The notes beneath the pieces were generated by a model. That model saw nothing but the letters and a program-made list of their open reading frames with translations. It did no database searches and had not been told where the DNA came from. 64,000 nucleotides of DNA from an uncultured Clostridia bacterium (lineage in GTDB: Bacteria; Bacillota; Clostridia; Oscillospirales; JAAYOS01): NCBI GenBank assembly GCA_947593925.1, contig CANQDU010000005.1, positions 48,571 to 112,570 on the forward strand. The letters run 5' to 3'. Shown here piece by piece: positions 1 through 64,000 of the stretch (positions within the stretch are counted from its first letter, which is position 1; each line of letters opens with the position of its first letter). The translations under genes and the position numbers were made by a program.

Positions 1-897
1 TTCTTTGTTCTCGCGGCGGGCGCGATATACTACTTCAGCTACATCCCCTTCGCCGCCGGAAACGGTCGGGAGATGAGCTTTGCCACCGTCTGGAACAACC
101 AGGTCTCGATGTGGAACTACCACTCCGGCCTCGAGGCGACGCACACCTACCAGTCGAGCTGGTGGCAGTGGATGCTCGACGGACGGCCCATCCTCTACTA
201 CCGCTCAAGCGAGTACGCCGCGGACGGCTCAATCTCCGCCGCGCGGAGCTTTGCGTCCTTCAACACGCCGCTCATCAGCTGGGCGGGTCTCGCGGCGCTC
301 ATTACGCTCGTCGCGGCGCTCTATCGCGGCGCGGACCGCCGCGTGCGCTTTGCCGGCGTGCTCTGCGCGGTGCTCGCGGCGGCGGGCTTTACGGGGCAGG
401 TCGTCGCCTTTATCGCGAGCGGTTTCGAGCAGTTCACCGACCGTCTCTGCTCCTTCATCTTTGCGGGAGCGGTAGTCGCGGCGGTCGCGCTGCCCTTCCT
501 CAGCCGGACGCGCGCGGAGACCCGTCCGCGCGACCTCTTCATCGTCGTCGGGACGCTCGCGCAGCTGCTTCCGTGGATACCGGTGACTCGCTGCACCTTC
601 GCCTACCACTACTTCCCGACGAGCTTCTTCCTCACGCTCGCGCTCTGCGCGGTCTTCGACCGCTGGGACGAGGCTTCGTCCGTCCGCGCGGCGGACGCGC
701 CGCCCTGCGGTGCCGCCGTCGTCTCCGGCGTTCGCGGGAAGTGGCTCGCCTTGAGCGAGGGACGCCGCGCCGCCGTGCTCTTCACCGCCGCCGTGCTTCT
801 GCTCTTTGCGCTGTTCTACCCCTACCTCTCGGGTGTCACCGCGCCGATGTGGTACTACAAGGCATTCATCGGGTGGTTCCCGAGCTGGCCGATATGA
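1..897 (+). CDS. PMT/GT39-like phospholipid-carrier-dependent glycosyltransferase, C-terminal part (5' end upstream of window)
   Basis: Frame 1 is open from nt 1 (FFVLAAGAIYYFSYIPF..) into track ORF 73..897. Polytopic hydrophobic protein. HTYQSSWWQWMLDGRPILYY resembles the C-terminal 4-TM module of GT39/PMT enzymes. Confidence 0.6.
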   Translation, partial: FFVLAAGAIYYFSYIPFAAGNGREMSFATVWNNQVSMWNYHSGLEATHTYQSSWWQWMLDGRPILYYRSSEYAADGSISAARSFASFNTPLISWAGLAALITLVAALYRGADRRVRFAGVLCAVLAAAGFTGQVVAFIASGFEQFTDRLCSFIFAGAVVAAVALPFLSRTRAETRPRDLFIVVGTLAQLLPWIPVTRCTFAYHYFPTSFFLTLALCAVFDRWDEASSVRAADAPPCGAAVVSGVRGKWLALSEGRRAAVLFTAAVLLLFALFYPYLSGVTAPMWYYKAFIGWFPSWPI

Positions 898-921
898 CAC
901 ATATAAAGAAAGGGCTTTGAT

Positions 922-1803
922 ATGCGGCTTGTCGATACTCACACCCACACGTTCCCGTTCTCCCCGGACGCCGAAGCGTCGCTCGAGGAGCACGCGGCCG
1001 CCGCAGAGCGGCTTGGTCTCGGCGGCTTCATCCTCACCGACCACTGCGACATGGTCCCGTGGCAGGACGTCGGCTGTGCGCCGTACTGGGCGAACTTCGA
1101 CCGCGACCGGAGCTTCGACATACTCTGCAAGGTCCGCGAGCGGCACCCGAGGCTGTACATCGGCTTCGGCGCGGAGCTCGGCGAGTGGTACGCGGACGTC
1201 GAGCCGGACGAGGCAGTCCCGCCGAAGTGCGGCGCGGACGGGCGTCCGCTCCCTCCGCACGCGCCGGTGCGCTCGGACGCGATAGCGTCCGACCCGCGCC
1301 TCGACTTTCTCCTCGGCAGTATGCACACCGTCCTGCGCGAGGACTTCTCCCGCATGACATTTACAAGCGAGGAGCAGTGCGCGGAGCTGCTGCGCCTGTA
1401 CGCGGAACGGCTCGTTTCGCACTGCGAAAGCAGTCCCATGGACGCGCTCGCGCACCTCACGTATCCGCTCCGCTACATGCGGCGCGCGGGCTTCCGCGCG
1501 GAGCTCACGCGCGAGCGGGACACCGTCGCGGAGGCGCTCCGCGCCCTCGTGCGGCGCGGGAAGGCGCTCGAGGTGAACACGAGCGGTCTGCGTCAGGGCC
1601 ACGGCGAGACGCTTCCCGGGAAATACTGGCTCGAGCTCTGGCGCGACCTCGGCGGCGAGCTCGTGACCCTCGGCTCGGACGCGCACTATTCGCGCGACCT
1701 CGCGGCGGACTTCGCCGCGGCGGCGGAGCTGCTCCGCGCGTGCGGGTTCCGCTATGCGTTCTACTACCGCGAGCGGCGTCCGGTCGCCGTCCCGTTCGGC
1801 TGA
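922..1803 (+). CDS. PHP-domain phosphoesterase, histidinol-phosphatase (HisJ) family
   Basis: 293 aa. N-terminal metal motif MRLVDTHTHT, later GSMH and LGSDAH motifs typical of PHP/HisJ enzymes. Purine-rich aaagaaaggg lies 8 nt before the ATG. Confidence 0.7.
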   Translation: MRLVDTHTHTFPFSPDAEASLEEHAAAAERLGLGGFILTDHCDMVPWQDVGCAPYWANFDRDRSFDILCKVRERHPRLYIGFGAELGEWYADVEPDEAVPPKCGADGRPLPPHAPVRSDAIASDPRLDFLLGSMHTVLREDFSRMTFTSEEQCAELLRLYAERLVSHCESSPMDALAHLTYPLRYMRRAGFRAELTRERDTVAEALRALVRRGKALEVNTSGLRQGHGETLPGKYWLELWRDLGGELVTLGSDAHYSRDLAADFAAAAELLRACGFRYAFYYRERRPVAVPFG

Positions 1804-1961
1804 CGGGTCCAAAACCCGCCTGCCGCGGGCAAAATACGCGCAGCGGCGCTTGACCGCGGTCGGAATAAGTGGTAAACTGTGGATGGAAACCGGCGCGCCC
1901 GCTCCGTCGCGGCGCGCGGAGGCTGTCCGACAGCCTCGGAAATACGGAGGGGTCATATAAT

Positions 1962-2405
1962 ATGAAGATCGCCATCGCCTGTGACCACGGAGCGCTCGAG
2001 CTCAAGGAATATCTCAAGACCCTGCTCACGGAGCTCGGCCACGAGGTAAAGGACTTCGGCACACACACTCTCGAGCGCTGCAACTATCCCGAGATAATAA
2101 CGCCCGCCGTGCGAGCAGTGGCCGCCGGCGAGTACGAGCGCGGAATAGTCATGTGTACGACCGGCATCGGCGTCAGCATCGCCGCGAACAAGATACGCGG
2201 CATCCGCTGTGCGCTCTGCACCGGCGTCTGGCAGGCGGAGATGACCCGCCGCCACAACGACTCGAACGTCCTCGCCCTCGGCGCGGGTATTACCGGGCCG
2301 AACCTCGCGGCCGAGATAGTGAAGACGTGGCTCTCCACCGGCTTTGACGGCGGACGTCACGCCACGCGCGTCGGAATGCTCACCGAGCTCGACGAGGAGC
2401 GTTAG
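1962..2405 (+). CDS. rpiB: Ribose-5-phosphate isomerase B
   Basis: 147 aa: MKIAIACDHG.., CTTGIGVSIAANK, RRHNDSNVLALG are RpiB/LacAB hallmarks. ATG 1962 is preceded by ggagg (1946-1950); the longer track start at 1869 is rejected. Confidence 0.9.
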   Translation: MKIAIACDHGALELKEYLKTLLTELGHEVKDFGTHTLERCNYPEIITPAVRAVAAGEYERGIVMCTTGIGVSIAANKIRGIRCALCTGVWQAEMTRRHNDSNVLALGAGITGPNLAAEIVKTWLSTGFDGGRHATRVGMLTELDEER

Positions 2406-2458
2406 CTCCCGGCGCGGACAATGCGCGCATCGGCGCGCTCCGCGGTTTTTGATTTGCC

Positions 2459-2496
2459 GAGAGGGCGGGAACCCTGTTCCCGCCCTCTCTTTGTGT
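2459..2496 (+). terminator. Intrinsic terminator after rpiB
   Basis: 14-bp GC-rich stem GAGAGGGCGGGAAC / GTTCCCGCCCTCTC, 3-nt loop, followed by TTTGTGT. Confidence 0.75.
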
Positions 2497-2519
2497 CGTT
2501 ATCGCTTCGGTTTGCTTAT

Positions 2520-5500
2520 TTACTTCACGATATTCTCGCAGAAGCGCATGAGTATCGTCGCTATCTGCGCGCGGATTGCTCCGCCGGACGGTGAGAGTGT
2601 CGTCGCGGTAGTGCCGCCGATGAGCTCTGTGCCAACGGCCCAGCTCATCGGGGCGGTCGCGTAGCTCTGGACGCTCGCGGCGTCGGTGTAGCCGGCGAGG
2701 CTTGCGGTAGTCGTGACGTCGTACTTCTTGTACGTGGCGTAGCGGTACAGGATGGTCGCGGCTTCCTCACGGGTGAGGTCGCGGTCGGGGCGGAAGGTTC
2801 CGTCGCCGTAGCCGCCGACTATCTCATTCGCCGCCGCCCAGTTGATTGCGTCGCTGTACCACTCGCCCGCCGCAACATCGCTGAACGGTATATTCTTCGT
2901 CACGGCGGGCTCGCCGTCGAGACGGTAGAGGATAGTCACGAGCATCGCGCGGTTGGTCTGGTCGTTCGGCGCAAAGTCAGTCTCGCTCACGCCGTTCATG
3001 AGCCCGTTCTTCACGACGTAGTTGATGGCGTCAACATACCACGCGGTCTGGTCGACGTCATAGAACCTCGTGGACGGCGCGGGACGGAACGACGGATAGG
3101 TCGGAGTGGTGGACGGCTCGGCCGGCTGCTCCTCGGAAGGCAGAGTGCCGCGCGTGATGTTGATGGTGTAGGTCTGTCCGTTGTATTCGATCTCCACCGT
3201 GTTCACGCTGTTGTTGACAAGGTCGATCCGATAAGAAATAGCAGAACCGGCTCCTGTATTTGCCACTTCCTCGCCGCCCAAAGTCACGGTCAAGCCCCCT
3301 GTGCCGGCCGAAGTAGTAGTCTCCGGGATGAGGTTGAGGCTCTCCACGTCGCTCCCTACGCTGATGTTATAGGTCGAAGTTGCGGGTGTGAAGTTTTCAA
3401 GGCTAGTGATCTCTCCGCTGTTGTCGATCTGAATGTTCTTGATGCATTTAATCGCCTCAAAGAGGAAGGGAGAGTAGCCCTCATGGTTATTGATGTAGGT
3501 CACGGTGCCGTCACTCTGGATTTGCAGATACTGCGGGTCAAGCGGTACTTCATTGTGGGTGTGCGTGACCTTGATCCAGTCGCCTGCTTTGCCCATAAAA
3601 TCAGGCATGGGCACCACAATGTAGGTGGGCTTGGTGCTCTCATAATTCACCCAGCCGTTATCATGGCTGTCGGTCGGCCTGATTATGGCGGAGTTCTGTC
3701 CTTCAGAGCTTCCGCCTTCGGTCTTGATGGCGTCCGGGTCGGCCTGATTGGAGGCCACCACGCGGTACTGGAAGTCAATATTAAGCTCGATCTTTCGTTT
3801 ACCGATTTCTTCGTTGTTTTTGGCTTCCGTGACGCTGATTTTAGTCTGGGTCTGAATGTGGCGGTAGACGTTGGCTTGATCGGTAACGCCCGCAGTTGTA
3901 AGGGCTTCTTGCAGCTTAACCACGCTATATTGACCGGCTCCATCCGCAGTCACATGACCGAGCATTTCGCTCACGGCATCGTCGTCCATCACTACGTTTA
4001 CTTTGTTGACATCAGTATACACGGTATTATTCTCATCCGCGACTGTCTTGGGGGCGTCGATAACGGTGTTGCCGCTGTCGTTCTTGATAACGAACACGGC
4101 GCTGACGTAGACAGGGGAGGTGTCAGGCAGAGTGAAAGTAAATGTTGTGCCACTGCCGTTGACACCTTCTACCGGGGTATTGGTGCCATAGTAGACGGAC
4201 GGCTTATCACCGGCCAACGAGTTGCCGGTATTGGGTGTGACGGTGACGGTCACAGCAGCGCCGTGCTTGACGGAGTAGACGTTGTCAAGAATCTTCGTCA
4301 CACCCTCGCCGCTGAGCGTCACGGTGCCGCCCAAGGTGGGTTCAACATAGACGATGCCGTTGACGGTGACTTTGACACTGGCGATTTTGTTCGGGTCATA
4401 GACAGACGTGCAGGTGACGGTGGCTTCACCCGGCTTGAGGCCGGTGATCACGCCGTTTTCCACGCTGACAATATCTTTACCCGCTTCATCTACCGACCAA
4501 GTGACCTCTTTATTGGCGGTGTCCGGGGTGATCGTGGGTGTGACCGTGGCCGTCTCGTTGACGTTGACGGTGACCTCCGGCTTGTCCAGTTTCAGGCTGT
4601 CTACTTTTTCAGAGGCGGTGGCGGTCAACGTGTTGGAGGTCAGCTCAAAATTTTTGAGCTTGGTCTGCACGTCCTTGGCGGCCTGGAGCATATCCGTCAG
4701 GGTCATGCTCTTACCGTACTTTTCATACCACGCATCATCGGATGAAATCAGATAGCGGACGAACTCGTCGGCGGTGAAAGCGGCCTTACCTTCATCGGAA
4801 TTATCAGCTTTGTGAGCCTGCGTGAAGTCCATCTTGCCGGTGACGGTGACGGTGGTGCCGGTGATCGGGCCGGAATAGTCATCTACCACCTTGGTGGGGA
4901 TTTGGACGGTCATCTCGCTGGAACTGTATTTGTCCCAGTCAAGGTCGATGGTAAACTTCTGAGCGCCGTCGAGTTTGGCCTTGATGGTGTGCGTGTTGTC
5001 GCCCTCCTGCACATCGTCGTCCCCAAGAGGCTGGCCGCCCACCTCAACGCCGGTGATCTTCAAAGAGGCGTTGCTGACGGTGATGGTGGTAAAGTCATCC
5101 TCATCCGCCGCGGGAATAAGGTGATCGTCTAGCTTCACGTTGATCTTGACGTCGGCAAAGTTCTCGTTGTCCACTGACTTGAAATATTTACCTCCGCTGC
5201 TCCAAGGCATATCGGAGGAGCTGAACAGGTCGGAGAACTTCATGCTGACCTCATAGGTAAGAGCTCCCGTCGCGTCCGTGGTGACAGACTCAAACCCGAA
5301 CGCGCTGCCGGTGGTCTTCTGCTGGAGCTTCACGGGTACGCCGCCCACCTCGTTATAAACGCTGAGCAGGGGCACTTCGGGAATGGACCCGGCGGCGGTC
5401 TCGGTCAGGGTGATTTCCTTCCAGTCCGCCTTGAGGGTAGTGGCGGCGTCGACCTCATACGAGTCGTAGAGATCGGCTACCTTATTCCCTTGGCCGTTGA

Positions 5501-6422
5501 CTTTCCAGCCGTTGAACTCATAATACTTGCCGTTAGTTCCAACAGCTATAAAGCTCACAACCGGATAGAAAACCTGAGTCGTTTCAATCACCGCCAAATT
5601 GCGGTGCTGTGCCAGCTTGGGGAGGGAAACCGTGTTCCCCGCTATCGCTTTTACCACATATTTGTTACTTTCTAACTTTACGGCCTTTGCTTTGTCTTCG
5701 TCTTTGGGCACGTGTGTGCCTTGCCCGGTAGGTGCGTTATAAGTAAGATTAAACGGATCGTCGCTGTCGGATTTGATCAGGTTCAAATTATTCTCGCTCT
5801 GGGCCACTGTAAAGTATCCCAGGGAGTAGGGAGCTACGCCGCTGCCCTGACTGTCCTCCCCTTTGAATTTTGCAAATACAGGATAAACTGTTGTACCCGC
5901 AGGGCCGGAGAAGTCATAGGTAACATTAAAGGCTTCGGCTTTTTCCCAAATGAACGCGATATTTAATTCGCCGCCAAAGAAGCTGGTAATATCACTCTCC
6001 GATATAGTAAGCTCTTTAGTAGCTGAACCGTCAAATTTAGTAATTGCATCACTTGTCGGTTTGCCATCACCTTCTTTTAACCCCGCCATTTCAAAGTATT
6101 TGCCTTGGTAGATCACGCCACTGCAAACGTAAACTTCAGATTGATAAGTGACACTTCCGGGTTTTGTGACGGTTACCTGGTGGGATTCTGATGCAAGTTT
6201 AGAGACATCCACGAATTTTTCCGAATTCCCAACCTTTGACGGAAAGTCTCCAGCCAACCTATCAGTTTGTATATACATAAAACCTTCTGTTTCATCATAG
6301 CTATAATCAAGTGCAGTAATTTCGATACTGTTAAAGTCAACGGCTTCCGCCAACGCCGCCGTCGGTACGAGCGTCATTATCATGCAAACCGCTAAAAAAA
6401 GAGCTAAAACTTTCCTCCTCAC
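2520..6422 (-). CDS. Large SLH-anchored cell-surface protein (Big_2 Ig-like domain, three C-terminal SLH repeats)
   Basis: 1300 aa. GTG 6422 with GAAAGGAG 10 nt upstream. Signal peptide MRRKVLALFLAVCMIMTLVPTAALA. Big_2-like VTWSVDEAGKDIVSVENGVITGLKPGEATVTCTS. C-terminal SLH repeats FYDVDQTAWYVDAINYV.., FSDVAAGEWYSDAINWA.., YTDAASVQSYATAPMSWA.. Confidence 0.9.
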   Translation of the reverse strand: MRRKVLALFLAVCMIMTLVPTAALAEAVDFNSIEITALDYSYDETEGFMYIQTDRLAGDFPSKVGNSEKFVDVSKLASESHQVTVTKPGSVTYQSEVYVCSGVIYQGKYFEMAGLKEGDGKPTSDAITKFDGSATKELTISESDITSFFGGELNIAFIWEKAEAFNVTYDFSGPAGTTVYPVFAKFKGEDSQGSGVAPYSLGYFTVAQSENNLNLIKSDSDDPFNLTYNAPTGQGTHVPKDEDKAKAVKLESNKYVVKAIAGNTVSLPKLAQHRNLAVIETTQVFYPVVSFIAVGTNGKYYEFNGWKVNGQGNKVADLYDSYEVDAATTLKADWKEITLTETAAGSIPEVPLLSVYNEVGGVPVKLQQKTTGSAFGFESVTTDATGALTYEVSMKFSDLFSSSDMPWSSGGKYFKSVDNENFADVKINVKLDDHLIPAADEDDFTTITVSNASLKITGVEVGGQPLGDDDVQEGDNTHTIKAKLDGAQKFTIDLDWDKYSSSEMTVQIPTKVVDDYSGPITGTTVTVTGKMDFTQAHKADNSDEGKAAFTADEFVRYLISSDDAWYEKYGKSMTLTDMLQAAKDVQTKLKNFELTSNTLTATASEKVDSLKLDKPEVTVNVNETATVTPTITPDTANKEVTWSVDEAGKDIVSVENGVITGLKPGEATVTCTSVYDPNKIASVKVTVNGIVYVEPTLGGTVTLSGEGVTKILDNVYSVKHGAAVTVTVTPNTGNSLAGDKPSVYYGTNTPVEGVNGSGTTFTFTLPDTSPVYVSAVFVIKNDSGNTVIDAPKTVADENNTVYTDVNKVNVVMDDDAVSEMLGHVTADGAGQYSVVKLQEALTTAGVTDQANVYRHIQTQTKISVTEAKNNEEIGKRKIELNIDFQYRVVASNQADPDAIKTEGGSSEGQNSAIIRPTDSHDNGWVNYESTKPTYIVVPMPDFMGKAGDWIKVTHTHNEVPLDPQYLQIQSDGTVTYINNHEGYSPFLFEAIKCIKNIQIDNSGEITSLENFTPATSTYNISVGSDVESLNLIPETTTSAGTGGLTVTLGGEEVANTGAGSAISYRIDLVNNSVNTVEIEYNGQTYTINITRGTLPSEEQPAEPSTTPTYPSFRPAPSTRFYDVDQTAWYVDAINYVVKNGLMNGVSETDFAPNDQTNRAMLVTILYRLDGEPAVTKNIPFSDVAAGEWYSDAINWAAANEIVGGYGDGTFRPDRDLTREEAATILYRYATYKKYDVTTTASLAGYTDAASVQSYATAPMSWAVGTELIGGTTATTLSPSGGAIRAQIATILMRFCENIVK

Positions 6423-6824
6423 AAAAATCGAACTCCTTTCATGCTTGAAAAGTATTCGGGGGTACGCCGAACCCGCCTCCCTGCCGCCGCCCGCCCGGAC
6501 GGAGACCCGCTGCGGCTGCGAGCCCCGCCCCGCGGGCAGACAATGAAAGGAGACGGAGAAACGAAAGTACCTCCTCCCGGCGCTTCGTTCTCACTCGAAA
6601 CGTCGGGAGCAGCCGCTTTCATGCGAAAAATTACCCGTTTGCGGAAAATCCTACTTTTTGGCAAATTGCGGGACGCTCGGCCGAGGGCAAAAATTCCCGA
6701 AAAATTTTATGAAAAACCTCTTGTATTTTCAATTTAATAGTGATAAAATTAGGCAAAACGACGTGAGCATTTAACCTGCCAAAAAGTAGAGGTTTTCGCA
6801 AATTTTCCCGCCCGAAAGATTACC

Positions 6825-6858
6825 AAACCCCGCCTGTCCTGCGACAGGCGGGGTTTTT
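6825..6858 (-). terminator. Bidirectional hairpin downstream of tag
   Basis: AAACCCCGCCTGTC ctgc GACAGGCGGGGTTT, with T-runs on both strands (TTTTTGCC on plus, TTTGGTAATCTTT on minus). Confidence 0.55.
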
Positions 6859-7073
6859 GCCGGCTTTGTCTGCCGAACGTCACTTTCCGCTCCGGAACGG
6901 GTCGAGCGGAGGTCTGTGCTCCGATTCTTGCGATTCGCAAAACGTGTCTGTCGCTCATCCGATCCGCCAAAGCCGGAGAGCGCTTTTCTGCTCACAAACA
7001 CAAAAAACGCACCCGATTTCACGGGAAAGCGGGGGCGTTCGGCTGCGGTTTGGTTATCGGCGGAGCGAGCGGT

Positions 7074-7682
7074 TCAGGCTTCACGGTCGCGGCGCTTGCG
7101 CACGGTGGGGTGGTTTTCGACTATCTCGCGGTAGCGAAAGCAGCGCTCCGAGTGGTCGTTTATTATCCCGCACGCCTGGAGGTGGGAGTAAACCGTAACC
7201 GAGCCGAGGAACTTGAAGCCGCGCCGCTTCAGCTCGCGGCTTATGTCGTCCGAGAGACCGTTGCGCGCGACCGGCGCGGCGTTCTCCTTTCCGTGGCCGA
7301 TGTAGCAGACGGTCTTCCCGCCGGTGAAGCTCCACAGCCAGTCGCTGAAAGTGCCGAACTCCCGGCGCACCTCGAGAAAGCGCCCGGCGTTGTTGATTAT
7401 CGCCTCTATCTTCCGGCGGGACCTTATCATCCCCTCCGCCGACATTATCCGCTCTATGTCGCGCTCGCCATAGCGCGCTATCTTCTCGAAGTCGAAGCCG
7501 TCGAAGCACTCGCGGAATATCTCGCGCTTCTTTATCATCATCGTCCAGTTCAGCCCGCACTGCATTACCTCAAGGGAGAGGAACTCGAACTGCGCGCGGT
7601 CGTCGTGGAGCGGCGTTCCCCACTCCTCGTCGTGGTACTTTTCCATCTTGTCGTAGCCGAGGCACCATCCGCAGCGATCCAT
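7074..7682 (-). CDS. tag: DNA-3-methyladenine glycosylase I
   Basis: 202 aa from MDRCGWCLG. KYHDEEWGTP, LSLEVMQCGLNW, GSVTVYSHLQACGIINDH match the Tag family including the Zn-snap Cys/His residues. The upstream 38 codons of the track ORF are not needed. Confidence 0.9.
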   Translation of the reverse strand: MDRCGWCLGYDKMEKYHDEEWGTPLHDDRAQFEFLSLEVMQCGLNWTMMIKKREIFRECFDGFDFEKIARYGERDIERIMSAEGMIRSRRKIEAIINNAGRFLEVRREFGTFSDWLWSFTGGKTVCYIGHGKENAAPVARNGLSDDISRELKRRGFKFLGSVTVYSHLQACGIINDHSERCFRYREIVENHPTVRKRRDREA

Positions 7683-8114
7683 ACCGCACCCCTCCCGTGT
7701 GTCCGAACGGCGCGCAAGCGCCGCGCGGTGTTTTTTTGTCTGTGGGAAAACATCCCCGTATGAGTTGATTATATCCCGGACTCGGCGCGTTTGCAACAGT
7801 GAAATCCGGCTTTGAAGTATTCTGCTAGTCGTGCGGAAAGGCGCTCCGAGGGCCGCCGTATGCGCAAAGAGAGAGAATTTGGCGTTAATAAATTGTTAAC
7901 AGTCAGATAACACATTATCCAAATGTCGGAGCTAAAATAATAACCGAAAAAAGAGAGAAGGTGGTTCCGATGGGCACACAGCAAAAGGCGGCAGACACGT
8001 CAGGACGCGAGGTCCTGCGGGCCGCCGACACCGATTCCCGATCTACCCCATCGGCATAAGAAACAGAAGGGCAGACATAATAACTACAAAATGAATTTCC
8101 GGGAGGCATTTATT

Positions 8115-8573
8115 ATGTTTGAACTCAGACCGTACCGCAGACACAACAATGAGATAGCTTACAACCCGTTCCGCGAGATGGAAGACCTTGAGAGAAGATT
8201 CTTCGAGGAGCCGTTTGCCGACTTCTTCCGCAGCGGCGACATTGCGGAATTCAAGACCGACATCACCGACGAGGGCGACAGCTACGTCCTCGAGGCGGAC
8301 CTGCCCGGCTTTGACAAGAAGGACATTCACCTCGACATTAGCGACGGCACGCTCACCATCAACGCCGAACGCCACTCGGAGCATGAGCAGAAGGACAAGA
8401 AGCAGAAGTACGTCCGTGTGGAGCGTTCCTACGGAAAGTACAGCCGCCGGTTTGACGTCTCCGCCATCGACACTGAAAAGATAAAGGCAAAGTATGACAA
8501 CGGCGTCCTGCGCCTGACCCTGCCGAAGAAGCAGGTCGAGCTCCCCGAGGCAAAGCACCTCGAGATAGAGTGA
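8115..8573 (+). CDS. hsp20: Hsp20/alpha-crystallin small heat-shock protein
   Basis: 152 aa: DITDEGDSYVLEADLPGFDKKDIHLDISDGTLTINAE...YDNGVLRLTLPK is the alpha-crystallin domain. ATG 8115 is 8 nt after gggagg (8101-8106). Confidence 0.9.
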   Translation: MFELRPYRRHNNEIAYNPFREMEDLERRFFEEPFADFFRSGDIAEFKTDITDEGDSYVLEADLPGFDKKDIHLDISDGTLTINAERHSEHEQKDKKQKYVRVERSYGKYSRRFDVSAIDTEKIKAKYDNGVLRLTLPKKQVELPEAKHLEIE

Positions 8574-8657
8574 GCATTGAGTCTCACGGTTGCAAAACGG
8601 TAAAAATTAGGACGGTGCAAAAGCACCTTCCCTTTTTTATACTCCGAAGTATGCGCG

Positions 8658-9431
8658 TCAGTTCTGCCGGTTTGCGCGGATTATCTCGCTGAGCGTGATA
8701 TTGGGGTTTCTGTAACGCGCGTTCGGATTAGGCTCCTTGACCGTCGCGAACTGCAAAGCCTTTGTCGGACAGGCCTGTATGCAGGCCATGCAGTTGACGC
8801 AGTTCGTGTAGTCATGGACGGGCTTTCCGTCCTCGAGATGCACACAGCCCATGGGGCAGACTCTCGTGCAGGTTCCGCAGCCTATGCAAGCGTCGGTCAC
8901 GCGGTACAGCGGGAACGAATACATAGGTCCGTGCTCTTTGACCATGTGTGTATACCCCATGTAAAAATCGGTCTCATCCTTGGGTGCGGGCTGTATGAAG
9001 CTCTTTTCTGCGTCAATATCGGCTTTGATCTGTGCGATGTGCTCGTCTACCTTCTTTTCGGGGTCGATGCTCCGCTGCTGATCCATGTCGAATACGATGA
9101 TCGCGTTGTCAAACATTATTATCGTATTTATGTAGTTTGTGTCCCTGCCGATGCTTTTCAGGAAATCTCTCGTCCGCTCGGCTACGCCGCCGTGATGACA
9201 CCCGTATGTGATGACTACATAAAAGTAATCCGTTTCAAATTCCGACTCGCGGATAAAACGCTTCACGAGCTCCGGCATCTCAAACTCAAAGAGAGGGCAG
9301 ACAATACCTATCTTGTCCGCTTTATAATGCCGGTTCGCTTTGTTCAGCTCCTGCGGAATGCTAACAAGCTCGTCGTCCAAATGCTTTGCGACATAAAGGC
9401 TGTTGCCGGTCGAAGTAAAATAGAAAATCAT
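8658..9431 (-). CDS. EFR1-family ferredoxin (flavodoxin-like N-domain plus 2x[4Fe-4S] motif)
   Basis: MIFYFTSTGNSLYVAK N-terminus and CIGCGTCTRVCP ... CVNCMACIQACP cluster motifs. Confidence 0.8.
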   Translation of the reverse strand: MIFYFTSTGNSLYVAKHLDDELVSIPQELNKANRHYKADKIGIVCPLFEFEMPELVKRFIRESEFETDYFYVVITYGCHHGGVAERTRDFLKSIGRDTNYINTIIMFDNAIIVFDMDQQRSIDPEKKVDEHIAQIKADIDAEKSFIQPAPKDETDFYMGYTHMVKEHGPMYSFPLYRVTDACIGCGTCTRVCPMGCVHLEDGKPVHDYTNCVNCMACIQACPTKALQFATVKEPNPNARYRNPNITLSEIIRANRQN

Positions 9432-9495
9432 CGTTCACGTTCTCCTTCGCTAAAGTATCTTGTGGATGATGTGACTCGGGGCCGTCCGTCTCCGC

Positions 9496-10485
9496 TTACG
9501 CCATCTCGCGGAGCGCCCAGTCGGGGTCGCGGAAGAGCGCGCGGCCGACGCCGATGATGTCCGCCGCGCCGCGCTCGAGCAGCGCTTCCGCCTCGGACGC
9601 CCTCATAACGCCGCCGGTCATCAGCACCGGGACGTTCACGGCGCGCTTCACCTCTGTGCTCATGTCGCTGAAATACCCCGGCTCGCAGTATCCGTCCGGG
9701 CGGATGTAGCCGCAGAAGCCGCCGCTGAGGTCTATCATGTCGGCTCCGGCCTCCGCGAGCAGGACGCTCGCCTCGACGCTGTCCTCTATCGTGCTGCCGC
9801 CCTCGATATAGTCGCACCCGCCGAGCCGTACGGCTATCGGGAAGTCCGCGCCGACGGCGGCGCGCACCCTCCGTATCGTCTCGACGTGGATACGCACGCG
9901 CCCGGCGACGCTCCCGCCGTACTCGTCGGCGCGGCGGTTGGTGAGCGGAGAGTAGAACTGATTGAGTAGGTAGCCGTGCGCCGAGTGTATCTCCACCCCG
10001 TCGTAGCCCGCGTTCTTCGCGCGGAGGGCCGCCGCGGCGAACTGCTCCTCTATCTCAGCTATCCCGTCCCGCGTGAGCGCGCGCGGGACGATGACCCCGC
10101 CGTCGCGCGTCCTGCGTTCGACGGCGCTCGCGCTCACCGGCGTGATGCCGGTGAACTGCTCGGGCGCGGCGCTCCCCGCGTGATTTATCTGCGCAAACAC
10201 CTTCGTGCCCGCGGCGTGGAGCGCCGAGGTTATCAGGCGGTGCGCCTCCGCTTCCTCGTCCGAGGCAAGCGAGATCTGCATCGGTCCCGCCTGCCCCTCG
10301 AACGAAATGCGGCTGTGCTCGGTTATGACGAGCCCGACGGCGCCGCCCGCCGCGCGGCGGGCGTAGTGCTCCGCAAGCTCCGGGCCGATGCTCCCGTCCG
10401 GCGTCTTGCCGGTCTGCATCGGCGGCATGGCGAGGCGGTTTGCAAGCGTTATACCGCCTATCTCTATAGGTGTTTTCAACAGCAT
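9496..10485 (-). CDS. NADH:flavin oxidoreductase, Old Yellow Enzyme family
   Basis: 329 aa: LANRLAMPPMQT, GYDGVEIHSAHGYLLNQFYSPLTNRRADEYGGS are OYE/TIM-barrel FMN-enzyme motifs. Confidence 0.85.
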   Translation of the reverse strand: MLLKTPIEIGGITLANRLAMPPMQTGKTPDGSIGPELAEHYARRAAGGAVGLVITEHSRISFEGQAGPMQISLASDEEAEAHRLITSALHAAGTKVFAQINHAGSAAPEQFTGITPVSASAVERRTRDGGVIVPRALTRDGIAEIEEQFAAAALRAKNAGYDGVEIHSAHGYLLNQFYSPLTNRRADEYGGSVAGRVRIHVETIRRVRAAVGADFPIAVRLGGCDYIEGGSTIEDSVEASVLLAEAGADMIDLSGGFCGYIRPDGYCEPGYFSDMSTEVKRAVNVPVLMTGGVMRASEAEALLERGAADIIGVGRALFRDPDWALREMA

Positions 10486-10489
10486 TGCC

Positions 10490-10741
10490 TTACCTGTCCT
10501 CTCCGCAGCACTCGTTTTTCTGCTTCTGGAGCATGAAAATGAGATAGTCGAGGCAGTCGAGCCGTTTCTGCTCGCGGTGAAGGTCCTCGAGCAGCTCCGC
10601 GCGGTGCTGCCGCAGCTTCCGTATGCCGTCGCAGAGCTTCCCCTCGCGGCAGCACTCGGCTATGTCCGCCGTGAGCTTTTCACAGCAGCCCGCGTCGCGC
10701 AGGATGCGCTCCATGTCCTCGTCGGTGAACCTGTTGTCCAT
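10490..10741 (-). CDS. Small cysteine-rich hypothetical protein (83 aa, 8 Cys incl. three CC pairs)
   Basis: Tightly packed between the SBP gene and the OYE gene (4-nt gap to OYE). Genome-typical codon usage. No family recognised. Confidence 0.55.
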   Translation of the reverse strand: MDNRFTDEDMERILRDAGCCEKLTADIAECCREGKLCDGIRKLRQHRAELLEDLHREQKRLDCLDYLIFMLQKQKNECCGEDR

Positions 10742-10801
10742 TCCGCCTCTCCTTCCCGAATGTTATTCCGAACTAAGTATGTTCCGAGCGGACACGCCGT
10801 C

Positions 10802-11632
10802 TCACTCGGGCATGACGGTGATGTCAACGCCGAAATACTTCATGCTGAGCTCGGTGAGCTTACCTTCCTCGCGGAGCTCGGAGATGGCGGTGTTTATCGC
10901 CTGACGGAGCGACTCGGTGTCGTCGCTCTTGCGCATCGGGATGGCGATGTCCGAGACATCGTAGTTGTAGCAGGCGACCTTGACCGGGCTCTCCGGGTGG
11001 ACGCTGATGTAGTCGAGGTAGCTTCCCTCGGCGTTGAGGGTGGCGTCTATGCGGCCCTGAAGCAGAAGCTCTATCGTCTGGTTGAAGTCGTCAACGCCGG
11101 TGACGGTCGCGCCGTAGCCCTCGGCTATCTCGGCATAGGTGCTCGAGATGGTGTTCGCGGTGCTCTTGCCGGCGAGGTCTTCCATCTTCGTGATGCTGTC
11201 GTCGTCCTCGCGGACTATGACGGCGGTGCGGTCGTAGCAGTACGGGTCGGAGAAGCTGTAGGACTCCTTGCGCTCGTCGGTGACGCCGACGCCGTTTACC
11301 ATGATGTCATAGCGGCCGCCCTCGATGCCCTCGAGCAGTCCGTCCCAGATGCCCTCCTCGTAGACCGGCTCGACGCCGAGCTTCTCGGCTATCGCCGCGC
11401 CGACCTCGACGTCAAAGCCGACAAGGTTGTCCTCCTCGTCGTGGTAGGTCCACGGGCTCCACGTTCCCTCCATGGCGATGATGATGGTGCCGCGCTCCTT
11501 TATCTGCGCGAGCAGGTCGCCGGTCTCTCCCGAGGTCTCGGCGGAGGGCTCCGTGCCGCCGCCGCATCCCGCAAACAGCGAGAGCATCATGACAAGCGCC
11601 AGAACGAGCGCAAAAATACGACTTTTCTTCAT
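10802..11632 (-). CDS. Amino-acid ABC transporter substrate-binding lipoprotein
   Basis: Lipobox MKKSRIFALVLALVMMLSLFAGCGG. Type-3 SBP body (GFDVEVGAAIAEKLGV.., YDIMVNGVGVTDERK). Confidence 0.9.
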   Translation of the reverse strand: MKKSRIFALVLALVMMLSLFAGCGGGTEPSAETSGETGDLLAQIKERGTIIIAMEGTWSPWTYHDEEDNLVGFDVEVGAAIAEKLGVEPVYEEGIWDGLLEGIEGGRYDIMVNGVGVTDERKESYSFSDPYCYDRTAVIVREDDDSITKMEDLAGKSTANTISSTYAEIAEGYGATVTGVDDFNQTIELLLQGRIDATLNAEGSYLDYISVHPESPVKVACYNYDVSDIAIPMRKSDDTESLRQAINTAISELREEGKLTELSMKYFGVDITVMPE

Positions 11633-11638
11633 AACTGA

Positions 11639-12424
11639 TTACTCCTTTGCCTGATTTTCTTTTTTCCCCGACTCACCGGCCATCGTTGTGCCGATGCTTC
11701 TGAGGAACGCCTTCGTCCGCTCCTCCTTCGGGTTCTCGAAGAACTCCTTGGAAGGTCCGGACTCGGCTACAACACCGTCCTCCATGAATATCACCCTGTT
11801 TGATACCGTGCGCGCAAATCCCATCTCGTGGGTGACGACGAGCATCGTCATCCCGTCCTCCGCGAGCCGGCGCATGACAGCGAGCACCTCGACCGTGAGC
11901 TCCGGGTCGAGAGCGGACGTGGGCTCGTCAAAGTAGATTATCTCCGGCTCGGGCGCTATGGCGCGCGCTATCGCGACGCGCTGCTGCTGTCCTCCGGAGA
12001 GCTGGTCGGGATAGTAGTCATACCTGTCCGACAGCCCTACCCTGTCAAGCGCGCGGCGGCCGACGTCCCGTGCCTGCGCCTTCGGCATTTTGTGGCCCAG
12101 TATCAGCCCTTCGGTGACGTTCTCGAGGGCGGTCTTGTTCGAAAAGAGATTGTAGTTCTGGAACACGAACGCGGTCTTTTTCCGCAGCCGCGCTATGTCC
12201 CGCTTGGAGACATGGCCGAGCTCGAAGCTCTCTCCGTCAAAGATGAGAGTGCCGCTGTCGGCCGTCTCGAGAAAGTTTATACAGCGGAGCAGAGTCGTCT
12301 TGCCCGAGCCGGAGGGTCCGAGTATCGCGACGACGTCGCCGCGCTCGACCGTGAGGTCAACTCCGCGCAGAACGTCGAGCGTCCCGAAGCCCTTGGTTAT
12401 TCCCTTCACTTCAAGCATCGGCAT
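11639..12424 (-). CDS. Amino-acid ABC transporter ATP-binding protein
   Basis: Walker [10 protein letters not shown], signature [14 protein letters not shown], Walker [13 protein letters not shown]. Confidence 0.95.
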
Positions 12425-13106
12425 TTTCGTTCCTCCTCCGCTTTACGCGGTGCGTGCTGAGCCGGCGTTCGCCCCTGCCCTGGAGCCATGTGAGTATCGT
12501 CGAGAACGCGAGGTATATCAGCCCGACCTCTATGTACAGCACGAGCGGCTCGTATGTCCGCGCGACTATCTGCTTCGTCTTTTGCAGCATCTCCATGACG
12601 GTGATGTTTGCCGCAAGCGACGTATCCTTGAGCATCGAGATGAGCGAGTTCGAGAGCGGCGGGAAAGCCGTCTTCATCGCCTGCGGGAGCACGATGCGCC
12701 GCATTATCTGGATGTAGGAGAGGCCGGTGCAGTAGCCCGCCTCGACCTGCCCCACAGGCACAGATTCGAGCGCGGCGCGGATAGTCTCCGCGCAGTAGGC
12801 AGCGTAGTTGAGGCCGATGACGGCTATCGCCGCGACCACCTCGTGAATGACTATGCCGACCCTCGGCAGTCCGTAGTAGACTATGAAGAGCTGGACGAGC
12901 AGCGGCGTGCCGCGGAATATCCATATATAGAACCGCGCGAACTGCCGCAGACCTGGCACCTTGGCGTACTGCACCATCGCGAGCAGAAGTGCCACGACCA
13001 TGCAGAGCGAGAACGCCGCTATCGTGAGCGGTATCGTCATGCACAGGCCGGGAATGAGTATGTCGTCAAAGGATTGGGCAAAGACTTGCCATGCGTGTGC
13101 GTCCAT
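12411..13106 (-). CDS. Amino-acid ABC transporter permease (His/Glu/Gln/Arg/opine family)
   Basis: 231 aa polytopic protein. [18 protein letters not shown] and [16 protein letters not shown] are permease signature regions. Overlaps the ATPase gene by 14 nt. Confidence 0.9.
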
Positions 13107-13181
13107 AAAGTTTTTTCATCCTCCTGCGGGAGTCCTTTCCGCGCACAGTCCTCCGCGCGGCGTCCCCTTGTTCCGGGGATT

Positions 13182-13210
13182 ATTATAGCCCGCTTTCCGT
13201 AATATAGCAA
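13182..13210 (-). promoter_or_regulatory. Sigma-70-type promoter of the ABC/OYE/ferredoxin operon
   Basis: Minus strand TTGCTA (13210-13205), 17 nt, TATAAT (13187-13182), about 70 nt upstream of the permease start. Confidence 0.6.
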
Positions 13211-13237
13211 ATACTTATATTAAATATTTAGTTATAC

Positions 13238-13266
13238 TTGACAGGCATAGCTGTATTTGCTATACT
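13238..13266 (+). promoter_or_regulatory. Sigma-70-type promoter of the LysR gene
   Basis: TTGACA (13238-13243), 17 nt, TATACT (13261-13266). Divergent from the ABC promoter, with palindrome TAAATATTTA (13221-13230) between the two -35 boxes. Confidence 0.65.
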
Positions 13267-13275
13267 GCGGACGGG

Positions 13276-14265
13276 GTGATAAAAACGGAACTTAGAGTTT
13301 TGCAGTATTTCCTCGCGGTGACGCGCGAGGAGTCGATACTCGGGGCGGCGAAGTCGCTGCATCTGTCGCAGCCGACGCTCTCGCGCCAGCTCCACGAGCT
13401 CGAGGAGGAGCTCGGCAAGCCGCTCTTCATACGCTCGAACAGAAAAATAGCCCTCACCGAGGAGGGCATGATGCTCCGCAAGCGCGCGGAGGAGATATTG
13501 GAGCTCGTCCGCCGCGCGGAGGACGAGATCGCGCTTTCGGACGAGCACCTTGCGGGCGACGTCACGATAGGCGCGGCGGAGGCGGAGGGCGTGCGCTTCC
13601 TCGCGCACGCCGCCGAGAGGATGCGGGACGAGTACCCGCTCGTCCGCTTCCACATCATAAGCGGAGACAGCGCGGCGGTGCTTGAGGATCTTGACCGCGG
13701 GCTCGTGGACTTCGGGTTCGTGCTCGGTGAGGCGGACGCCGCAAAGTACGAGTCGATAGCGGCGCCATACCGCCCGTCCTTCGGGGTGCTCGTGCGGGAG
13801 GACGACCCGCTCGCGGCGCGCGCGTCTATAGCGCCGGAGGAGCTTTACGACCTGCCGCTCATAGTTTCGCGGCAGATGCTCCGCACCGACGACCTGCGGC
13901 GGATAATGCGCTGCGGCGCGGAGCGGCTGAATATCGCCGCCACCTACAACCTCCTCCACAACGGCGCGATGCTCGTGGACGAGGGCATGGGCTGCGCGGT
14001 CTGTCTTGAGGGCGTCGTGGACGTCTCCGGCGCGCGGCCGCTGCGGTTCGTGCCGTTCTCAGAGCAGCCGGATATACGCGCGTCGGTGATATGGAAGAAG
14101 TACCGCGTGTTCAGCCGCGCGGCGGAGCGCTTCCTTGCGGAGCTGCGGAGCCGCGCCGGGGCGCGACCTTCGGCTCCCGGCTTTGCGTCCCGTCGGCGCG
14201 CTTCATATGAAGGCTCGGGGTCTATTTCCCGAGCCGCGTCTTTATCCAGTAGTTTTTCATCTTGA
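13276..14265 (+). CDS. LysR-family transcriptional regulator
   Basis: N-terminal HTH ELRVLQYFLAVTREESILGAAKSLHLSQPTLSRQLHELEEELGKPLF. GTG start. The last ~40 codons are low-complexity and run into the rearrangement junction at about 14.2 kb. Confidence 0.85.
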   Translation: MIKTELRVLQYFLAVTREESILGAAKSLHLSQPTLSRQLHELEEELGKPLFIRSNRKIALTEEGMMLRKRAEEILELVRRAEDEIALSDEHLAGDVTIGAAEAEGVRFLAHAAERMRDEYPLVRFHIISGDSAAVLEDLDRGLVDFGFVLGEADAAKYESIAAPYRPSFGVLVREDDPLAARASIAPEELYDLPLIVSRQMLRTDDLRRIMRCGAERLNIAATYNLLHNGAMLVDEGMGCAVCLEGVVDVSGARPLRFVPFSEQPDIRASVIWKKYRVFSRAAERFLAELRSRAGARPSAPGFASRRRASYEGSGSISRAASLSSSFSS

Positions 14266-14300
14266 AGCCGCGCTCGGCAGCGATATTTCTCCGGAACGCG
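14222..14300 (-). pseudogene. Orphan 3'-end fragment resembling the CYTH gene terminus
   Basis: Minus-strand translation ..AERGFKMKNYWIKTRLGK* parallels the end of the intact CYTH gene (..FERGFKMKNYWIRTRLKE*). No upstream CYTH body. Confidence 0.35.
14243..14276. repeat. 34-bp direct repeat, copy 1
   Basis: tatccagtagtttttcatcttgaagccgcgctcg is identical to 15964-15997. The flanking bases differ on both sides. Confidence 0.9.
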
Positions 14301-14476
14301 CGGTATTCCCGGCGGTTTTCTCCGGCTCTGCGGAAATCCGCACGCCGGAAGCCGCCGCCGGATGTTCTGCGCCCTTTGGAAACCTCCCGTATTTTCCTCG
14401 CCGGTGAGTACCCAAACTGTGATGAGGGCAGTTTGAGTGTCAGGCGAGCGAAGTATAAATCTATGAAAAGAATGTT

Positions 14477-15516
14477 TTATTCATCAAAGCTGACCGATAC
14501 AATTTCATTCCACAACAAACCCGCATAGTCGGAAATGATGTTTTTCTCTTGCTGCGTTACCGACTTGAACAATGTAATCAATAATTTCCCGTTCTTCTTT
14601 TTCCATTTGCCGGCCACTTCGCCATCCATCAGAAGTGCAGGCATTACGATCCCCGAGAGATTGAATATTGCTCTCATATTTTCCCGACTCAAAAACAGGC
14701 TTTCCTTTTTTTCGTGAGCCAAGAGAAGCTGGTCAAATCCCGCAAGAAACAAACATTTGGGAATTGCCTGATCGTATGTCTGGTTATTGTCAATATGCCT
14801 TTACATTCCACCGTTGATACAGGCAAGCGGGAAAGCCAATCCTTCACCTGCGCGGCTGTCGCGTGGAAATAGTACATGGCGTCGTGAACGGTGGAGGGAC
14901 CCATGTGCGTAAAATATCGGCGGGCCATTTCCAACTTTGCTTCTCGCTCGGGAATGGGCGTAAACGCAGGAGAAAGGCAGAAGGCCTTTTTTTCCTGCAC
15001 AACGTAGTTCATAAACCCGCGCTCACACATTTCGCGGATGCCGCCGCCCCACTGATCGAACATACTGTTTTCTTCCGGCTCGGTCATGCCGTTTTGCCTG
15101 CATACATTCTTTAATTCTTCTCTTGTCAGTTCCGCGCCTTTTAGGGCATCCAAAATCACATTTACAAAATAGGCCTGCCGCTCCGGTGTGAGCGACCACG
15201 TATCGCGCTGATTCCAAAATGTATATCCGCGCCAATCCCTGCTCAGATAATCCCGCCCATTATTACAGTGAATAAATAAAGATAGATCGTCTTCCGCAAA
15301 TACGTGAACGGTTCCTCTGACCGTCCAGTTCTTCACAAGTCCTTCCTTGAGCGTGTCCTCCCGATAATCAAAACACCGTATCTTGAGCGAGTGTATCGCA
15401 TTCGTCATAAATTGCGCCTGTACCCCGCAAAGATCGTGCAGTACTGTCATTTTATCCGTGGGTATCAGTAGATGCTGATTGGCTAATTGACGAAGTTTCA
15501 GTTCTTCAATAGTCAT
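14477..15516 (-). pseudogene. YcaQ-family (DUF1006, winged-helix) DNA glycosylase gene, frameshifted
   Basis: Track ORFs 14689..15516 and 14477..14752 are the N- and C-terminal parts of one YcaQ-like protein in different frames (..PNVCF / FLAGFDQLLLAHEKK..). Local GC is far below the window average. Confidence 0.6.
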
Positions 15517-15554
15517 GATGTACCTTCTATTTTAGTCTCTCTTTTTTTATTTCA

Positions 15555-15893
15555 CTATATCATCCCGAAATGCTCCAGTGCCGCCCTGATCGCTGCCTCT
15601 TTCTCTGGCGGGCATTGTGGCTGTCGGGAATCCTCTGACTTGGGCTTATTGTAATTCTCCCGCTCAATAATGCCACACTTTTGTTTCACTTGCGCGATGT
15701 AGAGGGAAGAAACCGTGAGCCCGGTATGCTCTTTCACATAAGCCTTGATCTCTCCATAGGTCGCGCCTTTCTGGAAGCCGGACATATCCATATCCTCCAG
15801 AGAGAAGTCAATCCTGATTTTCTTTGACTGGATTTCTCCCTTGGAAAGTTGAATAACCGTCTCGACGCATTCCGTCCCGGGGAACATATCCAC
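15555..15893 (-). pseudogene. 3' fragment of a 23S rRNA (uracil-C5)-methyltransferase (RlmD-like) gene
   Basis: ..DMFPGTECVETVIQLSK followed by the C-terminal extension seen in clostridial RlmD proteins. No SAM-binding core upstream. The fragment ends where GC jumps back up at about 15.9 kb. Confidence 0.45.
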
Positions 15894-15942
15894 CGGGCGG
15901 ACGCGGCGCGCGGCCGTGCTCCGCGCCGTTCCGCCGCGCCCC

Positions 15943-16425
15943 CTACTCCTTGAGCCGGGTGCGTATCCAGTAGTTTTTCATCTTGAAGCCGCGCTCGAAG
16001 GTGACGTCTCTCGCGCCCTCGCCCGGCCAGACGAATGCGCGCGCCTCGTCCTCGCTCTCAAACTCGGCCTCGCCGTACATGAATTCGTGCTCGGTGCCGG
16101 CGTCTACCACAGAGCAGTCCAGCGCGCGGCCGCCGTACATGTAACGGCGGTAGTCCTTGCGTATCGGCTCGCGGCCGATGAAGCGGACTATCTCGAGGTA
16201 AAATTCCTCGGTTATCGGGGTCTCTATCTCCTCGCGGGAGAGGTCGCCCTCGCCCTTGACGGTGAGCTTGCAGGAGACCCGGCCCTTCTCCGGACCCTCC
16301 AACGTCTCCGCGCGCCTCACGCGCACCTCCGGCGAGACCGAGAGGTACGCCTGCGTCACGGCGTCATGCGTGACGAGCGGCAGGTCCGGCAGGGCGGACA
16401 GAAGGAATTTGCGCTCTATCTCCAT
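15943..16425 (-). CDS. CYTH-domain protein (triphosphate tunnel metalloenzyme family)
   Basis: 160 aa starting MEIERKFLL (the ExExK motif), with later charged beta-strand pattern VRVRR, KLTVKGEG, REEIE. Confidence 0.8.
   Translation of the reverse strand: MEIERKFLLSALPDLPLVTHDAVTQAYLSVSPEVRVRRAETLEGPEKGRVSCKLTVKGEGDLSREEIETPITEEFYLEIVRFIGREPIRKDYRRYMYGGRALDCSVVDAGTEHEFMYGEAEFESEDEARAFVWPGEGARDVTFERGFKMKNYWIRTRLKE
15964..15997. repeat. 34-bp direct repeat, copy 2 (inside the 3' end of the CYTH gene)
   Basis: Identical to 14243-14276. Confidence 0.9.
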
Positions 16426-16540
16426 AGATGTGCCTCCTTATTTGGCGCGCGGGCGCGCGTCTTTCCCCACACCATTGTACCACAGGCGGCGCGGGGCGTC
16501 CGTGTTCCTCAAAAAATTTGTTTGTTTGCACAAATTTTAG

Positions 16541-16568
16541 TGGCATTTTCCGAAATGTATGCTATAAT
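16541..16568 (+). promoter_or_regulatory. Promoter of pfk (extended -10)
   Basis: TGCTATAAT at 16560-16568 (TGn-TATAAT), with a weak -35 TGGCAT 16 nt upstream. 45 nt upstream of the ATG. Confidence 0.6.
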
Positions 16569-16613
16569 TATGACATCACCCAAGCAATTTTGCCAAAAGG
16601 AGGAGTCGGATAT

Positions 16614-17702
16614 ATGAAAAGGATAGGCATACTTACGAGCGGCGGCGACTGTCAGGCGCTGAACGTCACGATGCGCGGCGTCGCGAAGGGTCTTTACAGC
16701 ATCTACGGCAGGGAAGGGGTGGAGATCTTCGGCTTCATCGACGGATACAAGGGTCTCATGTACGAGGACTACCGGAAGATGACGCCGGTCGACTTCTCCG
16801 GCCTGCTCACCGTCGGCGGAACGATACTCGGCTCGAGCCGCACGCCGTTCAAGCTGATACGCGAGCCGGACGAAAACGGCCTTGACAAGGTCGAGGCCAT
16901 GAAGTATACCTACCGCCGTCTGCGGCTCGACTGTCTCGTCGTGCTCGGCGGCAACGGCAGCCAGAAGACAGCGAACCTTCTCTCTGAGGAAGGTCTGAAC
17001 GTTATAGGTCTGCCGAAGACGATAGATAACGACCTCTGGGGCACCGACACGACCTTCGGCTTCCAGAGCGCCATCGCGGTCGCGACCGACGTCATCGACT
17101 GCATCCACACCACGGCGTCCTCCCACAACCGCATATTCCTCGTGGAGATAATGGGCCACAAGGCGGGCTGGCTGACGCTGAACGCCGGCATCGCGGGCGG
17201 CGCGGACATCATCCTGATACCCGAGATACCGTACAACATCGACTCGGTGATAAAGAAGGTCGAGGAGCGCTCCCGCTCCGGCCACGGGTTCACCATTCTC
17301 GCCGTCGCGGAGGGCGCCATTTCGCAGGAGGTCGCCGCGATGGACAAGAAGGAGCGCAAGAAGGCTCTCGCAAAGATAGCGAAGGACTATCCCTCCGGCT
17401 CCTACGAGATAGCGGCAAAGATAACCGAGCGCACCGGCAAGGAGGTCCGCGTGACCGTTCCGGGCCACATGCAGCGCGGCGGCGTTCCGTGCGCGTATGA
17501 CCGCGTGCTGTCGAGCCGCCTCGGCACCACGGCGGCGCTCGAGATATCCAAGGGCAACTTCGGCAACCTCGTCGCTATCCACGACCACAAGATAATCACC
17601 GTCCCGCTCAAGGAGGTCGCGGGCAAGCTCAAGACCGTCGATCCCACGGGCGACATCATCGAGGAAGCGCGCCTCCTCGGCATCAGCTTCGGAGACGACT
17701 AA
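16614..17702 (+). CDS. pfkA: 6-phosphofructokinase (ATP vs PPi dependence not resolvable by eye)
   Basis: 362 aa: GILTSGGD, LPKTIDNDL, EIMGHKAGWL, MQRGG motifs. ATG 16614 with aaaggagg 9 nt upstream. Confidence 0.9.
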   Translation: MKRIGILTSGGDCQALNVTMRGVAKGLYSIYGREGVEIFGFIDGYKGLMYEDYRKMTPVDFSGLLTVGGTILGSSRTPFKLIREPDENGLDKVEAMKYTYRRLRLDCLVVLGGNGSQKTANLLSEEGLNVIGLPKTIDNDLWGTDTTFGFQSAIAVATDVIDCIHTTASSHNRIFLVEIMGHKAGWLTLNAGIAGGADIILIPEIPYNIDSVIKKVEERSRSGHGFTILAVAEGAISQEVAAMDKKERKKALAKIAKDYPSGSYEIAAKITERTGKEVRVTVPGHMQRGGVPCAYDRVLSSRLGTTAALEISKGNFGNLVAIHDHKIITVPLKEVAGKLKTVDPTGDIIEEARLLGISFGDD

Positions 17703-17710
17703 CGCGCTGC

Positions 17711-18007
17711 GCAATTCCCAAACGCTCCAGAGGAGCGTTTGGGAGCCCTTCCGATTGAAATGCTCGGCGGAAATGAATTCCGCCTGCGCGAAGTTGGCGG
17801 CTGCGCCGCCAACTTTAACCGCGCGAACAGGCGCGGGAGCGCCTTCGGCGGAAAATCGACGCAATTCCCAAACGGTCGGTAGACCGTTTGGGAGCCCTTC
17901 CGATTGAAATGCTCGGCGGAAATGAATTCCGCCTGCGCGAAGTTGGCGGCTGCGCCGCCAACTTTAACCGCGCGAACAGGCGCGGGAGCACCTTCGGCGC
18001 TCGACGC
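17711..18007. repeat. Modular multi-hairpin intergenic repeat, two tandem ~150-bp units (forward orientation)
   Basis: Unit 1 is 17711-17860, unit 2 is 17861-~18007. Each has hairpins H1 cccaaacg..cgtttggg, H2 ggcggaaatgaattccgcc, H3 gttggcggctgcgccgccaac, H4 ccgcgcgaacaggcgcgg. Confidence 0.9.
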
Positions 18008-18095
18008 CCGCTCCAACAAGATGCGCCACCTCGCCGGCGGATCGTCCGCCGCGATAGCCGGAGACTGGTTCACGGCGCACGGGAAGGGCGTGAAC

Positions 18096-18269
18096 ATGGG
18101 CGCGTTCGGCAGCGCGGAAAACCGCGCGCTCGCGGAAAAGCTTGAGAATGTGTTCTCCGCATGGATACACAACGGCGACAGCGATCTTGCGAGCCCCGAC
18201 ACCGTGATACTCAAAATCGAGCTCGCCGACGACGTGCTGCTGTCGCACGGAACAAGGTACGAGTTTTAG
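18096..18269 (+). CDS. Hypothetical small protein (57 aa)
   Basis: ATG 18096 is 7 nt after gggaaggg. Genome-like codon usage. Followed directly by a strong terminator. No family recognised. Confidence 0.3.
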   Translation: MGAFGSAENRALAEKLENVFSAWIHNGDSDLASPDTVILKIELADDVLLSHGTRYEF

Positions 18270-18287
18270 GTCTCGCGCGCATTTGAT

Positions 18288-18325
18288 AAAAACAGGGAGT
18301 CCCCGAGAGGGGACGCCCTGTTTTG
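18288..18325. terminator. Bidirectional intrinsic terminator (small ORF / ppk)
   Basis: aaaaACAGGGAGTCCCC gaga GGGGACGCCCTGTtttgtgt; A-run and T-run flank a 13-bp stem. Confidence 0.8.
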
Positions 18326-18340
18326 TGTCGGTTGATTGTT

Positions 18341-21064
18341 TTACCCTCTGAGCGTGAAGCGCGAGAAGAAGCGCTTCAGCGCGTTCTCCTTCTTCGCGGG
18401 CGCGGCGGGGTGTAAGTCCCGCGTGTCCGGGGTGGACGCAGCGGGAGCGGGCGCCGGTTCCGGCTCGGGAACAGACGGTGCAGATGACTCCGTGACCGTT
18501 GCGCTCGTCGGAGCGGGTATTGCCGTCGGCTGTTCGGGTGCGGGCGCGGCGGGTTCGGGTCTGCTCTCCGCCGCAGGGACGGGCACGGTCGGCGTGTCCG
18601 TGACCGGCGCGGGAATGGTCGTCGGTTTGTCTGCGCCCGGCGCTTCCGGCGCGGACGTCTCGGTCGGCGTGGGGACAGCGGGCGCGGCAGATTCCGGCGC
18701 GAGCGTCGGTTCCTCTGTCAGGGTAGGCTCCGCTTCTGCGGGCTCTGTGGTCGGCGCGGGTTCTGCCGATGTCGGCGCGGCTGCCGTCTCTGCGGGGTTC
18801 TCCATCGGAGCAGGCTCCGCCTCTGTGGATTTCTCTGTCTGGGTGGGTTCCGCTTCTGCGGGCTCTGTGGTCGGCGCGGGCGCCTCCGCCGTCGGAGTGG
18901 GAGACGCCGGAGCCTCCGGTGCGGACGCGGCCGGTTCTTCTGCCGGAGTCTCGTCCGGGCGGGCTATCTTCCACTCGCCGGAGTACGCCATCTCGATGAA
19001 GCGCTCCTGCGAGTTCAGCGGCTCTCTGCCGTTCTGCACATAGGTGTATATCCCGTCCGCGCCCTGACGGCGGAGCTTTACGTTGTCCGAAAGCTGCGTC
19101 TCGAACACACGCTCAAGGTGGCGGCGGAGGTATTCGTCCAGAACCGGCACCGCGACCTCGACGCGGTGCTGCGTGTTCCGCGTCATCAGGTCGGCGGAGG
19201 AGATGTAGACCTTCCTCCGCTCGCCGAGGCCGAAGATGTAGATCCTCGCGTGTTCGAGGTAGCGCCCGACGATGCTGTATATATTGATGTTCTCGGTGAG
19301 GCCGGGCAGTCCGCCGACCATGCAGCAAATGCCCCGGATAAGCAGGTCTATCTTCACGCCCGCCTGCGACGCCTCCACGAATTTTTCAATTATCCCCTTG
19401 TCGGTGAGGCCGTTCAGCTTGAAGCCGAGGTACGCGGGGCGTCCCTCCTTGGCTTCGGCGATCTCCGAGTCTATCATCTCGATTATGCGGTTCCGAAGGC
19501 CGAGCGGCGCGACGAGCAGACGCCCCGGTTCCTCGACGACCTCTCCGAGCGCGAGGCTCGTGAACACCCGCGCGACGTCCGCGCCGATCTCCTTCGAGGC
19601 GGTCATGAGCGCGAAATCGGTGTACAGGCGGACGGTGTCCTCATTGTAGTTGCCGGTGCCTATCTGGCTTATGTACTCTATCTCGTCGCCGTGACGGCTC
19701 GTTATAAGGAGCAGCTTCGAGTGTATCTTGATGTGGTCGAGGCCGTATATCACGCGGCAGCCCGCCTGCTCGAGCACGCGGCTCCAGCCGATGTTGTTCT
19801 CCTCGTCGAACCGCGCGCGCAGTTCGACCACGACGACGACCTCCTTGCCGTTCTCGGCGGCGTCTACGAGCGCCTCGATTATCTTGCTGTTGTGCGCGAC
19901 GCGGTAGAGCGTCATCTTTATCGAAACGACGTCCGGGTCGCGCCCCGCCTCCGCGAGGAGGTCGAGGAACGGGCGGACGCTCTCGTAGGGGTAGGACAGC
20001 ATGAGGTCGTGGCGGCGTATCTGCTCCATCACCGGCAGGTCGGGGACGATATTTACCGAGTTCTGCGGAACGCGGCGGGGGTAGAACAGCTCCGGCTTGT
20101 CGCGCACGACGTCACGCAGGATGCCGATAAACGACAGGTCGAGCGGTATCGAGCTCGAGAAGAAGTGCTTCTTTGACACCTTGAGGTACTCGCAGAGCGC
20201 GTCCCGCACCGCGTCGTCCAGCTTACCGCGGTAGTCTATGCGGACGGGGTTCTGGCGCGTGCGGCGGCGGAGGAGCCGCTCCATCGTATTGCGGTAATCC
20301 TCGGCGCTCATGCCCTCCATGTCGGGGCCGGCGTCCTCCACGTCCATGTCCGCGTTGCGGATGGTGCGGATAAGCGCCGAGCCCTCCACGCGGTAGTGGT
20401 CGAAAATCTTCGGCAGGAACTGGCGGATGAGGTCCTCCATGAGTATGAACCTCGTCCCGTCTCCCGGGACGGGGACGAGCCGCCTCAGACCGCCCTCTCC
20501 GCAGGGGACTATCCCTATGCGGTCGTTTCCGCCGCTCTTCGTGCGGAGCATAGCGACAGCGTATATCGCCTTGTGGCGAAGGAACGGGAAGGGCTGCTTC
20601 CGCCCGACTATCTGCGGCGAGAGGAGCGGCAGGACCTCGCTTGTGAAATATTTTTCGAGGTAGGACTGCGTCTTGTCCTGGAGACTTCCGAACCGCACGA
20701 GCTCGACGCCCTCACGCGCGAGCTCGCGCATGAGCTCCTTATACACTTCGTCTCGCACGGAAAGCAGCTCGCCGGTGCGGGCAAGCACCGCCGAGAGCTG
20801 TTCCGCGCTCGTGAGCCCCATCTTGTCGTCGGTGACGCCGTCCTTGAGCGTGTCCACAAGCGTGCCGACGCGCACCATGTAGAACTCGTCCAGATTGCTC
20901 TGGAAGATGGATATGAAGTTCAGACGCTCGCAGAGCGGATTGCGCTTGTCCCGCGCCTCCTCGAGCACTCTCTCGTTGAACTGGAGCCACGAAAGCTCGC
21001 GGTTGACAAAGTAGCCGGCAGGCCGCTCCGTGACGGGCGCTTCTTTTTCGGTTTTTTCGGCCAT
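18341..21064 (-). CDS. ppk: Polyphosphate kinase 1 with a 203-aa Pro/Thr/Ala/Glu-rich C-terminal extension
   Basis: 907 aa. N-terminus YFVNRELSWLQFNERVLEEA..NLDEFYMVRV, later two PLD-like HKD regions (HSKLLLI.., YLEHARIYIF). The core ends about residue 704. Confidence 0.9.
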   Translation of the reverse strand: MAEKTEKEAPVTERPAGYFVNRELSWLQFNERVLEEARDKRNPLCERLNFISIFQSNLDEFYMVRVGTLVDTLKDGVTDDKMGLTSAEQLSAVLARTGELLSVRDEVYKELMRELAREGVELVRFGSLQDKTQSYLEKYFTSEVLPLLSPQIVGRKQPFPFLRHKAIYAVAMLRTKSGGNDRIGIVPCGEGGLRRLVPVPGDGTRFILMEDLIRQFLPKIFDHYRVEGSALIRTIRNADMDVEDAGPDMEGMSAEDYRNTMERLLRRRTRQNPVRIDYRGKLDDAVRDALCEYLKVSKKHFFSSSIPLDLSFIGILRDVVRDKPELFYPRRVPQNSVNIVPDLPVMEQIRRHDLMLSYPYESVRPFLDLLAEAGRDPDVVSIKMTLYRVAHNSKIIEALVDAAENGKEVVVVVELRARFDEENNIGWSRVLEQAGCRVIYGLDHIKIHSKLLLITSRHGDEIEYISQIGTGNYNEDTVRLYTDFALMTASKEIGADVARVFTSLALGEVVEEPGRLLVAPLGLRNRIIEMIDSEIAEAKEGRPAYLGFKLNGLTDKGIIEKFVEASQAGVKIDLLIRGICCMVGGLPGLTENINIYSIVGRYLEHARIYIFGLGERRKVYISSADLMTRNTQHRVEVAVPVLDEYLRRHLERVFETQLSDNVKLRRQGADGIYTYVQNGREPLNSQERFIEMAYSGEWKIARPDETPAEEPAASAPEAPASPTPTAEAPAPTTEPAEAEPTQTEKSTEAEPAPMENPAETAAAPTSAEPAPTTEPAEAEPTLTEEPTLAPESAAPAVPTPTETSAPEAPGADKPTTIPAPVTDTPTVPVPAAESRPEPAAPAPEQPTAIPAPTSATVTESSAPSVPEPEPAPAPAASTPDTRDLHPAAPAKKENALKRFFSRFTLRG

Positions 21065-21223
21065 GTTCTCACAACCTCGCTCTCAAATGCTTTGCCGTGG
21101 GTTCAGCCTCTATTATACTACCGTATCCGTCGCTTTGCCACAAAAATCGAAAAAAAGATGCCGGAATTTTATTTCGTGCGACGGCGGAGGGACGCCGGCG
21201 GCGGTGAAAATCAGCGGCGGGTC

Positions 21224-21252
21224 TGGACAAACCGGCCGGAATATGATAAAAT
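21224..21252 (+). promoter_or_regulatory. Promoter of the carboxypeptidase gene
   Basis: TGGACA, 17 nt, TAAAAT with a TGa extended -10 (atatGAtaaaat), about 68 nt upstream of the ATG. Confidence 0.5.
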
Positions 21253-21319
21253 CAAACTGAGGTAACAGCGGTATTTTGCGGCTTTGCCGCACGGAACTTC
21301 CGGCGAAAGGGGAGAGCGC

Positions 21320-23566
21320 ATGAGAAAGGTCACGGCACGGCTCGCGGCGCTGCTTGTCGCGGCGGCGGTCGCCGCGGCGACGCTTCCCGCGCTCGCCGTT
21401 TCGGCGGCTCCGCCGCCGGATTTCACGCCGAAGACCGAGACGCTCCTCCTCGTGGACATGTCCACGGGTGAGGCGGTATACAGTGCGGAGGCGGACAAGG
21501 TGCGGCCGATGGCGTCGCTGACAAAGATAATGACCTACATAGTCACGGCGGAGCACGTAGACGACCTTGCCGGTACTCAGGTGGAGATACTTGACGAGCC
21601 GCTTGACGACATACGGGGACGCGGCGCTTCTCTCGCGGGAGTAGAAGCGTACGTGGGAAAGACTCTCTCGGTGCTCGACCTGCTGTACGGGCTGATGCTC
21701 CCGAGCGGGTGCGACGCGGCGGCGGAGCTCGCGTGGTACGTCTGCGGCGGCGACTTAGGCGCGTTCGTGAAGCTCATGAACGACAAGGCGGCGGAGCTCG
21801 GCTGTGAAAATACGACCTTTGCGGATTCCCACGGACTGTCGGACGAAAACAAGACGACCGCGTGGGACATGTACAGGATAGCGTCCTACGCCCTCGGCGT
21901 TCAGCACTTCCGGGAGGTCGTGACCGCGACGAGGTACACCCTCCCCGGCGCGTCCGCGCCGATGTTCACCTCCGTAATGCTCCAGGATCGCGCCAACGGA
22001 GGGCGGTACTACTACCCCTACGCGAGCGGGATAAAGACGGGCTACATCAGCGCCGCGGGGCGCTGCCTCGTCTCCACCGCGACGAAGGGCGGCACGAGCT
22101 ATATGTGCGTGGCGCTCGGCAGCGAGTACGACCCCGCGCAGAACAACGCCATGCTCGACTCGGTCGCCCTCTACAAGTGGGCGTTTGGCAACTTCACCGA
22201 GAATGTAGATGTGGACATACGGCGGCGCTTTGTGTCGATGCAGCTCGGGAGCAGCGAGCCCCTCGAGTTTTCGGTGGGCGGCGAGGGCGAGACGCTTTCG
22301 TGGTCCTCCTCCGACCCGTCGGTGGCGGAGGTGGACGCGCGCGGCGTCGTCACGGCGCATTCCCTCGGCGAAACGGTGATACGCGCCGAGAGCAGGACCG
22401 GCAACATCGACGAATGTACGGTGTCCGCCGGGTACTACAACGGCATCTACGTCTCGGAGGACTACGGCGACTACACCTCCGGCGCGCGCGCACCGATCGA
22501 CTGGGCGGCGGTGAAGGATGCGGGGCTCGACTTTGCGATCATCCGCGCGGAGACCGGCTCCGGCAAGCGGGATAAAGACTTTGAGGCGAACGTCTCCGGC
22601 GCGGAGGCAAACGGAGTTCCCTACGGGCTGTTTCTCGTCTCCGGCGCGAAGACCACGGAGGAGGCCTCGGCGGACGCGCGGCGCTTCGCGGAGGAGCTGA
22701 AGGCCGCGGGGCACGTCCCCGCTCTGCCGGTGTTCTACGACATGACCGGCGCGGGAGAAAACGGCACGGCGCTCGCGCTCGCGTTTTCCTCGGCGCTCGA
22801 GCAGTATGGGCTCGCGGGCGCGGTCTACGCGCCGAGAGAGGACTTTGCGGCGTTCGACCTCGCGGCGCTCGGGACGGCGGGAGTGCCGCTGTGGTGCAGA
22901 TATATCGCGAACGTGAGCGGCTTTGAAAGCCCGATTGAGGTTCCCGGCGGCGTGACGCCGGACGTGTGGCAGCACAGGGCAAATCTTTACTTCCCGGAGG
23001 CGGCGCAGAACCTGCGCGGCAATGCCTCCGCAAACCTTATTTATATGTTGAGCGCTCTTACCGGGGACATGACCCCGCCCGAGACGGCGGCCGTGCAGAC
23101 GGACGGCGAGGCGGAGGTGACCCTCAGCTGGAGAGCGCCGGGCTATGACTTTGACGGATACGCGGTCTACCGCCGCGAGAGCGGCGGCGAGCCCGAGCTT
23201 ATCGCGACGCTCAGGAAGACCGCGAGCGTATATACCGACACCTCGGTCGAGTACGGACACACCTACGTCTACACCGTGGCGGCGAGGGTCGGGGGAGACA
23301 TATTCGACGAGGACTACAGGGCGGAGGTCGGAGGCGACAGCCGCGAGGTCGCGGTGACGCCGCCGGAGCTCCCGTCGGCATCGCCCGAGGCTGCGCCGCC
23401 GACGGCGCAGGACGGCACGTCGGAGGAACCGAAGCAGGATACCGAAGCCGAGGGCAAGCCCGAGGCGGGAATATATGTCGCGGCCGTGTTTGGCGCGGTG
23501 GCGCTCGTCGCCGCGGTCGGCTCGGTGAAGGGAGGGAAAAATCAAAAGGGAAAGCGTTCAAAGTGA
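21320..23566 (+). CDS. Multidomain cell-wall enzyme: D-alanyl-D-alanine carboxypeptidase (S11) + Big_2 + GH25-like domain + FN3-like + C-terminal TM
   Basis: 748 aa. Signal peptide MRKVTARLAALLVAAAVAAATLPALAVSA. SxxK MASLTK. Big_2 SWSSSDPSVAEVDARGVVTAHSLGETV. GH25-like IDWAAVKDAGLDFAIIRAETG..GVPYGLF. C-terminal IYVAAVFGAVALVAAVGSV. Confidence 0.85.
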   Translation: MRKVTARLAALLVAAAVAAATLPALAVSAAPPPDFTPKTETLLLVDMSTGEAVYSAEADKVRPMASLTKIMTYIVTAEHVDDLAGTQVEILDEPLDDIRGRGASLAGVEAYVGKTLSVLDLLYGLMLPSGCDAAAELAWYVCGGDLGAFVKLMNDKAAELGCENTTFADSHGLSDENKTTAWDMYRIASYALGVQHFREVVTATRYTLPGASAPMFTSVMLQDRANGGRYYYPYASGIKTGYISAAGRCLVSTATKGGTSYMCVALGSEYDPAQNNAMLDSVALYKWAFGNFTENVDVDIRRRFVSMQLGSSEPLEFSVGGEGETLSWSSSDPSVAEVDARGVVTAHSLGETVIRAESRTGNIDECTVSAGYYNGIYVSEDYGDYTSGARAPIDWAAVKDAGLDFAIIRAETGSGKRDKDFEANVSGAEANGVPYGLFLVSGAKTTEEASADARRFAEELKAAGHVPALPVFYDMTGAGENGTALALAFSSALEQYGLAGAVYAPREDFAAFDLAALGTAGVPLWCRYIANVSGFESPIEVPGGVTPDVWQHRANLYFPEAAQNLRGNASANLIYMLSALTGDMTPPETAAVQTDGEAEVTLSWRAPGYDFDGYAVYRRESGGEPELIATLRKTASVYTDTSVEYGHTYVYTVAARVGGDIFDEDYRAEVGGDSREVAVTPPELPSASPEAAPPTAQDGTSEEPKQDTEAEGKPEAGIYVAAVFGAVALVAAVGSVKGGKNQKGKRSK

Positions 23567-23620
23567 CAGTCAACACTGTTTGTACCGTAAAATGCTCGAT
23601 ATTCGGAAAGGAGTGTATTT

Positions 23621-24925
23621 ATGGAAAAACTGAAAAAGCTGTTTTCGACACCCGAGAGGAAGATCATCACCGTCGTCTGCATCGTGCTCATTCTCGCGAT
23701 AGCGGGCGCGGGGACGGTCATGGCCGTGCGCGCGAACGCGCAGCACAACGCGATAGGCGTTGAAAATGCGACAAACTTCGCGTTCGCGGACGCCGGGGTG
23801 GATCCAGCCTCCGCGCGCGTGGAGCACACCGAGTTTGAGTTTGAAAACGGGCGGTTCGTCTATGAGATAGAGTTCACCGCCGACGGCGCGGAGTACGACT
23901 ACCTCGTAAGCGCGGCGGACGGCGCGATAGTGAAGAAGGAGGTCGAGCGCGTCCGGAACGGCGCGGCGGGCGAGCCCGTCCCGGCGACCGTTACGCTTGA
24001 AGCCGCGAAGAATGCGGCGCTCGCGGACGCGGGGCTCGCGGAGTCGGACGTCACGTTCACCAAGACCCGCCTCGACACGGAGGACGGCTTTGCGGTCTAT
24101 GAGATAGATTTCTACACGGCGGACTCCGAGTATGAGTACGAGATAAACGCCGAGACCGGCGAGGTTTTCAGCAGGAGCAGAGAGGTCTGGAACGGCGGCA
24201 GACCCGCCGCTCAGCCGACCTCCGCGCCCACGGTCGCGCCGACAGCCGCACCGTCCGAGGCTCCGACCCCCGCGGCGTCCGAGGCTCCGACCCCGGTTCC
24301 GACCGCGGCTCCGACTGCAACGCCGACGGCCACACCGTCCGAGACGCCTAGTGCCGTTCCGACGGCAACTCCGGCTTCCGACGGCTATATCGGTACCGAC
24401 GCCGCGAAGGACGCGGCGCTCGCGGACGCGGGGCTTTCCGCGTCGGATGTCACGTTTGTCAAGGAGAAGTTCGACTGGGACGACAGGCGCGCGGTGTATG
24501 AGATAGAGTTCTACGGCACGGACGCGGAGTACGAGTATGAGATAGACGCACTCACCGGCGCTGTCATAAGCAAGAGCAAGGAGATCTGGGGCGGCGGCAG
24601 ACCTGTCGCACAGCCGACGGTCGCGCCCTCGGCGGCTCCGTCCGAGACGCCGACACCCACACCCACACCTACGGCGGCTCCGAGCGCGACGCCTACTGCC
24701 GACGGCTACATCGGCGCGGACGCCGCGAAGGACGCGGCGCTCGCGGACGCGGGACTTTCCGCGTCGGACGTCACCTTTGTCAAGCAGGAGTTTGACCGCG
24801 ACGACGGGCGCGCGGTGTACGAGGTGGAGTTTTACAGCGGCGGCGTCGAGTACGAGTACAAGATAGACGCCGCGACCGGCGCGGTGCTCGAGCGCGACGT
24901 CGATCTCGACCACGACCACCACTGA
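23621..24925 (+). CDS. Membrane-anchored protein with four PepSY domains separated by Pro/Thr linkers
   Basis: 434 aa. N-terminal TM IITVVCIVLILAIAGAGTVMAV. Four repeats of ..AL(A)DAG(L/V)..(S)DV(T)F.K...D.(E/D)DGR.VYE(I/V)EF.. ATG 23621 follows gaaaggag. Confidence 0.85.
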   Translation: MEKLKKLFSTPERKIITVVCIVLILAIAGAGTVMAVRANAQHNAIGVENATNFAFADAGVDPASARVEHTEFEFENGRFVYEIEFTADGAEYDYLVSAADGAIVKKEVERVRNGAAGEPVPATVTLEAAKNAALADAGLAESDVTFTKTRLDTEDGFAVYEIDFYTADSEYEYEINAETGEVFSRSREVWNGGRPAAQPTSAPTVAPTAAPSEAPTPAASEAPTPVPTAAPTATPTATPSETPSAVPTATPASDGYIGTDAAKDAALADAGLSASDVTFVKEKFDWDDRRAVYEIEFYGTDAEYEYEIDALTGAVISKSKEIWGGGRPVAQPTVAPSAAPSETPTPTPTPTAAPSATPTADGYIGADAAKDAALADAGLSASDVTFVKQEFDRDDGRAVYEVEFYSGGVEYEYKIDAATGAVLERDVDLDHDHH

Positions 24926-24950
24926 TCGTCGAAAGCAAAACAGCAGAGAA

Positions 24951-24988
24951 GGGGCAGACCGCCGTCGGGCGGTCTGCCCCTTATTGCC
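24951..24988 (+). terminator. Intrinsic terminator after the PepSY gene
   Basis: GGGGCAGACCGCC gtcg GGCGGTCTGCCCC followed by TTATTGCC. Confidence 0.65.
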
Positions 24989-25040
24989 GTATTCGTTTGT
25001 CTGCCGCAGGCAGTTTTTGCCGCCTCGGAGCGGGCAAAAC

Positions 25041-25076
25041 AAACCCGGCAAGCGTGTATTGCGCTTGCCGGGTTTT
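25041..25076. terminator. Bidirectional terminator abutting the 3' end of tRNA-Ser
   Basis: AAACCCGGCAAGCG tgtattg CGCTTGCCGGGTTT, flanked by TTTT (plus) and TTTGTTTTG (minus). Confidence 0.75.
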
Positions 25077-25169
25077 TGGCGGAGGTGGAGAGATTCGAAC
25101 TCTCGAAGAGCTTTTGACCCTTACACGATTTCCAATCGTGCGCCCTCGACCAAGCTAGGCGACACCTCC
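25077..25169 (-). tRNA. tRNA-Ser (anticodon GGA)
   Basis: Hand-folded: acceptor GGAGGTG/CACCTCC, anticodon arm CACGA-TTGGAAA-TCGTG, long variable arm, T-arm GAGAG-TTCGAAT-CTCTC, encoded CCA. Confidence 0.9.
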
Positions 25170-25477
25170 GCATCGAGCCCAACTATAATAACACAAAGCG
25201 GATAGGTTGTCAAGAGTCAGATTTCCCCCCGGAGCGTCACAGCCTGTCGTCGCAAAGCGTCCGTCCGGCGTTTGTCTTTTCGGCGCTCGCCGCGCTGCCG
25301 TACTCGCGCGGGCGGGAGCGCAGATTTTCTTTCGGCGCAAGATTGCGATTTTGCCTCCGACGTGGTATGATTGACGTAACGCGCACCCGCGCCGCTCATC
25401 TCCGCGCGGGACGTTTTTGCGCTTTGTCCGGCGCGCCCCGTGCGCGCTTTACATTCTGCATACGAAAGGAGCTTCCC

Positions 25478-26848
25478 ATGAAGACTCTGTATGTGTCCGA
25501 CCTTGACGGCACGCTGCTCGACCGCGACGGCACTCTCGGCCCGTACACGCTCAAGACGCTGAACGCCCTCATCTCCGACGGCGTGAGCTTCACCTACGCG
25601 ACGGCGCGGAGCTATGCCTCCGCCGCGAGAGTGACGCAGGGCCTGCGGCTCACCCTGCCCGCCGTCGCTTACGGCGGCGCGCTGATAGTCCGGCCGGACA
25701 CCGGCAGAGCCGTCTCCTGGACGACCATTCCGCAGGAGGGAGCGGACGACCTCGTCCGCGCGTTCCGCGAGCTCGACCTCAGCCCCCTCGTCTACTCGCT
25801 CATCGGCGGGACCGACCGCGTCTCCTGGCTCACGACGCGGGTAAACGACGGGATACGGAACTACCTCAACTCGCGGCGCGGCGACGCGCGCCTCCGTCCC
25901 GTGACCGACGAGCCCCGCCTGTATGACGGTATCCCCTTCTACTTCACCTGTATCGGGGAGCGGGATGAGCTGCTGCCGCTCTTCGAGCGTTTTTCCGGCG
26001 ACCCCCGCTTCAACGTCAGCCTGCACCGGGAGCTGTACCGCGAGGAGTATTGGTGCGAGATAACGTCCTCCGCCGCCTCCAAGGCCGGCGCCGTCGCGCG
26101 GATAAAGAGCATCTGCGGCTTTGACCGCGTCGTCTCCTTCGGCGACACGGAGAGCGACCTGGATATGCTCCTCACGTCCGACGAGAGCTATGCCGTGGCG
26201 GACGCCGCTCCGGCACTCCGTGAGGCGGCGACGGCGGTCATCGGTTCGAACTCCGCGGACGGCGTCGCCATCTGGCTTTCGGAGCACGCGCAGAGGTTTG
26301 AGCCGGAGGACGAGCCCGACGGCGACGCGGCGGCGGAGTTAGCGCTCCCGGCGCTCAGTCTCCTGCCCGCCGGAGAGCGCGCGAGGGCGTGCTGCTTTAC
26401 CGGCCACCGAAGCATGACGCCGGAGGAGCGCCGGGAGCTCACTCCACGGCTCGGGATGCTCGTGCTCGACCTGTACCGCGAGGGATACCGCCGCTTCTAC
26501 GTCGGCGGCGCTTACGGCTTCGACCTCCTTGCGGGGCTTGCGGTCGTGGCCGCGATACGGAACGGATGCAAGGACATCGAGCTTGTGCTCGCCTGCCCGT
26601 TCCCCGGCCACGACTCGCGCTGGCAGGCTCGCGACCGCGAGCTCCTGCGGCGCATACGCGCCTACGCCTCGGAGGAGGTGTGCGTATGCCCGGTATACTT
26701 CCCCGGCGCATACGCGGCGCGCAACCGCTACATGATAGAGCGGACGTCCGCCTGCGTCGCCTACTACCTGCCCGGGCGCGAGCAGAGCGGCACCGGGCAG
26801 ACCGTCCGCCTGGCGGAGCAGGCGGGGCATAAAGTATACATTCTTTAA
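25478..26848 (+). CDS. Fusion protein: HAD-IIB (Cof-type) phosphatase + SLOG/DUF1273 (YpsA-like) domain
   Basis: 456 aa. N-terminal MKTLYVSDLDGTLLD (DxDGT) and SFGDTESDLDML. C-terminal CCFTGHR..FYVGGAYGFDLLAG..YMIERTSACVAYY matches DUF1273. ATG 25478 follows aaaggag. Confidence 0.8.
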   Translation: MKTLYVSDLDGTLLDRDGTLGPYTLKTLNALISDGVSFTYATARSYASAARVTQGLRLTLPAVAYGGALIVRPDTGRAVSWTTIPQEGADDLVRAFRELDLSPLVYSLIGGTDRVSWLTTRVNDGIRNYLNSRRGDARLRPVTDEPRLYDGIPFYFTCIGERDELLPLFERFSGDPRFNVSLHRELYREEYWCEITSSAASKAGAVARIKSICGFDRVVSFGDTESDLDMLLTSDESYAVADAAPALREAATAVIGSNSADGVAIWLSEHAQRFEPEDEPDGDAAAELALPALSLLPAGERARACCFTGHRSMTPEERRELTPRLGMLVLDLYREGYRRFYVGGAYGFDLLAGLAVVAAIRNGCKDIELVLACPFPGHDSRWQARDRELLRRIRAYASEEVCVCPVYFPGAYAARNRYMIERTSACVAYYLPGREQSGTGQTVRLAEQAGHKVYIL

Positions 26849-26886
26849 GTTTGTCAAAAAAGTTCTTACGAACTTTTTTGACAAAC
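26849..26886. terminator. Perfect 17-bp-stem hairpin immediately after the HAD-SLOG stop codon
   Basis: GTTTGTCAAAAAAGTTC ttac GAACTTTTTTGACAAAC, then TTTC. Confidence 0.7.
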
Positions 26887-27371
26887 TTTCGCGGGAAATC
26901 ACGCTCGCTTCGCAATTCCCACGCGGTCAGAGACCGCGTGGGAGCCCTTCCGATTGAAATGCTCGGCGCAAATGAATTGCCCCTGCGCGAAGTTAGCGGC
27001 TTTGCCGCCAACTTCAACCGCGCGAACCGGCGTGGAGCCGCCTTCGGCGGAAAATCGACGCACGCTGCGCGAGAAGTATTTTCGGCGACGTACACGCCGC
27101 CGCCGAAAATAAATTTGACTTTATTTCGCCGCTTACGCGGCGAAACTCTGCGAGGCTTGATTACATCGTCCGCGCCGGTTTGCGCGGTTGATGTTGCCGC
27201 AGGCAACATCGCGCAGGCATATTAAGCACTGTGTTTGGCATTGCCCGCGAAGCGGGCAATGCTCACGAGGGCTGAACAGGTGCCGATGAGGAACGTGTTG
27301 GCGCCCTCGTGTTTCCGAGCGAGCATTTCAATCGGAAGGGCCCCCCAAACGGTGCGAAGCACCGCTTGGGG
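26887..27371. repeat. Modular multi-hairpin repeat, composite locus (forward unit, extension modules, inverted unit)
   Basis: Forward H1-H4 unit 26911-27058, modules M5-M7 to about 27160, then H4', H3', extra hairpins and H1' in inverted orientation to 27371. Confidence 0.85.
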
Positions 27372-27435
27372 ATATATTGTGTTGTGCGGCGAAATGTGGT
27401 AACATATAAACTGCAAAAAGAAAGGGGTGTCTGCC

Positions 27436-28269
27436 ATGAGAGAGCTTGACAGCCGGCTGATAGCCGAGGCGGTCGCGGATATGTGCGTCCGCGCGAACAC
27501 CGTCCTGCCGGACGACGTGCGGGCGGCGCTCGACCTCGCCCGCCGGGACGAGGACGGCGAGGCGGCGCGCGGAATACTCGACACTATCATAGAAAACTAC
27601 CGCGCCGCCGGTCCCGTGCCCATCTGTCAGGATACCGGGCTCGCGTGCGTCTTTGTCGAGGTGGGGCAGGACGTCCACATCTCCGGCAGTCTTGCGGACG
27701 CGGTGAACGCCGGCGTCGCGAAGGGCTACACAGACGGATACCTCAGAAAGTCGGTCGTGCGCGACCCGCTCGACCGCGTGAACACCGGCGACAACACCCC
27801 CGCGCTCCTCTACACCGAGCTCGTCCCGGGCGACCGCGTGAAGATAACCGTCGCGCCGAAGGGCGCGGGCAGCGAGAACATGAGCCGCATAGCCATGCTC
27901 AAGCCCTCCGACGGCATCGGCGGCGTCCGTGATTTCGTGCTCGAGACGGTGCGCCTCGCGGGGCCTAACCCCTGCCCGCCGATAGTCGTCGGCGTCGGTA
28001 TAGGCGGGAACTTCGACAAGGCGGCGCTGCTCGCAAAGAGGGCGCTGCTCCGTCCCGTCGGCTCGCACAATCCGGCAGAGACGTACTCCGCTCTTGAAAG
28101 CGAGCTTCTCACGCTCATAAACTCGACCGGCATAGGGCCGCAGGGTCTCGGCGGGCGGACGACGGCGCTCGGCGTCAACATTGAGACGATGCCGACGCAC
28201 ATCGCGAGCCTCCCCTGCGCCGTGAACATCAACTGCCACGTCTCGAGACACGTCACGGAGGTGCTGTGA
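27436..28269 (+). CDS. Fe-S type hydro-lyase (class I fumarate/tartrate dehydratase), alpha subunit
   Basis: 277 aa: PICQDTGLACVFVEVGQDVHI, YLRKSVVRDPL, GIGGNFDKAALLAKRAL are class-I fumarase N-domain motifs. Confidence 0.9.
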   Translation: MRELDSRLIAEAVADMCVRANTVLPDDVRAALDLARRDEDGEAARGILDTIIENYRAAGPVPICQDTGLACVFVEVGQDVHISGSLADAVNAGVAKGYTDGYLRKSVVRDPLDRVNTGDNTPALLYTELVPGDRVKITVAPKGAGSENMSRIAMLKPSDGIGGVRDFVLETVRLAGPNPCPPIVVGVGIGGNFDKAALLAKRALLRPVGSHNPAETYSALESELLTLINSTGIGPQGLGGRTTALGVNIETMPTHIASLPCAVNINCHVSRHVTEVL

Positions 28270-28832
28270 TGACTTACGAGCTTACCGCCCCGCTCACGCG
28301 GGATGCCGCCGCGCGTCTCCGCGCTGGGGACAGCGTTCTGATAAGCGGCGTCATCTTTTCCGCGCGGGACGCCGCGCACAAGCGGCTCTGCGAGCTTCTT
28401 GACGCGGGAAAGCCGCTCCCTCTGCCTCTGGAGGGTTCGGTGATATACTACATGGGCCCGTCGCCCGCGCTTCCGGGCACGCCGATAGGCGCGGCGGGAC
28501 CGACGACGAGCTATCGTATGGACGCCTACGCGCCGCGCCTCCTCGCGCTCGGGAACCTCGGCATGATTGGCAAGGGCCGCCGCTCGCGCGAGGTCGTGGA
28601 AGCGATGAAGGAGGCGGGCGCGGTATACTTCGGCGCGACCGGCGGCGCAGGCGCGCTGCTCTCGCGGTGCATCACCTCCGCCGAAGTCGCCGCGTGGCCC
28701 GACCTCGGCGCGGAGGCGCTCATGCGCCTCGAGGTGAAGGACTTTCCCGCCGTCGTCGTCATAGATTCGCTCGGAAACGATTTGTACGACATCGGCCCGC
28801 GGCAGTACCACGAGAGGCACGGGGAAAAGTGA
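28269..28832 (+). CDS. Fe-S type hydro-lyase (class I fumarate/tartrate dehydratase), beta subunit
   Basis: 187 aa: GVIFSARDAAHKRL, YYMGPSP, TTSYRMD, MIGKGRRS. The ATG overlaps the alpha-subunit TGA (TGATG). Confidence 0.9.
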   Translation: MTYELTAPLTRDAAARLRAGDSVLISGVIFSARDAAHKRLCELLDAGKPLPLPLEGSVIYYMGPSPALPGTPIGAAGPTTSYRMDAYAPRLLALGNLGMIGKGRRSREVVEAMKEAGAVYFGATGGAGALLSRCITSAEVAAWPDLGAEALMRLEVKDFPAVVVIDSLGNDLYDIGPRQYHERHGEK

Positions 28833-28943
28833 GGCGGCGGAATTCCCGCCTCCGACCACTGAAACTGCGGTCAAATCTCGGTTCGGTGCAAAAACGTCCG
28901 GACGATAATTCGTCCGGACGTTTTTCGTGTTCTGTCAAAGTAT

Positions 28944-29933
28944 TCAGCCGACAAAGGGCACTACGCCTTCGACCGCCTTCGCCGCGTCGATGCGGGCGTC
29001 GCCGTTGTCCACGTCGATAAGGACGTACCGGTCGTTACCCATACCCATCTCCTTCATGTAGGAGAGTTGGCGGTAGCCGTGGCGGGACTCGATACGCTCG
29101 ATGAGGTCGTGGCGGTGCTCTTCGCTCATGGCGGCTATCATGTCCACGCTCGCCTGATCCGCCGCGAGGATGTCAACGCTTGCGAGTATCCCTACGTTGG
29201 GCGTCGTGACCGGCTCCGCGTCAACGCCCTCGCAGTCGCAGGAGACGGACATATTCCGCATCACGTTCACATACACTACATTCTGCCCGAAGTGATCTAT
29301 CGCGGCTTTAGTGGATTCCGTGATCTTTTCCATCAGTTCTTCCTCCACTACGCCCCAGTCGTCGCCGTTCTTGGCATGGATCATGCCTTTTCCGACCCGG
29401 CCGTCCGCACAGCCGATGCCGATGTTCTTATTCGAGCCGCCGAAGCCGCCCATGGTGTGACCCTTGAAGTGGGTGAGCGTCACCATGGAGTCATAGTCGG
29501 GCAGCGACTTGCCGACAGACATCTCCGTAAACCACTTGCCGCCCTTCACCGGGAGCATCACGGTACCGTGCTCGTCGGTGATGTCCACGGTGGTGAACTT
29601 CGTCCAACCGTTCACCTCCAGCGTCTTGCGGTGCTGTTCGGTGGTATAGCGGTCGCCCTCGTAGAAGGTGTTGGTCTCGATTATGGTCGCGTCGGGAAGC
29701 TCCTTCTCCATAAAGACCCTGACCCATTCCGGCGGGATAATGTTCGGGCCGTGGGGCTCGCCGGTATGGAGCTTTATCGCTACCTTGCCCCCGATGTGCT
29801 CCTTCACCCGGTCGTACACCTTTATCATGCCCTCCGGGGAAAGGTCTCTTGTAAAGTACACGATGCTCTCGTTCCCGGTGCGCTCCGCGTAGGGAACGTA
29901 GCGGCTGCCGTTCTTCTTCGTATCCTTTTCCAT
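28944..29933 (-). CDS. DUF362-domain protein
   Basis: 329 aa: VAIKLHTGEPHGPNIIPPEWV, IIETNTFYEGDRYT, THFKGHTMGGFGGSNKNIGIGC fit the DUF362 family. Confidence 0.75.
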   Translation of the reverse strand: MEKDTKKNGSRYVPYAERTGNESIVYFTRDLSPEGMIKVYDRVKEHIGGKVAIKLHTGEPHGPNIIPPEWVRVFMEKELPDATIIETNTFYEGDRYTTEQHRKTLEVNGWTKFTTVDITDEHGTVMLPVKGGKWFTEMSVGKSLPDYDSMVTLTHFKGHTMGGFGGSNKNIGIGCADGRVGKGMIHAKNGDDWGVVEEELMEKITESTKAAIDHFGQNVVYVNVMRNMSVSCDCEGVDAEPVTTPNVGILASVDILAADQASVDMIAAMSEEHRHDLIERIESRHGYRQLSYMKEMGMGNDRYVLIDVDNGDARIDAAKAVEGVVPFVG

Positions 29934-30045
29934 GATCTGCGCCTCTTTTCAATCGGTGTTGTTTGCGGTACATTTGAAGTCTACCACGATTACGGCTTCG
30001 GATATAGCACATCTGTTAGATTTTTGACCGAATCGTTTGCGGAAA

Positions 30046-30561
30046 TTACGGCAGTTCCGGCTCTACGTCATACTCCCCGTCGATGAGCAGTACCTCCTGG
30101 CCGCTCGCCCGGCATCGCTCCAAAACCCGATTGTTCTCCGCTGTCAGACGTTCCGCGGTGCAGTCGTCCTCCCCGCGGCGCTCGATGACGCTTGCATATT
30201 TTTGTATGCTGTCAAAGTGGCTTCGGATATACCGCTCGGTCATCACGAGGAAGATCGCTTTGATCTCCGGCAGATACCTCGCGTCGAAGTCCTTCCGCCA
30301 ATCGCAGGGGATGTAGCAGCCCTCTACTATAAGATTTTGCCCGTTCTCCACGGCGGTCTTTATCATCTCGCGGACTATAGGCCACAGGTACGCCGTCAGC
30401 GCGTCGTCGTCCGACTCGGGCGCGAGATGTGTGTTCCCCGAACGGATAAGCCCCATCTTCAGGTGGTCTATTGAGAGATAGGGATATTTGTACTTCTCGA
30501 GCAGGCTCTGCGCCAGCTTGGTCTTTCCCGTATGGGACGCTCCCGCTATCAGAATGATCAT
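30046..30561 (-). CDS. P-loop NTPase/kinase (2-phosphoglycerate-kinase-like)
   Basis: 171 aa from MIILIAGASHTGKTKLAQ (Walker A). ATG 30561 follows aaaggag. The upstream 85 codons of the track ORF lie in the repeat element and are rejected. Confidence 0.65.
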   Translation of the reverse strand: MIILIAGASHTGKTKLAQSLLEKYKYPYLSIDHLKMGLIRSGNTHLAPESDDDALTAYLWPIVREMIKTAVENGQNLIVEGCYIPCDWRKDFDARYLPEIKAIFLVMTERYIRSHFDSIQKYASVIERRGEDDCTAERLTAENNRVLERCRASGQEVLLIDGEYDVEPELP

Positions 30562-30688
30562 ATCCCACTCCTTTGTTGTGCTACTGTCGGGCAAGTATCG
30601 GCAACGCCCCGTGCCGGCACCCTCGGAATAAATGCGCTCGGATAGAAGCTGCTCAAAGTCGGGCAATATTCGCGGAGCGAATATTGCA

Positions 30689-31016
30689 GGCGAGGGCAGT
30701 AAAATGTCGGATGAGGAATGATTGCGTGCCCTCGCGACTTCCGCGCCTGTTCGCGCGGTGAAGTTGGCGGCAAAGCCGCCAACTTCGCGCAGGGGCAATT
30801 CATTTGCCCCGAGCATTTTAATCTAAGGGGTCCCCAAACGGTTCCAACGGAACCGTAGAACCGTACTTCCGCGCCGGTTCGCGCGGTTGAAGTTAGCGGC
30901 ACAGCCGCTAACTTCGCGCAGCCGGAATTCATTTCCGGCGAGCATTTTAATTTAAGAGCACCAAACGGCCTCCCGGCCGTTTGGTGCGGCGGAGCGCCGC
31001 CGAAGGCGGCGCGGAG
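30689..31016. repeat. Modular multi-hairpin repeat, two tandem units in reverse orientation
   Basis: H4' ccgcgcctgttcgcgcgg, H3' gttggcggcaaagccgccaac, H2' ggggcaattcatttgcccc, H1' ccccaaacgg..; second unit cgcgccggttcgcgcgg, gttagcggcacagccgctaac, gccggaattcatttccggc, caccaaacggcctcccggccgtttggtg. Confidence 0.85.
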
Positions 31017-31053
31017 CCCAACAAAAAAGGCAGCCTGCGGCTGTCTTTTTTGT

Positions 31054-31127
31054 TGGAGCGGGCGAAGGGAGTCGAACCCTCCTCTAAAGCTTGGGAAGCT
31101 CTCGTTCTACCGATGAACTACGCCCGC
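31054..31127 (-). tRNA. tRNA-Gly (anticodon CCC)
   Basis: Hand-folded 74 nt: acceptor GCGGGCG/CGCCCGC, anticodon arm AGAGC-TTCCCAA-GCTTT, T-arm GAGGG-TTCGACT-CCCTT, encoded CCA. A T-rich hairpin (31024-31053) lies just downstream. Confidence 0.9.
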
Positions 31128-31315
31128 ATATTCACCCCCGGGCGGCGCTCCGCCCTCCGTGGGACTATCATTATAACCCAATTGAGCCGCAAATGCAAGA
31201 CCCCGCCGAGAAAAATTTTCTTCGGGCGTTGCGTCCCGCCGAAAAACAGTGTATTATTAAGTTAGATTTATTCCTCTTTTACGGCTTTCGGGCGCTGCCC
31301 GGGAAAGGCGGACGT

Positions 31316-31975
31316 ATGCTCATCTCCCCCTCGATACTCGCGGCCGATTTCGCAAACCTCGCCCGCGACGCCGCGCTCGCCGCCGAGGGCGGCGCGGACC
31401 TCCTGCACGTAGACGTCATGGACGGGCACTTCGTTCCGAACATCACCGTCGGCGTCCCGGTCGTGAGGAGCCTCGCGAAGGCCGTCGCGCTCCCGCTCGA
31501 CGTCCACCTCATGATAGACGATCCCGCGCGCTACGCGGAGGAATTCTGCCGGGCGGGCGCGTCCGTACTTACGATACACTTCGAGTCGCCCTCGTCGGCT
31601 TCCCCCGCCGATACGCTCCGCGCCGTCCGCGCGTTCGGCGTCCGTGCGGGTCTCTCGATAAAACCCGCGACGCCGGTGGAGGCAGTCCGCGAGCTGCTGC
31701 CGCTCTGCGACCTCCTGCTCGTGATGACGGTCGAGCCCGGCTTCGGGGGGCAGAAGTTCCTCCCCGGCAGTCTTGAGCGGATAGCCGAGGCGCGGCGGCT
31801 TATCGACGCCGCAAATTCCTCCTGCCTTCTCGAGATAGACGGCGGGGTGGACGAGACGAACGTCCTCGCCTGCGCCGAGGCCGGCACGGACGTCGCGGTC
31901 ATGGGAAGCGCGGTGTTCCGCGGCGACCCGCGCGAGCGCCTCGCGCGCATACGAAGCGCCCTCGGCGCGGAGTGA
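31316..31975 (+). CDS. rpe: Ribulose-phosphate 3-epimerase
   Basis: 219 aa: ISPSILAADFANL, HVDVMDGHFVPNIT, DVHLMI, VMTVEPGFGGQKF, EIDGGV. Confidence 0.9.
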   Translation: MLISPSILAADFANLARDAALAAEGGADLLHVDVMDGHFVPNITVGVPVVRSLAKAVALPLDVHLMIDDPARYAEEFCRAGASVLTIHFESPSSASPADTLRAVRAFGVRAGLSIKPATPVEAVRELLPLCDLLLVMTVEPGFGGQKFLPGSLERIAEARRLIDAANSSCLLEIDGGVDETNVLACAEAGTDVAVMGSAVFRGDPRERLARIRSALGAE

Positions 31976-32073
31976 GCAAGCGCCGCCGCGCGGCGACGCT
32001 TCAGCGCTTCGCCGGTGGGCATGTAAATTCGGACGGCGGCGTTCGCTTTTTCGCTGAAATGTAAGATTTTCCC

Positions 32074-32101
32074 TTGACAAATCCGCGCCGAATGATAAAA
32101 T
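32074..32101 (+). promoter_or_regulatory. Promoter of the tandem nucleotidyltransferase genes
   Basis: TTGACA (32074-32079), 16 nt, TAAAAT (32096-32101), 61 nt before the ATG. Confidence 0.6.
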
Positions 32102-32162
32102 AAACTCAATCAAACAGGCCAATACGTTAACAAATCAACGTGATTATAAAGGAGATGCAGCT

Positions 32163-33068
32163 ATGAAAAAACCGGTTCTTGTCGTTATGGCGGCGGGCAT
32201 GGCGAGCCGCTACGGCGGCGCGAAGCAGGTCGCCCCGGTTGACCCGGAGGGGCACGTCCTGCTTGACTTCTCGGTCTACGACGCTCACCGCGCCGGCTTC
32301 GACGAGGTCATCTTCATCATCCGGGAGAGCCTTCAGCGCGACTTTGACGACGATATCTGCCCCAACATAGACCCGTATATGACGACGAAGCTCGTCTATC
32401 AGCGCCTCACCGACCTGCCGGAGGGCTTCACCGTGCCGGAGGGGCGCACAAAGCCGTGGGGCACCACCCACGCCGTCCTCTGCGCGGAGGAGGCGATAGA
32501 CGGCAGGCCGTTCGCTGTCCTCAATGCGGACGACTTCTACGGGCTCGGCGCGTTCGAGGCAATATACCGCTTCCTCACCGAAAACGACGACCCCAAGGCG
32601 CATGCCCTCGCGGGCTATCACGTCGAGAACACCCTCAGCGACAACGGCACCGTCACCCGCGGCGTCTGCGATGTGGACGGCAGCACCCTCGTGGAGTGCC
32701 ACGAGCGCTACGGCATCTACCCCGTGGAGGGCGGCGCGAAGGACAGGGACGGGCGCTTCTTCCCGACCGGCACCTTCGTCTCGATGAACTTCTGGGGCTT
32801 CAAGCCCGGCATCTTTGAATATCTCAGGCGCGACTTCACGCGCTTCCTCGGCACCGAGGCGAAGGCCGACCCGATGAAGAGCGAGTCGCTGCTGCCGAAC
32901 ACCCCGTCCGAGCTCATTGAGTCCGGCGAGGCGAAGTTTACCGTCCTTCCGGTGAGCGAGACGTGGTCCGGCATCACCTACAAGGAGGACATGCCGGGAG
33001 TGCAGGCGCGCATTGCCGCCCTCAAGGCCGAGGGCAGGTACCCGCGCTTCCTGTGGAAAAAGGCGTAA
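32163..33068 (+). CDS. Sugar-phosphate nucleotidyltransferase (NTP_transferase fold), paralog 1
   Basis: 301 aa: VVMAAGMASRYGGAKQ (G-rich NTP loop), KPWGTTHAVL, VLNADDFYG. Confidence 0.75.
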   Translation: MKKPVLVVMAAGMASRYGGAKQVAPVDPEGHVLLDFSVYDAHRAGFDEVIFIIRESLQRDFDDDICPNIDPYMTTKLVYQRLTDLPEGFTVPEGRTKPWGTTHAVLCAEEAIDGRPFAVLNADDFYGLGAFEAIYRFLTENDDPKAHALAGYHVENTLSDNGTVTRGVCDVDGSTLVECHERYGIYPVEGGAKDRDGRFFPTGTFVSMNFWGFKPGIFEYLRRDFTRFLGTEAKADPMKSESLLPNTPSELIESGEAKFTVLPVSETWSGITYKEDMPGVQARIAALKAEGRYPRFLWKKA

Positions 33069-33091
33069 ACAGCGCGGAAGGAGCATTTTCT

Positions 33092-33991
33092 ATGGCAAAG
33101 CCGGTCCTTGTCGTCATGGCCGCCGGAATGGCGAGCCGCTACGGCGGCACAAAGCAGAGCGCGCCGATAGACCCCGAGGGGCAGGTCATACTCGACTACT
33201 CGGTATATGACGCCTGCCGCGCGGGCTTCGGCGAGGCGGTCTTCGTGATACGCGAGAGCCTGCGCCGCGACTTTGAGGAGCACATCTGCCCGCGCATGGA
33301 GCCGCATATAAAGACGACGCTCGTGTACCAGAGCCTCGACGGTCTGCCGGAGGGTTATTCCGTCCCGGAGGGGCGGACAAAGCCGTGGGGGACGGGTCAC
33401 GCCGTCCTCACCGCGCGGGATGCCGTCGGCGACAGGCCGTTTGCCGTCCTCAACGCGGACGACTTCTACGGAGCGGGCGCGTTCCGCGCGATACACGACT
33501 TTCTTGTGTCAAACTCCGACCCGCGCGCCCACGCGATGGCCGGCTACCGCATAGAAAATACGCTGAGCGAGAACGGCACCGTCTCCCGCGGCGTCTGCGA
33601 GACGCGGGGCGGGATGCTCCTCCGCTGTACCGAACGCCTCGGGCTCCGTCCGGCGGACGGCGGCGCGGAGGACGGCGAGGGACGCTTCTTCCCCGCCGGT
33701 TCCTACGTCTCGATGAACTTCTGGGGCTTCAAGCCCTCGATATTCCCGGCGCTCGAGCGCGACTTCCGCCGCTTCCTTGACACCAAGGCGAAGACCGACC
33801 CGATGAAGGCCGAGTGCTTCCTGCCGGACACGCCGTCCGGGCTCATCGCCTCCGGCGAGGCGAGCGTGGCGGTCCTCCCGACCGACGAGGTGTGGTCGGG
33901 CGTGACCTACCGTGAGGATATGCCGGGTCTTCAGGCGCGCATCGCCGCGCTCAAGGCCGAGGGGAAGTACCCCGCAAAACTCTGGGAATAA
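33092..33991 (+). CDS. Sugar-phosphate nucleotidyltransferase, paralog 2
   Basis: 299 aa, roughly two-thirds identical to the upstream gene over its full length. ATG 33092 follows ggaaggag. Confidence 0.75.
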   Translation: MAKPVLVVMAAGMASRYGGTKQSAPIDPEGQVILDYSVYDACRAGFGEAVFVIRESLRRDFEEHICPRMEPHIKTTLVYQSLDGLPEGYSVPEGRTKPWGTGHAVLTARDAVGDRPFAVLNADDFYGAGAFRAIHDFLVSNSDPRAHAMAGYRIENTLSENGTVSRGVCETRGGMLLRCTERLGLRPADGGAEDGEGRFFPAGSYVSMNFWGFKPSIFPALERDFRRFLDTKAKTDPMKAECFLPDTPSGLIASGEASVAVLPTDEVWSGVTYREDMPGLQARIAALKAEGKYPAKLWE

Positions 33992-34023
33992 CTCAATACT
34001 TCGCGGCAATCACCAAGCGAAAC

Positions 34024-34058
34024 GCGGCGGCACGGGAATTCGTGCCGCCGCTGTTTTC
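34024..34058 (+). terminator. Intrinsic terminator after nucleotidyltransferase 2
   Basis: GCGGCGGCACG ggaatt CGTGCCGCCGC then TGTTTTCTG. Confidence 0.75.
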
Positions 34059-34084
34059 TGCCCGCACTATTTCCCGCAAAATTT

Positions 34085-34110
34085 TGAACCTTTCGCCTTT
34101 CCCGCTCGTC
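34085..34110 (+). promoter_or_regulatory. ECF-type promoter (TGAACC-N16-CGTC) upstream of the sigma-factor gene
   Basis: TGAACC 34085-34090, 16-nt spacer, CGTC 34107-34110. Matches the AAC/CGT architecture of ECF promoters such as B. subtilis SigW TGAAAC-N16-CGTA. Confidence 0.55.
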
Positions 34111-34160
34111 TATATAGGCGGAACCGGTTTCAAGTCATTACACGGAGAGGGGGTGACGGT

Positions 34161-35441
34161 ACGGACGAATTTGAAAAGCTGCTCGAGGCGGAGAGGCCGT
34201 CGGTCGAGAGATTTGTGCGCTTCAGGATAGATTCAAAGGCGGACGCGGACGACGTTCTCCAGGAAGTCTACCTTGCGGCCTACCTGAACTTTCCGCGCCT
34301 GCGGGACAGGAGCGCGTTCAAGGCGTGGCTTGTGAGCATAGCCGCGAACAAGTGCCGGGACTTCTTCCGGCGGCAGGCGTCCCGCGCGGAGACGCCGCTC
34401 GATACACTCGAGGCAATTCCCGCGTCCGGCGGAGTGCCGGATACGGACGGAGCTTCGGAGGCGGACGCCGTCCGCGAGACTATGGCGCTCCTCCGCGACC
34501 GCGACCGGCAGATACTCCGCCTCTACTTCTGGGAGGAGCTGCCGCAGGCATCGATAGCGCGGCGGCTCGGCATCCCGCTGGGGACGGTCAAGAGCCGCCT
34601 GCACACGGCAAAGCGAAGCTTCCGGGAGAAGTATCCGTACCGCACCGGCAGAACGAAAGGAGAACGCAGAATGACAAAGCTTCCCGAATTTTTGCCCGAA
34701 TACAGCATATCAGAGATAAATGAGCCGCCGTTTGGCGTCAAATGGGAGGAGCTGATGGGCTGGTTCCTCGTCCCGAAGCTCGGCGAGAAGCTGAACTGGG
34801 CTATCTACGACTATCCGTCGCGGCGCATGACCGAGCGCTTCGAGATGAAGGTCACGGGGCGCGCGCGTGTGCACGGCATAGAGGGCGTGGAAATATCCTC
34901 CCGCGAGACCCCGACGGCGGAGGGCGGCGAGACGGTGGAGCGGACGTTCGTAGCGCAGCTCACCGACACCCACTGCCGCTATCTCGCGACGCGGTGGAGC
35001 GAGGGCGGAGTCGCAAACTACGCTACCTTCCTCGACGCGGACGAATTCCTGCCGAACTGGGGCTTCGGTGAGGACAACTGCGGCAACGAGACAAACCCCG
35101 TGCCTAAGGGCGACATCCGCCGCGAGGGGTCGGTCGTCACGACGGCGGCAAAGCCGTTTCTGCTCGACGTCGTCGGAAGGTACGCCGTCACGATAGCCGG
35201 GAAGACCTACGACACGATATGCGTCATGGACGTGGAGACCTACGACGAAGGCGTGGCGTCCGAGCAGTTCCTTGACCGCGGCGGCCGGACGGTGCTCTGG
35301 CGCCGCTTCAACCGCGACGACTGGGCTCTGGACCGCTACGGCAAGCGCTGGAGCGAGCTGCTGCCCGAGAGCGAGCGCCTCACGATAAACGGCAAGACCT
35401 ACGTCCACTGGTATGACTGCATAACGGAGCACATACTGTAA
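34161..35441 (+). CDS. ECF-type sigma-70 family sigma factor fused in frame to a ~257-aa soluble C-terminal domain (5' end unresolved)
   Basis: Region 2 DDVLQEVYLAAYLNFPRLRDRSAFKAWLVSIAANKCRDFFRR, region 4 ILRLYFWEELPQASIARRLGIPLGTVKSRLHTAKRSF, no stop before MTKLPEF.. (ATG 34671). No in-frame ATG/GTG/TTG between the promoter and region 2; 34161 is an in-frame ACG 7 nt after ggagaggggg. Confidence 0.6.
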   Translation, partial: TDEFEKLLEAERPSVERFVRFRIDSKADADDVLQEVYLAAYLNFPRLRDRSAFKAWLVSIAANKCRDFFRRQASRAETPLDTLEAIPASGGVPDTDGASEADAVRETMALLRDRDRQILRLYFWEELPQASIARRLGIPLGTVKSRLHTAKRSFREKYPYRTGRTKGERRMTKLPEFLPEYSISEINEPPFGVKWEELMGWFLVPKLGEKLNWAIYDYPSRRMTERFEMKVTGRARVHGIEGVEISSRETPTAEGGETVERTFVAQLTDTHCRYLATRWSEGGVANYATFLDADEFLPNWGFGEDNCGNETNPVPKGDIRREGSVVTTAAKPFLLDVVGRYAVTIAGKTYDTICVMDVETYDEGVASEQFLDRGGRTVLWRRFNRDDWALDRYGKRWSELLPESERLTINGKTYVHWYDCITEHIL

Positions 35442-35450
35442 AAGCGCGAC

Positions 35451-35488
35451 AAAGCGGCGGCACGGAACTCCGTGCCGCCGCTTTGTCA
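35451..35488 (+). terminator. Intrinsic terminator after the sigma-fusion gene
   Basis: AAAGCGGCGGCACGG aact CCGTGCCGCCGCTTT then GTC. The stem core is identical to the terminator at 34024. Confidence 0.65.
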
Positions 35489-35498
35489 TGAATGTTTT

Positions 35499-35672
35499 GT
35501 AAGCCTCGCAGAGTTTCGCCGCCGCAGGCGGCGAAATATGTTCAGATCCGCTTTTCCCGACGACATGCGAGTCGGGAAAAACTCTTTGCACGGAGCGAAG
35601 CGGAGGGTTCTCGGCGCAAAATGGTGCGCAGCGAAGCGAGCACGTTTTGCGCCGACGCGCCAGCGAATTTTC
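35499..35672. repeat. Modular hairpin repeat, partial copy
   Basis: aagcctcgcagagtttcgccgccgcaggcggcgaaat is the reverse complement of module M7 at 27122-27158, followed by further hairpins (ttttcccgac..gtcgggaaaa). Confidence 0.7.
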
Positions 35673-35678
35673 CGCGAC

Positions 35679-36110
35679 TTAGTCCTCCGGAACCTCCTCG
35701 TCGTGATCCTCGAGCTCGCCGACTATCGGCACCGGGTCGATGCCCTGGCGGCGGTAATAGTCGCTTATCGCGGCGCGTATCGCCTGCTCGGCGAGCACCG
35801 AGCAGTGTACCTTGACGGCCGGAAGCCCGTCCAGAGCCTCCATGACCGCCTTATTCGTGAGCGCGAGCGCCTCCTGTATGGTCGCGCCCTTGACGAGCTC
35901 GGTCGCCATCGAGGACGTAGCTATCGCCGCGCCGCAGCCGAAGGTCTTGAACTTGACGTCAACGATGACGTCGTTCTCGATCTTCAGCATCATCTGCATT
36001 ATGTCGCCGCACTTCGGGTTGCCGACGGTGCCGACGGCGTTCGCGTCCGGCAGTTCGCCGACGTTGCGCGGGTGCGCGAAGTGATCCATGACCTTTTCGG
36101 AATAGAGCAT
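35679..36110 (-). CDS. nifU: Fe-S cluster assembly scaffold NifU/IscU
   Basis: 143 aa: HFAHPRNVG, NPKCGDIMQMMLK, FKTFGCGAAIATSS, KVHCSVLAEQA (three conserved Cys). Confidence 0.9.
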   Translation of the reverse strand: MLYSEKVMDHFAHPRNVGELPDANAVGTVGNPKCGDIMQMMLKIENDVIVDVKFKTFGCGAAIATSSMATELVKGATIQEALALTNKAVMEALDGLPAVKVHCSVLAEQAIRAAISDYYRRQGIDPVPIVGELEDHDEEVPED

Positions 36111-36229
36111 AGTGTTCTCCTTTCTCTCGACTGCCGCGAAAGCTCTCTGCGGACGGTGCGTGTCCGCGCCGCTCTCGCGGATATTATATTACGAACGGTA
36201 TATATCCAGACGTGTATGACAAAAAGTAT

Positions 36230-37420
36230 TTACGCCTTGAACTTCAGCGGCTTGTTGTTTATCGAGTCCCAGACCGGGCTCATCGCGCGCAGACGTCCGA
36301 CGACCTGCTTTACCGAGTTCGCGATATAGTCGATGTCCTCCTCGGTAGCGTCCTCGCCGAAGGTGATGCGCAGACTGCCGTGGGCTATCTCGTGCTTGAG
36401 ACCTATCGCGAGCAGGACGTGGGACGGGTCGAGCGAGCCGCTCGTGCATGCCGAGCCGCTCGACGCCTGTATGCCGAGCTCGTCGAGGCCGAGGATCATT
36501 CCCTCGCCCTCGATGCCGTTTATGACGACCGACACGCAGGACGGAAGACGGTCGGTCGGGTGGCCGGTCGGCTGAGAGTAGGGCAGCTCGAGGATCTGCG
36601 AATAGAGCCGGTCGCGGAGCGCCGAAAGGCGCTTGTTCCGCTCCTCCATGCCCTCGGTCTGCTGCTTCAGCGCCGCCGTCATGCCGCATATCGAAGCGAC
36701 GTTTTCGGTGCCGGAACGTCTTCCGCGCTCGTGGCCGCCGCCGTCTATCAGGTTCACTATGCGGAGACCCGTGCGGAGGTAGAACGCGCCGCAGCCCTTC
36801 GGCCCGTGGAACTTGTGCGCCGAAAGCGACAGCATGTCCACGCCGAGCTCCTTCACGTCTATCGGGATGTGGCCGACGGCCTGCACCGCGTCGGTGTGGA
36901 ACAGGACGCCGCGCTCGTGCGCCACGGCCGCGAGCTCCTTTATCGGCTCTATCGTGCCTATCTCGTTATTCGCGAGCATTATCGAGACGAGGCAGGTATC
37001 GTCCCGGATGGCGCTCCTGAGGTCGTCCGGCGAGACGAGCCCGTACTTGTCAACGCCGAGCTCGGTCACTTCAAAGCCGTAGCGCTCGAGCGCGTGCGCG
37101 GACTCGCTCACGGCGTGGTGCTCTATGGCCGAGATTATGATGTGCTTCTTGCCCTTCGCGCTTGCGGCGACGCCCTTTATAGCCCAGTTGTCTCCCTCGG
37201 TGCCGCCGGAGGTGAAGTAGATCTCGTTCGGCTTCGCGCCGAGCGCCGCCGCCATGTCCGCGCGGGCGGCCTCTATCGCGCGGCGGGATACCCGCGCCGC
37301 CTCGTATACGCTCGAGGGGTTGCCGTAGTCCTCGCGCAGCCACGGGAGCATCGCCTCGAACGCGGCGTCGCCGAGCTTCGTCGTCGCCGCGTTGTCCGCA
37401 TAAATTCTGCGTTTTTCCAT
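36230..37420 (-). CDS. nifS: Cysteine desulfurase NifS/IscS family
   Basis: 396 aa: IYADNAATT, FTSGGTEGDNWAIKG, SAHKFHGPKG (PLP Lys), SSGSACTSG (active Cys). ATG 37420 is 6 nt after aaagagga. Confidence 0.9.
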   Translation of the reverse strand: MEKRRIYADNAATTKLGDAAFEAMLPWLREDYGNPSSVYEAARVSRRAIEAARADMAAALGAKPNEIYFTSGGTEGDNWAIKGVAASAKGKKHIIISAIEHHAVSESAHALERYGFEVTELGVDKYGLVSPDDLRSAIRDDTCLVSIMLANNEIGTIEPIKELAAVAHERGVLFHTDAVQAVGHIPIDVKELGVDMLSLSAHKFHGPKGCGAFYLRTGLRIVNLIDGGGHERGRRSGTENVASICGMTAALKQQTEGMEERNKRLSALRDRLYSQILELPYSQPTGHPTDRLPSCVSVVINGIEGEGMILGLDELGIQASSGSACTSGSLDPSHVLLAIGLKHEIAHGSLRITFGEDATEEDIDYIANSVKQVVGRLRAMSPVWDSINNKPLKFKA

Positions 37421-37580
37421 CGTCATTCCTCTTTCTAACGCGCTCGCCGGGGCGAACCGCCCTCCGTCGCGGCGCAATATCCGTCTATGCTTATTATACC
37501 ATGTTTGTCAATACTAACATAGCCCGCGCGCGGGAAAATTTCGCCGCGCCGCGCGCCCGACCGCGGCGCGCGCAAAAAGA

Positions 37581-37609
37581 TTGCAAGCCTCGGAAATCCG
37601 TGCTATAAT
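37581..37609 (+). promoter_or_regulatory. Promoter of gdpP-rplI-dnaB
   Basis: TTGCAA (37581-37586), 17 nt, TATAAT (37604-37609) with a TGc extended -10. Confidence 0.7.
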
Positions 37610-37693
37610 ATAGTATCTGTAATTTTCGGATTTTATAATTTCCGTCTTCGGCCGCCGCACGCGCGCCGGGGCGAGAGGAAAGGGGTGACGCCG

Positions 37694-39739
37694 ATGGCAA
37701 AACGCCGGTCGAGGCTTCAGCGGTTCATCGAACCGGGACTTCGCAGCTACTTTATCGTGTTCTTCCTTTACTGCGCGGCGCTGACGGTCGTCGCTCTGCT
37801 CGACGGGAACAAGGTCACGATGACCGTGATGGCCGTCATCGGCATAGCTCTGGGCGCGGCGGAGTTTGCCGCCTACCTGCGCTATGCGAGCCGCCGCAAG
37901 GCGGAGATCATGCGATACATCGACCGCATCGCCGGCGGCGTGGACGAGGCGAAGAACGCCGTTATAGAGACGCCGTTCCCCACCGCGATAATCCAGACCG
38001 GCTCGGGCGAGATAATCTGGACGAACGCCGCCTTCACGCAGATGACGGGCGAGCGCGAGCACTCGTTTGAGTTCCGGCTTGCGGACGTCCTGCCCGACTT
38101 CAGCCTCGCGTGGCTCACCGACGGCGGGAACGAAGCGCCGTCCCCCGTCCGCATCGGCGAGAAGTGGTACAACGTCTGCGGCTCCACCGACGTGAGCGGC
38201 GCTGGGCGCGGAGTGATAGGCACTCTGTACTTCATCGACTGCACCGAGTTCCACCGCCTGCGCGAGATATACGCGGCGACGCGCCCGGTCGTCGGCATAA
38301 TCCAGATAGACAACTACGACGAGATAAACAAGGACATCTCGGAGACGCAGAAGAGCGCCATCCTCGCCGCCGTTGACGACAAAATAAACGAGTGGACGGG
38401 CGACAGCGACTGTGTGCTGAAGAAGTACGACCGCGACCGCTATCTCATGCTCTGCGACCGCTCCACGCTCGACCGCTTCATCGAGGGCAAATTCTCGATA
38501 CTCGACGCGGCAAAGCAGATAGTCTCGCGCGACATTCCCGTGACGCTCAGCATCGGCTTCGGCGTGGAGGGCGCGAACCTCCGGGAGATGTTCGGGTTCG
38601 CGTCGCTCGGCATAGACATGGCGCTCAGCCGGGGCGGAGATCAGGCGGTCATAAAGAACAAGCTGAACTTCTCCTTCTACGGTGGACGGACGCAGGAGCT
38701 CGAAAAGCGCACGAAGATACGCAGCCGCGTCACGGCAAACGCGCTCTGCCGTCTCGCGCGGGATTCGAGCAGGGTGTTCGTGATGGGTCACAAGAACTCC
38801 GACCTCGACAGCGTCGGCGCGGCGGCGGGCGTCGTCTGCATCTGCCGCGCGCTCGGTGTGGAGGCGCACATAGTCCTCGACAGGAACGTCACCGCCGCGC
38901 GCGCGCTCGTCGAAAAGCTCGAGCGGCAGCCCGAGTACGCGGGGGTGTTCGTCTCGCCCTCCGACGCGATGATAGCGCTCGACCCGAAGTCCCTGCTCGT
39001 TATAGTGGACGTGAACCGTCCCGAAGTCACCGAGGCTCAGGAGCTGCTCGAGAGCGCGAACCGCGTCGCGGTCATAGACCACCACCGCCGCGCCGCGAGC
39101 TACATCTCAAACGCCGCGCTCAATCTGCACGAGCCCTATGCCAGCTCCGCAAGCGAGCTCGTCGTCGAGCTGATAAGCTACATCGAGCCCGCGCCGAGGC
39201 TCCTCCGCGCCGAGGCGGAGGCACTGCTCGCCGGCATCGAGCTCGACACCAAGAGCTTCACCATGCGCACCGGCGTGCGGACCTTCGAGGCGGCGGCGTC
39301 GCTCCGTCTCGCGGGGGCGGATCCCATAGAGATAAAGCGGCTGTTCCAGACGCCGATAGAGCAGTACTCCGAGCGCTGCCGCATCACCGCGAAGGCGACG
39401 CTCTACCGCAGCGTCATGGCGACGGTGCTGTGCGAGGAGGAGGAAGACCGAGTTACGGCGGCGCAGGCGGCGGACGAGCTGCTGACGATAACCGGCGTTC
39501 AGGCGAGCTTCATCGTGTTCCCGTCCGGGGGACAGATAGTCATTTCCGCCCGCTCGCTCGGGAATATAAACGTACAGGTCATACTCGAAAAGCTCGGCGG
39601 CGGCGGCCATCTCAATATGGCGGGCGCTCAGATAACCGGCGAGAGCCCGGAGATAGTCATGGGCCGCCTGTACCGCGCCATAGACAACTACCTCGCGGAC
39701 GAAGGAGCCGCAAAGCAGAACGCAAGCAAGCCCGGTTAG
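37694..39739 (+). CDS. gdpP: Cyclic-di-AMP phosphodiesterase GdpP (2 TM, PAS-like, degenerate GGDEF, DHH/DHHA1)
   Basis: 681 aa. Two N-terminal TM helices, [15 protein letters not shown] (DHH), [19 protein letters not shown] (DHHA1 GGGH). Sits upstream of rplI as in Bacillus. Confidence 0.85.
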
Positions 39740-39828
39740 GACGCGGAGCCCGCGGCGCATGCGCGGGTCGTTTCCGGGGACGGCAAGGCTCCGTTCCGCA
39801 GTCGAATAAAATGATCGGAGGTCATATA

Positions 39829-40272
39829 ATGCAGGTATTACTTTTGGAGGACGTCAAGGGTCAGGGCAAGAAGGGTCAGATAGTCAAGGTGAGCGACGGA
39901 TACGCGAGGAACTTCCTCTTCCCGCGCGGGCTTGCCAAGCCCGCCACGGCGGACGCGCTCAACACCGCCAAGATGAAGGAGCTCGCGCGCATCGACCAGG
40001 AGGCGCGGGAGAAGGCTGCGGCGGAGAGCATCGCAAAGGAGCTCGAGAGCATCGTCGTGCGCGTCGAGGCGAAGGCCGGCGCGGGCGGAAAGCTCTTCGG
40101 CTCGATCACGTCCAAGGAGATAGCGGACGCGCTCGAGCGTCAGCACGGCATCGCCATAGACAAGCGCAAGATAGTCCTCCCCGACCCGATAAAGCAGTAC
40201 GGCACGGTTCAGGTGCCCGCCCGCCTCGGCTTCGGGATCGAGGGGACGATAATAGTCCAGGTCACGGAGTAG
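39829..40272 (+). CDS. rplI: 50S ribosomal protein L9
   Basis: 147 aa: [36 protein letters not shown]. Only the last 147 codons of track ORF 38392..40272 are used. Confidence 0.95.
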
Positions 40273-40289
40273 TCTGAGGATACCACAGG

Positions 40290-41630
40290 ATGGATGAATT
40301 CAACGCGCGCCGCGCGCCGCAAAACGTCGAGGCGGAGCAGTCTGTCATAGGCTCGATGATCCTTGACAGCCGATGCGTGGCCGAAGTGATAGAGCTGCTG
40401 AAGCCGGAGGACTTCTATCTGCGTGAGAACCGCGAGATATTCGCAACCATTCACCAGATGTTCACCCTCTCTCAGCCGATAGACCCGATAACGCTGCTCG
40501 ACCGCATGGAGTCGCGCGGCGTCAGAAGCGAGTCCTCGGAGGACTACATACGGCAGCTTCTCGAGGTCACGCCGACCTCCGCGAACGTCCGCTACTACGC
40601 CGAGATAGTGCGGGACAAGGCGCTCCTGCGCTCGGTGCTCGAGGCGGCGGGAGAGATAGACTCGATGGCGCGCGAGGGTGAGGAGGCCGCCGGTGCCGTC
40701 CTCGACTACGCCGAGCAGAGAATATACGACATACGTCAGGGACGGACCACCGGCTCCTTCCGCACGATGGGCGAGGTGCTTGTCGATGTGTACGACCGCA
40801 TCGACGAGCTCGCGCAGCACCCCGGCGAGCTTCCCGGCCTCACCACCGGATTCGGCGAGCTCGACCAGATAATCACCGGCCTCAACAAGAGCGACCTCGT
40901 GCTCATCGCCTGCCGCCCCGGCATGGGCAAGACGACCATCGCTTTAAACATGGCGCTCTCCGCCGCGAAGAAGAGCGGTAAGGACATCGTGTTCTTCTCG
41001 CTCGAAATGTCCGCGGAGCAGCTCGCGACCCGCGCGCTCGCGACGGAAAGCCTCATCGACTCGAACAAGCTTATAACCGGCACGCTCTCGCCCGAGGACT
41101 GGAACGAGGTCGCGCCGGCGTCCGAGCGTCTCAGCCGTCTCGGGATACTCATAGACGACAATCCGGGCATCACCCCCGCCGAGATGAAGGCGAAGTGCCG
41201 CAGGATAAAGAACCTGGGTCTCGTGATAATCGACTACCTCCAGCTCATGACTACCGGCTCGCGCAGAAGCGACAACCGCGTCCAGGAAGTGAGTGAAATG
41301 AGCCGTTCGCTCAAAATAATGGCAAAGGAGCTGAACGTCCCCATCCTCTGCCTCAGTCAGCTCTCCCGCGCGAACGAGAAGCGTCAGGACAAGCGCCCGA
41401 TGCTCTCCGACCTGCGCGAGTCCGGCGCGATAGAGCAGGACGCGGACGTCATCATGTTCCTCTACCGCGACGACTACTACGACCCGGAGTCCCCGAACCG
41501 CAGCTTCGCGGAGCTGAACGTGGCGAAGAACCGCCACGGCAGGACCGGCACGATAAAGCTGAAATTCATGCCGCAGTTCTCGCTCTTTACTCAGCCGGAG
41601 AGCCGGTACGACGGCAGCGAGCCCGGATAA
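40290..41630 (+). CDS. dnaB: Replicative DNA helicase
   Basis: 446 aa: PQNVEAEQSVIGSMILD, Walker A ACRPGMGKTT, IIDYLQLM, SQLSRANEKR. Confidence 0.95.
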   Translation: MDEFNARRAPQNVEAEQSVIGSMILDSRCVAEVIELLKPEDFYLRENREIFATIHQMFTLSQPIDPITLLDRMESRGVRSESSEDYIRQLLEVTPTSANVRYYAEIVRDKALLRSVLEAAGEIDSMAREGEEAAGAVLDYAEQRIYDIRQGRTTGSFRTMGEVLVDVYDRIDELAQHPGELPGLTTGFGELDQIITGLNKSDLVLIACRPGMGKTTIALNMALSAAKKSGKDIVFFSLEMSAEQLATRALATESLIDSNKLITGTLSPEDWNEVAPASERLSRLGILIDDNPGITPAEMKAKCRRIKNLGLVIIDYLQLMTTGSRRSDNRVQEVSEMSRSLKIMAKELNVPILCLSQLSRANEKRQDKRPMLSDLRESGAIEQDADVIMFLYRDDYYDPESPNRSFAELNVAKNRHGRTGTIKLKFMPQFSLFTQPESRYDGSEPG

Positions 41631-41681
41631 CCGCCGGAAATCACACAAACGCCGCTTCAGCGGCCAAAACAGGAGACAAAT

Positions 41682-43031
41682 ATGCAGGCAGCCCACCTTT
41701 TACGCGCATACCGTCCCGAGTGGGGCGCGAGGTTACTCGTCGCCCTCAGCGGCGGCGCGGATTCGGCGGCGCTGCTTGCCGCTTTATGCGAAAAATTCGG
41801 CGCGGAGACGATCGCCGCTGCGCACGTAAATCACTGTCTGCGCGGCGCGGAGAGCGACCGCGACGAGGCGTTCTGCCGCGAGCTCTGCCAACGGCTCGGC
41901 GTTCCCTTCACCGCCGCGCGGCGCGATGTCCGCGCCGAGGCGCGGCGCGGTGAGAGCATCGAGGACGCCGCGCGGCGCATACGCTATGAGGAGCTTGTCC
42001 GCGCCGCTCGCGACGGCGGCTTTGAGTTCGTAGCGACGGCGCACAACGCAAACGACAACGCCGAGACCGTCCTTATGAACCTCATACGCGGCGCGGGCGC
42101 CGCCGGCGCCGCCGGTATCCCGCCCGAGCGCCGTCTTGCGGAGGGAGTGACGGTCGTCCGTCCGCTGCTCGCGGCGACGCGCGCGGAGATACTTGCGTTC
42201 CTTGAGGAGCGCGGCCTCCCGCACGTCGAGGACAGCACGAACGCCTCCACCGACTACACACGGAACTTCATCCGCCGCGAGGTGATGCCGCGCCTCACAG
42301 CGGCGAACAGCGCCGCCGTCGAGCATATATGCGCCGCGGCGGAGTCGCTCCGCGCGGACGAGGAGCACCTTGCGCGTGAGGCTTCGGCGCTTTTCGACGC
42401 GACGGCGCTTGAGTGCGCGGACGGCGAAGTCTCGCTCTCGACATCGGTCTTACTCGCCGCTCCGGAGCCGGTGGCGCTCCGCGCCCTGCGGCTCGCGCAC
42501 GTCCGCGCGGGCGGAGGCTCGCTCGAGAGGACGCACACCGAGGCGCTGTACGCGCTCTGCCGTTCGCGCGACCCGTCCGCCGCAGTCAGTCTGCCGCACG
42601 GCATTGCCGCCCGCCGCGTCTACGACGCTGTCGTATTCTCGCGCGGCGGCGCGCGGCGGTACTCCGTCGGCTTCCGCGAGACGGTCGCGCCGAAGTTGAA
42701 GAGCGGCGGCGGCTTTGATTCCGGCCGCGCGGTCTTTCTCCGTGCGGACCGGCGCTACTCCGTCCGCACGCGTGCCGTTGGGGACGAGTTCCGCGCGGCG
42801 GGACGCGGTGTCACGAAGTCTATAAAGAAGCTGATGATCGAGTTGAAGATACCGGCGCGCGAGCGGGAGGGCTTTCCGCTCGTCATGGATGAGAACGGCG
42901 CTATAGCCGCCGTGCCCGGCTTCGCGGCGGCGGAGGGCTTCGCCGCGCGCGAGGGGGAGCCCGCCGTCGAGGTGCGGCTCCTCGCGGAGGAGGACGGTTC
43001 CTCGGGCGAAGAAGAGTCCCGTTCGGAGTAG
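41682..43031 (+). CDS. tilS: tRNA(Ile)-lysidine synthetase
   Basis: 449 aa. PP-loop VALSGGADSAAL, ATAHNANDNAETVLMNLIRG. Upstream of hpt-ftsH as in other Bacillota. Confidence 0.9.
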   Translation: MQAAHLLRAYRPEWGARLLVALSGGADSAALLAALCEKFGAETIAAAHVNHCLRGAESDRDEAFCRELCQRLGVPFTAARRDVRAEARRGESIEDAARRIRYEELVRAARDGGFEFVATAHNANDNAETVLMNLIRGAGAAGAAGIPPERRLAEGVTVVRPLLAATRAEILAFLEERGLPHVEDSTNASTDYTRNFIRREVMPRLTAANSAAVEHICAAAESLRADEEHLAREASALFDATALECADGEVSLSTSVLLAAPEPVALRALRLAHVRAGGGSLERTHTEALYALCRSRDPSAAVSLPHGIAARRVYDAVVFSRGGARRYSVGFRETVAPKLKSGGGFDSGRAVFLRADRRYSVRTRAVGDEFRAAGRGVTKSIKKLMIELKIPAREREGFPLVMDENGAIAAVPGFAAAEGFAAREGEPAVEVRLLAEEDGSSGEEESRSE

Positions 43032-43154
43032 TATCTTTTCGCTCTGCGGGAAAATGTAGTGAAATTTCCCGGGATATATGTTATAATTAGGTGAATGATT
43101 TCCCGGCGGAGGAAATGTTTTCCGCTTTTACAAATGTTTGGGAGGGATATGTCG

Positions 43155-43691
43155 ATGATGAAGGATATATCGGAGGTGCTGTACAGCGAGGAGGAGCTTT
43201 CCGCGCGCGTGCATGAGCTTGGCGCGCAGATAACAAAGGACTACGAGGGGAAGAGTCCTCTGCTCGTCGGTGTGCTGAAGGGCTCCTTCGTGTTCATGGC
43301 CGACCTTGTACGCGCGATAGACCTGCCCTGTGAGATCGACTTCATGGTCGTTTCGAGCTACGGCAGCGGCACAAAGACGAACGGCGCGGTGCAGATAATC
43401 AAGGATCTGCAGGTAGATATCGCCGGACGGGACATAATAGTCATCGAGGACATCCTCGACAGCGGCATGACCCTCAGCTATCTGAGCGGCATACTCTCGG
43501 AGCGCGGCGCGGCGTCCATAAAGATCTGCACGCTGCTCGACAAGCCGGCGCGCCGCATGGCGCCCGTGACCCCCGCCTACAAGGGTTTCACGATAGACGA
43601 CAAGTTCATCGTCGGCTACGGCCTCGACTACGCCGAGAGGTACCGCAACCTGCCGTTTATCGGGGTGCTGGACCCGAAGGTTTACAGCTAA
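43155..43691 (+). CDS. hpt: Hypoxanthine phosphoribosyltransferase
   Basis: 178 aa: LLVGVLKGSFVFMADL, PRPP loop IIVIEDILDSGMTLSYL, FIVGYGLDYAERYRNLP. Start chosen 8 nt after ggaggg; 43149 and 43158 are also possible. Confidence 0.9.
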   Translation: MMKDISEVLYSEEELSARVHELGAQITKDYEGKSPLLVGVLKGSFVFMADLVRAIDLPCEIDFMVVSSYGSGTKTNGAVQIIKDLQVDIAGRDIIVIEDILDSGMTLSYLSGILSERGAASIKICTLLDKPARRMAPVTPAYKGFTIDDKFIVGYGLDYAERYRNLPFIGVLDPKVYS

Positions 43692-43952
43692 GAAATCTCG
43701 CGGGAAATCGTGCGGGCTTCGCCCGCAACCTATTTCCCGCGAGGCCGTCGGACAGAGCGGAGCTCTGCCGACGGCAAGCGCTACGCTACGCGCCGAGTTT
43801 TCCGCCTTCGGCGGAAAATCGACGCACGCTTCGCGAGAGGTGTTTTTTCCGACGTACACGCCGCCGGAAAAAACGGATTTAAATTATCGCCGCCTTCGGC
43901 GGCGAACTCTGCGAGGCTTTTGGTCGGGGTGCGGCTTAGACCGCAAGGGCGC
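43692..43952. repeat. Modular hairpin repeat, partial copy (H0, M5, M6, M7 modules)
   Basis: ctcgcgggaaat..atttcccgcgag nested hairpin; gccttcggcggaaaatcgacgcacgct; ttttttccgacgtacacgccgccggaaaaaa; cgccgccttcggcggcgaactctgcgaggctt. All match modules at 27040-27160. Confidence 0.8.
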
Positions 43953-44070
43953 TTTTTTTGCAAAGCGGAAGGCTGAGAAATACGCTTCTTGGATAGCGGA
44001 AGGCTGAAAGCGCGAGTGTGATTTTCCGGGATATGGTTTTCGCATAATTGTTTTGATAAGGAGATAGCTT

Positions 44071-46089
44071 TTGAAAAGGAAACTTGGATTTAAGGACATA
44101 CTTTTCTACATTATCATCATTTTTGTGCTGGTAATGGCGGTGTGGGTGCTGTTCAGCTCCTCGCGGCCGCCCGAGGCGAGCTACAGCGACGTGTACCGCT
44201 GGTTTACGGGCGGTCAGGTGCGCGAGATGTATATGGAGGGCGACACCATGACCCTCGGCCTCGCGGACGGCACCACGGCGACCTACACCGAGTCGAACAT
44301 CTCGTGGTTCTACAACGACCTCGGCGACACGATACGCCGCCAGCTCGACGACGGGACGATAAAGCTGCTCGACCGCGTTCCCGGCTACGAGACGCCGTGG
44401 TGGGCGATGTTCATTCCGTATATCATCATTATCGCGGTGTTCCTCGGCGGCTGGTTCTTCGTGATGAACCGCGCGAGCGGCGCGGGCGGCGGCAGCGGTC
44501 CCGCAAACAAGTTCGGCAAGGCGCATGCGCGCCTCGCCTCCGACGAGAAGAACAAAATAACCTTTGCGGACGTCGCCGGAGCGGTCGAGGAGAAGGAGGA
44601 GCTCCGCGAGATCGTCGATTTCCTCCGCGACCCGAAGAAGTTCACCGAGGTCGGCGCGCGCATCCCGAAGGGCGTACTGCTCGTCGGCCCTCCGGGCACC
44701 GGCAAGACCTACCTCGCGCGCGCCGTCGCGGGCGAGGCGGGCGTGCAGTTCCTCTCGATATCCGGCTCGGACTTCGTCGAGCTGTACGTCGGCGTCGGCG
44801 CGAGCCGTGTCCGCGACCTGTTCGAGCAGGCGAAGAAGGCGTCCCCGTCGATAGTGTTCATCGACGAGATCGACGCCGTCGGACGGCACCGCGGCGCGGG
44901 CACCGGCGGCGGCCACGACGAACGCGAGCAGACATTGAACCAGCTCCTCGTCGAGATGGACGGCTTCTCCAATAACGAGGGGATAATCGTCATGGCGGCG
45001 ACGAACCGTCAGGACATCCTCGACCCCGCGCTCATGCGTCCGGGGCGCTTCGACAGGCAGGTATACGTCGGCCTGCCCGACGTGCGCGAGCGCGAGGCGG
45101 TGCTTCGCATACACTCCCGCGCGAAGCCGCTCGACGCGGACGTCGATCTCTCGGTCATAGCCAAGACCTGCGGCGGCTTCAGCCCCGCGGACCTCGAGAA
45201 CCTCATGAACGAGGCGGCGCTTCTCGCCGTCCGCATGGGCAGGCGGGTGATAACGAACGAGGACATCGAGGAGGCGATGATAAAGGTCATCGCCGGCCCC
45301 GCGAAGAAGACGCGCGTCATATCCGAGAAGGAGCGCCGTCTCACCGCATACCACGAGGCGGGCCACGCCGTCGTGATGAAGTGCCTCGTCCACCACGACC
45401 CGGTTCACCAGATCTCGATAATCCCGCGCGGTCAGGCCGGCGGCATGACTATCTCGCTGCCGGACGAGGACAAGAGCTTCATGAGCCGGAGCGAGATGTT
45501 TGAGCAGATAGTGAGCCTGCTCGGCGGGCGCGTCGCGGAAAAGCTCGTCCTTGACGACATATCCACCGGCGCCTCTAACGACATCGAGCGCGCCACCGAC
45601 ATCGCCCGCAAGATGGTCACGCGCTACGGCATGAGCGACGCGCTCGGCCCCATCGCCTACGGCTCGGATCACGACGAGGTGTTCCTCGGCCGTGAGATAG
45701 GCCACATGCAGACCTACTCCGAGGCGGTCGCGGCGCGCATAGACGTTGAGATAAAGAAGATAGTAGACGAGGCATACGCCCGCTGCGAACAGATACTCAC
45801 AAGCGAGCTCATGCGGCTCCACGGCGTTGCGGGATACCTGCTCGAGTACGAGACGATGGACTCCGAGACCTTCGACCACTACTTCGATACCGGCGAGCTG
45901 CTTGCGCCGGACGGCGCGGCGGAGGATCCCGGCCTGCCCGTGGAGGATGTTCCGCTCGCGTTCGAGTTCCCCGAGATGCACGACCTCGCGGAGGCGGAGC
46001 GGGACGCGGAACGGCTCGTAGACGAGCTCCTGAGCGGACGCGGCAAGGAGAAGCCGGACGACGATCAGCAGAGCCTCTGGAAGGATTGA
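44071..46089 (+). CDS. ftsH: ATP-dependent zinc metalloprotease FtsH
   Basis: 672 aa. TTG start 7 nt after aaggag. Walker [12 protein letters not shown] region, HEAGH zinc motif. Confidence 0.95.
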
Positions 46090-46100
46090 CAGAAATGCAA

Positions 46101-46133
46101 AAAATCGGGAACGCCAAAGGCGTTCCCGATTTT
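46101..46133. terminator. Bidirectional terminator (ftsH / PQ-rich membrane protein)
   Basis: AAAATCGGGAACGCC aaa GGCGTTCCCGATTTT. Confidence 0.8.
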
Positions 46134-46166
46134 ACGCTGTGTGGGAAAGTTTGCCGCGCGGCGCGG

Positions 46167-46712
46167 TTAGCGTCCGAGGCGGCGCGATATGTCGTCGAGC
46201 TTCGCGTTAGCGTCGGCAGTGCTCGAGGCGATGTTCTTCACGTTCTTCGCGAGATCGAGGAAGATCATCGTTCCCGCTATCAGAAGAAACGACATGAATG
46301 TGCCGACAATGATGGTGAGTATCCCCGAGATCACCATTCCGCCGTTGTAGTAGTAGGGGTTCGACGCGCTCAATATCTGCACCACGCCGCCTATCACCAC
46401 CGCCAGCTCGACTATCACAAACAGTATCCACGTTATGACGCGCATGAAAGCTATCCAGCCGCCGCCCTTGCCGTGCCTCGAGGTGTCCTCGGGTATGTAC
46501 TGCGGGTACTGCACCGGCGCGGCGTACTGCGGCTGCGGGCGGTATCCGTACGGCGGCTGTTGCGGCTGCGGCTGGTACTGCTGCGGCTGATATGTCTGCC
46601 GGGGCTGTCCGTACTGCGGCTGCGGCTCGGCCTGCGGCTGGTACTGCTGCGGCTCGGTCTGCGGCTGAGTCTCTGCCGGCTGTTCCGCGACCTCGTTCCT
46701 GTTTTCGTCCAT
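46167..46712 (-). CDS. Hypothetical membrane protein with Gln/Pro/Tyr-rich N-terminal region
   Basis: 181 aa from MDENRNEV (ATG after ggaagggagaag). PQ(Q)Y repeats, then 3 hydrophobic helices and a short charged tail. Confidence 0.6.
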   Translation of the reverse strand: MDENRNEVAEQPAETQPQTEPQQYQPQAEPQPQYGQPRQTYQPQQYQPQPQQPPYGYRPQPQYAAPVQYPQYIPEDTSRHGKGGGWIAFMRVITWILFVIVELAVVIGGVVQILSASNPYYYNGGMVISGILTIIVGTFMSFLLIAGTMIFLDLAKNVKNIASSTADANAKLDDISRRLGR

Positions 46713-46861
46713 AAGCTCTTCTCCCTTCCATGCGGGCAAAGTGCCCGACCTTGCATAAAGTATACTTCTTTCCGGGAAACATGTCAATAAATTTTGCAAA
46801 TCGGCGCTGTGCGGGCGGTTTTCCGCCCGCACAGCGCTATAGTTTATGGGAGGGATAAAGT

Positions 46862-48043
46862 ATGACAAAAAGACGCGCAAACGGTGAGGGCTCCATCTAT
46901 CGCCGCCGGGACGGACTGTGGACGGCGCAGTTCACAGCGCCGGACGGCCGGCGGCGGTATCTCTACGCTCACACCCGGACGGAGGCGGCGGCGCTGCTGC
47001 GGAGCGCGGCGGCGTCCCCGCCGCCGGCGGACACGCGAACGCTCGGCGAGTGGCTTTCGGAGTGGCTCGAGGTGTACGTCCGGCCGACGGTGCGTCCGCG
47101 CACCTACGCCGCGTATCACGCGGAGCTGTACGGCCACATCGTCCCGGCGCTCGGCGAGACGCCGCTGTACCTTCTCCGGGAGGAGGCGCTCCAGCGCTTC
47201 CTCGCTCGGGAGCTCGGCCGGTTCGCGCGCTCGACCGTCTCGCACCTGCGGACGCGCCTCCAGACCTCGCTGCAAAAGGCGGCGGATCTCGGCTACATCG
47301 AGAAGAACCCGGCGGCGCGGCTCGTCCTGCCTCCGGCGGACAAGCCCGAGCGGCTGGTCTTTTCGCCGGAGGAACAGCGGCGGTTCGAGCTCGCGGCGAT
47401 GAGCCGGTTCGGGCGTCAGTGGCTCGCCGCCGTGCCGGTGCTTCTGCTCCGCACCGGCCTGCGGATTGGGGAGGCGCTGGGTCTGCGGCTCGAGGACATT
47501 GACCTCGAGCGGAAGGAGCTGCGCGTGCGGCGGACGGTCGGGCGCGTCCGCGCGCCGGGGACGGGGCATGCGCCGATATGCGAGGGCGAGCCGAAGACGC
47601 GGCAGAGCCGCCGCACCGTCCCGATAGACACGTTCACGGCGGAGCTGCTGCGCGCGGCGATGCTCCGCCGCGCCGAGATGATCCGGCGGTCGGCAGAGCG
47701 GTGGCGCGCGTCGCCGCGTTGGGACGGGACGTGGCTCGAGCGCGGCTTCCTCTTCCTCACGAGCACCGGCGCGCTGTCGGACGGTACCGATATCCGCCGC
47801 CTGCTCCGCTCTGTCGAGGACGAGGCGGGCCTGCCGCCGGTCACTCTGCACGGCCTCCGCCACACGTTCGCTACGCGCTGGGTGGAGAGCGGGCTGGACA
47901 TCAAGAGCCTGAGCGAGCTTCTCGGCCACTCGGACACGCAGATGACGCTCAACATCTATACGCACTCGCTGCCGGGGCAGAAGCGCGCGTGCGTTGACCG
48001 GCTCGCGGAGCTGCTGTACGGCGGGGCGACGGCGTCGCTGTAA
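46862..48043 (+). CDS. Tyrosine-type site-specific recombinase/integrase (orphan; candidate invertase of the adjacent locus)
   Basis: 393 aa. N-terminal arm-type-binding-like RANGEGSIYRRRDGLWTAQF. Catalytic R (LLLRTGLRIGE), HxxR (HGLRHTFAT), H..Y (LGHSDTQMTLNIYTH) all intact. SD gggaggg precedes the ATG. Confidence 0.9.
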   Translation: MTKRRANGEGSIYRRRDGLWTAQFTAPDGRRRYLYAHTRTEAAALLRSAAASPPPADTRTLGEWLSEWLEVYVRPTVRPRTYAAYHAELYGHIVPALGETPLYLLREEALQRFLARELGRFARSTVSHLRTRLQTSLQKAADLGYIEKNPAARLVLPPADKPERLVFSPEEQRRFELAAMSRFGRQWLAAVPVLLLRTGLRIGEALGLRLEDIDLERKELRVRRTVGRVRAPGTGHAPICEGEPKTRQSRRTVPIDTFTAELLRAAMLRRAEMIRRSAERWRASPRWDGTWLERGFLFLTSTGALSDGTDIRRLLRSVEDEAGLPPVTLHGLRHTFATRWVESGLDIKSLSELLGHSDTQMTLNIYTHSLPGQKRACVDRLAELLYGGATASL

Positions 48044-48205
48044 AGTCGCTGTATTCGCCGGGGCGCGAGACCCGCGCGGCGGCGGCGTTTCGGCGGCTGT
48101 GTGCGGAGAAAGCGCGGCGGGCGGCTGTAAAACCGTCCTCCGGGCGCGGCGGGCGGCGCGCGAAACCGGCGAAAAATCCCTCCCGAATGATTTTTTGCAG
48201 GACAC

Positions 48206-48687
48206 GGCAGGAGTGTCATGCCAAAAAATCTTACAGGAGGAAAAGAACACATGAAGAACCTGAAGAAAGTTCTGTCCCTGGCTCTTGCGTTTGCGATGGT
48301 GCTGGGCCTGTGCGTCGGGGCTATGGCCGCGCAGGACGTCACCAAAGCCGGAGACTGGGCAGACGTCACCAACAAGGACGCGGCTCAGCTTCTGAACGCG
48401 TTCAACATCATGGCGGGCGACGACAAGGGCAATTTCAACCCCGCTAACAACGTCACCCGTGCAGAGGCCACCAAGATGATCGCTGTCGCTCTTTGGAGCG
48501 GCGAGGATCTCAAGGACTGGTTCAAGGACAGCACCACCACCTTTACCGACGTTCACAGCGCCGACTGGTTTGCCGGCTACGTTAACTACGCCGTGACCAC
48601 CGGCATCGTCGGCGGCCGTAACGCCACCACCTTCGACCCGAAGGGCAACGTCACCGGCTACGAGCTGCTGAAGATGACCCTTACCGC
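48206..48687. repeat. Outer inverted repeat, left arm (482 bp)
   Basis: Exact reverse complement of 53934-54415 (checked line by line), with mismatches immediately outside both ends. Contains the 45-nt leader, AGGAGG, the start codon and codons 1-145. Confidence 0.97.
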
Positions 48688-51100
48688 GCTCGGCTACAAG
48701 CAGGACGTTGAGGGCCTCATCGGCGCCAACTGGAAGGTCAACACCATGCGCCTCGCCATCGGCGGCAATGACCTCGCCGACCTGACCAAGGACGTCAAGG
48801 TCACCAGCTGGGACACTCCGATCAGCCGTGACAATACCGCTAAGGTCGTCGCTAACATGATCGGCCGCGCCACCGTCAAGTATGACCGTGACGGCTATCT
48901 CGTTGTCAACACCAAGACTGAAAACGACGAAACCGTTAACGTGACCTTCGGCGCGCAGTACCTCGGCGTCACGACCAAGACCGGCGTTCTCGTTGCCAAC
49001 ACCTACGGCACGATGAATTCGAGCGTGCTCGGAGCAACTACTGGCGCCGCCGTCTACAAAGTTAAGGATGCCGACCACTTTAATGCGGTTGTTCAGCCGA
49101 TGAAGGACGGCAAGATCGATGGTGATCCGATCGATGTCAACAGCGACAGCGGCCTGTTCGCGCTCGGTTCCAATGCCACCGTTTATCTCTCCAACGGCGT
49201 CGCGATTTCGACGGTCGTCACTCCCGCTGCGGCTATCAACGATCCCTATGCTAAGTTTGATACCGACACCAACGGCGATAAGGCCGTTAAGACGATCACC
49301 GTCGGCCCCGCCACCGGAGATACCGCGTATAATGCTTCCTTCAATTTCGATACTAACGCGAACGGCAAGTACGATCTCACGATAACCGTTAAGTTCGCGA
49401 CTATCAAAGAAGTCAAGGACGTTGTCGAGACCAAGAACTTCGGCACTGTCTATCAGACCGAGGGCGTCGCTTGGCGTGACCTCTATGACAAGGAAGGCGA
49501 GAAGCTCCGCAGCGGCTTCACCACCTTGAAGACGATAGCCGGCGACGCGCCTGCCAAGGGCGATCAGATCATGTATTCCACGGTCAAAAATGCCAGCGAT
49601 AAGGACGTCACCATCGGCGTTGCACTTGATGCGACCGAGGGCAAGGTCACCCGTATCAACGGCTCCACTTACTACATTGACGGCGTTGCACACTCCATCG
49701 GCACCAAGACCAGCGGTACTACTAGTGATGCCGCTTGCGTAACGCTCACCTTCGGCACCGCCGCTACCTTCTACACCTATCCGGGCTCGACCGAAATAGT
49801 CTTGACCGGCGATGTTAAGACCGAGGCGGTCAAGGTCGCGCTCATCTATGACGCGGGTTACACCCCCGGCACTGAAGGCACCGGTCTTGACGCCACCACG
49901 ACCAAGCCGGTCGTCGAAGTCGCGGCTATCCTGCCGGACGGCACTCCGGGCACCTACGTTCTCGTTTCTGCCCCCAAGGATACGAGTACTAACTACGATC
50001 TTACTACGGAAGCCGGTATAGCGGATGCCTTTGGCAACAGTGGCGCTCTCACTGATCTGAACAGCAAAGCTTGGACGGTCAAAACAACGCCTGAGGCCAC
50101 CACCATTGAGGCGGGCAATGATGCCAAGAACTACATCGTTGAGTACACGCTTACTGATGACGGCTACATGAAGATCACCAAGATCGAGAAGCTTGATGAC
50201 ACGAACGTGATCAAGGGCGGCGAGAAGGGTACTGCCATCACCACCAGCACCACGAGCGTCAAGGTTGGCGATGATAGCAAGGTCATCACCCCCGATACCG
50301 TAACCTTCATCCAGACCTCGATAAAGAAGGATACTGACACTACCGAGAAGTGGACCGCCTATGTCGGCAGAACCGCCAGCTACACCATTAAGGCCGGCAA
50401 TAACAACGAAGACGGCGCAGTACAGGTGGTGCTCACCGACTACACCAGCGAGAAGGACGCGGCCGCCGTCAAGTACGCGCTTGTCGAGTACAAGGACTGC
50501 GATCAGAACGTCGGAACCAAGTCCGACTTCTACTATGTCATCGCCGTTAACGGCCAGATCGGTGATAGCAAGTACGAGTACGTCGTCTATGACGCGAGCG
50601 CGGACGAGGTCAAGACCATCACCACTGAAGACGACAAAGTTAGTGGTACAGCTATAGCGAAGGGCGACTTCTACACCACGTATGACGGCAAGAAGTTCTC
50701 GGAAAAGCAGAACTCCGCATGGGTGGTAGCTGCAAATACGGGCTATGTCACGAGCTTCAAGGACAACATACTCGTTATTACCGGCTACAGCGATAAGGCT
50801 AATACGACGGACAAGAAGTATCCGTTCGACCAGGTCAAGACTATCGCGGTCGATAACGACACGAAGTATTACTTCCTCGGCGACGACAAGACCAGCGCGA
50901 AGATAACCGCCGCTGATGTTGTCGCGCAGGCTCCGTCCAAGGAGCCGACCTTGGACACGACCAAGGATCCGAATGTGCTCACCACTCCGTATCAGGCGAT
51001 CGTTATAGCGAGCACCACAAAGACCGGTTACGCTTCTACCGTCATCGTCTTTGAGGCGGAGCAGAGCTACACGACCAACGTTACTACCTCCGGTCGTTAA
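48251..51100 (+). CDS. SLH-anchored S-layer-type surface protein, cassette A (949 aa)
   Basis: ATG 48251 is 10 nt after aggagg. Signal peptide MKNLKKVLSLALAFAMVLGLCVGAMA. N-terminal SLH repeats (NAFNIMAGDDKGNFNPANNVTRAEATKMI.., FTDVHSADWFAGYVNYAVTTGIVGG..). Thr/Val/Gly/Asp-rich beta-type body. Confidence 0.9.
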   Translation: MKNLKKVLSLALAFAMVLGLCVGAMAAQDVTKAGDWADVTNKDAAQLLNAFNIMAGDDKGNFNPANNVTRAEATKMIAVALWSGEDLKDWFKDSTTTFTDVHSADWFAGYVNYAVTTGIVGGRNATTFDPKGNVTGYELLKMTLTALGYKQDVEGLIGANWKVNTMRLAIGGNDLADLTKDVKVTSWDTPISRDNTAKVVANMIGRATVKYDRDGYLVVNTKTENDETVNVTFGAQYLGVTTKTGVLVANTYGTMNSSVLGATTGAAVYKVKDADHFNAVVQPMKDGKIDGDPIDVNSDSGLFALGSNATVYLSNGVAISTVVTPAAAINDPYAKFDTDTNGDKAVKTITVGPATGDTAYNASFNFDTNANGKYDLTITVKFATIKEVKDVVETKNFGTVYQTEGVAWRDLYDKEGEKLRSGFTTLKTIAGDAPAKGDQIMYSTVKNASDKDVTIGVALDATEGKVTRINGSTYYIDGVAHSIGTKTSGTTSDAACVTLTFGTAATFYTYPGSTEIVLTGDVKTEAVKVALIYDAGYTPGTEGTGLDATTTKPVVEVAAILPDGTPGTYVLVSAPKDTSTNYDLTTEAGIADAFGNSGALTDLNSKAWTVKTTPEATTIEAGNDAKNYIVEYTLTDDGYMKITKIEKLDDTNVIKGGEKGTAITTSTTSVKVGDDSKVITPDTVTFIQTSIKKDTDTTEKWTAYVGRTASYTIKAGNNNEDGAVQVVLTDYTSEKDAAAVKYALVEYKDCDQNVGTKSDFYYVIAVNGQIGDSKYEYVVYDASADEVKTITTEDDKVSGTAIAKGDFYTTYDGKKFSEKQNSAWVVAANTGYVTSFKDNILVITGYSDKANTTDKKYPFDQVKTIAVDNDTKYYFLGDDKTSAKITAADVVAQAPSKEPTLDTTKDPNVLTTPYQAIVIASTTKTGYASTVIVFEAEQSYTTNVTTSGR

Positions 51101-51118
51101 CCCCAACTCACACTGAAT

Positions 51119-51164
51119 CAACACACACGTTAAAACGCTTTGGCATGGCGTGAAAACCTGCAAA
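51119..51164. repeat. Inner inverted repeat, left arm (46 bp, 1 mismatch)
   Basis: caacacacacgttaaaacgctttggcatggcgtgaaaacctgcaaa is the reverse complement of 51599-51644, except 51152 g vs a. Starts 19 nt after the cassette A stop. Confidence 0.9.
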
Positions 51165-51170
51165 TGAGGA

Positions 51171-51200
51171 GCGCCCCCGAGCCGCAAGGCTCGGGGGCGC
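51171..51200 (+). terminator. Hairpin after cassette A (weak T-tract)
   Basis: GCGCCCCCGAGCC gcaa GGCTCGGGGGCGC followed by CTTCGTG. Confidence 0.45.
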
Positions 51201-51228
51201 CTTCGTGCGCGCGAGGGGGAGCGAGTGC

Positions 51229-51304
51229 GCGGGACACACAGCGCGGGACACACAGCGCGGGACACACAGCGCGGGACACACAGCGCGGGACACACAGCGC
51301 GGGG
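51229..51304. repeat. 14-bp tandem repeat, 5.4 copies
   Basis: (gcgggacacacagc)x5 then gcgggg. Intergenic, between the two convergent cassettes. Confidence 0.95.
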
Positions 51305-51564
51305 GGTGCGCGCCGCATCTGCGGCGCGCACGGCGGCGCGGCGGCGACGAGGCCGGGCGCGGAGCCGCATGCTCGCGGGTGCGGGCGGGTCTGTGCGGCG
51401 CTGAGAGCTCCGTTCCGCCGCCGCACCGCCGCAGGACGCGCCCGTGGCCACGGGCGCGTCCTGCGCCCCCGCGCGCCCCGCAACCCCCGCGCTTCGCTCT
51501 GTCCGGCGGCTCCGCAGGGCACAGGCTGCGGGCAAAGCCCGCAGCCTGTGCCCTACGCGCGCAA

Positions 51565-51597
51565 AAGCCGCCTCGGGCAAAATGCCCGAGGCGGCTT
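51565..51597 (-). terminator. Intrinsic terminator after cassette B
   Basis: Minus strand AAGCCGCCTCGGGCA ttt TGCCCGAGGCGGCTT followed by TTGCGCGC. Confidence 0.7.
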
Positions 51598-51598
51598 C

Positions 51599-51644
51599 TT
51601 TGCAGGTTTTTACGCCATGCCAAAGCGTTTTAACGTGTGTGTTG
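51599..51644. repeat. Inner inverted repeat, right arm (46 bp)
   Basis: Reverse complement of 51119-51164 with one mismatch. Ends 11 nt from the cassette B stop codon. Confidence 0.9.
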
Positions 51645-51655
51645 CTGTGAGGGAC

Positions 51656-54370
51656 TTACTCGGCGGCCTTCGCAACAGCCGGCTGCTCCTCAACAAAGAG
51701 GATGACGGTATCGGCAATATTGTCAGTGCCGACAACGACGATCGCCTGATACGGCGGCGCCTGGTCATCGTCCTTGGGCAGATTGGCCGGGGTCTGAGCG
51801 ATAACGTCAGCGGCGGTTATCTTCTCGCTGTTGGTCTCATCGCCGAGGACATAATACTTCGTGTCGGTATCGACAACGATAGCCTTAAGGGTGCCGTAGT
51901 CCTTATATCCGTTCTCCTGCGCATTCTTTGCGAAACCGGAGAGAACGAGGATATTGTCGGCAACACTGGTGACATAGCCCTTATTGTCATCGGTAAACAC
52001 CTTCGGCTCGCTAAATGTCAATCCATCATACCCGCCGTAGAAGTCGCCCTTCTTGACATTCGCACCGCCGGTAAGGCTCGTAGTGACGGTCTTGACTTCG
52101 TCCGCGCTCGCGTCATAGACGACGAACTCGCGCTTGTCATCAGCGATCTGGCCGTTAACAGTGATGACATAGTAGAAGTCGGATTCAGTCGGGGCAGCTT
52201 CGCCAAGAGCAGCCTTAGTGACAACTGCATACTTAACGGAGGCGTTCTCTATTCCGTTGTAGATACCGAGAACAACGCTTACGCTACCCTGCTTCGCAAT
52301 GGTGTAAGCGTGCCTGCCGGTGTAAGCAGCCCACTCCTCGGCGCCGGTCGTTTCATCCTTCTTGGTCTGGACGAAAGTGACGGTATCGGAGGTGATCAGC
52401 TTAACGCCAGCCGCAGTACCACCAGTAACTGTAACGTTCGTAGTGGTCGCCTTAATATCAAGGCCATCATTGCCACCGGCAATTGTTCCGTTATACGGAA
52501 CAGCTTCGGTTATCGTCATGTTGTCGTTCTCATCAAGAGTGTACTTGACGATATAGTTGGTGTCGCCACCCTTTGCATTATTAAGCGTGAGGCCACTCTT
52601 GCTATTGCTAGCAGCGCTCCAATCGTTGCCGTTCAGACCAAACAGATTCTGGCTCTGGGTATTGAAAACCGTCGAGATCTCAGCGTCTTTGGTAAGATCG
52701 TGATTACCGAACTTGGTAACGACATAGTTGCCCGGAGTGCCGTCCGGCAGGATAGCGGCGACGGTGACGACAGAATTAGTCGCGGTTGCGCCAAGGCTAG
52801 TACCCTTGTTGCCAGGGGTCAAACCTGCGTCATAGAGGAGCGCGACCTTGCCATCCGACTTCGCGGTCAGATCCTCGTCAAGAATGATGGTCGAGCCCGG
52901 ATAGGTGTAGAAGACGCCGGTAGCACCGAAGGTGGGCTTATCACCCGCGCCGATGCTGTACTTAGTGCCGTTAATGTAGTAGTCATTGCCGTTGATGCGG
53001 CTGACGGAGCCCTCGACGGTCTCGAGCGCAACGCCTACGTTAACGGGCGTGCCGGCAGCGTCCGTGGACTCGGCGTACATGATCTTGTCGCCCTTAGCAG
53101 GAGCGGTACCGGCTATTGTCTTCATGGTGGTGAAGCCGGTGTGAATGTTCGTGTTAGGCTTGTCATAGAGGTCGCGCCAAGCCGCAGCAGCGTTGGTCTG
53201 ATAGACGGTGCCAAAGTTCTCGGTCTCGACAACATCGTAAACGTCAGAAATGGCCGAGAACTTGACGGTTATCGTGAGATCGTACTTGCCACTCGCATCA
53301 GTATCGAGATTGAAATCAGCACTATACGCGGGAACAGTGGCGGTGCCAATGGTGACGGACGTGACATCCTTTGCTCCCTCAGTATTGGTGTCATACTTAT
53401 CGGTGTCGCTGATGGCCGTGGCCGGAGTGACGGCTACCGAGATCGGGGTTCCGTCCTTCTTATAAACGACGACCTTGGAGCCGAGCTCGAACAGTCCGCT
53501 GTCGCTATTGACATCAAAGGCGTCTGCAGGCGCTCCGTCCTTGGGGAGAACAACAGCGTTGTACTTCGTGCTGTCCTTTACCGCATATGCAGTGTTGCTC
53601 CCATAGGTCATTGCGCCGTAAGCGTTGGCAACGAGGGTGCCCTCAGTTCTAGCAAGGCCGAGGTAATAGGTGCCGAAAGTAACGACATCGTCAGCATCCT
53701 TCCCGGGGATATTCCCAACGAGTCCGGTCGTGGGGTTATAAGTGACGGGGGTACGCTCGACCATATTGGCTATGACCTTCGCGGTGTTGTCGCGGTCGAT
53801 CGCGAGATCCCAGTTGGTGACCTTGACGTCCTTGGTCAGATCCTTCTGGCCCCTGCTGCCGATGGCGAGGAGCATGGTGTTGACCTTCCAGTTGGCGCCG
53901 ACGAGACCCTCTTTGTTCTGGTCGTAACCAAGAGCGGTAAGGGTCATCTTCAGCAGCTCGTAGCCGGTGACGTTGCCCTTCGGGTCGAAGGTGGTGGCGT
54001 TACGGCCGCCGACGATGCCGGTGGTCACGGCGTAGTTAACGTAGCCGGCAAACCAGTCGGCGCTGTGAACGTCGGTAAAGGTGGTGGTGCTGTCCTTGAA
54101 CCAGTCCTTGAGATCCTCGCCGCTCCAAAGAGCGACAGCGATCATCTTGGTGGCCTCTGCACGGGTGACGTTGTTAGCGGGGTTGAAATTGCCCTTGTCG
54201 TCGCCCGCCATGATGTTGAACGCGTTCAGAAGCTGAGCCGCGTCCTTGTTGGTGACGTCTGCCCAGTCTCCGGCTTTGGTGACGTCCTGCGCGGCCATAG
54301 CCCCGACGCACAGGCCCAGCACCATCGCAAACGCAAGAGCCAGGGACAGAACTTTCTTCAGGTTCTTCAT
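51656..54370 (-). CDS. SLH-anchored S-layer-type surface protein, cassette B (904 aa)
   Basis: The first 149 aa are identical to cassette A, then a diverged paralogous body with conserved islands. Start ATG 54370 (same RBS as A); the upstream 22 codons of the track ORF are rejected. Confidence 0.9.
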   Translation of the reverse strand: MKNLKKVLSLALAFAMVLGLCVGAMAAQDVTKAGDWADVTNKDAAQLLNAFNIMAGDDKGNFNPANNVTRAEATKMIAVALWSGEDLKDWFKDSTTTFTDVHSADWFAGYVNYAVTTGIVGGRNATTFDPKGNVTGYELLKMTLTALGYDQNKEGLVGANWKVNTMLLAIGSRGQKDLTKDVKVTNWDLAIDRDNTAKVIANMVERTPVTYNPTTGLVGNIPGKDADDVVTFGTYYLGLARTEGTLVANAYGAMTYGSNTAYAVKDSTKYNAVVLPKDGAPADAFDVNSDSGLFELGSKVVVYKKDGTPISVAVTPATAISDTDKYDTNTEGAKDVTSVTIGTATVPAYSADFNLDTDASGKYDLTITVKFSAISDVYDVVETENFGTVYQTNAAAAWRDLYDKPNTNIHTGFTTMKTIAGTAPAKGDKIMYAESTDAAGTPVNVGVALETVEGSVSRINGNDYYINGTKYSIGAGDKPTFGATGVFYTYPGSTIILDEDLTAKSDGKVALLYDAGLTPGNKGTSLGATATNSVVTVAAILPDGTPGNYVVTKFGNHDLTKDAEISTVFNTQSQNLFGLNGNDWSAASNSKSGLTLNNAKGGDTNYIVKYTLDENDNMTITEAVPYNGTIAGGNDGLDIKATTTNVTVTGGTAAGVKLITSDTVTFVQTKKDETTGAEEWAAYTGRHAYTIAKQGSVSVVLGIYNGIENASVKYAVVTKAALGEAAPTESDFYYVITVNGQIADDKREFVVYDASADEVKTVTTSLTGGANVKKGDFYGGYDGLTFSEPKVFTDDNKGYVTSVADNILVLSGFAKNAQENGYKDYGTLKAIVVDTDTKYYVLGDETNSEKITAADVIAQTPANLPKDDDQAPPYQAIVVVGTDNIADTVILFVEEQPAVAKAAE

Positions 54371-54415
54371 GTGTTCTTTTCCTCCTGTAAGATTTTTTGG
54401 CATGACACTCCTGCC
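53934..54415. repeat. Outer inverted repeat, right arm (482 bp)
   Basis: Exact reverse complement of 48206-48687. Confidence 0.97.
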
Positions 54416-54424
54416 ACAATTCGG

Positions 54425-54453
54425 ATAATACACCACTTCCCCCCTTATTGCAA
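54425..54453 (-). promoter_or_regulatory. Candidate S-layer expression-site promoter
   Basis: Minus strand TTGCAA (54453-54448), 17 nt, TATTAT (54430-54425). The -10 box ends 9 nt outside the repeat arm. The flank 54481-54540 is about 32% GC by hand count. Confidence 0.6.
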
Positions 54454-54462
54454 GGGGGGAAG
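54436..54462 (-). terminator. Hairpin downstream of holB, overlapping the -35 box
   Basis: CTTCCCCCCTT / AAGGGGGGAAG 11-bp stem with a 5-nt loop. On the minus strand it is followed by TGGTGTATTAT. Confidence 0.45.
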
Positions 54463-54550
54463 CCGATTTGTAACATAAGTGTAATAGAAGCGATTTTTTG
54501 CAACTTTGGTGAAATATTGGGTTAGCGCATTAAAAAAGTTATATTTTAGT

Positions 54551-55297
54551 CTATATTAAGGACGCAATGAGCCACGAGGCGACCTGCGCGGGGGTCACAT
54601 TTGCTCTCAACATGTCCTCCGCGCGGGACGCGAGATCGGCTCCTCGAAGGGCGCGGGACGCGAGCTGCGGACTTGCCGCCGCCGCATTAGCCAGCGTGCT
54701 CCGCGCCTCTTCGAGTTTCCGAACGGCTCCGTCTCCTTTCAGCTTTGTAAACGGTGCGAACGCCTCCGTGAGCGCGCTCTTAGAGCGGACTCCGCGCACC
54801 AGCGCGCGGGCGAGCGCGCGGGCGTCTCCCTCCGGGGCAGCCGGCGCGGCCTCGTCCTCATCCTCCGCGCGGACAAGGCCGCAGCGCGAGCGGACGGTGC
54901 CGAGCAGCGCGCGCGAGTTTTCGCACACAAATATGAATATGCAGGGCGTGGGCGGCTCCTCGACCGTGGCGAGCAGGGCGTTCTGCGCCGCCGCGTTCAT
55001 CCCGTCCGCGCCGTGGACGAGGAAGACCTGGCGCGCCGCCTCGTTCGGCTTCACCTGCGCCGCCTCACGCATGGCGCGCGCGGACTCGATCTTTATCGCG
55101 CCGCGCTCGTCCGGCGTGACCTCGTGCAGGTCGGGGTGCGCGCGGCTGAGCGACTTGCGGCAGTCCTCACAGACGCCGCAGGGCGCGTCCGGCGCGGAAC
55201 ACAGCGCCTCCCGCGCGAGGCGGAACGCGAGAGCTTCGCGCGCGGCCTCGCTCCCGCCGGTCACGATATAAGCGTGAAGTCCGCCCAAAATGCCCAC
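54551..55297 (-). CDS. holB: DNA polymerase III delta' subunit
   Basis: 248 aa: HAYIVTGG, CGVCEDCRKSLSRAHPDLHEV (Zn module), QNALLATVEEPP. Sits next to the yaaQ homolog as in B. subtilis. Confidence 0.8.
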   Translation of the reverse strand: MGILGGLHAYIVTGGSEAAREALAFRLAREALCSAPDAPCGVCEDCRKSLSRAHPDLHEVTPDERGAIKIESARAMREAAQVKPNEAARQVFLVHGADGMNAAAQNALLATVEEPPTPCIFIFVCENSRALLGTVRSRCGLVRAEDEDEAAPAAPEGDARALARALVRGVRSKSALTEAFAPFTKLKGDGAVRKLEEARSTLANAAAASPQLASRALRGADLASRAEDMLRANVTPAQVASWLIASLI

Positions 55298-55328
55298 TTT
55301 GTCGACTTACCTCAACTTTTCCGATGGT

Positions 55329-55661
55329 TCACATCTTCTCGAAGCGATCGACGGAGAGCACGAACACCGTCGCGCCGCCGACCGTCACCTCCACCGGCAC
55401 GGACGGGTGGTAGCCCGCCATCGCCGTGGACGTGTCCGGCCGCATCGGGATGGTCTGGCGGCGGCTGCGGCTCGACTTATGTATCACCGCGAGCGCCTCG
55501 TCGACCTTGTTGTCCTCAACGCCGCAGATGATCGTGGCGTTGCCCGCCATGAGGAAGCCGCCGGTCGTCGCCAATTTGGTGACCTGGAAGCCCTCGTGCG
55601 TCAGTTCGCGTATGACGCGCTGCGAATCGTCATGGCTTACGATAGCGAATATCAGCTTCAT
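55329..55661 (-). CDS. darA: PII-like cyclic-di-AMP receptor DarA (YaaQ/DUF970)
   Basis: 110 aa: MKLIFAIVSHDDS..FQVTKLATTGGFLMAGNATI..VEVTVGGATVFVL closely parallels B. subtilis YaaQ as I remember it. Confidence 0.85.
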   Translation of the reverse strand: MKLIFAIVSHDDSQRVIRELTHEGFQVTKLATTGGFLMAGNATIICGVEDNKVDEALAVIHKSSRSRRQTIPMRPDTSTAMAGYHPSVPVEVTVGGATVFVLSVDRFEKM

Positions 55662-55663
55662 GT

Positions 55664-57100
55664 TTATTCCTCCCTTGTCTCTGTTTCGGGCGCGCTCGAG
55701 AGGACGCGCACCCCCGTGTTTACATTATAACCTATTCCGCTGAGAAATGCGATAGTTTTTTGTGAAATTTTCTCACCGGGCAGAACGACGGGTATTCCGG
55801 GCGGGTACGGCGCTATCGCGTCCGCCGCGACGCGCCCCGCCGCCGCCGCGAGCGGGACGCGCTCGGACGGCGCAAACATCGCGCGGCGCACGCCGCACAC
55901 GCGCTCCGGGCGCGGCATCGGCGGTATCGGCGCGGACGCCGCCGATGCGCCGCAGAACTCCGCGGCGCAGGCGCGGAGCGCGGCGAGGAGACGCGCGAAG
56001 GTCTCCTCCGTGTCCGACGCCGTCATGATGAACACGACGTTCCGCGCGTCCGCCATCTCCGCCGCGACGCCGCGCTCGCGCTCGAGCCACGCGGCGGCGG
56101 CGCGGCCGTCCGCGCCGTCGAACGAACAGACGAAGCGGCAGGGGTCGAGCGCGGCGCCCACATTATATATGGTATGCGGCGCGCCGAGGACGCGCACGCC
56201 CGGCGTCTCCGCCGCCTCCGCGCGGAGACGCCGGGCGCGCTCCGCCGTGCGCTTGAGAGCGTCGCGGCCCGCGGCGCTCGCCGCCTCGGCGAGCGCGAGG
56301 TCGAGGCTCGCAAGCACCGCGTAGGACGGGCTCGACGAGCCGAAGAGGCGCATCGACTCGAGCATCGCGCGCTTCGCCGACGGCGCGCGCCCGCGTGGGA
56401 AGCTTCCGAGCGCGAACGCGCCGCCGCCGAGGCTCGAGAGCGTCTTGTGCGCCGAGAGTGCGAAGATCGCCTCACAACGGCGGTCGAGGCCGAACAGACG
56501 GCTGTCCCAGACGAGGTGCGCGCCGTGCGCCGCATCGACGAGCAGGAGGACGCCCGCCTCCGCACACGCCGCGCTTATGGCGGGAATGTCGCTCATGACA
56601 CCGTAGTAAGTCGGCGAGGTGATGTAGACCGCGTCGTACTCCCGCGCGGCGAGCGCGCGTGAAAGCGTGTCCGCCGAAATACCCGCAGATATATTCCATG
56701 TGTTGTTGTACTCGGGGTATATATAGTCCGCCTCGCCGCCGAGCATTCCGAGCGCCGCGAAGAAGGCGCGGTGCGCGTCCCGCGCGGCGAGGACGCGGAG
56801 CGTGTGACCCGCCTCCGCCGCACGGCGCGCGGCCATGCCGAGCATGCCCTGTATCACGAGCGTCGAACCGCCGGCGGAGTAGACGCAGAAGTCCGCGCCG
56901 GCGGCGGACGCCGCCTCGTCCTCCGCCTCGCGGATGACGTTCGGCTCCGGGTCGTAGAGGTCGCCGGTGTCCGAGAGCTCGGTGAAGTCTATCGTCTCGA
57001 CCGGGACGCCGAGGCGCGGCACGCCCTTGTGTCCTGGCATGTGGCCGCGAAGCGTGTCCCGCGCGGCGCGGTCGAGCAGTCTTTCATAGAGTTTCGGCAT
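55664..57100 (-). CDS. Orn/Lys/Arg decarboxylase family (PLP fold type I, YaaO-like)
   Basis: 478 aa: HMPGHKG N-terminal motif, SAHKTLSSLGG (PLP Lys), C-terminal PYPPGIPVVLPGE. Confidence 0.8.
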   Translation of the reverse strand: MPKLYERLLDRAARDTLRGHMPGHKGVPRLGVPVETIDFTELSDTGDLYDPEPNVIREAEDEAASAAGADFCVYSAGGSTLVIQGMLGMAARRAAEAGHTLRVLAARDAHRAFFAALGMLGGEADYIYPEYNNTWNISAGISADTLSRALAAREYDAVYITSPTYYGVMSDIPAISAACAEAGVLLLVDAAHGAHLVWDSRLFGLDRRCEAIFALSAHKTLSSLGGGAFALGSFPRGRAPSAKRAMLESMRLFGSSSPSYAVLASLDLALAEAASAAGRDALKRTAERARRLRAEAAETPGVRVLGAPHTIYNVGAALDPCRFVCSFDGADGRAAAAWLERERGVAAEMADARNVVFIMTASDTEETFARLLAALRACAAEFCGASAASAPIPPMPRPERVCGVRRAMFAPSERVPLAAAAGRVAADAIAPYPPGIPVVLPGEKISQKTIAFLSGIGYNVNTGVRVLSSAPETETREE

Positions 57101-57109
57101 AGCGTCACC

Positions 57110-58048
57110 TCATATTATAAAGTAGGGGGTGAAGAGCATCATAAGGGGGATCGTCACGATGCTGAGGAGCGTCGTCACACTCACGATGGCGGAGCCGTAC
57201 TGCTCGCCCTCGCGCAGTCCGAGCAGGTTTGAGAACATACTGACGAGCGCCGCCGACGGCGCGCAGGTCATGATGTAGCTCGCCGTCGCCGCGTCGTGCG
57301 GGGCTTTGAGGAGTATGTAGAAGGGTATCGTGAGCGCCGGGACGACAAGCAGGCGCAGAGCCGCGACCTTCCATACGCCGGGGCTCGTGAGAGCCGACTT
57401 TATGTCCGCGCGCGCGACGAAGCCGCCTATGACTATCATCGCGAGCGGCGTGTTGAGGTTTGCGACGTGGCCTACGGCGCTCGCGAGCGGGCGCGGAAGC
57501 GTCACCGGCAGGCAGAACAGGAGTATGCCGAGAAGCGAGCCTATCACGCCGGGGTTGAGGACGGCCTTCCGCGCCGTCTCGCGCGCGGAGCCGCCTCCGC
57601 CCGCGAGGATCATCCGACCGAAGGTCCACGCGCCGATGTTGAACGCCATGACGCCGCAGCTCGCGAACACCACCGCGTCGTCCCCGAGGACGGCCTGTAT
57701 CAACGGTATGCCCATAAATCCGCAGTTTGAGAATACCACCGCGAACCGCTCGACGCGGCTCCGCTCGCTACCCCCGCGTATCAGCAGGAAGGCGCAGGCG
57801 AGCGCCAGCGCCATACCGAGCACGAAGAGCAGCGTCCCCATGCCGAGCGCGCGCAGAAGCTCCCACTCGAACTCTCGGTTGAAGCTGTTCATAAGCACCG
57901 CCGGCGTGACGAAGTTCAGCAGTATCTTGTTCATCTGCGCGCTGCCCTCCGAGGTGAGCATCTTCGTCTTCACCGCGATAAAACCCACCGACATCAGCAG
58001 GAACATCACGAGTACCTGCGTCGCCGTGACCTGTGCCGTTTCGTTCAT
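57110..58048 (-). CDS. AEC (auxin efflux carrier) family transporter
   Basis: 312 aa, about 10 TM. N-terminus LVMFLLMSVGFIAVKTKML..LNFVTPAVL typical of the AEC family. ATG follows ggaggg. Confidence 0.8.
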   Translation of the reverse strand: MNETAQVTATQVLVMFLLMSVGFIAVKTKMLTSEGSAQMNKILLNFVTPAVLMNSFNREFEWELLRALGMGTLLFVLGMALALACAFLLIRGGSERSRVERFAVVFSNCGFMGIPLIQAVLGDDAVVFASCGVMAFNIGAWTFGRMILAGGGGSARETARKAVLNPGVIGSLLGILLFCLPVTLPRPLASAVGHVANLNTPLAMIVIGGFVARADIKSALTSPGVWKVAALRLLVVPALTIPFYILLKAPHDAATASYIMTCAPSAALVSMFSNLLGLREGEQYGSAIVSVTTLLSIVTIPLMMLFTPYFII

Positions 58049-58179
58049 CGTTTGCCCTCCGTAAGCAGTTTTACCCAAACATTTTACACCATACGGCACG
58101 GACGGTCAACCTTTTCGCTTGACCGGGCGCTCATAACGTGGTAGGATTGAGGAAAAGACGGATAAGGAGGCGGCGGCGG

Positions 58180-58950
58180 ATGGTGGTGCTGTGCATAGGC
58201 GACGTTGTGGGCGAGACCGGGCTTCGCTGTGCGGAGCGGCTGCTCGGCGGGCTGAGAAGGTTTTACGGCGCGGACTTTGTTGTCGCGAACGGAGAAAACG
58301 CCGAGGGCACCGGCATAACCGGCCGCGACGCGGAGCGGCTGTACGTCGCGGGCGCGGACGTCGTGACGCTCGGCAACCACGCCTTCGCGCGCCGCGAGAT
58401 AGCGGCGCGGCTCGAGGACGACCCGTACCTCCTGCGCCCCGCGAACTTCACCTCCCGCGCACCCGGCAGGGGCTGGGGAGTGTTCGACGCGAACGGGGGA
58501 CGGCGCGTCGCCGTGGTGAACCTCATGGGGCGGCTCTTCATGGATTCGAACCTCGACAACCCGTTCTTCCTCGCGGACAGAATACTCGCGGAGGCCGGTA
58601 CGCCGTTCGTCGTCGTGGACTTCCACGCCGAGGCGACGAGCGAGAAGGCCGCGTTCGCGTACTACGTGGACGGGCGCGTGTCCGCGGTGTTCGGCACGCA
58701 CACGCACGTCCCGACGGCGGACGCGCATGTGCTGCCGGGCGGCACCGGCTTCATAACCGACGTCGGCATGACCGGCGCGGAGCAGTCGGTGCTCGGGATA
58801 GCGCCGGAGGCCTCGATAGCGCGGTTCGTGGGCGAGCTGTACGGCGGCGCGCGTCAGGCGAAGGGCGGCGCGGTGCTGATGGGCGCGCGCTTCGAACTCG
58901 ACGACAAAACGGGAAAGTGCGTCGCCGTGGAGAGGATAGAGGCGCGGTAG
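58180..58950 (+). CDS. ymdB: YmdB-type metallophosphoesterase (TIGR00282; 2',3'-cyclic-nucleotide phosphodiesterase)
   Basis: 256 aa: VLCIGDVVG, VVANGENAEGTGIT, TLGNHAF, VDFHAEATSEK, GTHTHVPTAD. Confidence 0.9.
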   Translation: MVVLCIGDVVGETGLRCAERLLGGLRRFYGADFVVANGENAEGTGITGRDAERLYVAGADVVTLGNHAFARREIAARLEDDPYLLRPANFTSRAPGRGWGVFDANGGRRVAVVNLMGRLFMDSNLDNPFFLADRILAEAGTPFVVVDFHAEATSEKAAFAYYVDGRVSAVFGTHTHVPTADAHVLPGGTGFITDVGMTGAEQSVLGIAPEASIARFVGELYGGARQAKGGAVLMGARFELDDKTGKCVAVERIEAR

Positions 58951-58969
58951 CGCCGCGTGAAAGTAAGAA

Positions 58970-59007
58970 CCTCCTGCCCGTAGTGACGGGCAGGAGGTCT
59001 TTATTTA
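58970..59007 (+). terminator. Intrinsic terminator after ymdB
   Basis: ACCTCCTGCCCG tagtga CGGGCAGGAGGT then CTTTATTT. Confidence 0.75.
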
Positions 59008-59206
59008 CGGCCTCGCAGAGTTTCGCCGAAGCCGCTTCCGCGCCTGTTCGCGCGGTTGAAGTTGCTTGCCTTGGCAAGCAACTTCGCGCAGGGCGATTCA
59101 TTCGCCCGAGCACGTTTATTCGGAAGGGCTCCCACGCGGTCGCTGACCGCGCGGGAAATTGGTAAGGGGCAGACGAAGTCTGCCCCCGCGATTTCCCGCG
59201 AAAGTT
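59008..59206. repeat. Modular multi-hairpin repeat, one unit in reverse orientation plus H0
   Basis: M7' cctcgcagagtttcgccg, H4' ccgcgcctgttcgcgcgg, H3' gttgcttgccttggcaagcaac, H2' gggcgattcattcgccc, H1' cccacgcggtcgctgaccgcgcggg, H0 cgcgggaaat..ggggcagacgaagtctgcccc..atttcccgcg. Confidence 0.85.
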
Positions 59207-60367
59207 TTATCTTCCCGCCGCGAGGCTCATTCTGATGAGCGGCGCTTCGAGCGGCGACATGCTGTTCTCGCCGTCGCGGCCGAGCTGGCCGCCCGAGTTC
59301 GAGCCCCAGAGATAGATGTTCATGTTCTTCGTCATTGCCATGACGTGCGCGCGTCCGGCGGAGAGGCTTATGACCTCCTTCAGACCCTCGACCGTGCCGG
59401 GCGTCCAGTCGGGCGCACCGCCGGTGTCGCGGCCGAGCTGACCCTCGTCGTTTGCACCGAAGGTTCGGACGTTCCCGTCGCCGTCGGTCACGGCGAAGAA
59501 CCCGTCCCCTCCGACGAGCGAGTACGAGCCCGGAAGCGAGCTCACCACCGCCGGCGCGTCCTCAAAGCCGGTTTTGACGCCGACGTCCGGCGTCCAGAGC
59601 CACACCTTTGCGTCGGCATCGAGCACGGCCATCGCGCCGCTGCCGCAGACGACCTGTATCGCGTGCTCTATCGGCAGCATCACCGCGCCGCCGATGGCGG
59701 TCTCCGGCGCGTCCACGCAGTCGCCCCAGACCCAGACGTGTCCGTCCATGTCAAGCGCGGCACAGAGGCCGTCCCGCCCGGCGGCTATCTGACTTATGCC
59801 CTCCAGCTCGCCCACGCGGACGGGGACGTTCGTGAAGCGCAGAGTCTCCGGGTCGGCGCCGAGCTGACCCGCGGCGTTGTCGCCCCAGCCGTAGACGCGC
59901 CCGTCCAGCATGCGGACAAGCACGTACTTCGCGCCGGCGGCTATCTGCTGCGCCTGCGAGAGATCCGTCGGGACTATGCGCACCTCGACGTCCGGGTCGG
60001 CCGCGTTCTCGTCGTAAGCAAACCGAACTATCCCGCCGGTGGAGACGGTGGAAGCGTCTCCGAACGGCAGGTCGGCTATCGTTCCCGCGCCGTAGAGCCC
60101 GTTCGCGGTGAGAAGTATCGCCGTCGTGTCGGTGAGCGCCACGTCAAGCACCAGCTCCGGCGTCTCGAGCTTCGCGGGGGAGGACGACGCCTCCGCAAAG
60201 AGCGACGAGTCTCCGTAGAAGTAGAACTCGTCATCGCTTGTGAACTCCATCGAGAGGTCGCCCTCGGCCTCAAAGGAATATATCGCCGCGGAGACGCATC
60301 CGCCGCTCATCAGCAGAGCGGCGGCAAGCGACAGCGCCAGCGCTCCGCGTATCAACCGTTTAAGCAT
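59207..60367 (-). CDS. RCC1-repeat (beta-propeller) lipoprotein
   Basis: Lipobox LAAALLMSGGC. Repeated (V)Y(G/V)WG.N..GQLG blades (VYGWGDNAAGQLG, VWVWGD, FGANDEGQLG, LWGSNSGGQLG). Confidence 0.8.
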   Translation of the reverse strand: MLKRLIRGALALSLAAALLMSGGCVSAAIYSFEAEGDLSMEFTSDDEFYFYGDSSLFAEASSSPAKLETPELVLDVALTDTTAILLTANGLYGAGTIADLPFGDASTVSTGGIVRFAYDENAADPDVEVRIVPTDLSQAQQIAAGAKYVLVRMLDGRVYGWGDNAAGQLGADPETLRFTNVPVRVGELEGISQIAAGRDGLCAALDMDGHVWVWGDCVDAPETAIGGAVMLPIEHAIQVVCGSGAMAVLDADAKVWLWTPDVGVKTGFEDAPAVVSSLPGSYSLVGGDGFFAVTDGDGNVRTFGANDEGQLGRDTGGAPDWTPGTVEGLKEVISLSAGRAHVMAMTKNMNIYLWGSNSGGQLGRDGENSMSPLEAPLIRMSLAAGR

Positions 60368-60379
60368 AGCTCCTCCGTA

Positions 60380-61282
60380 TCAGTTCTCGGTATGCAGTGC
60401 GAGGCGCTTTGCCGCGTACTCATACGCCGCGCGGTAATCGCTCCGCTCGCGGCTCGCCTGTTCGAGCGCCGCATAGATGTCGTCGAGCAGCATGAGGCCG
60501 CCGTCGTTTGCCGCCGCGCTCTCCGCGACGCGCAGCTCCTCCGCCGCCGCGTCCGCGCTGCCCTCGGCGAGCAGGGAACGTCCCCTGAGGTAGTGGCGCA
60601 TGGCGCGCGCCCATGCGTCGCTGTGCTCGGCCGGCTGTTCCGACTCGATGTGCTCGAACCGCTCCGCGAGCCAGAACTGCTCGATTATGCCGGTGCGCTC
60701 GGCAAGTCCGCCGCGCTTCTCCTCCTCACGCAGGAGGCGCGCCGCCTCGCGCCCGTCCGCCACTATCGACGGATTTTTCGAGCGGACGGCGCAGAGCATT
60801 ATTATCTGGTAACATTCCACCGCGACGTCGCCCATATAGTAAAGGCTGCTCTCGTTGTGCTTGAGCGCTTCGCGGGCGTATGCGCGGGCGCGGTTCATGT
60901 CGCCGCGCCTGTACTCGCCGCGCGCGAGGCCGACAAGCGCGAGCGCGCGGAGCGCCGCTATCTCGTCCGAGCGCTCGGCCTCCGCTCCCTCGGACTGCTC
61001 GAGCAGCGCGAGAGCCTGCGTAAAGTCGCCGCGGCGGTACGCCTCGCGCGCGCCTTCGACGCCCCGCCTCTCGCCTCCGCCGGACTCGCTGCTCCCGCTG
61101 AGGAAGTAGCTCGACGGCAGCCCGAGGCGCTCCGCTATATAGTTGAGCGTCTTTATCGAGGGCGTGGCGGAGCCGTTTTCTATCTTGGACAGCATGTTGC
61201 GGGTTATACGGTCGCCCGCGACCTGCCGCTGGGTCATGCCCTTCGACTGGCGCACCTGTCGGATCTTATCGCCCATCGTCAT
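60380..61282 (-). CDS. XRE-family HTH regulator with TPR-like C-terminal domain
   Basis: IRQVRQSKGMTQRQVAGDRITRNMLSKIENGSATPSIKTLNYIAERLGL (HTH_3), then helical repeats (ALALVGLARGEYRRGDMNRARAYAREAL..). ATG 61282 is 8 nt after ggagg. Confidence 0.8.
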   Translation of the reverse strand: MTMGDKIRQVRQSKGMTQRQVAGDRITRNMLSKIENGSATPSIKTLNYIAERLGLPSSYFLSGSSESGGGERRGVEGAREAYRRGDFTQALALLEQSEGAEAERSDEIAALRALALVGLARGEYRRGDMNRARAYAREALKHNESSLYYMGDVAVECYQIIMLCAVRSKNPSIVADGREAARLLREEEKRGGLAERTGIIEQFWLAERFEHIESEQPAEHSDAWARAMRHYLRGRSLLAEGSADAAAEELRVAESAAANDGGLMLLDDIYAALEQASRERSDYRAAYEYAAKRLALHTEN

Positions 61283-61496
61283 ACGGAAAACCTCCATTCA
61301 TATACACGTCCGTGCGGCCGGCGCGAGCGCCGGTTCCTCACGGACTGAACGACCGTTGCGGCCGGTTGAATTTCCTTTACTATGATATTGTACCACATTT
61401 CGCCCGACGTGACAACCCCGAAAAAGATAACTTTGCTTACTTTACACCGAACCGCCGGTATGATAACATATATGTTATAACTGACGGAGGGAAGAT

Positions 61497-61934
61497 ATGA
61501 AAAAGGTCACGGTCTACACCGACGGTTCCTGCTCCGGCAATCCCGGCCCCGGGGGCTGGGGCGCGGTGCTGATGTACGGAAAGCATAAGCTCGAGCTCTC
61601 CGGCGGAGAGCCGTCCACTACGAACAACCGCATGGAGCTCACCGCGGCGGTCGAGGCGCTCTCGCGGCTCAACGAGCCGTGCGAGGTGGAACTGTACAGC
61701 GACAGCCGCTACCTCGTGGACGGTCTCGAAAAGGGCTGGGCGGCGAGCTGGAAGAAGCGCGGCTGGCGCCGCAAGGACGGCGCGCCCGCGCTCAATCCCG
61801 AGCTCTGGGACAGACTGCTCGAGCTCACGGGCGTCCACAGGGTCACGCTGCACTGGGTCAAGGGTCACGCCGAGAACGAGTGGAACAACCGCTGCGACGA
61901 GCTCGCTGTCGCCGAGACAAAAAAATTCTCATAA
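61497..61934 (+). CDS. rnhA: Ribonuclease HI
   Basis: 145 aa: VYTDGSCSGNPGPGGWGAVL, TNNRMELTAAVEAL, LYSDSRYLV, WVKGHAENEWNNRCDELA (DEDD residues present). Confidence 0.95.
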   Translation: MKKVTVYTDGSCSGNPGPGGWGAVLMYGKHKLELSGGEPSTTNNRMELTAAVEALSRLNEPCEVELYSDSRYLVDGLEKGWAASWKKRGWRRKDGAPALNPELWDRLLELTGVHRVTLHWVKGHAENEWNNRCDELAVAETKKFS

Positions 61935-62082
61935 TCAAATGTTCAGGGGCGGTGCAAAAAGCACCGCCCCGATGCTTCCTTGTCCGCTTCCGGCGGCCTT
62001 CGCGCCGCCGGAAGCGGACAAGCCGGACGCGCGCCCGGTGCGGACATCGGACCGGTTCGGCATCCGTACCCTTTCCCGAAAC

Positions 62083-62115
62083 AAATCGCGGACGCATGCG
62101 CGTCCGCGATTTTTT
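62083..62115. terminator. Bidirectional terminator (rnhA / DUF4340 gene)
   Basis: AAATCGCGGACGC atgc GCGTCCGCGATTTTTT. Confidence 0.75.
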
Positions 62116-62123
62116 CAAAGTCT

Positions 62124-63590
62124 TTAGTTCGGCCTCGGGAGCTCGCCGCCCTCATCGAGAATAGTGAATGCGTCGGAGATCTTCGTCAGGACGTCTCTGT
62201 GGACCGCAAAGCCGGTCTCCTCTCCGTCGAGGAAGGCCGCGTAGCGGCGCGAGTTCAGCTCGTAGAGCTCGAGCGTGACCGTCTCTCCGTTGTTTCTCGT
62301 GACGACGAAGCGGTACGCCGGTCTGCCGGGAAGTGTGACCCCGTCGGGGTCGTACGCCTCGTAGACCTGAACTGCTATGACGTGGGCAAACAGGCGGCTC
62401 GCGTTCTGGGAGCTTATCGCCTTGCCGTCTACCGAGCCGGAGACCGTGCCGGTCTTGTTCTCCTCGGTCGGCTCTTCATAGCTGAGCTCGAGGGTATGCT
62501 CGCCCTCCGGAGTGAAGAACTCGACCTTCGCGACGTCGCGCACGTTCTCGGTGACAAGGAGCTTGAAGAGCAGATCGACGTAGTTCACGCTGAACAGCGC
62601 GTCCGAGACATTCTCGGCGGTGAGTATCGTGTCAAGTCCCTCGACCATGACGTAGGCGTTCGAGCCGACGGTCTTGCCGATGTAGTAATGCACCTCGTCG
62701 CCGCCCGTGTTCTTCAGCCAGACCTCGCGCGGCGCGTCAAAGCCGTACTCGGAGAGCTGTTCGTCGGTCGGGTCGTCGATGAAGATGCCGTTTACCGTTA
62801 TCGCGACCGCGACGTTTATCAGCTTGTTCTCGACCGCATCGTCGGTGCAGAGACCCTCGAACGGCTCCTCCATGAAGAAGCCGGAGGAGAGCTCGCCGCG
62901 CTCCTCCTCGGTGGCGGCACGGACGAGCATCTCATAGTCCGTCGCGGGATCGACGGCGCGGACGTAGGTTATCTCTCCGTTCGTCTCGTAGGTCATCTGG
63001 TCGGTGTCGAAGTAGTCCGGGAAGAACTCGTAGGTGCGGTAGTCCATCTCGCGGCGGGTGAGCTGACTTATCGAATACGCGCCGACGGCGTAGACGTTCC
63101 CGTCGCCCACGGAGCAGTAATAGCTGTTGTTGAGGGCGGTGGGGGCGCCTACCTTGAGGGTGTAGTCCCTGTCCTCGCCGAAGCGCACCTCTATGCGCCA
63201 CACCGGCGCGTCAAGGCCGTACTGCGAGAGGTCGTCCGGGTTCTCCGCCACGGTGGAGAGGCTCGAAAGCGTCGCCGCGTTTATGGCGGAGGCGCGGATG
63301 GCGTCCGGGTCGTAATTCCAGCCCTCGCGCTTCGGCTCCACCGTAAAGTCGCCGTTCCCGTCGGGAAGGACGGTGTTCATCAGCGTACCGTCCGCATCGT
63401 ACACGCGGATATAGCTGAGGTCGCTGAACTTCTCGTTTATGAGGTACTTCGTCTGTACCGGCGCGGAGCTCGCGTCCGGCGAGGCGGAAACGTCCGTATT
63501 CGCTTCGCCGTCCGGCAGCAGGAACACCAGCGCGGTGATGCCTGCGAGCAGCGCTATAACTATCGCCGCGATTATCAGCTTCTTTTTCAT
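62124..63590 (-). CDS. DUF4340-domain protein (partner of GldG-type ABC accessory proteins)
   Basis: 488 aa. N-terminal TM MKKKLIIAAIVIALLAGITALVFLL. The start overlaps the upstream stop (ATGA). The family call comes from context and overall pattern. Confidence 0.6.
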   Translation of the reverse strand: MKKKLIIAAIVIALLAGITALVFLLPDGEANTDVSASPDASSAPVQTKYLINEKFSDLSYIRVYDADGTLMNTVLPDGNGDFTVEPKREGWNYDPDAIRASAINAATLSSLSTVAENPDDLSQYGLDAPVWRIEVRFGEDRDYTLKVGAPTALNNSYYCSVGDGNVYAVGAYSISQLTRREMDYRTYEFFPDYFDTDQMTYETNGEITYVRAVDPATDYEMLVRAATEEERGELSSGFFMEEPFEGLCTDDAVENKLINVAVAITVNGIFIDDPTDEQLSEYGFDAPREVWLKNTGGDEVHYYIGKTVGSNAYVMVEGLDTILTAENVSDALFSVNYVDLLFKLLVTENVRDVAKVEFFTPEGEHTLELSYEEPTEENKTGTVSGSVDGKAISSQNASRLFAHVIAVQVYEAYDPDGVTLPGRPAYRFVVTRNNGETVTLELYELNSRRYAAFLDGEETGFAVHRDVLTKISDAFTILDEGGELPRPN

Positions 63591-64000
63591 CAGCGGTTGC
63601 GCCTCCTGAACCAGACGACGACGCCGGCGCCGAGTACCGCGACGGGCACCGCGACGCACAGCGACCAGAAGATGAACCGCGCGTCGGCCCCGGTTATCGA
63701 GAGGGCGGAGGAGGTGGCGTAGCGCGCCTCGACTATCAGCGCGTCGGCGTCCTCATTCATGAAGTTCACGGCGTGTATGAGGAGGTTGCGGTTGAGGAAG
63801 ACGTCCTGGTCTATCAGCGTGTCTCCCGCAACGCCGCTCGAGAGGAACAGTATGTTCGAGCGGTTGCCGGTGTTGTCGTTCGACTCCTCGGCGAGGACGC
63901 CGATGTAGAACGGGCCGTCCACGTCGCCCGCGGCCTTCTGGTAGCTCTGGATGTTCTCGCCCGTCCCGGTGCTCTTGCCGTAGCTCGTGGCGGTCGAGGT
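63590..64000 (-). CDS. GldG-family ABC-transporter accessory protein, C-terminal part (5' end beyond window)
   Basis: The frame is open to nt 64000. C-terminal TM FIFWSLCVAVPVAVLGAGVVVWFRRR, as in GldG-like proteins. Translationally coupled to the DUF4340 gene. Confidence 0.55.
   Translation of the reverse strand, partial: TSTATSYGKSTGTGENIQSYQKAAGDVDGPFYIGVLAEESNDNTGNRSNILFLSSGVAGDTLIDQDVFLNRNLLIHAVNFMNEDADALIVEARYATSSALSITGADARFIFWSLCVAVPVAVLGAGVVVWFRRRNR

What the first reader, a model, noticed from the sequence alone, without database searches (positions are those of the whole stretch)
17711..18007. Dispersed family of modular multi-hairpin intergenic repeats with conserved loops and compensatory stem changes
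A ~150-bp unit occurs twice in tandem here and recurs at 26887-27371, 30689-31016, 35499-35672, 43692-43952 and 59008-59206, in both orientations and always between genes. The unit is a string of hairpins: H1 cccaaacg..cgtttggg, H2, H3, H4 ccgcgcgaacaggcgcgg. Stems covary while loops and linkers stay fixed. H1 is cccAAAcgctcc-aga-ggagcgTTTggg, cccaaacggtc-ggta-gaccgtttggg or cccACGcggtc-aga-gaccgCGTggg. H2 stems are ggcggaa, ggggcaa, gccggaa or gggcga around a constant atgaa/ttcat loop. H3 is gttggcggc-tgc-gccgccaac, gttagcggc-aca-gccgctaac or gttgcttgcc-tt-ggcaagcaac. This argues for selection on secondary structure, not merely on sequence. Candidates are REP/BIME-like elements (DNA hairpins recognised by a RAYT-type transposase), 3'-UTR stabiliser or terminator arrays, or an unclassified structured RNA. 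I do not recognise the sequence as a known family.
Basis: seen in the sequence. Interest (0 to 1): 0.7.

Follow-up and report, generated by a model that had tools for sequence, protein, structure and literature searches.

The report
Hairpin-chain mobile repeats at gene ends
The finding is a real, high-copy family of small non-coding DNA repeats built from chains of perfect hairpins in an uncultured rabbit-gut Clostridia bacterium; it looks like a new kind of miniature mobile element that settles just behind genes, not a dedicated RNA gene.

Summary
The repeat is real. A ~125-nt four-hairpin unit (U) occurs 8 times in the window and 136 times in 603 kb from the window plus three related rabbit-gut Clostridia MAGs, never inside predicted genes. 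Covariation is strong: 97.8% of cells are paired, and 30 of 35 pairs carry double-sided changes. But stems are almost purely Watson-Crick, G·U equals A·C (47 vs 48), and U orientation outside composites is unbiased. That argues against RNA-level selection on the copies. No Rfam family matches, and no RAYT was found in the sequence held.

U belongs to a larger mosaic of hairpin modules. "S..E" composites start 0-7 nt after stop codons, are co-oriented with the upstream gene (53:6), and are co-transcribed with it. Their 3' half is homologous to a ~202-nt element found in more than 120 metagenome contigs, many labelled human gut. That element has terminal inverted repeats and a direct duplication of the host terminator stem-loop, and an empty site exists in another metagenome, so it is mobile.

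Best reading: a lineage-specific, heavily rearranged branch of a new MITE/REP-like hairpin-element superfamily. The mobilising enzyme is unknown.

The parts
17716..17842 (+). Unit U1: H1 (cccaaacgctcc/ggagcgtttggg), linker, H2 (ggcggaa-atgaa-ttccgcc), H3, H4
   Evidence: CM R1 hit, 144 bits. Sequence. DNA fold -51.7 kcal/mol, z = -7.7.
17843..17865 (+). H5 mini-hairpin (cgccttcggcg) plus linker gaaaatcgacgcaat, joining the two units
   Evidence: The same H5/linker follows many units.
17866..17991 (+). Unit U2, tandem copy of U1; only the top of H1 differs, with compensation
   Evidence: CM hit, 147 bits. Repeat family D2, spacing 149, 98% identical.
17992..18007 (+). Truncated H5 remnant at the junction with a 5'-truncated PNPOx-like ORF
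26849..26886 (+). AT-rich first hairpin gtttGTCAAAAAAGTTC-ttac-GAACTTTTTTGACaaac, starting 0 nt after the stop codon; resembles the first hairpin / left TIR of the human-gut element
26887..26916 (+). S-module remnant (tttcgcgggaaatc) plus linker acgctcgcttcgcaat
26917..27041 (+). Unit U3 (H1 variant cccACGcggtc/gaccgCGTggg)
   Evidence: CM hit, 136.5 bits.
27036..27159 (+). H5 - linker - X1 hairpin - X2 hairpin - E tail (aactctgcgaggctt): the 3' half of an S..E composite
   Evidence: Homologous to the human-gut element.
27164..27371 (-). Unit U4, long form: H2 is replaced by an ~85-nt two-hairpin module (W1)
   Evidence: CM hit, 68.6 bits. Alignment. The same swap is seen at orthologous loci.
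30644..30734 (-). V/W2 module: hairpin caatattcgc..gcgaatattg plus cgagggc-large loop-gccctcg
   Evidence: Recurs in L053, L005, L060 and L069.
30735..30860 (-). Unit U5 (5' arm of H1 disrupted)
   Evidence: CM hit, 112.5 bits.
30863..30986 (-). Unit U6, about 70 nt downstream of tRNA 31057-31127(-), after that tRNA's terminator and an H5-like hairpin
   Evidence: CM hit, 132 bits. tRNA.
35499..35678 (-). S..E composite without a U unit; starts 1 nt after the stop codon of the IscU-like gene and ends with the E tail before a shared terminator
43692..43921 (+). S..E composite without a U unit (S, M2, H5, X1, X2, E tail), starting right after the HPRT-like gene's stop codon
   Evidence: RNA fold -131 kcal/mol, z = -8.2. 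An RNA contig spans the gene, the stop codon and S.
59007..59206 (-). S..E composite containing unit U7 (59032-59156), lying between the stop codon of the RCC1-repeat gene and a terminator hairpin

Best explanation
The feature is two tandem copies of a ~125-nt, four-hairpin, non-coding DNA cassette (U). U is a high-copy intergenic repeat (tens to about 100 copies per genome equivalent) in a narrow clade of rabbit-gut Clostridia.

U is one module of a larger mosaic of perfect-hairpin modules. The oriented 'S..E' composites of that mosaic are diverged relatives of a ~202-nt miniature transposable element found in many gut-metagenome contigs. That element inserts at intrinsic terminators and duplicates the terminator stem-loop.

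Proposed mechanism. These are selfish, non-autonomous elements that settle at gene 3' ends: behind stop codons, at terminators and behind tRNA genes. They are moved in trans by an enzyme not yet identified, which reads folded hairpin DNA together with the conserved single-stranded linkers and loops. Copies are then reshuffled module by module through recombination or gene conversion between copies and through tandem duplication. Stems stay Watson-Crick because only foldable copies propagate, and/or because a change in one arm of a palindrome is copied to the other arm by intrastrand template switching. Because the composites are transcribed as 3' UTRs, they probably also act like REP elements on mRNA 3' ends and on terminating ribosomes.

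Shown: repeat family, covariation, strand symmetry, placement, module turnover, homology to the other element, and mobility of that element.
Inferred: mobility of U itself, the enzyme, and any RNA-level effect.
For: - Family and copy number: 136 CM hits in 603 kb. DNA depth of unit bins is 40-200x that of flanking single-copy sequence in rabbit-gut metagenomes.
- Distribution: the U pattern occurs in only 3 of about 185,000 species genomes, plus one chance hit.
- Intergenic only.
- Covariation: 97.8% of cells paired vs 82.9% shuffled and about 40% slid; 572 double-sided changes vs 158.
- DNA-like symmetry: G·U 47 vs A·C 48. In composites, sense G·U 128 vs antisense 157. Frequent GC<->CG swaps.
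- U orientation outside composites is unbiased (13 '++' vs 16 '--'), and 15 units lie between divergent genes.
- Orthologous loci at 90-95% flank identity differ by whole modules.
- Composites: E tail co-oriented with the upstream gene 53:6. The first hairpin starts 0-7 nt after the stop codon in 32 of 44. TAA is enriched, p = 1e-5.
- Homology of window composites to the other element.
- That element has TIRs and a 19-32-nt terminator direct repeat in 14 of 46 distinct copies. A contig in run X26 skips exactly element + one repeat, i.e. an empty site.
- Solo U copies flanked by 49-nt and 59-nt-plus direct repeats, and a U-like copy in L139 flanked by about 50 nt.
- Flanking genes are housekeeping and none is a transposase.
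Against: - No transposase of any kind was found. Only about 600 kb of the rabbit clade could be searched, and with a single RAYT seed plus Pfam scans of selected ORFs.
- In the rabbit clade the composites lack recognisable TIRs and lack the terminator duplication (0 real cases of 66).
- No empty site for U or for a window composite could be recovered. Mobility of the window's own copies is therefore inferred from relatives and from turnover.
- Long flanking repeats around solo U are few (2-3). One apparent case (L028) is just a tandem duplication, and the L067 history is ambiguous.
- The strong gene-sense orientation and the stop-codon adjacency of composites could instead reflect selection for an RNA function.
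Confidence: 0.6

Rival explanations
1. Cis-acting structured RNA. The modules are selected as RNA hairpins in mRNA 3' UTRs. They would block 3'->5' exonucleases, provide RNase III or protein binding sites, or couple mRNA fate to translation termination through a hairpin placed 0-7 nt behind the stop codon. Their spread would be secondary.
For: - S..E composites are co-oriented with the upstream gene 53:6 and start 0-7 nt after the stop codon in 32 of 44.
- They lie between stop codon and terminator.
- An RNA-seq contig runs from the HPRT gene through the stop codon into S.
- The module/gene depth ratio in RNA (100-290x) is at least that in DNA (40-80x).
- UUCG/GNRA-type tetraloops are common.
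- Single-stranded linkers, the H2 loop and the E tail are conserved across distant lineages while stems covary.
- Precedent: REPs within 15 nt of a stop codon stall ribosomes (PMC12306157).
Against: - There is no strand asymmetry of wobble pairs in units (47 vs 48) or in composites (128 vs 157).
- U outside composites has no orientation preference and also sits between divergent genes.
- Orthologous loci swap, lose or invert modules freely.
- No Rfam match even at E <= 1.
- RNA evidence comes from unstranded assembled contigs, and coverage is patchy.
Confidence: 0.2
2. Classical REP/BIME system. The hairpins are REPs recognised as single-stranded DNA and multiplied by a single-copy RAYT (TnpA-REP, an HUH Y1 enzyme) encoded elsewhere in the genome.
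For: - High-copy extragenic GC-rich palindromes in mosaic arrays with linker motifs, in both orientations and with tandem multiplication.
- Stems must fold but may vary, as expected for structure-reading HUH enzymes.
- Many REPs in E. coli also sit close to stop codons (PMC12306157).
- GTAG occurs in the large loops of W modules.
Against: - phmmer with E. coli RayT finds nothing in 603 kb centred on the repeats (best E = 0.03, a PpiC-type protein).
- The HUH/Y regex hits are a radical SAM protein and one unrelated ORF.
- There is no conserved GTAG or CGTC tag at a hairpin foot (PMC3733652).
- The unit is a fixed chain of four different hairpins, not a 20-40 nt palindrome.
- Relatives have TIRs and long target duplications, which REPs lack.
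Confidence: 0.08
3. Transposase-free copy-and-paste. Hairpin-rich modules are copied between loci by replication template switching (fork stalling at palindromes, microhomology-mediated switching). This would produce long, variable flanking duplications and module mosaics joined at short shared linkers.
For: - Flanking duplications are long and variable (19-32 nt at terminators; 49, 59-105 and about 50 nt around U or U-like copies).
- Module junctions fall in short shared motifs such as CGCTnCGC and GTACACGCC.
- Stems are perfect with simultaneous two-arm changes, as template switching produces (PMC8794818).
- No transposase was seen.
Against: - The human-gut element has defined ends with 13/16-matching TIRs, a constant ~202-nt length and a constant junction geometry. 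These suggest a protein-guided reaction.
- There are too few cases around U.
- No direct evidence for the process.
Confidence: 0.1
4. Arrays of intrinsic transcription terminators.
For: GC-rich hairpins lie downstream of genes.
Against: - Stems are not followed by T-runs on either strand. Where A/T runs exist, they pair with each other and extend the stem.
- Separate, unique canonical terminators lie beyond the composites.
- Units also occur between divergent genes.
Confidence: 0.02

Closest known systems
REP / BIME elements of Enterobacteria and Pseudomonas (with RAYT)
   Same: - High-copy, extragenic, GC-rich hairpins combined with short linker motifs into mosaic arrays.
- Both orientations and tandem amplification.
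- Located in 3' UTRs, often within a few nt of the stop codon.
- Variable between close relatives.
   Different: - The unit here is a fixed chain of four different hairpins (~125 nt) with conserved loops and linkers.
- No GTAG/CGTC tag.
- No RAYT found in the sequence held.
- Related elements show TIRs and long target duplications.
Bacterial MITEs that fold into long RNA/DNA hairpins (Correia/NEMIS, ERIC, YPAL, RUP, bcr1; reviews PMC3184786, PMC10969869)
   Same: - Small, non-coding, multi-copy and intergenic.
- Co-transcribed with neighbouring genes.
- Presence/absence polymorphism.
- The human-gut relative has TIRs, a target duplication and an empty site.
   Different: - The target duplication is the entire terminator stem-loop (19-32 nt), not 2-9 nt.
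- The body is a chain of independent perfect hairpins rather than one long TIR-driven foldback.
- No parent IS is known.
- The rabbit-clade copies have lost recognisable TIRs and TSDs.
BOX elements of Streptococcus pneumoniae (boxA-boxB(n)-boxC)
   Same: - Modular repeat in Firmicutes built from interchangeable sub-units with a variable number of internal modules.
- Stable predicted structure, intergenic, transcribed.
   Different: No sequence similarity. There are many more module types, the hairpins are perfect with compensatory variants, and the elements are anchored to the stop codon or terminator.
IS1634/IS1549-type insertion sequences (long, variable direct repeats; recalled from my own knowledge, not tested here)
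   Same: Insertions flanked by unusually long, variable-length target duplications.
   Different: Those are autonomous DDE insertion sequences. No such gene was seen here, and here the duplication coincides with a hairpin.

Membership tests
REP/BIME (RAYT-associated) | Short (20-40 nt) imperfect palindrome as the repeated unit | tested here: not met
   The repeated unit is ~125 nt with four distinct, near-perfect hairpins. Individual hairpins are 17-29 nt but do not occur as free-standing repeats.
REP/BIME (RAYT-associated) | Conserved GTAG or CGTC tetranucleotide at one foot of the palindrome (PMC3733652) | tested here: not met
   There is no conserved tag at the foot of H1-H4, S, M2, X1 or X2. 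GTAG is seen only inside the large loops of W modules.
REP/BIME (RAYT-associated) | A cognate RAYT (HUH/Y1) gene in the genome, typically flanked by REPs | tested here: inconclusive
   None in 603 kb centred on the repeats (phmmer with E. coli RayT; HUH/Y regex plus Pfam). Whole genomes were not available.
REP/BIME (RAYT-associated) | High-copy, extragenic, mosaic arrays with linker motifs | tested here: met
MITE | Terminal inverted repeats | tested here: inconclusive
   Met in the human-gut relatives (GAGACTGTCGAAAAAG / CTTTTTCGACAAACTG, 13/16). Not recognisable for U, nor for the window's S..E composites, where the S and E ends show only a 7/14 match.
MITE | Target-site duplication | tested here: inconclusive
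   Relatives: a 19-32-nt direct repeat equal to the terminator hairpin in 14 of 46. Rabbit composites: none of 66. Solo U: 49-nt and 59-nt-plus direct repeats in 2 cases, about 50 nt in L139.
MITE | Insertion polymorphism with a precise empty site | tested here: inconclusive
   Shown for the relative at L126: a contig in run X26 skips 226 nt, with 24 nt fitting both sides. Not obtained for any window locus or for U. Orthologous loci do differ by whole modules.
MITE | Derivation from an autonomous IS with the same ends | not testable with these tools
   No transposase lies next to any copy held.
Known structured RNA family (Rfam 15) | Match to a curated covariance model | tested here: not met
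   Only tRNAs reach threshold. No module matches at E <= 1 in the window or in 8 loci.
Functional structured RNA (generic) | Strand-specific constraint: G·U tolerated, A·C not; consistent orientation to transcription | tested here: not met
   G·U 47 vs A·C 48. In composites, 128 vs 157. U orientation is unbiased outside composites. The orientation criterion is met only by S..E composites (53:6).
Intrinsic terminator | GC-rich stem immediately followed by a U-tract | tested here: not met
   There are no T-runs 3' of H1-H5, X1 or X2 on either strand.
IS200/IS605-derived PATE | Subterminal hairpins, insertion 3' of a fixed tetra/pentanucleotide, no TSD, TnpA (Y1) in the genome | tested here: not met
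   The spacing to the stop codon is variable with no fixed target motif. Relatives have long direct repeats. No Y1 homologue is held.

The most novel reading that the evidence does not exclude
A superfamily of 'hairpin-chain' miniature elements in gut Clostridia recognises an extruded intrinsic-terminator stem-loop (or any strong hairpin at a gene's 3' end). It inserts beside it in a fixed orientation and duplicates the whole stem-loop, or tens of nucleotides of the gene end. The upstream hairpin copy loses its U-tract, so the element becomes part of the 3' UTR. This could happen either through a transposase that cuts at the two feet of a cruciform or through transposase-free replication template switching. 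The rabbit-clade U arrays would be a runaway, recombining offshoot of this system. Neither a terminator-duplicating MITE nor such a modular hairpin grammar appeared among the papers retrieved by my literature searches, which were read only in part.
Probability: 0.35. Interest if true: 0.75.

Novelty: new variant of a known kind. Interest (0 to 1): 0.55.

Why it matters
1. The finding shows that textbook-quality covariation (97.8% paired, hundreds of compensatory changes) can arise in selfish palindromic DNA without any RNA-level signature. The G·U vs A·C symmetry test and the orientation test used here are cheap guards against false 'new ncRNA' calls in genome scans.

2. These elements occupy about 2.6% of the window and sit directly behind stop codons of housekeeping genes (PFK, IscU, HPRT, fumarase neighbours). 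They probably shape mRNA 3' ends and translation termination in a whole clade of gut Clostridia.

3. The related element gives a concrete, testable case of terminator-targeted insertion with duplication of the stem-loop. Such an insertion mode would rewire 3' UTRs while preserving termination.

4. The repeats fragment MAG assemblies: many copies lie at contig ends. They could also serve as strain-typing markers.

Tried and rejected
- Rfam at gathering and at E <= 1 on the window and on 8 loci: only tRNAs and noise.
- A hammerhead-like motif (CCGAUGAGGAA) in W loops: variable between copies and not a ribozyme core.
- RAYT search: an HUH/Y regex gave two ORFs. One was scanned and is a radical SAM protein; the other (L043) was not scanned. 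The best RayT phmmer hit (E = 0.03) is a PpiC-type rotamase.
- Genes flanked by repeats on both sides: MetE-like, ClpP, MreB and a secreted protein of unknown function. None is a transposase.
- Viral contigs: one hit (L080), which is a chance match inside coding sequence. Plasmids: no match.
- Pairing of the E tail with the linker before X1, predicted by RNAfold: the commonest linker variant gives a C·A mismatch. The two motifs look more like direct repeats, so the pairing was dropped.
- TIRs between the S and E ends: only 7/14 match.
- Inner hairpin of S as a captured terminator copy: no matching hairpin downstream of E.
- Empty sites for window loci and for U, using Logan contigs of rabbit metagenomes: contigs break at the repeats, and only module-level variants were seen.
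- L028 'TSD': it is a 260-nt tandem duplication.
- The look-up of encoding contigs for the PFK protein: not on record.
Full report

Yes. Window 17703-18010 holds two head-to-tail copies of a unit, with spacing 149 and 98% identity. An alignment of seven window copies shows a common order:
- H1 (ccc..ggg hairpin)
- a conserved linker (AGCCCTTCCGATTGAAATGCTC)
- H2, with loop ATGAA
- CTGCGCG
- H3
- H4 (CCGCGCGAACAGGCGCGG)

A 23-base pattern spanning H3-H4 hits 7 times in the window against 0.00 expected from shuffles. A covariance model built from 12 copies finds the following units in the window: 17716-17842(+), 17866-17991(+), 26917-27041(+), 27164-27371(-), 30735-30860(-), 30863-30986(-) and 59032-59156(-). 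It finds 136 matches in all in the window plus 78 related loci.

They share other hairpin modules with 26887-27371 and 59008-59206.

**2. Where does it come from?**

The same pattern, scanned over one genome for each of about 185,000 species, occurs in only three 'uncultured Clostridia' MAGs from rabbit gut: Lapin-022_bin13, Lapin-008_bin30 and Lapin-004_bin9. There is also one chance hit. The window's genes are 90-96% identical to the first two MAGs. The window's DNA is held at 98% of sampled words by runs of one rabbit-gut metagenome sample.

Flanking genes are ordinary housekeeping genes: phosphofructokinase, polyphosphate kinase, a HAD hydrolase, fumarase, IscU, HPRT, FtsH and YmdB. No unit lies inside a predicted gene. 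Repeat islands make up 2.6% of the window. Unit bins have 40-200 times the depth of flanking single-copy DNA in rabbit metagenomes.

**3. Covariation, and what it does and does not mean**

On the 136-copy alignment:

| Measure | Observed | Control |
|---|---|---|
| Cells forming a standard pair | 97.8% | 82.9% with shuffled partners; about 40% with partners slid by 1-3 columns |
| Pairs with changes on both sides | 30 of 35 | - |
| Doubly changed cells | 572 | 158 expected |

The raw sequences show the same thing without any structure-guided alignment. H1, H2 and H3 exist as discrete variants, each perfectly self-complementary. H2 examples are GGCGGAA, GGGGCAA, GCCGGAA, GGGGCGA, GCCCCGA and GGGCGA.

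The H2 loop is 97% conserved, linkers 87% and the H4 loop 87%. The H1 and H3 loops are variable (42% and 51%). H4 barely varies at all.

Three results argue against selection on RNA in the individual copies:
- Single-sided changes are rare, and G·U equals A·C (47 vs 48). For the larger composites the count is 128 on the sense strand and 157 on the antisense strand.
- Many compensations are GC<->CG swaps, which cannot pass through a wobble intermediate.
- Outside composites, units show no orientation preference relative to co-directional genes (13 vs 16), and 15 sit between divergent genes.

The constraint is therefore strand-symmetric. That is what is expected for hairpins read as DNA, or for palindromes kept perfect by intrastrand template switching (a mechanism documented in PMC8794818). 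One caveat applies. If new copies descend from a few active masters, mismatches in the copies are neutral decay and would be symmetric whatever the intermediate is.

**4. The unit is part of a larger modular system**

Besides U there are several other modules:
- an S hairpin (TTCGCGGGAAAT..ATTTCCCGCGAA, with a variable inner hairpin)
- M2 (GCCGTCGGACAGAGC..GCTCTGCCGACGGC, with a bulged A)
- H5, X1 and X2
- a conserved 3' tail, AACTCTGCGAGGCTT ('E')
- longer two-hairpin W/V modules

These appear.

'S..E' composites behave differently from U in four ways:
- The E tail is co-oriented with the upstream gene in 53 cases against 6.
- The first strong hairpin starts 0-7 nt after the stop codon in 32 of 44 composites.
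- The stop codon is TAA in 30 of 44, against 148 of 401 for all genes (Fisher p = 1e-5). By reading the listed starts, not by a separate count, those beginning with a canonical S hairpin all appear to follow TAA or TAG.
- Within one 64-kb window the composites point both ways, each following its own gene. Orientation therefore tracks transcription, not replication.

Units inside composites share the composite's orientation 21:4.

An RNA-seq contig from a related strain runs from the HPRT gene through the stop codon into S and M2. Module-to-gene depth ratios in RNA (100-290x) are at least those in DNA (40-80x in the source sample). The composites are therefore transcribed as 3' UTRs. These data are unstranded assembled contigs with patchy coverage and cannot show processing.

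The hairpins are not terminators, because no T-run follows them on either strand. Distinct canonical terminators lie beyond the E tail.

**5. Turnover**

The site behind the PFK gene carries three different arrays in three genomes:
- window: two units (300 nt)
- Lapin-022: an S..U..E composite followed by inverted units
- Lapin-008: a 1.1-kb array of other modules

In the window the array abuts a PNPOx-like gene that has lost about 120 nt of its 5' end.

At the tRNA locus (window 30570-31060 compared with L043) and at L005 compared with L048, whole modules are exchanged cleanly: H2 for the 85-nt W1 module, and H4 for a variant joined to W2. Junctions fall in short shared motifs. This is concerted, module-wise evolution by recombination among dispersed copies plus tandem duplication. 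L041 holds four to five units with a 118-nt period.

**6. Relatives outside the clade**

Two 'unverified bacteriophage' contigs from human faeces matched the X/E region. A specific 29-base pattern for linker + X1 + X2 + E tail then hit more than 120 metagenome contigs. Where a contig name states its source, it is human gut.

There the element is discrete and about 202 nt long. It begins GAGACTGTCGAAAAAG and ends CTTTTTCGACAAACTG (13 of 16 positions inverted-complementary). It has the same linkers and E tail as the window's composites, and entirely different, fully compensated stems: 24 different X2 arms in 38 elements, with 306 Watson-Crick pairs to 7 G·U.

In 14 of 46 distinct elements, the host's intrinsic-terminator stem-loop (19-32 nt) is present as a direct repeat on both sides. 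The A-run lies only to the left and the T-run only to the right.

For L126 the layout is direct repeat 6483-6506, element 6507-6708, direct repeat 6709-6732. A 1,723-nt contig in another faecal metagenome (run X26) skips exactly 226 nt, with 24 nt fitting either side. This is an empty site holding one copy of the hairpin. That relative is therefore a mobile element that targets terminators and duplicates the stem-loop.

The window's composites D and E align with it from the linker CGCTnCGCTnCGCGCC through to the E tail. The rabbit M2 hairpin aligns with its first hairpin, which is its left TIR.

In the rabbit clade I found neither the right TIR nor the terminator duplication (0 real cases of 66).

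For U itself there are hints of long target duplications:
- L067: a perfect 49-nt direct repeat around one unit.
- L075: a 59-nt exact match (68 nt at 98.5% by BLAST), and by eye up to about 105 nt.
- L139: a diverged U-like copy in a 3.2-Mb metagenome contig, flanked by about 50 nt of a gene's 3' end.

They are few. One other candidate (L028) is a plain tandem duplication, and the history at L067 is ambiguous.

**7. What it is not**

- No Rfam family matches, even at E <= 1.
- There is no match in plasmids, and the single viral-contig hit is a chance match.
- No RAYT/Y1 homologue occurs in 603 kb centred on the repeats, and no transposase lies beside or between repeats. Whole genomes could not be searched.
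- No conserved GTAG or CGTC tag stands at a hairpin foot (criterion from PMC3733652).

**8. Verdict**

The finding is a genuine, previously undescribed repeat family. The best explanation is selfish, non-autonomous hairpin DNA of the REP/BIME-MITE kind. It sits in a lineage where a terminator-targeting miniature element has diversified into a recombining library of hairpin modules, of which the four-hairpin unit U is the most amplified.

The covariation is real, but it reflects a strand-symmetric foldback constraint or mutational mechanism, not a demonstrated RNA function. A secondary REP-like effect on mRNA 3' ends and on termination at the adjacent stop codon is plausible for the oriented composites (precedent reported in PMC12306157), but it is untested.

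The mobilising enzyme, the mobility of U itself and the reason for the TAA/TAG bias remain open.

Noticed in passing
window 48206-54415: Large inverted duplication: 682-nt arms at 93% identity, plus further arms. It carries two long ORFs (48218-51100 + and 51656-54436 -, about 930-960 aa) facing a central 0.5-kb spacer. The spacer contains a 14-nt tandem repeat, GCGCGGGACACACA x ~6 (51213-51317), and a 46-nt inverted repeat at 98% (51119-51164 / 51599-51644). It looks like an invertible or paralogous surface-protein locus.
   Followed up: no
window 18008-18269: A PNPOx-like gene lacks about 120 nt of its 5' end compared with the Lapin-008 orthologue (L053, starting at 4570). The repeat array replaces the missing part, and the only ORF start (TTG at 17904) lies inside the repeat.
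   Followed up: partly
loci L001-L078 and window (stop codons of genes followed by S..E composites): Genes followed by a composite end in TAA far more often than other genes (30/44 vs 148/401, p = 1e-5). By reading the listed starts, those beginning with a canonical S hairpin all appear to follow TAA or TAG, never TGA. This could be a target preference, an element-supplied stop codon, or selection against TGA followed by a hairpin.
   Followed up: partly
L126 6483-6732; also L083, L090, L103, L129, L135, L137, L140, L151, L160, L161: In human-gut metagenome contigs, a ~202-nt TIR-bearing relative is flanked by a direct duplication of the host terminator stem-loop (19-32 nt). An empty site was found in run X26. 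This is an unusual insertion geometry.
   Followed up: yes
L139 4362-4620 (contig VOFH01001223.1, 3.2 Mb): A diverged U-like four-hairpin element (48 bits) is flanked by an approximately 50-nt direct repeat covering the last codons and the stop codon of a minus-strand gene. By eye that gene's C-terminus resembles a UVR domain; this was not tested.
   Followed up: partly
window 31057-31127; L060 6419-6491; L069 5393-5466; L018 5836-6023: Units often sit some 40-70 nt downstream of tRNA genes, in the tRNA's orientation in the window, L060 and L069. In L060 and L069 the unit follows right after a terminator whose T-run ends ..TTTTGGnT.
   Followed up: partly
L081 and L082 (GenBank MT835961.1, MT838551.1): Two 'UNVERIFIED: Bacteriophage sp.' contigs from human faeces carry the element downstream of ordinary-looking genes. 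They may be bacterial DNA in virome data, or phages of the carrier bacteria.
   Followed up: partly
window 23800-24900 and 32160-33990: Internal coding repeats. Three to four ~320-400-nt repeats lie in the ORF 23621-24925. A 929-nt tandem duplication at 78-79% identity (32161-33972) gives two paralogous ~300-aa ORFs.
   Followed up: no
window 2000-8000 and 14000-16000: Lower G+C (52-59% vs about 63%), including a 1300-aa ORF (2520-6422, -) and a weak CRISPR-DR10-like match at 5581-5619 (E = 0.12, below threshold). This may be foreign DNA.
   Followed up: no
L044 1334-1413 vs L060 632-1133: A minimal element consisting only of the X2 hairpin plus E tail (about 40 nt) sits right behind a stop codon in Lapin-022. 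The orthologous site in Lapin-004 has a degenerate E tail followed by about 430 nt of inverted modules and a different terminator.
   Followed up: partly

What the first reader, a model, noticed from the sequence alone, without database searches (positions are those of the whole stretch)
46862..54550. Candidate S-layer cassette-swap inversion switch: two convergent SLH-protein genes bounded by a perfect 482-bp inverted repeat, next to an orphan tyrosine recombinase
Seen in sequence. (1) 48206-48687 is the exact reverse complement of 53934-54415 (482/482, checked line by line). The bases just outside both ends differ (48205 vs 54416; 48688 vs 53933). (2) Each arm carries the 45-nt leader with AGGAGG, the ATG, the signal peptide and the first two SLH repeats, which form the wall anchor. 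(3) Beyond the arms the two ORFs (949 and 904 aa) are diverged paralogs. (4) The genes converge, so the arms are the outer ends of a 6,210-bp segment. Recombination between them would invert it and exchange which exposed body is joined to which flank. (5) An intact integrase-type tyrosine recombinase (R, HxxR, H, Y all present) lies 162 nt from the left arm, with no other phage or ICE genes nearby and native-like GC. Established knowledge: S-layer switching by inversion between conserved 5' regions occurs in Campylobacter fetus sap and Lactobacillus acidophilus slpA/slpB, and recombinase-driven invertons such as C. difficile cwpV/RecV exist. Inference: this is antigenic or phase variation with a constant anchor module and a swappable surface module. 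I do not recognise this layout (convergent cassettes plus a dedicated integrase-like enzyme) as described.
Basis: partly seen in the sequence, partly recalled or inferred. Interest (0 to 1): 0.9.

Follow-up and report, generated by a model that had tools for sequence, protein, structure and literature searches.

The report
Invertible two-cassette surface-layer gene switch
An uncultured gut Clostridia bacterium carries two alternative cell-surface (S-layer-type) protein genes facing each other, with one promoter on one side and a domesticated phage-type recombinase on the other; flipping the 6.2-kb segment would change which coat protein is made, a known kind of surface-variation switch in a new bacterial setting.

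Summary
48206-48687 is the exact reverse complement of 53934-54415, and similarity continues to 682 nt at 93%. The arms hold the leader, signal peptide and first SLH repeats of two convergent paralogs (949 and 904 aa, 58% identical). An intact tyrosine integrase lies 162 nt away.

- **Promoter:** the only sigma-70-like promoter (TTGCAA-17-TATTAT) abuts the right, holB-side arm. The integrase-side gene looks silent.
- **Conservation:** the ftsH-orf-integrase-SLH-SLH layout recurs in two clades (FtsH 80% identical, integrase 54%). The integrase is under purifying selection and keeps arm-type repeats like those in the attP of mobile relatives.
- **Recombination:** a sister strain identical elsewhere over 22 kb differs by 32 substitutions inside one arm, so the 482-nt identity is a recent gene conversion.
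- **Inversion:** in one related genome the inter-cassette region is reverse-complemented between collinear flanks. Cassette end modules sit on reciprocal sides in two lineages.

Not shown: both orientations within one population (five assemblies of this strain agree), and that the integrase rather than RecA catalyses the flip. The layout is not new. It matches Lactobacillus acidophilus slpA/slpB, and recombinase-linked switches such as Mycoplasma Vpma/Xer1 are known. I rate it a new variant of a known kind.

The parts
46167..46712 (-). Small membrane protein gene. It has a P/Q/Y-rich N-terminus and two predicted TM helices. It is a conserved neighbour between ftsH and the integrase; function unknown.
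   Evidence: Called as a gene in L001, L004, L011, L022 and L025. Translation. No family hit. A strong promoter-like site lies at 46787-46759 (-).
46862..48043 (+). Phage-type tyrosine integrase: an N-terminal arm-binding-like segment, a SAM-like domain and a catalytic domain. It is resident in the chromosome.
   Evidence: Pfam PF00589 and PF14659. phrog_1, full length. Catalytic R/K/HxxR/H/Y conserved in both clades. dN/dS 0.05-0.21 within clades, and dS equal to that of ftsH. Best PDB sequence match is the 'Int protein' entries 6EMY, 6EN0 and 6EMZ.
48038..48053 (+). Candidate arm-type integrase-binding repeat CTGTA-N6-CTGTA, in 11-nt phase, overlapping the integrase stop codon. A further GCTGTAAA lies at 48124-48131.
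   Evidence: The phased motif occurs once in the 64-kb window. In every related locus it occurs only downstream of int. It also occurs in the attP region of the satellite-like mobile relatives. GCTGTAAA: 5 copies against 0.87 expected in the window, two of them here.
48197..48221 (+). Imperfect dyad GCAGGACAC-GGCAGGA-GTGTCATGC straddling the outer boundary of the left arm. It is a candidate core-type recombination site.
   Evidence: Sequence. It is conserved in clade 2 as GCATGA(C/T)(A/G)T-GGCAGGA-GGGTCATGC on the integrase side and also on the promoter side.
48206..48687 (+). Left arm of the inverted repeat: perfect 482 nt, with similarity continuing to 48887. It holds the leader, RBS, signal peptide and SLH repeats 1-2 of gene A. 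Its first 17 nt, GGCAGGAGTGTCATGCC, are the only leader segment conserved between clades.
48251..51100 (+). SLH surface-protein gene A (949 aa), on the integrase side with no promoter detected. It is the presumed silent cassette in this orientation.
   Evidence: The AlphaFold model has an SLH helical trimer followed by beta-rich domains. The SLH part matches the B. anthracis Sap SLH domain, 3PYW.
51119..51164 (+). Conserved 3' element of cassette A, the inverted partner of 51599-51644. It shares TTTGCAGG and CATGCCAAA, in reverse complement, with the integrase-side junction.
   Evidence: I6, 98%. Conserved in L002 and L003. Motif sharing. Predicted pairing with the 5' leader.
51168..51201 (+). 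Terminator-like hairpin T1 of cassette A. It has no U tract.
51213..51317 (+). 14-nt tandem repeat GCGCGGGACACACA, six listed copies (four exact). The sister strain L019 has one unit fewer.
51562..51598 (-). Canonical intrinsic terminator T2 of cassette B (GC-rich hairpin plus UUUU). A second strong hairpin lies at 51513-51557.
   Evidence: (I15).
51599..51644 (-). Conserved 3' element of cassette B.
51656..54370 (-). SLH surface-protein gene B (904 aa), directly downstream of the promoter. It is the presumed expressed cassette in this orientation.
53934..54415 (-). Right arm of the inverted repeat: perfect 482 nt, with similarity from 53734. Positions 54027-54307 form the tract that differs by 32 substitutions and a 3-nt indel in sister strains L019, L020 and L021.
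54425..54453 (-). Sigma-70-like promoter TTGCAA-17-TATTAT. Its -10 ends 9 nt before the arm, so the arm starts at about the transcription start. The -35 sits in the loop of hairpin 54436-54462.
   Evidence: The sequence is identical in L002 and nearly so in L003. The same TTGCAA-17-TATCAT lies at the same 9-nt distance in clade 2 (L057).
54551..55297 (-). holB (DNA polymerase III delta'), the housekeeping flank of the expression site.

Best explanation
This is a two-cassette expression-site/silent-site switch for the major SLH-anchored surface protein, probably the S-layer protein, of an uncultured gut Clostridia bacterium.

**How it works.**
- One fixed promoter on the holB side transcribes whichever cassette abuts it. 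The arm begins at about the transcription start, so leader, RBS and signal peptide are common to both cassettes.
- The other cassette sits promoterless next to the integrase.
- Recombination between the inverted leader/signal-peptide blocks flips the 6.2-kb segment. The two bodies, each with its own terminator, then change places.

**Proposed catalyst (inferred).** I propose that the flip is catalysed by the adjacent domesticated phage/satellite-type tyrosine integrase. It would act at the conserved 17-nt element or dyad at the outer end of each arm, helped by the CTGTA arm-type repeats next to its gene. Ordinary homologous recombination and gene conversion then spread and maintain identity inward from that point for variable distances, which gives the 482-nt perfect arm of this strain.

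**Shown.**
- The anatomy.
- The promoter asymmetry, at consensus level only.
- Gene conversion within the arm.
- Opposite orientation and reciprocal module swaps among related genomes.
- Conservation of, and selection on, the integrase and its flanking motifs.

**Inferred.**
- Switching within populations.
- Silence of the integrase-side gene.
- The integrase as catalyst.
- That the protein forms an S-layer.
- The benefit (phage or immune evasion).
For: **Anatomy and promoter.**
- The perfect inverted arms are confirmed.
- The only promoter-like site for the pair is at 54453-54425 (-). None is found upstream of gene A.
- The promoter is conserved in W, L002 and L003 and in clade 2.
- Each cassette has its own terminator.

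**Conserved layout and integrase.**
- The layout ftsH-orf-int-SLH> <SLH is seen in L001, L002, L003, L019 and L025, and in clade 2 (L004, L011, L022) where the integrase is only 53-55% identical and FtsH 80%.
- Integrase dN/dS is 0.05-0.21. Its dS matches that of ftsH (0.176 against 0.163), so it is inherited vertically with the locus.
- Integrases at 42-48% identity sit in ~13-kb satellite-like elements carrying portal, capsid, TerL and primase genes. The attP region of those elements carries the same 11-nt-phased CTGTR repeats as the int-SLH spacer here.

**Arm boundaries.**
- The outer boundary is fixed at -44/-45 in all genomes. The inner end varies: +63, +81, +183 and +437.
- The 17-nt leader start is the only leader segment conserved between clades.
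- The full dyad is present at both junctions in clade 2.

**Recombination and inversion.**
- Window against L019 over 22.3 kb differs only by one tandem-repeat unit, the cluster at 54027-54307 inside the arm, and one unrelated cluster.
- The L002 inter-cassette region is the reverse complement of the window's: 113 nt at 93.8% and 88 nt at 96.6%, between collinear flanks.
- L002 reads int-[alpha..T2][T1..beta]-holB and L003 reads int-[beta..T1][T2..alpha]-holB. Over gene nt 420-680, L2_left is 81.9% identical to L3_right but 72.3% to L3_left. L2_right is 75-82% identical to L3_left but 65-71% to L3_right.
Against: - No assembly of this strain shows the alternative orientation. The window, L001+L020, L019 and L021 all read int>A and holB>B. 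L003 and L024 also agree with each other.
- The only contigs that join the integrase flank to the other cassette body (L012, L013) come from k=31 de Bruijn assemblies. These cannot resolve a 120-nt repeat, so they carry no orientation information.
- A 482-nt perfect repeat and a conversion tract of at least 281 nt are hallmarks of homologous recombination, not site-specific recombination.
- In this clade the promoter-side junction lacks the left half of the dyad (1 of 9 matches).
- The dyad spacing (7 nt with imperfect 9-mers, or 11-13 nt with the perfect 7-mers) is not clearly canonical.
- Similarity of the core to the attP junction of the satellites is not significant on its own (221 of 2000 shuffles).
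- The integrase belongs to no known invertase family.
- The L002 orientation rests on a single MAG contig.
- The promoter call is a consensus match only.
Confidence: 0.5

Rival explanations
1. The same expression-site/silent-site inversion switch operates, but the flip is made by general RecA-dependent homologous recombination across the long identical arms, as for Campylobacter fetus sap. Under this rival the integrase is not the invertase. It could be a fixed relic of an old integration, or it could serve another role such as capture or exchange of cassettes.
For: - The arms are long and perfect, with a variable inner end.
- A gene-conversion tract of at least 281 nt separates sister strains.
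- The integrase-side cassette body was replaced between L003 and L025, precisely between the conserved 5' arm and the stop codon/3' element, which fits homologous replacement.
- The promoter-side junction of this clade lacks half of the dyad.
- RecA dependence of sap inversion is established knowledge, not tested here.
Against: - A relic would not stay intact with dN/dS of 0.05-0.2 across clades whose FtsH is only 80% identical. Nor would it keep its phased arm-type repeats and a conserved dyad exactly at the arm boundary.
- The minimal always-identical block is only about 108-126 nt, and its outer edge is fixed to the nucleotide.
Confidence: 0.25
2. There is no programmed switch. The two genes are tandem-inverted paralogs of a hypervariable surface-protein locus. 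Both may be expressed, or the second may serve only as a reservoir for gene conversion and horizontal cassette replacement. Inversions are then rare evolutionary accidents between inverted paralogs, and the integrase is unrelated to them.
For: - The orientation is constant in all assemblies of this strain and within the L003/L024/L025 lineage.
- Cassette bodies differ at 40-50% aa identity between genomes whose flanks are 91-95% identical. The modules are mosaic, as in loci shaped mainly by horizontal transfer and conversion.
- Read-through from the integrase gene into gene A cannot be excluded, because no terminator was detected between them.
Against: - The promoter asymmetry is conserved in both clades.
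- The leader/signal-peptide identity block and the convergent layout are kept in every lineage, even though the bodies have turned over completely.
- There is a reciprocal, not one-way, side-swap between L002 and L003.
- The integrase is linked to the locus and under selection.
Confidence: 0.15
3. The perfect inverted repeat is an assembly artefact, for example a collapsed or copied repeat in a metagenome contig.
For: The window comes from an uncultured-organism assembly. Assemblers can homogenise near-identical repeats.
Against: - An independent assembly (L001) is 100% identical over 13 kb, including the left arm.
- Independent assemblies (L019, L020, L021) reproduce the right side except for one sharply bounded tract.
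- The same architecture appears in at least seven other lineages or samples.
Confidence: 0.03

Closest known systems
Lactobacillus acidophilus slpA/slpB chromosomal slp-segment inversion (Boot et al. 1996, as reviewed in PMC3666127)
   Same: It has two S-layer protein genes, one expressed and one silent. [quoted passage not shown] From my own recollection of Boot et al. 1996, not verified here: the segment is about 6 kb, the genes are oppositely oriented, and the crossover lies in their identical 5' regions.
   Different: - The Lactobacillus S-layer proteins are not SLH-anchored.
- To my knowledge no dedicated recombinase gene has been described next to that locus.
- Here a conserved phage-type integrase with arm-type repeats adjoins the silent site, and each cassette also carries a conserved 3' element related to the 5' junction.
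Mycoplasma agalactiae vpma locus with Xer1 (PMC2268961); also M. bovis vsp and M. pulmonis vsa/HvsR (from my own knowledge)
   Same: It is a family of surface-protein genes with a tyrosine recombinase gene adjacent to the locus. Inactivating xer1 abolishes Vpma switching and complementation restores it, which proves the recombinase essential for the inversions (PMC2268961). From my own knowledge, not checked in the paper: a single promoter serves the family, and the inversions occur at a short site in the conserved 5' region.
   Different: - The recombinase there is a short Xer-like enzyme without an arm-binding domain, the sites are short, and several lipoprotein genes take part.
- Here there are two very large SLH proteins, 100-480 nt of identity, a lambda/Tn916-like integrase with an N-terminal arm-binding-type segment, and no functional data.
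Campylobacter fetus sap S-layer variation (my own knowledge)
   Same: It gives S-layer antigenic variation by DNA inversion between conserved 5' regions of sap homologs, with a single promoter.
   Different: In C. fetus the promoter lies inside the invertible element between divergently oriented homologs, up to eight cassettes take part, and the process is largely RecA-dependent. Here the promoter is outside, the genes converge and only two cassettes are seen.
Gene-altering programmed inversions and shufflons next to tyrosine recombinases: Type I R-M hsdS, Bacteroides SusC/D shufflon BT1040/42/46 (PMC9881135; bioRxiv 10.1101/521070)
   Same: Inverted repeats lie inside coding regions, so that alternative gene bodies are joined to one expressed 5' end. 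A tyrosine recombinase is often adjacent. SLH-domain proteins are listed among the families enriched at predicted programmed inversions (PMC9881135).
   Different: No SLH case is described in detail there. Here whole genes with their own terminators are exchanged, and the recombinase is a vertically inherited satellite-type integrase.
Clostridioides difficile cwpV/RecV switch (PMC2784873)
   Same: It gives phase-variable expression of a cell-wall protein in a Firmicute, controlled by a DNA-inversion switch (PMC2784873).
   Different: From my own knowledge, cwpV uses a small invertible element in the 5' UTR giving ON/OFF expression of a single gene, with the recombinase encoded elsewhere. Here a 6.2-kb segment carrying two complete genes is exchanged.

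Membership tests
Expression-site/silent-site S-layer inversion (L. acidophilus slp type) | Two paralogous surface-layer genes in opposite orientation on one segment, with identical 5' regions | tested here: met
   The genes are convergent, 949 and 904 aa. The 5' regions are identical over 482 nt here and over at least 108 nt in all relatives.
Expression-site/silent-site S-layer inversion (L. acidophilus slp type) | A single promoter outside the invertible segment | tested here: inconclusive
   A consensus scan finds TTGCAA-17-TATTAT only on the holB side, and it is conserved in both clades. There are no transcription data, and read-through from int is not excluded.
Expression-site/silent-site S-layer inversion (L. 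acidophilus slp type) | Both orientations occur (segment inversion observed) | tested here: inconclusive
   Between lineages, yes: the L002 inter-cassette region is reverse-complemented and the end modules are reciprocally swapped against L003. Within this strain, no: five assemblies share one orientation. No reads were available.
Expression-site/silent-site S-layer inversion (L. acidophilus slp type) | The products are the S-layer subunit | not testable with these tools
   The SLH trimer is confirmed. The body is beta-rich with no structural match. Lattice formation is unknown.
Tyrosine-recombinase-driven surface-gene inversion systems (Vpma/Xer1 type) | A tyrosine recombinase gene adjacent to, and co-inherited with, the variable locus | tested here: met
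   It is adjacent in every lineage with sequence on that side. dS equals that of ftsH, and dN/dS is 0.05-0.21.
Tyrosine-recombinase-driven surface-gene inversion systems (Vpma/Xer1 type) | A short conserved recombination site in the 5' region of each gene copy, in inverted orientation | tested here: inconclusive
   The 17-nt GGCAGGAG(T/G)GTCATGCC sits at the outer end of both arms and is conserved between clades. The full dyad is at both junctions in clade 2 but only on the integrase side here. No binding or cleavage data exist.
Tyrosine-recombinase-driven surface-gene inversion systems (Vpma/Xer1 type) | The recombinase is required for switching | not testable with these tools
   This needs genetics or a heterologous inversion assay.
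Campylobacter fetus sap-type inversion | The promoter lies inside the invertible element, between divergent homologs | tested here: not met
   The genes converge and the promoter lies outside the arms.
Phage-type tyrosine integrase (Pfam PF00589 with N-terminal SAM-like domain) | The domains score above the curated cut-offs and the catalytic R-K-HxxR-H-Y residues are present | tested here: met
   PF00589 scores 92.4 bits (cut-off 27.1) and PF14659 scores 39 bits (cut-off 22.6). Residues are shown in the alignment. phrog_1 E = 1.6e-71.
Phage-type tyrosine integrase (Pfam PF00589 with N-terminal SAM-like domain) | It is part of a mobile element (phage, satellite or ICE genes, att repeats, tRNA target) | tested here: not met
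   Both flanks are housekeeping genes and no tRNA is nearby. The position is syntenic in two clades. Only relatives at 48% identity or less are in satellite-like elements.
Known tyrosine DNA invertases (FimB/FimE-type, NCBIfam NF007371) | The score reaches the family cut-off | tested here: not met
   25.6 bits against a cut-off of 222.
SLH-anchored S-layer proteins of Sap/EA1 type | An N-terminal triple SLH module | tested here: met
   Pfam SLH. The AlphaFold model residues ~30-205 match 3PYW (Sap SLH) and SpaA-SLH with probability 1.0.
SLH-anchored S-layer proteins of Sap/EA1 type | An assembly (crystallisation) domain homologous to that of Sap/EA1 | tested here: not met
   No PDB fold match beyond the SLH module. 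The model is only of medium confidence (pLDDT 70), so this is a weak negative.
Small promoter/UTR invertons (cwpV/RecV, fimS type) | A short invertible element carrying a promoter or terminator, flanked by short inverted repeats upstream of one gene | tested here: not met
   The inverted repeats lie in the genes' own 5' ends, 5.2 kb apart (4.8 kb between the extended 682-nt arms). No small inverton was found around the promoter.

The most novel reading that the evidence does not exclude
A phage-satellite integrase was captured long ago by a family-level clade of gut Clostridia and now serves as the dedicated recombinase of the S-layer locus. It kept its arm-type sites. Core-like sites flank each cassette at both ends: the 17-nt element at the 5' end and a related, inverted element just after the stop codon. 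The same enzyme could therefore flip the whole 6.2-kb segment, flip the spacer between the cassettes, and excise or capture whole cassettes. That would make it an integron-like cassette system for cell-surface coats, and would explain why cassette bodies turn over completely between strains whose flanks are over 90% identical.
Probability: 0.15. Interest if true: 0.85.

Novelty: new variant of a known kind. Interest (0 to 1): 0.6.

Why it matters
S-layers are the outermost coat of many Firmicutes and a main target of phages and host immunity. How abundant, uncultured gut Clostridia vary theirs is largely unknown.

This locus offers a compact, testable case. It has one promoter, two complete alternative coat genes and a vertically inherited ex-mobile-element integrase. 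Natural variation already shows gene conversion, inversion and cassette replacement at the site.

If the integrase proves to be the invertase, three things follow:
- It would be a clear example of domestication of a satellite or phage integrase, arm sites included, for host phase variation.
- It would supply the recombinase that, to my knowledge, has not been identified in the classical L. acidophilus slp paradigm.
- It would warn metagenome analysts that S-layer loci of this kind are mis-joined by short-k assemblers.

Tried and rejected
1. **Looking up exact proteins in public assemblies to catch the flipped junction.**
   - Protein A is on 3 contigs, all next to the integrase.
   - The exact protein B is not on record. 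Its 98% variant is on 3 contigs, all next to holB. No flipped junction was found for this strain.
2. **Contigs L012 and L013.** They join the integrase flank to the body of the other cassette of L011. I first read this as natural inversion and then rejected it. They are k=31 de Bruijn contigs, the repeat (~120 nt) exceeds k, and sibling contigs break exactly k-1 nt into the arm. Such a graph cannot encode orientation.
3. **Scan of JGI metagenome contigs with the invariant 20-nt start of the genes.** All 31 hits were unrelated.
4. **Search for full-length copies of L011 gene 2.** None were found. P0128 gave only the known context.
5. **Similarity of the arm's first bases to the attP crossover point of the related satellite integrases.** GGCAGG(G)AGTG lies 3 nt from the L007/L008 divergence point. 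The match alone is not significant (221 of 2000 shuffles), so I keep it only as a lead.
6. **Nucleotide-level constraint on the signal-peptide codons between clades.** About 6 synonymous differences in 21 codons is roughly the genomic synonymous divergence. I dropped this idea.
7. **Rfam scan of 45.5-56 kb.** Nothing real.
8. **Fold search for the protein body.** No match beyond the SLH module.
9. **Plasmid collection.** No match. Phage integrases reach 36.5% identity at most.
10. **Orthology of whole cassette bodies across genomes as a way to read orientation.** The bodies are too diverged, 30-50% aa identity. Only the end modules were informative.


Full report
**1. Observation**

The repeat is exactly as described. 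48206-48687 is the reverse complement of 53934-54415, 482 of 482. The bases outside the outer ends are unrelated (5 of 29 match). Inward, identity decays gradually: 94%, 84% and 66% per 100 nt. The repeat finder therefore reports a 682-nt pair at 93%.

- The arms are the 5' ends of two convergent ORFs: 48251-51100 (+), 949 aa, and 51656-54370 (-), 904 aa. The ORFs are 58% identical over their whole length. Both carry SLH motifs.
- The integrase at 46862-48043 (+) passes the Pfam cut-offs for PF00589 and PF14659. It has all catalytic residues. It ends 162 nt before the arm.
- The surroundings are housekeeping genes: dnaB, tilS, hpt and ftsH on the left; holB, a c-di-AMP receptor and an Orn/Lys/Arg decarboxylase on the right. 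No tRNA is nearby.
- The organism is an uncultured Clostridia bacterium. The matching NCBI MAG titles carry 'Lapin' sample labels, which I read as rabbit gut.

**2. Anatomy beyond the finding**

*(a) Promoter.* The only sigma-70-like promoter that could serve either gene is TTGCAA-17-TATTAT at 54453-54425 (-). Its -10 ends 9 nt before the right arm, so the arm begins at about the transcription start. Nothing comparable precedes gene A. The promoter flank is identical in L002 and nearly so in L003. A second clade has TTGCAA-17-TATCAT at the same 9-nt distance (L057).

*(b) Terminators and 3' elements.* Each cassette has its own terminator hairpin: T1 at 51168-51201, and T2 at 51562-51598 with a U tract. 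A conserved 46-nt element directly follows each stop codon (51119-51164 and 51599-51644, 98% complementary). This element is conserved in L002 and L003.

*(c) Integrase-to-arm spacer.* It contains an 11-nt-phased direct repeat CTGTA-N6-CTGTA at the integrase stop codon (48038-48053). That phased motif occurs once in the 64-kb window. In every related locus it occurs only downstream of int.

*(d) Arm boundary.* The outer boundary lies inside an imperfect dyad, GCAGGACAC-GGCAGGA-GTGTCATGC (48197-48221). The first 17 nt of the arm are the only part of the leader conserved between the two clades.

*(e) Protein.* An AlphaFold model of protein A (pLDDT 70) has a helical SLH trimer followed by beta-rich domains. 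Only the SLH part has structural relatives: the Sap SLH domain 3PYW, and SpaA-SLH.

**3. Related loci**

The same layout (ftsH, small membrane-protein gene, integrase, SLH gene, convergent SLH gene, then holB) occurs widely.

- It is in MAG contigs L002 (integrase 99% identical) and L003 (96%), and in ENA assemblies L001, L019-L021, L024 and L025.
- Integrases only 53-55% identical (L004, L011, L022/L023) still lie in the syntenic position next to an SLH gene with the same leader start and signal peptide.
- Between these two clades FtsH is 80% identical.
- Within clades the integrase has dN/dS of 0.05-0.21. Its dS equals that of ftsH (0.176 against 0.163 for W-L003). It is therefore inherited vertically with the locus and is under purifying selection.
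- Integrases at 42-48% identity sit in ~13-kb elements with portal, protease, capsid, HNH, TerL, primase and an HTH_17 gene. By gene content these look like capsid-forming phage satellites; that is my own reading and was not tested.
- L008 and L010 are circular permutations of one such element, and L007 looks like an integrated copy. Their int-to-xis spacer carries the same phased CTGTR repeats.
- The best sequence match among solved structures is the set of 'Int protein' entries 6EMY, 6EN0 and 6EMZ, which I recognise as the Tn1549 integrase. From my own knowledge, that family tolerates non-identical crossover regions.

**4. Evidence that the arms recombine**

*Sister-strain comparison.* L019 is a 72-kb contig from another sample. 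Over 22.3 kb it differs from the window in three places only:

- one 14-nt tandem-repeat unit (51227-51240);
- a cluster of 32 substitutions plus a 3-nt indel at 54027-54307;
- an unrelated cluster at 62993-63018.

L020 and L021 share the L019 version of the right arm. L001 is 100% identical to the window over the left arm. The perfect 482 nt is therefore the product of a recent non-reciprocal transfer of A-arm sequence onto the B arm.

*Extent of identity across genomes.* The identical block always starts at -44/-45 relative to the ATG. It ends at +63 (L019), +81 (L002), +183 (L003), +437 (window), or +470 with one mismatch (L025/L024).

**5. Evidence for inversion**

- **Whole spacer flipped in L002.** The inter-cassette region of L002 is the reverse complement of the window's. 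L002 323-435 equals W 113-1 at 93.8%, and L002 11-98 equals W 543-456 at 96.6% (intergenic coordinates). Both flanks are collinear.
- **Reciprocal module swap between L002 and L003.** The cassette ends fall into types: alpha, beta and gamma for gene nt ~180-680, and T1 and T2 for the terminator modules.

| Genome | Arrangement |
|---|---|
| L002 | int-[alpha…T2][T1…beta]-holB |
| L003 | int-[beta…T1][T2…alpha]-holB |
| Window | int-[alpha…T1][T2…gamma]-holB |

At the DNA level (gene nt 420-680), L2_left is 81.9% identical to L3_right but 72.3% to L3_left. L2_right is 75.4% identical to L3_left but 65.4% to L3_right. A reciprocal exchange at both ends of both cassettes is most simply one inversion of the whole segment, with the crossover in the always-identical leader/signal-peptide block.

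- **Nested inversion in L003.** An 82-nt central block of the spacer is inverted relative to the window, between collinear T1 and T2 modules.
- **Cassette replacement.** Between L003 and L025 the integrase-side body was replaced exactly between the 5' arm and the stop codon.

*Limits of this evidence.*

- All five assemblies of the window's own strain share one orientation.
- The L002 orientation rests on one SPAdes MAG contig.
- Contigs L012 and L013 appear to join the integrase flank to the other body. They come from k=31 graphs that cannot resolve a 120-nt repeat, and I do not count them.

**6. Mechanism**

The best-supported model is a fixed promoter with two exchangeable cassettes, switched by inversion between the leader/signal-peptide blocks.

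- *For an integrase-catalysed crossover at the outer end of the arms:* the long-term linkage and selection; the retained arm-type repeats; the conserved 17-nt element and dyad at a boundary fixed to the nucleotide; and, in clade 2, a complete dyad TGCATGA-N13-TCATGCC at both junctions.
- *For homologous recombination:* the length of perfect identity, its variable inner end, and the conversion tract.
- The two are compatible. A junction started at a fixed site and extended through homologous DNA would give identity that is always maximal at the outer end.
- My confidence is about 0.7 that the locus is an inversion switch, and about 0.45-0.55 that the integrase is the catalyst.

*The 3' elements.* They share clade-specific motifs with the 5' junction in reverse complement. 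These are TTTGCAGG and CATGCCAAA here, and GCATGACA and GTCATGCC in clade 2. There are two possible readings:

- further recombinase sites flanking each cassette;
- an mRNA 5'-3' end pairing, with predicted duplexes of -24.6 to -27.7 kcal/mol reached by 4-15 of 500 shuffles.

I could not decide between them.

**7. Comparison with known systems**

- The logic is that of L. acidophilus slpA/slpB. [quoted passage not shown]
- It also matches recombinase-linked surface-gene inversions such as Vpma/Xer1 (PMC2268961).
- It differs from C. fetus sap, where the promoter is inside the element and the genes diverge. It also differs from small invertons such as cwpV (PMC2784873).
- SLH-domain proteins are already listed among families enriched at predicted programmed inversions (PMC9881135).
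- The particular features here are the SLH-type proteins, the uncultured gut Clostridia host, the vertically inherited satellite-type integrase with arm-type repeats, and the related elements at both ends of each cassette.

I therefore rate it a new variant of a known kind, interest 0.6.

Noticed in passing
window 62993-63018: There is a cluster of 10 substitutions within 26 nt, inside a DUF4340-family gene (- strand, about 62124-63590). Apart from the S-layer locus, it is the only difference between the window and sister contig L019 over 22 kb. No donor sequence occurs elsewhere in the window.
   Followed up: partly
window 51213-51317: The 14-nt tandem repeat GCGCGGGACACACA lies between the two cassettes. 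The window has one more unit than L019, so copy number varies between otherwise identical strains.
   Followed up: partly
window 51119-51164 and 51599-51644; L011 5257-5300; L057 5451-5500: The conserved element just after each stop codon is reverse-complementary to the first ~20 nt of the leader, and it co-varies with the leader between clades. Predicted RNA duplexes are -24.6 to -27.7 kcal/mol. It could be an mRNA 5'-3' end pairing or a second set of recombinase sites.
   Followed up: partly
L003 14285-14366 against window 51303-51384: An 82-nt central block of the inter-cassette spacer is inverted in L003 relative to the window (93.9% identity), while the terminator modules on both sides are collinear. 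This is a nested inversion with unknown end points.
   Followed up: partly
L025 5060-7091 against L003 12026-14072: The integrase-side cassette body is completely different in two strains whose flanks are 97.5% identical. Homology resumes 8 nt before the stop codon. The promoter-side gene is 98% conserved. This indicates cassette replacement at the silent site.
   Followed up: partly
L006-L010: The nearest mobile relatives of the integrase (42-48% identity) are in ~13-kb elements with int, HTH_17, primase-polymerase, portal, protease, capsid, HNH and TerL genes. L008 and L010 are circular permutations of one element. In L007 the element abuts the portal gene of a second, larger prophage-like region. 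These look like capsid-forming phage satellites.
   Followed up: partly
L012, L013, L014-L018: The Logan k=31 contigs of the clade-2 locus mostly end exactly ~30 nt into the arm (L015-L018) or at its inner end (L014). Two run straight through into the other cassette (L012, L013). This shows in practice how inverted repeats longer than k create uninformative or chimeric joins.
   Followed up: yes
window 46759-46838: A near-consensus promoter (TTGACA-17-TATACT, - strand, 46787-46759) serves the small P/Q-rich membrane-protein gene. A perfect 16-bp GC-rich hairpin (46803-46838) sits between it and the integrase start codon. No promoter-like site was found for the integrase itself.
   Followed up: no
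L022 5590-5640 against L057 2630-2680: In clade 2 the integrase-side flank resembles a decayed copy of the promoter: TTGCGC-17-TATTGC against TTGCAA-17-TATCAT. This suggests the original duplication included the promoter and that one copy was later inactivated.
   Followed up: no
window 48190-48219 (-) and 54402-54429 (+): The arm's GTCATGCC, read outward, provides an ATGACA -35-like hexamer. This gives weak outward-facing promoter-like sites at both junctions; the one at the right junction overlaps the main promoter.
   Followed up: no

What the first reader, a model, noticed from the sequence alone, without database searches (positions are those of the whole stretch)
54416..54550. Only the right junction carries a recognisable promoter: a fixed expression site ending about 9 nt outside the repeat arm
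On the minus strand, TTGCAA (54453-54448), 17 nt, then TATTAT (54430-54425) predicts a +1 near 54418, essentially at the arm boundary (54415). The whole leader, RBS and start codon are therefore inside the repeat, while the promoter is outside and unique. The flank is AT-rich (54481-54540 is 19/60 GC by hand count) in a GC-rich genome. An 11-bp-stem hairpin (54436-54462) overlapping the -35 box would insulate the site from holB read-through. In the present orientation cassette B (51656-54370) is the expressed copy. This geometry is what a one-promoter, two-cassette switch needs.
Basis: partly seen in the sequence, partly recalled or inferred. Interest (0 to 1): 0.7.

Follow-up and report, generated by a model that had tools for sequence, protein, structure and literature searches.

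The report
Fixed promoter of an S-layer switch
An uncultured rabbit-gut Clostridia bacterium has two alternative cell-surface (S-layer) protein genes facing each other beside a recombinase gene, and only the one next to holB sits behind a conserved promoter, which is the layout of a known kind of DNA-inversion switch for changing the cell coat.

Summary
TTGCAA (54453-54448), a 17-nt spacer and TATTAT (54430-54425) lie on the minus strand, 9 nt outside the inverted-repeat arm (edge 54415). A -26 kcal/mol hairpin covers the -35 box, and the flank is AT-rich.

A 9/12 match alone is weak. However, the same geometry recurs in two other lineages with different flanks: TGTTACAAAT, 12 nt, -35, 17 nt, -10, 8-9 nt, GGCAG. 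Recombinase-side junctions give no promoter hit in two lineages.

The locus reads: tyrosine recombinase, SLH S-layer gene A (+), SLH gene B (-), promoter, holB. The recombinase is syntenic down to 53-55% identity. The cassettes are hypervariable between strains. Their 3' modules are position-swapped between this genome and a relative with about 91% identical flanks, which suggests a past inversion.

Not shown:
- the transcription start;
- present-day switching, since four assemblies of this strain share one orientation;
- any insulating role for the hairpin, which is lineage-specific.

The 482-nt perfect arm identity is not reproduced in three other assemblies of the strain, where it is 108 nt.

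Verdict: a new member of a known kind, working like Lactobacillus acidophilus slpA/slpB and Mycoplasma vpma. Interest is moderate.

The parts
46862..48043 (+). Tyrosine recombinase gene (393 aa), Tn1549/Tn916-Int-like, directly upstream of the left arm
   Evidence: Pfam Phage_integrase 3.7e-26 plus Phage_int_SAM_3. Closest solved structure is the 'Int protein' of 6emy, with the R, K, HxxR, H and Y motifs aligned. Syntenic homologs at 53-55% identity.
48037..48131 (+). Two direct GCTGTAAA octamers (48037-48044 and 48124-48131) in the recombinase-to-cassette spacer; candidate accessory (arm-type) binding sites
   Evidence: Two copies 87-91 nt apart in the same spacer in the window, L005, L007, L014, L021 and L022. 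One copy lies just after the integrase of a phage-like relative, L013. The function is inferred.
48044..48205 (+). Left (recombinase-side) junction: GC-rich, with no promoter-like or terminator-like site facing cassette A
   Evidence: Searches give no + strand hit. The fold is not unusual, z = +1.0.
48206..48887 (+). Left inverted-repeat arm: 45-nt leader, signal peptide and SLH region of cassette A
   Evidence: (I1). The perfect run is 482 nt in this assembly but 108 nt in L023.
48206..48222 (+). 17-nt imperfect palindrome GGCAGGAGTGTCATGCC at the outer edge of the arm (left copy); candidate recombination core and/or 5'-terminal mRNA element
   Evidence: Only two copies in 64 kb at up to 3 mismatches, against 0.17 expected. 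Conserved as GGCAGGAGGGTCATGCC in L007, L014, L019, L020 and L021 while the rest of the leader differs.
48251..51100 (+). Cassette A: SLH-domain S-layer protein, 949 aa, at the promoter-less position
   Evidence: Pfam SLH 5.8e-18. 58% identical to B.
51119..51164 (+). Conserved 46-nt 3' element of cassette A, containing GGCATG-N9-CCTGC (51142-51161), the reverse complement of the halves of the 5' core
   Evidence: I7, 98%; the motif occurs exactly 4 times in the window, 0.18 expected. The same feature is in L014.
51166..51206 (+). Terminator-type hairpin T1 after cassette A
   Evidence: Fold. The T1 type is shared with L005 right and L006 left.
51563..51598 (-). Terminator-type hairpin T2 after cassette B, with a U-run
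   Evidence: Fold. The T2 type is shared with L005 left and L006 right.
51599..51644 (-). Conserved 46-nt 3' element of cassette B (motif at 51602-51621)
51656..54370 (-). Cassette B: SLH-domain S-layer protein, 904 aa, at the promoter-proximal (expression) position
   Evidence: Pfam SLH 8.8e-18. Holds the same position in L023, L024 and L025.
53734..54415 (-). Right inverted-repeat arm
   Evidence: Positions 54027-54307 differ from other assemblies of the same strain.
54371..54415 (-). 45-nt leader of the expressed copy: core motif 54415-54399 and RBS AGGAGG 54386-54381
   Evidence: Read directly from the sequence.
54425..54453 (-). Predicted sigma-70/sigma-A promoter: -35 TTGCAA (54453-54448), 17 nt, -10 TATTAT (54430-54425). 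Predicted +1 at about 54417-54420.
   Evidence: The same spacing, and the same distance to GGCAG, are found in L020 (TTGCAA-17-TATCAT) and L027 (TTGACT-17-TATAGT). Alignment A2.
54435..54463 (-). Hairpin over the -35 box, specific to this lineage
   Evidence: Conserved in L005 and L006 but absent from L020 and L027.
54466..54475 (-). TGTTACAAAT, invariant and exactly 12 nt upstream of the -35 box in all expression-type flanks; candidate UP element or activator site
   Evidence: Alignment A2. It is the only exact copy in the window.
54551..55297 (-). holB-like gene (DNA polymerase III delta'), upstream neighbour on the same strand
   Evidence: Pfam DNA_pol3_delta2 2.9e-35.

Best explanation
The segment 54425-54475 on the minus strand is the housekeeping-sigma promoter of the S-layer gene expression site in an uncultured rabbit-gut Clostridia bacterium. 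It has a conserved upstream element (TGTTACAAAT), a -35 box (TTGCAA) and a -10 box (TATTAT). Transcription is predicted to start 2-5 nt outside, or at, the edge of the inverted repeat. The whole leader, the RBS, the start codon and the signal peptide therefore belong to the repeat, and the promoter does not. The locus holds two full-length, convergent SLH-domain S-layer genes, A and B, with identical 5' ends. A domesticated Tn1549/Tn916-type tyrosine recombinase is encoded directly beside the promoter-less junction. Recombination between the two 5' arms would invert the roughly 6.2-kb segment and place the other variable body behind the fixed promoter. The most likely site is the conserved motif GGCAGGAG(T/G)GTCATGCC at the arm edge, or the roughly 108-nt perfectly identical leader and signal-peptide stretch. 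In the orientation sequenced, B is the expressed coat protein, and A is silent or only weakly read through from the recombinase gene. Shown: the sequence features, their conservation, the recombinase synteny, the cassette hypervariability and the swap of 3' modules between relatives. Inferred: the start site, the identity of the recombination site, the dependence on the recombinase and present-day switching.
For: (1) Promoter hit TTGCAA-17-TATTAT, 9 nt from the arm. (2) The same architecture is the single hit at the equivalent place in a lineage whose recombinase is 55% identical and whose upstream gene differs (L020). It is also the single hit upstream of a single-copy S-layer gene (L027). 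Alignment A2 shows TGTTACAAAT, the -35 and -10 positions, and the GGCAG start invariant while the surroundings differ. (3) No inward promoter hit at the recombinase-side junctions of the window, L019 or L014. (4) An intact tyrosine recombinase lies adjacent. The order hpt-ftsH-small ORF-recombinase-SLH gene is kept at 53-55% identity, whereas homologs at 42-48% identity are integrases of phage-like elements. (5) The outer arm boundary is identical in the window, L005 and L006. L006 has leader substitutions shared by both of its arms, which indicates concerted evolution. (6) Flanks are about 91% identical between the window and L005, but the cassette bodies are only 31-49% identical in amino acids. 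(7) The 3' modules (stop-codon linker type plus terminator type) are left a/T1 and right b/T2 in the window, but left b/T2 and right a/T1 in L005. This is what an inversion of the inter-arm segment would give. (8) RNA contigs show the shared arm at depths of 75-290, far above its neighbours. A B-like body (97% identity) is transcribed in a related strain, and no A-like body is seen at 97% or more. (9) Precedents: L. acidophilus slpA/slpB inversion (PMC3666127), Mycoplasma vpma with Xer1 (PMC2268961) and SLH proteins enriched among predicted gene-altering inversions (PMC9881135).
Against: No transcription start has been mapped. The only RNA data are assembled contigs from related strains, and they stop at the start codon. 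No present-day inversion was seen: the window and L023, L024/L001 and L025 all have B next to holB. Contigs that join the recombinase flank to the other cassette (L015, L016) come from k=31 graphs. They cannot carry linkage across a 121-nt exact repeat, so they are not evidence. The swap in L005 could also reflect an assembler mis-orienting the segment between repeats, or independent cassette replacement. The promoter match is only 9/12, has no TG extension, and its -35 box lies inside a strong palindrome. No promoter-like site precedes the recombinase gene itself.
Confidence: 0.65

Rival explanations
1. The promoter is real but there is no programmed switch. A is a promoter-less paralogue that serves as a reservoir for gene conversion, or is simply a duplicate. 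The arm identity comes from RecA-dependent conversion and from selection on the signal peptide and SLH anchor. The recombinase has another job or is a relic.
For: All four assemblies of this strain have the same orientation. The only differences between assemblies inside the locus are a patch of 32 substitutions and a 3-nt indel within the right arm, which looks like conversion or assembler collapse. A and B are each other's closest relatives within a genome, as are the two L006 cassettes.
Against: The recombinase is intact and stays next to the cassette pair across lineages with 53-55% identity. A is a complete gene with RBS, signal peptide, 3' element and terminator. The 3' modules are swapped between the window and L005. 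A conserved motif sits exactly at the arm edge.
Confidence: 0.2
2. Both cassettes are expressed. B uses the promoter at 54453-54425. A is expressed by read-through from the recombinase gene or from a promoter type that the scan does not cover. The cell would then carry two S-layer proteins or regulate them differentially.
For: No terminator-like site lies between the recombinase stop codon and cassette A, and that spacer shows no unusual structure. A has a full RBS and start codon inside the arm. Expression of two S-layer genes at once is known in some lactobacilli (PMC3666127).
Against: No promoter-like site faces A in two lineages. The recombinase gene has no recognisable promoter and follows a 16-bp hairpin, so read-through should be low. 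RNA contigs give no coverage at 48026-48235 and no A-like body at 97% or more, though the strain sampled may differ.
Confidence: 0.1
3. The TTGCAA/TATTAT pair is a chance match in AT-rich DNA. The hairpin is the holB terminator, or a palindromic operator, and the S-layer mRNA starts elsewhere.
For: The match is 9/12 only, and about 2 such hits are expected per 7 kb. A stronger 10/12 site lies on the opposite strand at 54402-54429. The scan also calls the hairpin terminator-like.
Against: The spacing, the hexamer positions and the distance to GGCAG are kept in L020 and L027, where the flanks and the upstream gene differ and the hairpin is absent. The opposite-strand site is not kept in L020 (read from the sequence). 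No other minus-strand site exists between holB and the arm.
Confidence: 0.05

Closest known systems
Lactobacillus acidophilus slpA/slpB S-layer gene switch (Boot et al. 1996, as summarised in PMC3666127)
   Same: Two oppositely oriented S-layer genes on one chromosomal segment, with one active expression site. Inversion of the segment puts the silent gene behind the slp promoter. The silent gene was at the expression site in only 0.3% of chromosomes in culture, so a single orientation in assemblies is expected. S-layer mRNAs there are stabilised by the 5' UTR.
   Different: Lactobacillus S-layer proteins lack SLH domains and anchor through the C-terminus. The text I read mentions no dedicated recombinase next to that locus. 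Here a tyrosine recombinase is encoded at the silent junction, and the shared region covers the leader, signal peptide and SLH anchor.
Mycoplasma agalactiae vpma / M. bovis vsp / M. pulmonis vsa loci with Xer1, Mbr or HvsR (PMC2268961)
   Same: A single unique promoter. Silent genes share a conserved 5' UTR and signal peptide. The recombination site lies between the promoter and the start codon (-72 to -1). A tyrosine recombinase is encoded in the locus, and site-specific inversions place alternative genes behind the promoter.
   Different: Those loci encode lipoproteins of wall-less bacteria, with six or more genes per locus and Xer-like recombinases. Here there are two SLH S-layer genes in a Firmicute, with a Tn1549-Int-like recombinase and a possible arm-type site pair. 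Site-specific action is not demonstrated.
Campylobacter fetus sap (S-layer) antigenic variation (from my own knowledge; primary papers not held)
   Same: S-layer protein cassettes with conserved 5' regions of several hundred bp, a single promoter, and DNA inversion that changes which cassette is expressed.
   Different: In C. fetus the promoter lies on the invertible element between divergent cassettes, and inversion depends largely on RecA. Here the cassettes are convergent, the promoter is outside the invertible segment, and a recombinase gene is adjacent.
Gene-altering programmed inversions (Milman et al. 2023, PMC9881135), including shufflons and hsdS invertons
   Same: Inverted repeats inside coding sequences, one upstream part kept fixed, alternative downstream parts, and a recombinase gene nearby. 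[quoted passage not shown]
   Different: That paper gives the SLH family only as a statistical enrichment. Here both copies are complete genes with their own RBS and start codon, and the crossover region includes the 5' UTR.
Clostridioides difficile cwpV switch (RecV; PMC2784873, title and abstract seen)
   Same: Phase variation of a cell-wall protein in a Firmicute.
   Different: From my own knowledge, cwpV uses a short invertible element between the promoter and the gene that gates read-through (ON/OFF). It does not exchange two coding cassettes.

Membership tests
Sigma-70/sigma-A promoter | -35 and -10 hexamers close to TTGACA and TATAAT, with a 16-18 nt spacer | tested here: met
   TTGCAA-17-TATTAT, 9/12. 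The homologous sites are TTGCAA-17-TATCAT and TTGACT-17-TATAGT.
Sigma-70/sigma-A promoter | A transcript 5' end 6-8 nt downstream of the -10 box | not testable with these tools
   Only assembled RNA contigs are available, and they end at about the start codon.
Single-promoter surface-protein inversion switch (slpA/slpB, vpma/vsp/vsa type) | Two or more alternative genes in inverted orientation that share the 5' region | tested here: met
   Arms 48206-48887 / 53734-54415. The leader and signal peptide are identical. The same layout is in L005, L006, L014 and L023.
Single-promoter surface-protein inversion switch (slpA/slpB, vpma/vsp/vsa type) | Only one junction carries a promoter, and it lies outside the invertible segment | tested here: met
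   By sequence prediction and conservation only. Not tested by expression.
Single-promoter surface-protein inversion switch (slpA/slpB, vpma/vsp/vsa type) | Both orientations occur within a strain or population | tested here: inconclusive
   Four assemblies of this strain share one orientation. The 3' modules are swapped in the relative L005. Raw reads or long reads were not available.
Single-promoter surface-protein inversion switch (slpA/slpB, vpma/vsp/vsa type) | A dedicated recombinase is required for switching | not testable with these tools
   The gene is adjacent and syntenic. Dependence on it needs genetics.
Tyrosine recombinase (lambda Int / Tn916-Tn1549 Int type) | Catalytic domain with R, K, HxxR, H/W and the Y nucleophile | tested here: met
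   Pfam Phage_integrase. The alignment to the 6emy Int protein shows TGLRIGE, EPKT, HGLRHTF, GHS and LNIYTH.
Tyrosine recombinase (lambda Int / Tn916-Tn1549 Int type) | Core site with inverted binding arms around a 6-8 bp overlap, plus arm-type sites for the N-terminal domain | tested here: inconclusive
   Candidate core: GGCAGG-N5-CATGCC, or GCAKGAC-N11-GTCATGC at the left junction. Candidate arm-type pair: GCTGTAAA twice. The spacers are atypical and no binding data exist.
Campylobacter fetus sap-type switch | Promoter carried on the invertible element between divergent cassettes | tested here: not met
   The cassettes are convergent and the promoter is outside the arms.
Intrinsic terminator (the hairpin at 54463-54435 as holB terminator or insulator) | GC-rich stem followed directly by a U-tract, conserved where the function is needed | tested here: inconclusive
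   The stem is strong and passes the lenient scan. However, the tail is GGUGUAUUAU, and the hairpin is absent from L020 and L027.
SLH-anchored S-layer protein | Signal peptide followed by N-terminal SLH domains and a large variable body | tested here: met
   Pfam SLH in both cassettes. Lattice formation was not tested.

The most novel reading that the evidence does not exclude
Each cassette is a discrete exchangeable module bracketed by two recombinase sites. [quoted passage not shown] It is found exactly four times in 64 kb, and again in a second lineage. A domesticated integrase with arm-type sites (GCTGTAAA twice) would then do more than invert the pair at the 5' sites. It would also recombine the 3' sites and allow whole-cassette replacement, in the manner of recombinase-mediated cassette exchange. 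This would explain why strains with about 91% identical flanks carry unrelated cassette bodies, and why L006 has terminators flipped relative to its cassette tails. The alternative reading of the same motif is 5'-3' UTR pairing that closes and stabilises the S-layer mRNA.
Probability: 0.15. Interest if true: 0.7.

Novelty: new member of a known kind. Interest (0 to 1): 0.45.

Why it matters
S-layers are the outermost coat of many Firmicutes. They are major phage receptors and immune targets. A recombinase-linked two-cassette switch in uncultured gut Clostridia would show that SLH-type coats undergo the same bet-hedging long known for lactobacilli, Campylobacter and mycoplasmas. It would give one worked example behind the statistical enrichment of SLH proteins among predicted programmed inversions.

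The conserved promoter module (TGTTACAAAT, 12 nt, -35, 17 nt, -10, 8-9 nt, GGCAG) is also a practical marker for finding S-layer expression sites in related metagenomic genomes.

The concept is not new, and nothing here overturns current understanding.

Tried and rejected
1. Public reads. All runs holding the locus are available only as k=31 Logan contigs. These break at the arm edges, so the orientation within the population could not be read.

2. RNA contigs from two metatranscriptomes (X12, X14). They come from related strains and stop near the start codon, so they give no transcription start.

3. Exact-protein look-ups of A, B, the recombinase and their relatives, to find the same cassette at both positions. 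B is not on record as 904 aa. Its 903-aa form is always next to holB, and A is always next to the recombinase.

4. Contigs L015 and L016. They join an identical 2.26-kb recombinase flank to the cassette that lies on the other side in L014. I first read this as proof of inversion. I rejected it because a k=31 graph holds no linkage across a 121-nt exact repeat.

6. Rfam: no family matches the leader, the 3' element or the spacer.

7. The 17-nt motif as a 5' RNA stem-loop. The leader fold is no better than shuffles (z = 0.0 and -0.8), so this stays open.

8. The opposite-strand promoter-like site at 54402-54429 (10/12). It is not kept in L020, so I did not take it as the main feature.

9. The 482-nt perfect arm identity as a sign of very recent recombination. 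It is not reproduced in L023, L024 or L025. Unitigs from the same sample hold both arm variants, so it may be assembler collapse.

Full report
**What is at the coordinates**

On the minus strand the sequence reads ...TGTTACAAATCGGCTTCCCCCCTTGCAATAAGGGGGGAAGTGGTGTATTATCCGAATTGT|GGCAGGAGTGTCATGCCAAAAAATCTTACAGGAGGAAAAGAACACATG....
- The promoter scan reports TTGCAA (54453-54448), a 17-nt spacer and TATTAT (54430-54425), matching 9 of 12 consensus positions.
- The inverted-repeat arm ends at 54415, 9 nt after the -10 box.
- The 45-nt leader, the RBS (54386-54381) and the ATG (54370) lie inside the arm.
- The stretch 54481-54540 has 19 G+C in 60. The 54416-54550 spacer is 36% G+C, against 62% for the window.
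- The hairpin at 54463-54435 folds at -26.1 kcal/mol, z = -5.0.

A 9/12 hit is not significant by itself. The scan finds 7 such sites in 7 kb against 2.2 expected. One of them is a 10/12 site on the opposite strand, at 54402-54429.

**The surroundings**

The order on the plus strand is as follows.
- A tyrosine recombinase gene at 46862-48043 (+), with Phage_integrase and Phage_int_SAM_3 domains.
- A GC-rich 162-nt spacer.
- Cassette A at 48251-51100 (+), 949 aa, with SLH domains.
- A 555-nt region holding two terminator hairpins and a 14-nt tandem repeat.
- Cassette B at 51656-54370 (-), 904 aa, with SLH domains.
- The AT-rich spacer.
- holB at 54551-55297 (-).

A and B are 58% identical overall and identical at the N-terminus. 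The recombinase aligns best with the 'Int protein' of PDB entry 6emy, with the catalytic R, K, HxxR, H and Y motifs in place. It is the strongest single argument that the inverted repeat is a switch and not merely a duplication.

**Source organism and relatives**

The sequence comes from a rabbit-gut metagenome. The nearest genomes are two MAGs labelled uncultured Clostridia bacterium, L005 and L006. Both have the same layout, with the recombinase, one SLH gene (+), one SLH gene (-) and holB. Their outer arm boundary is identical to the base.

L006 carries its own substitutions in the leader, and both of its arms share them. The arms therefore evolve in concert.

Recombinase homologs at 53-55% identity (P0006, P0008 and the L021/L022 loci) keep the gene order hpt, ftsH, small ORF, recombinase, SLH gene. 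Homologs at 42-48% identity are integrases of phage-like elements with portal, capsid and terminase genes. The recombinase thus looks like a domesticated mobile-element integrase.

**Is the promoter real? Comparative evidence**

A metagenome scan with the arm-edge motif returned both junctions of a P0006-like strain. L019 is the recombinase side and L020 is the other side, downstream of an unrelated gene. By its sequence and by the L023 annotation, that gene looks YmdB-like.
- L020 reads TGTTACAAAT, 12 nt, TTGCAA, 17 nt, TATCAT, 9 nt, GGCAGGAGGGTCATGCC. This is the only promoter hit there.
- A single-copy S-layer gene in a further lineage (L026/L027) reads TGTTACAAAT, 12 nt, TTGACT, 17 nt, TATAGT, 8 nt, GGCAG.... 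It is again the only hit.
- In alignment A2 the upstream decamer, the hexamer positions and the GGCAG after the -10 box are invariant, while the surroundings differ.
- The recombinase-side flanks give no hit in the window, L019 or L014.

I therefore accept the promoter with about 85% confidence. The predicted start lies within a few nt of the arm edge.

The hairpin does not share this support. It is found only in the window, L005 and L006. In L020 the sequences flanking TTGCAA are not complementary. Its downstream tail, GGUGUAUUAU, is a poor U-tract. Its role as an insulator is unsupported. It could equally be a lineage-specific operator or the holB terminator.

**Is it a switch?**

There is no direct evidence of inversion within a population.
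- All runs are stored as k=31 contigs, which break at the arm edges.
- Four assemblies of this strain have B next to holB: the window, L023, L024 with L001, and L025.
- This is not strong evidence against switching. In L. acidophilus the silent gene occupies the expression site in only 0.3% of chromosomes (PMC3666127).
- Contigs L015 and L016 join an identical 2.26-kb recombinase flank to the cassette that lies on the opposite side in L014. They are k=31 graph contigs crossing a 121-nt exact repeat, so they carry no linkage. I discount them.

The better evidence is evolutionary. Each cassette ends with a stop-codon linker of type a or b, then a conserved 46-nt element, then a terminator of type T1 or T2.

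| Genome | Left (recombinase side) | Right (expression side) |
|---|---|---|
| Window | a / T1 | b / T2 |
| L005 | b / T2 | a / T1 |
| L006 | b / T1 | b / T2, with an A-like coding tail |

The window and L005 differ as expected after inversion of the whole inter-arm segment. L006 suggests an additional exchange at the 3' elements. Two caveats apply. Assemblers can mis-orient a segment between repeats, and the cassette bodies are too diverged (31-49% amino-acid identity) to confirm the swap along their length.

**The arm identity**

In this window the arms are perfectly identical for 482 nt. L023 is the same strain and matches the window over 18.7 kb apart from three kinds of difference: one missing 14-nt repeat unit, 32 substitutions and a 3-nt indel. 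The substitutions and the indel all lie at 54027-54307.

In L023 the perfect run is 108 nt. It is 126 nt in L005 and 121 nt in the L014 lineage. Unitigs from the sample that matches the window perfectly contain both arm variants. The long identity here is therefore either a recent conversion tract or an assembler choice. The robust shared unit is the leader plus the start of the signal peptide, as in the Mycoplasma vpma genes (PMC2268961).

**Candidate sites (inference)**

- The 17-nt imperfect palindrome GGCAGGAG(T/G)GTCATGCC sits at the outermost edge of the arm. It occurs only twice in 64 kb at up to 3 mismatches. It is kept in the 53-55% lineage, where the rest of the leader differs.
- Its two halves recur in reverse complement inside the 46-nt 3' element of each cassette. 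GGCATG-N(2-10)-CCTGC occurs exactly four times in the window, at the 5' and 3' ends of A and B, against 0.18 expected. The same is true in L014. This could mark recombination sites that bracket each cassette, or 5'-3' UTR pairing of a stable mRNA. The halves do not vary, so covariation cannot decide between the two.
- The recombinase-to-cassette spacer always holds two GCTGTAAA octamers 87-91 nt apart. One copy follows the integrase gene of a phage-like relative. These are plausible arm-type sites.

**Expression data**

In one metatranscriptome the shared arm reaches contig depths of 75-290, while the recombinase region is near zero. A B-like body at 97% identity is present, and no A-like body at 97% or more. 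The strain sampled differs from the window. This is therefore only weak support that a B-type cassette is the expressed one.

**Comparison with known systems**

The locus works like the L. acidophilus slpA/slpB inversion. It also works like the Mycoplasma vpma, vsp and vsa loci. Those have a unique promoter, a conserved 5' UTR and signal peptide, and an adjacent tyrosine recombinase acting between the promoter and the start codon.

It differs from the C. fetus sap system, where the promoter is on the invertible element (my own knowledge).

Milman et al. list SLH-domain proteins among the families enriched near predicted gene-altering inversions. This locus is thus a concrete, anatomically resolved member of a kind already predicted.

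**Verdict**

The promoter and the switch geometry hold. The start site and the present-day switching are untested. The insulator role of the hairpin is unsupported.
- Novelty: a new member of a known kind.
- Interest: 0.45.

Noticed in passing
window 51213-51317: A 14-nt tandem repeat, GCGCGGGACACACA, in about 6 copies, lies in the 80% GC spacer between the two cassette terminators. Another assembly of the same strain (L023) has one unit fewer, so the copy number varies.
   Followed up: partly
window 54027-54307 (mirror positions 48314-48594): Apart from one 14-nt repeat unit, all differences between this window and L023, L024 and L025 (same strain) are 32 substitutions and a 3-nt indel clustered in the right arm. 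Here the right arm copies the left arm. This is either a gene-conversion tract or assembler collapse, and unitigs from the same sample hold both variants.
   Followed up: partly
window 48207-48222, 51142-51161, 51602-51621, 54399-54414: GGCATG-N(2-10)-CCTGC occurs exactly four times in 64 kb, once at the 5' end and once at the 3' end of each cassette, in alternating orientation. The same arrangement is in L014. It may mark recombination sites or 5'-3' mRNA pairing.
   Followed up: partly
window 48037-48044 and 48124-48131: Two GCTGTAAA octamers sit 87 nt apart between the recombinase stop codon and the left arm. The pair is kept (87-91 nt apart) in L005, L007, L014, L021 and L022. One copy follows the integrase of the phage-like element L013.
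   Followed up: partly
window 54402-54429 (+) and 48219-48190 (-): Outward-facing promoter-like sites have their -35 box (ATGACA) inside the arm-edge motif. The right one matches 10/12 (ATGACA-16-GATAAT) and the left one 9/12. They would read antisense into holB and into the recombinase gene. The right one is not kept in L020.
   Followed up: partly
window 46780-46861: A 16-bp GC-rich hairpin (46803-46838, -38 kcal/mol) lies 23 nt before the recombinase start codon, and no + strand promoter hit lies upstream. The local pattern CAAATCGG, hairpin, TATAGT resembles the expression-site pattern CAAATCGG, hairpin, TATTAT.
   Followed up: no
window 17709-17842, 17860-17989, 26911-27036, 27320-27373, 30738-30841, 59033-59134: A dispersed repeat family of about 130 nt. 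It was detected because the inter-cassette spacer of L005 (6004-6137) matches all these places at about 80% identity.
   Followed up: no
window 54466-54475: TGTTACAAAT lies exactly 12 nt upstream of the -35 box in every expression-type flank examined (window, L006, L020, L026, L027). GTTAC-like copies lie further upstream in L020 and L027. It may be an activator or UP-type element.
   Followed up: partly
window about 2583-3002 (-): A third, unrelated SLH-domain coding region is detected by tblastn with cassette A (26-34% identity over about 100 aa).
   Followed up: no
window 46500-46690: Degenerate 15-21-nt periodic repeats (CTGCGGCTG...) lie inside the small minus-strand ORF between ftsH and the recombinase gene. 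This ORF is conserved in position in L001, L007, L014 and L021.
   Followed up: no
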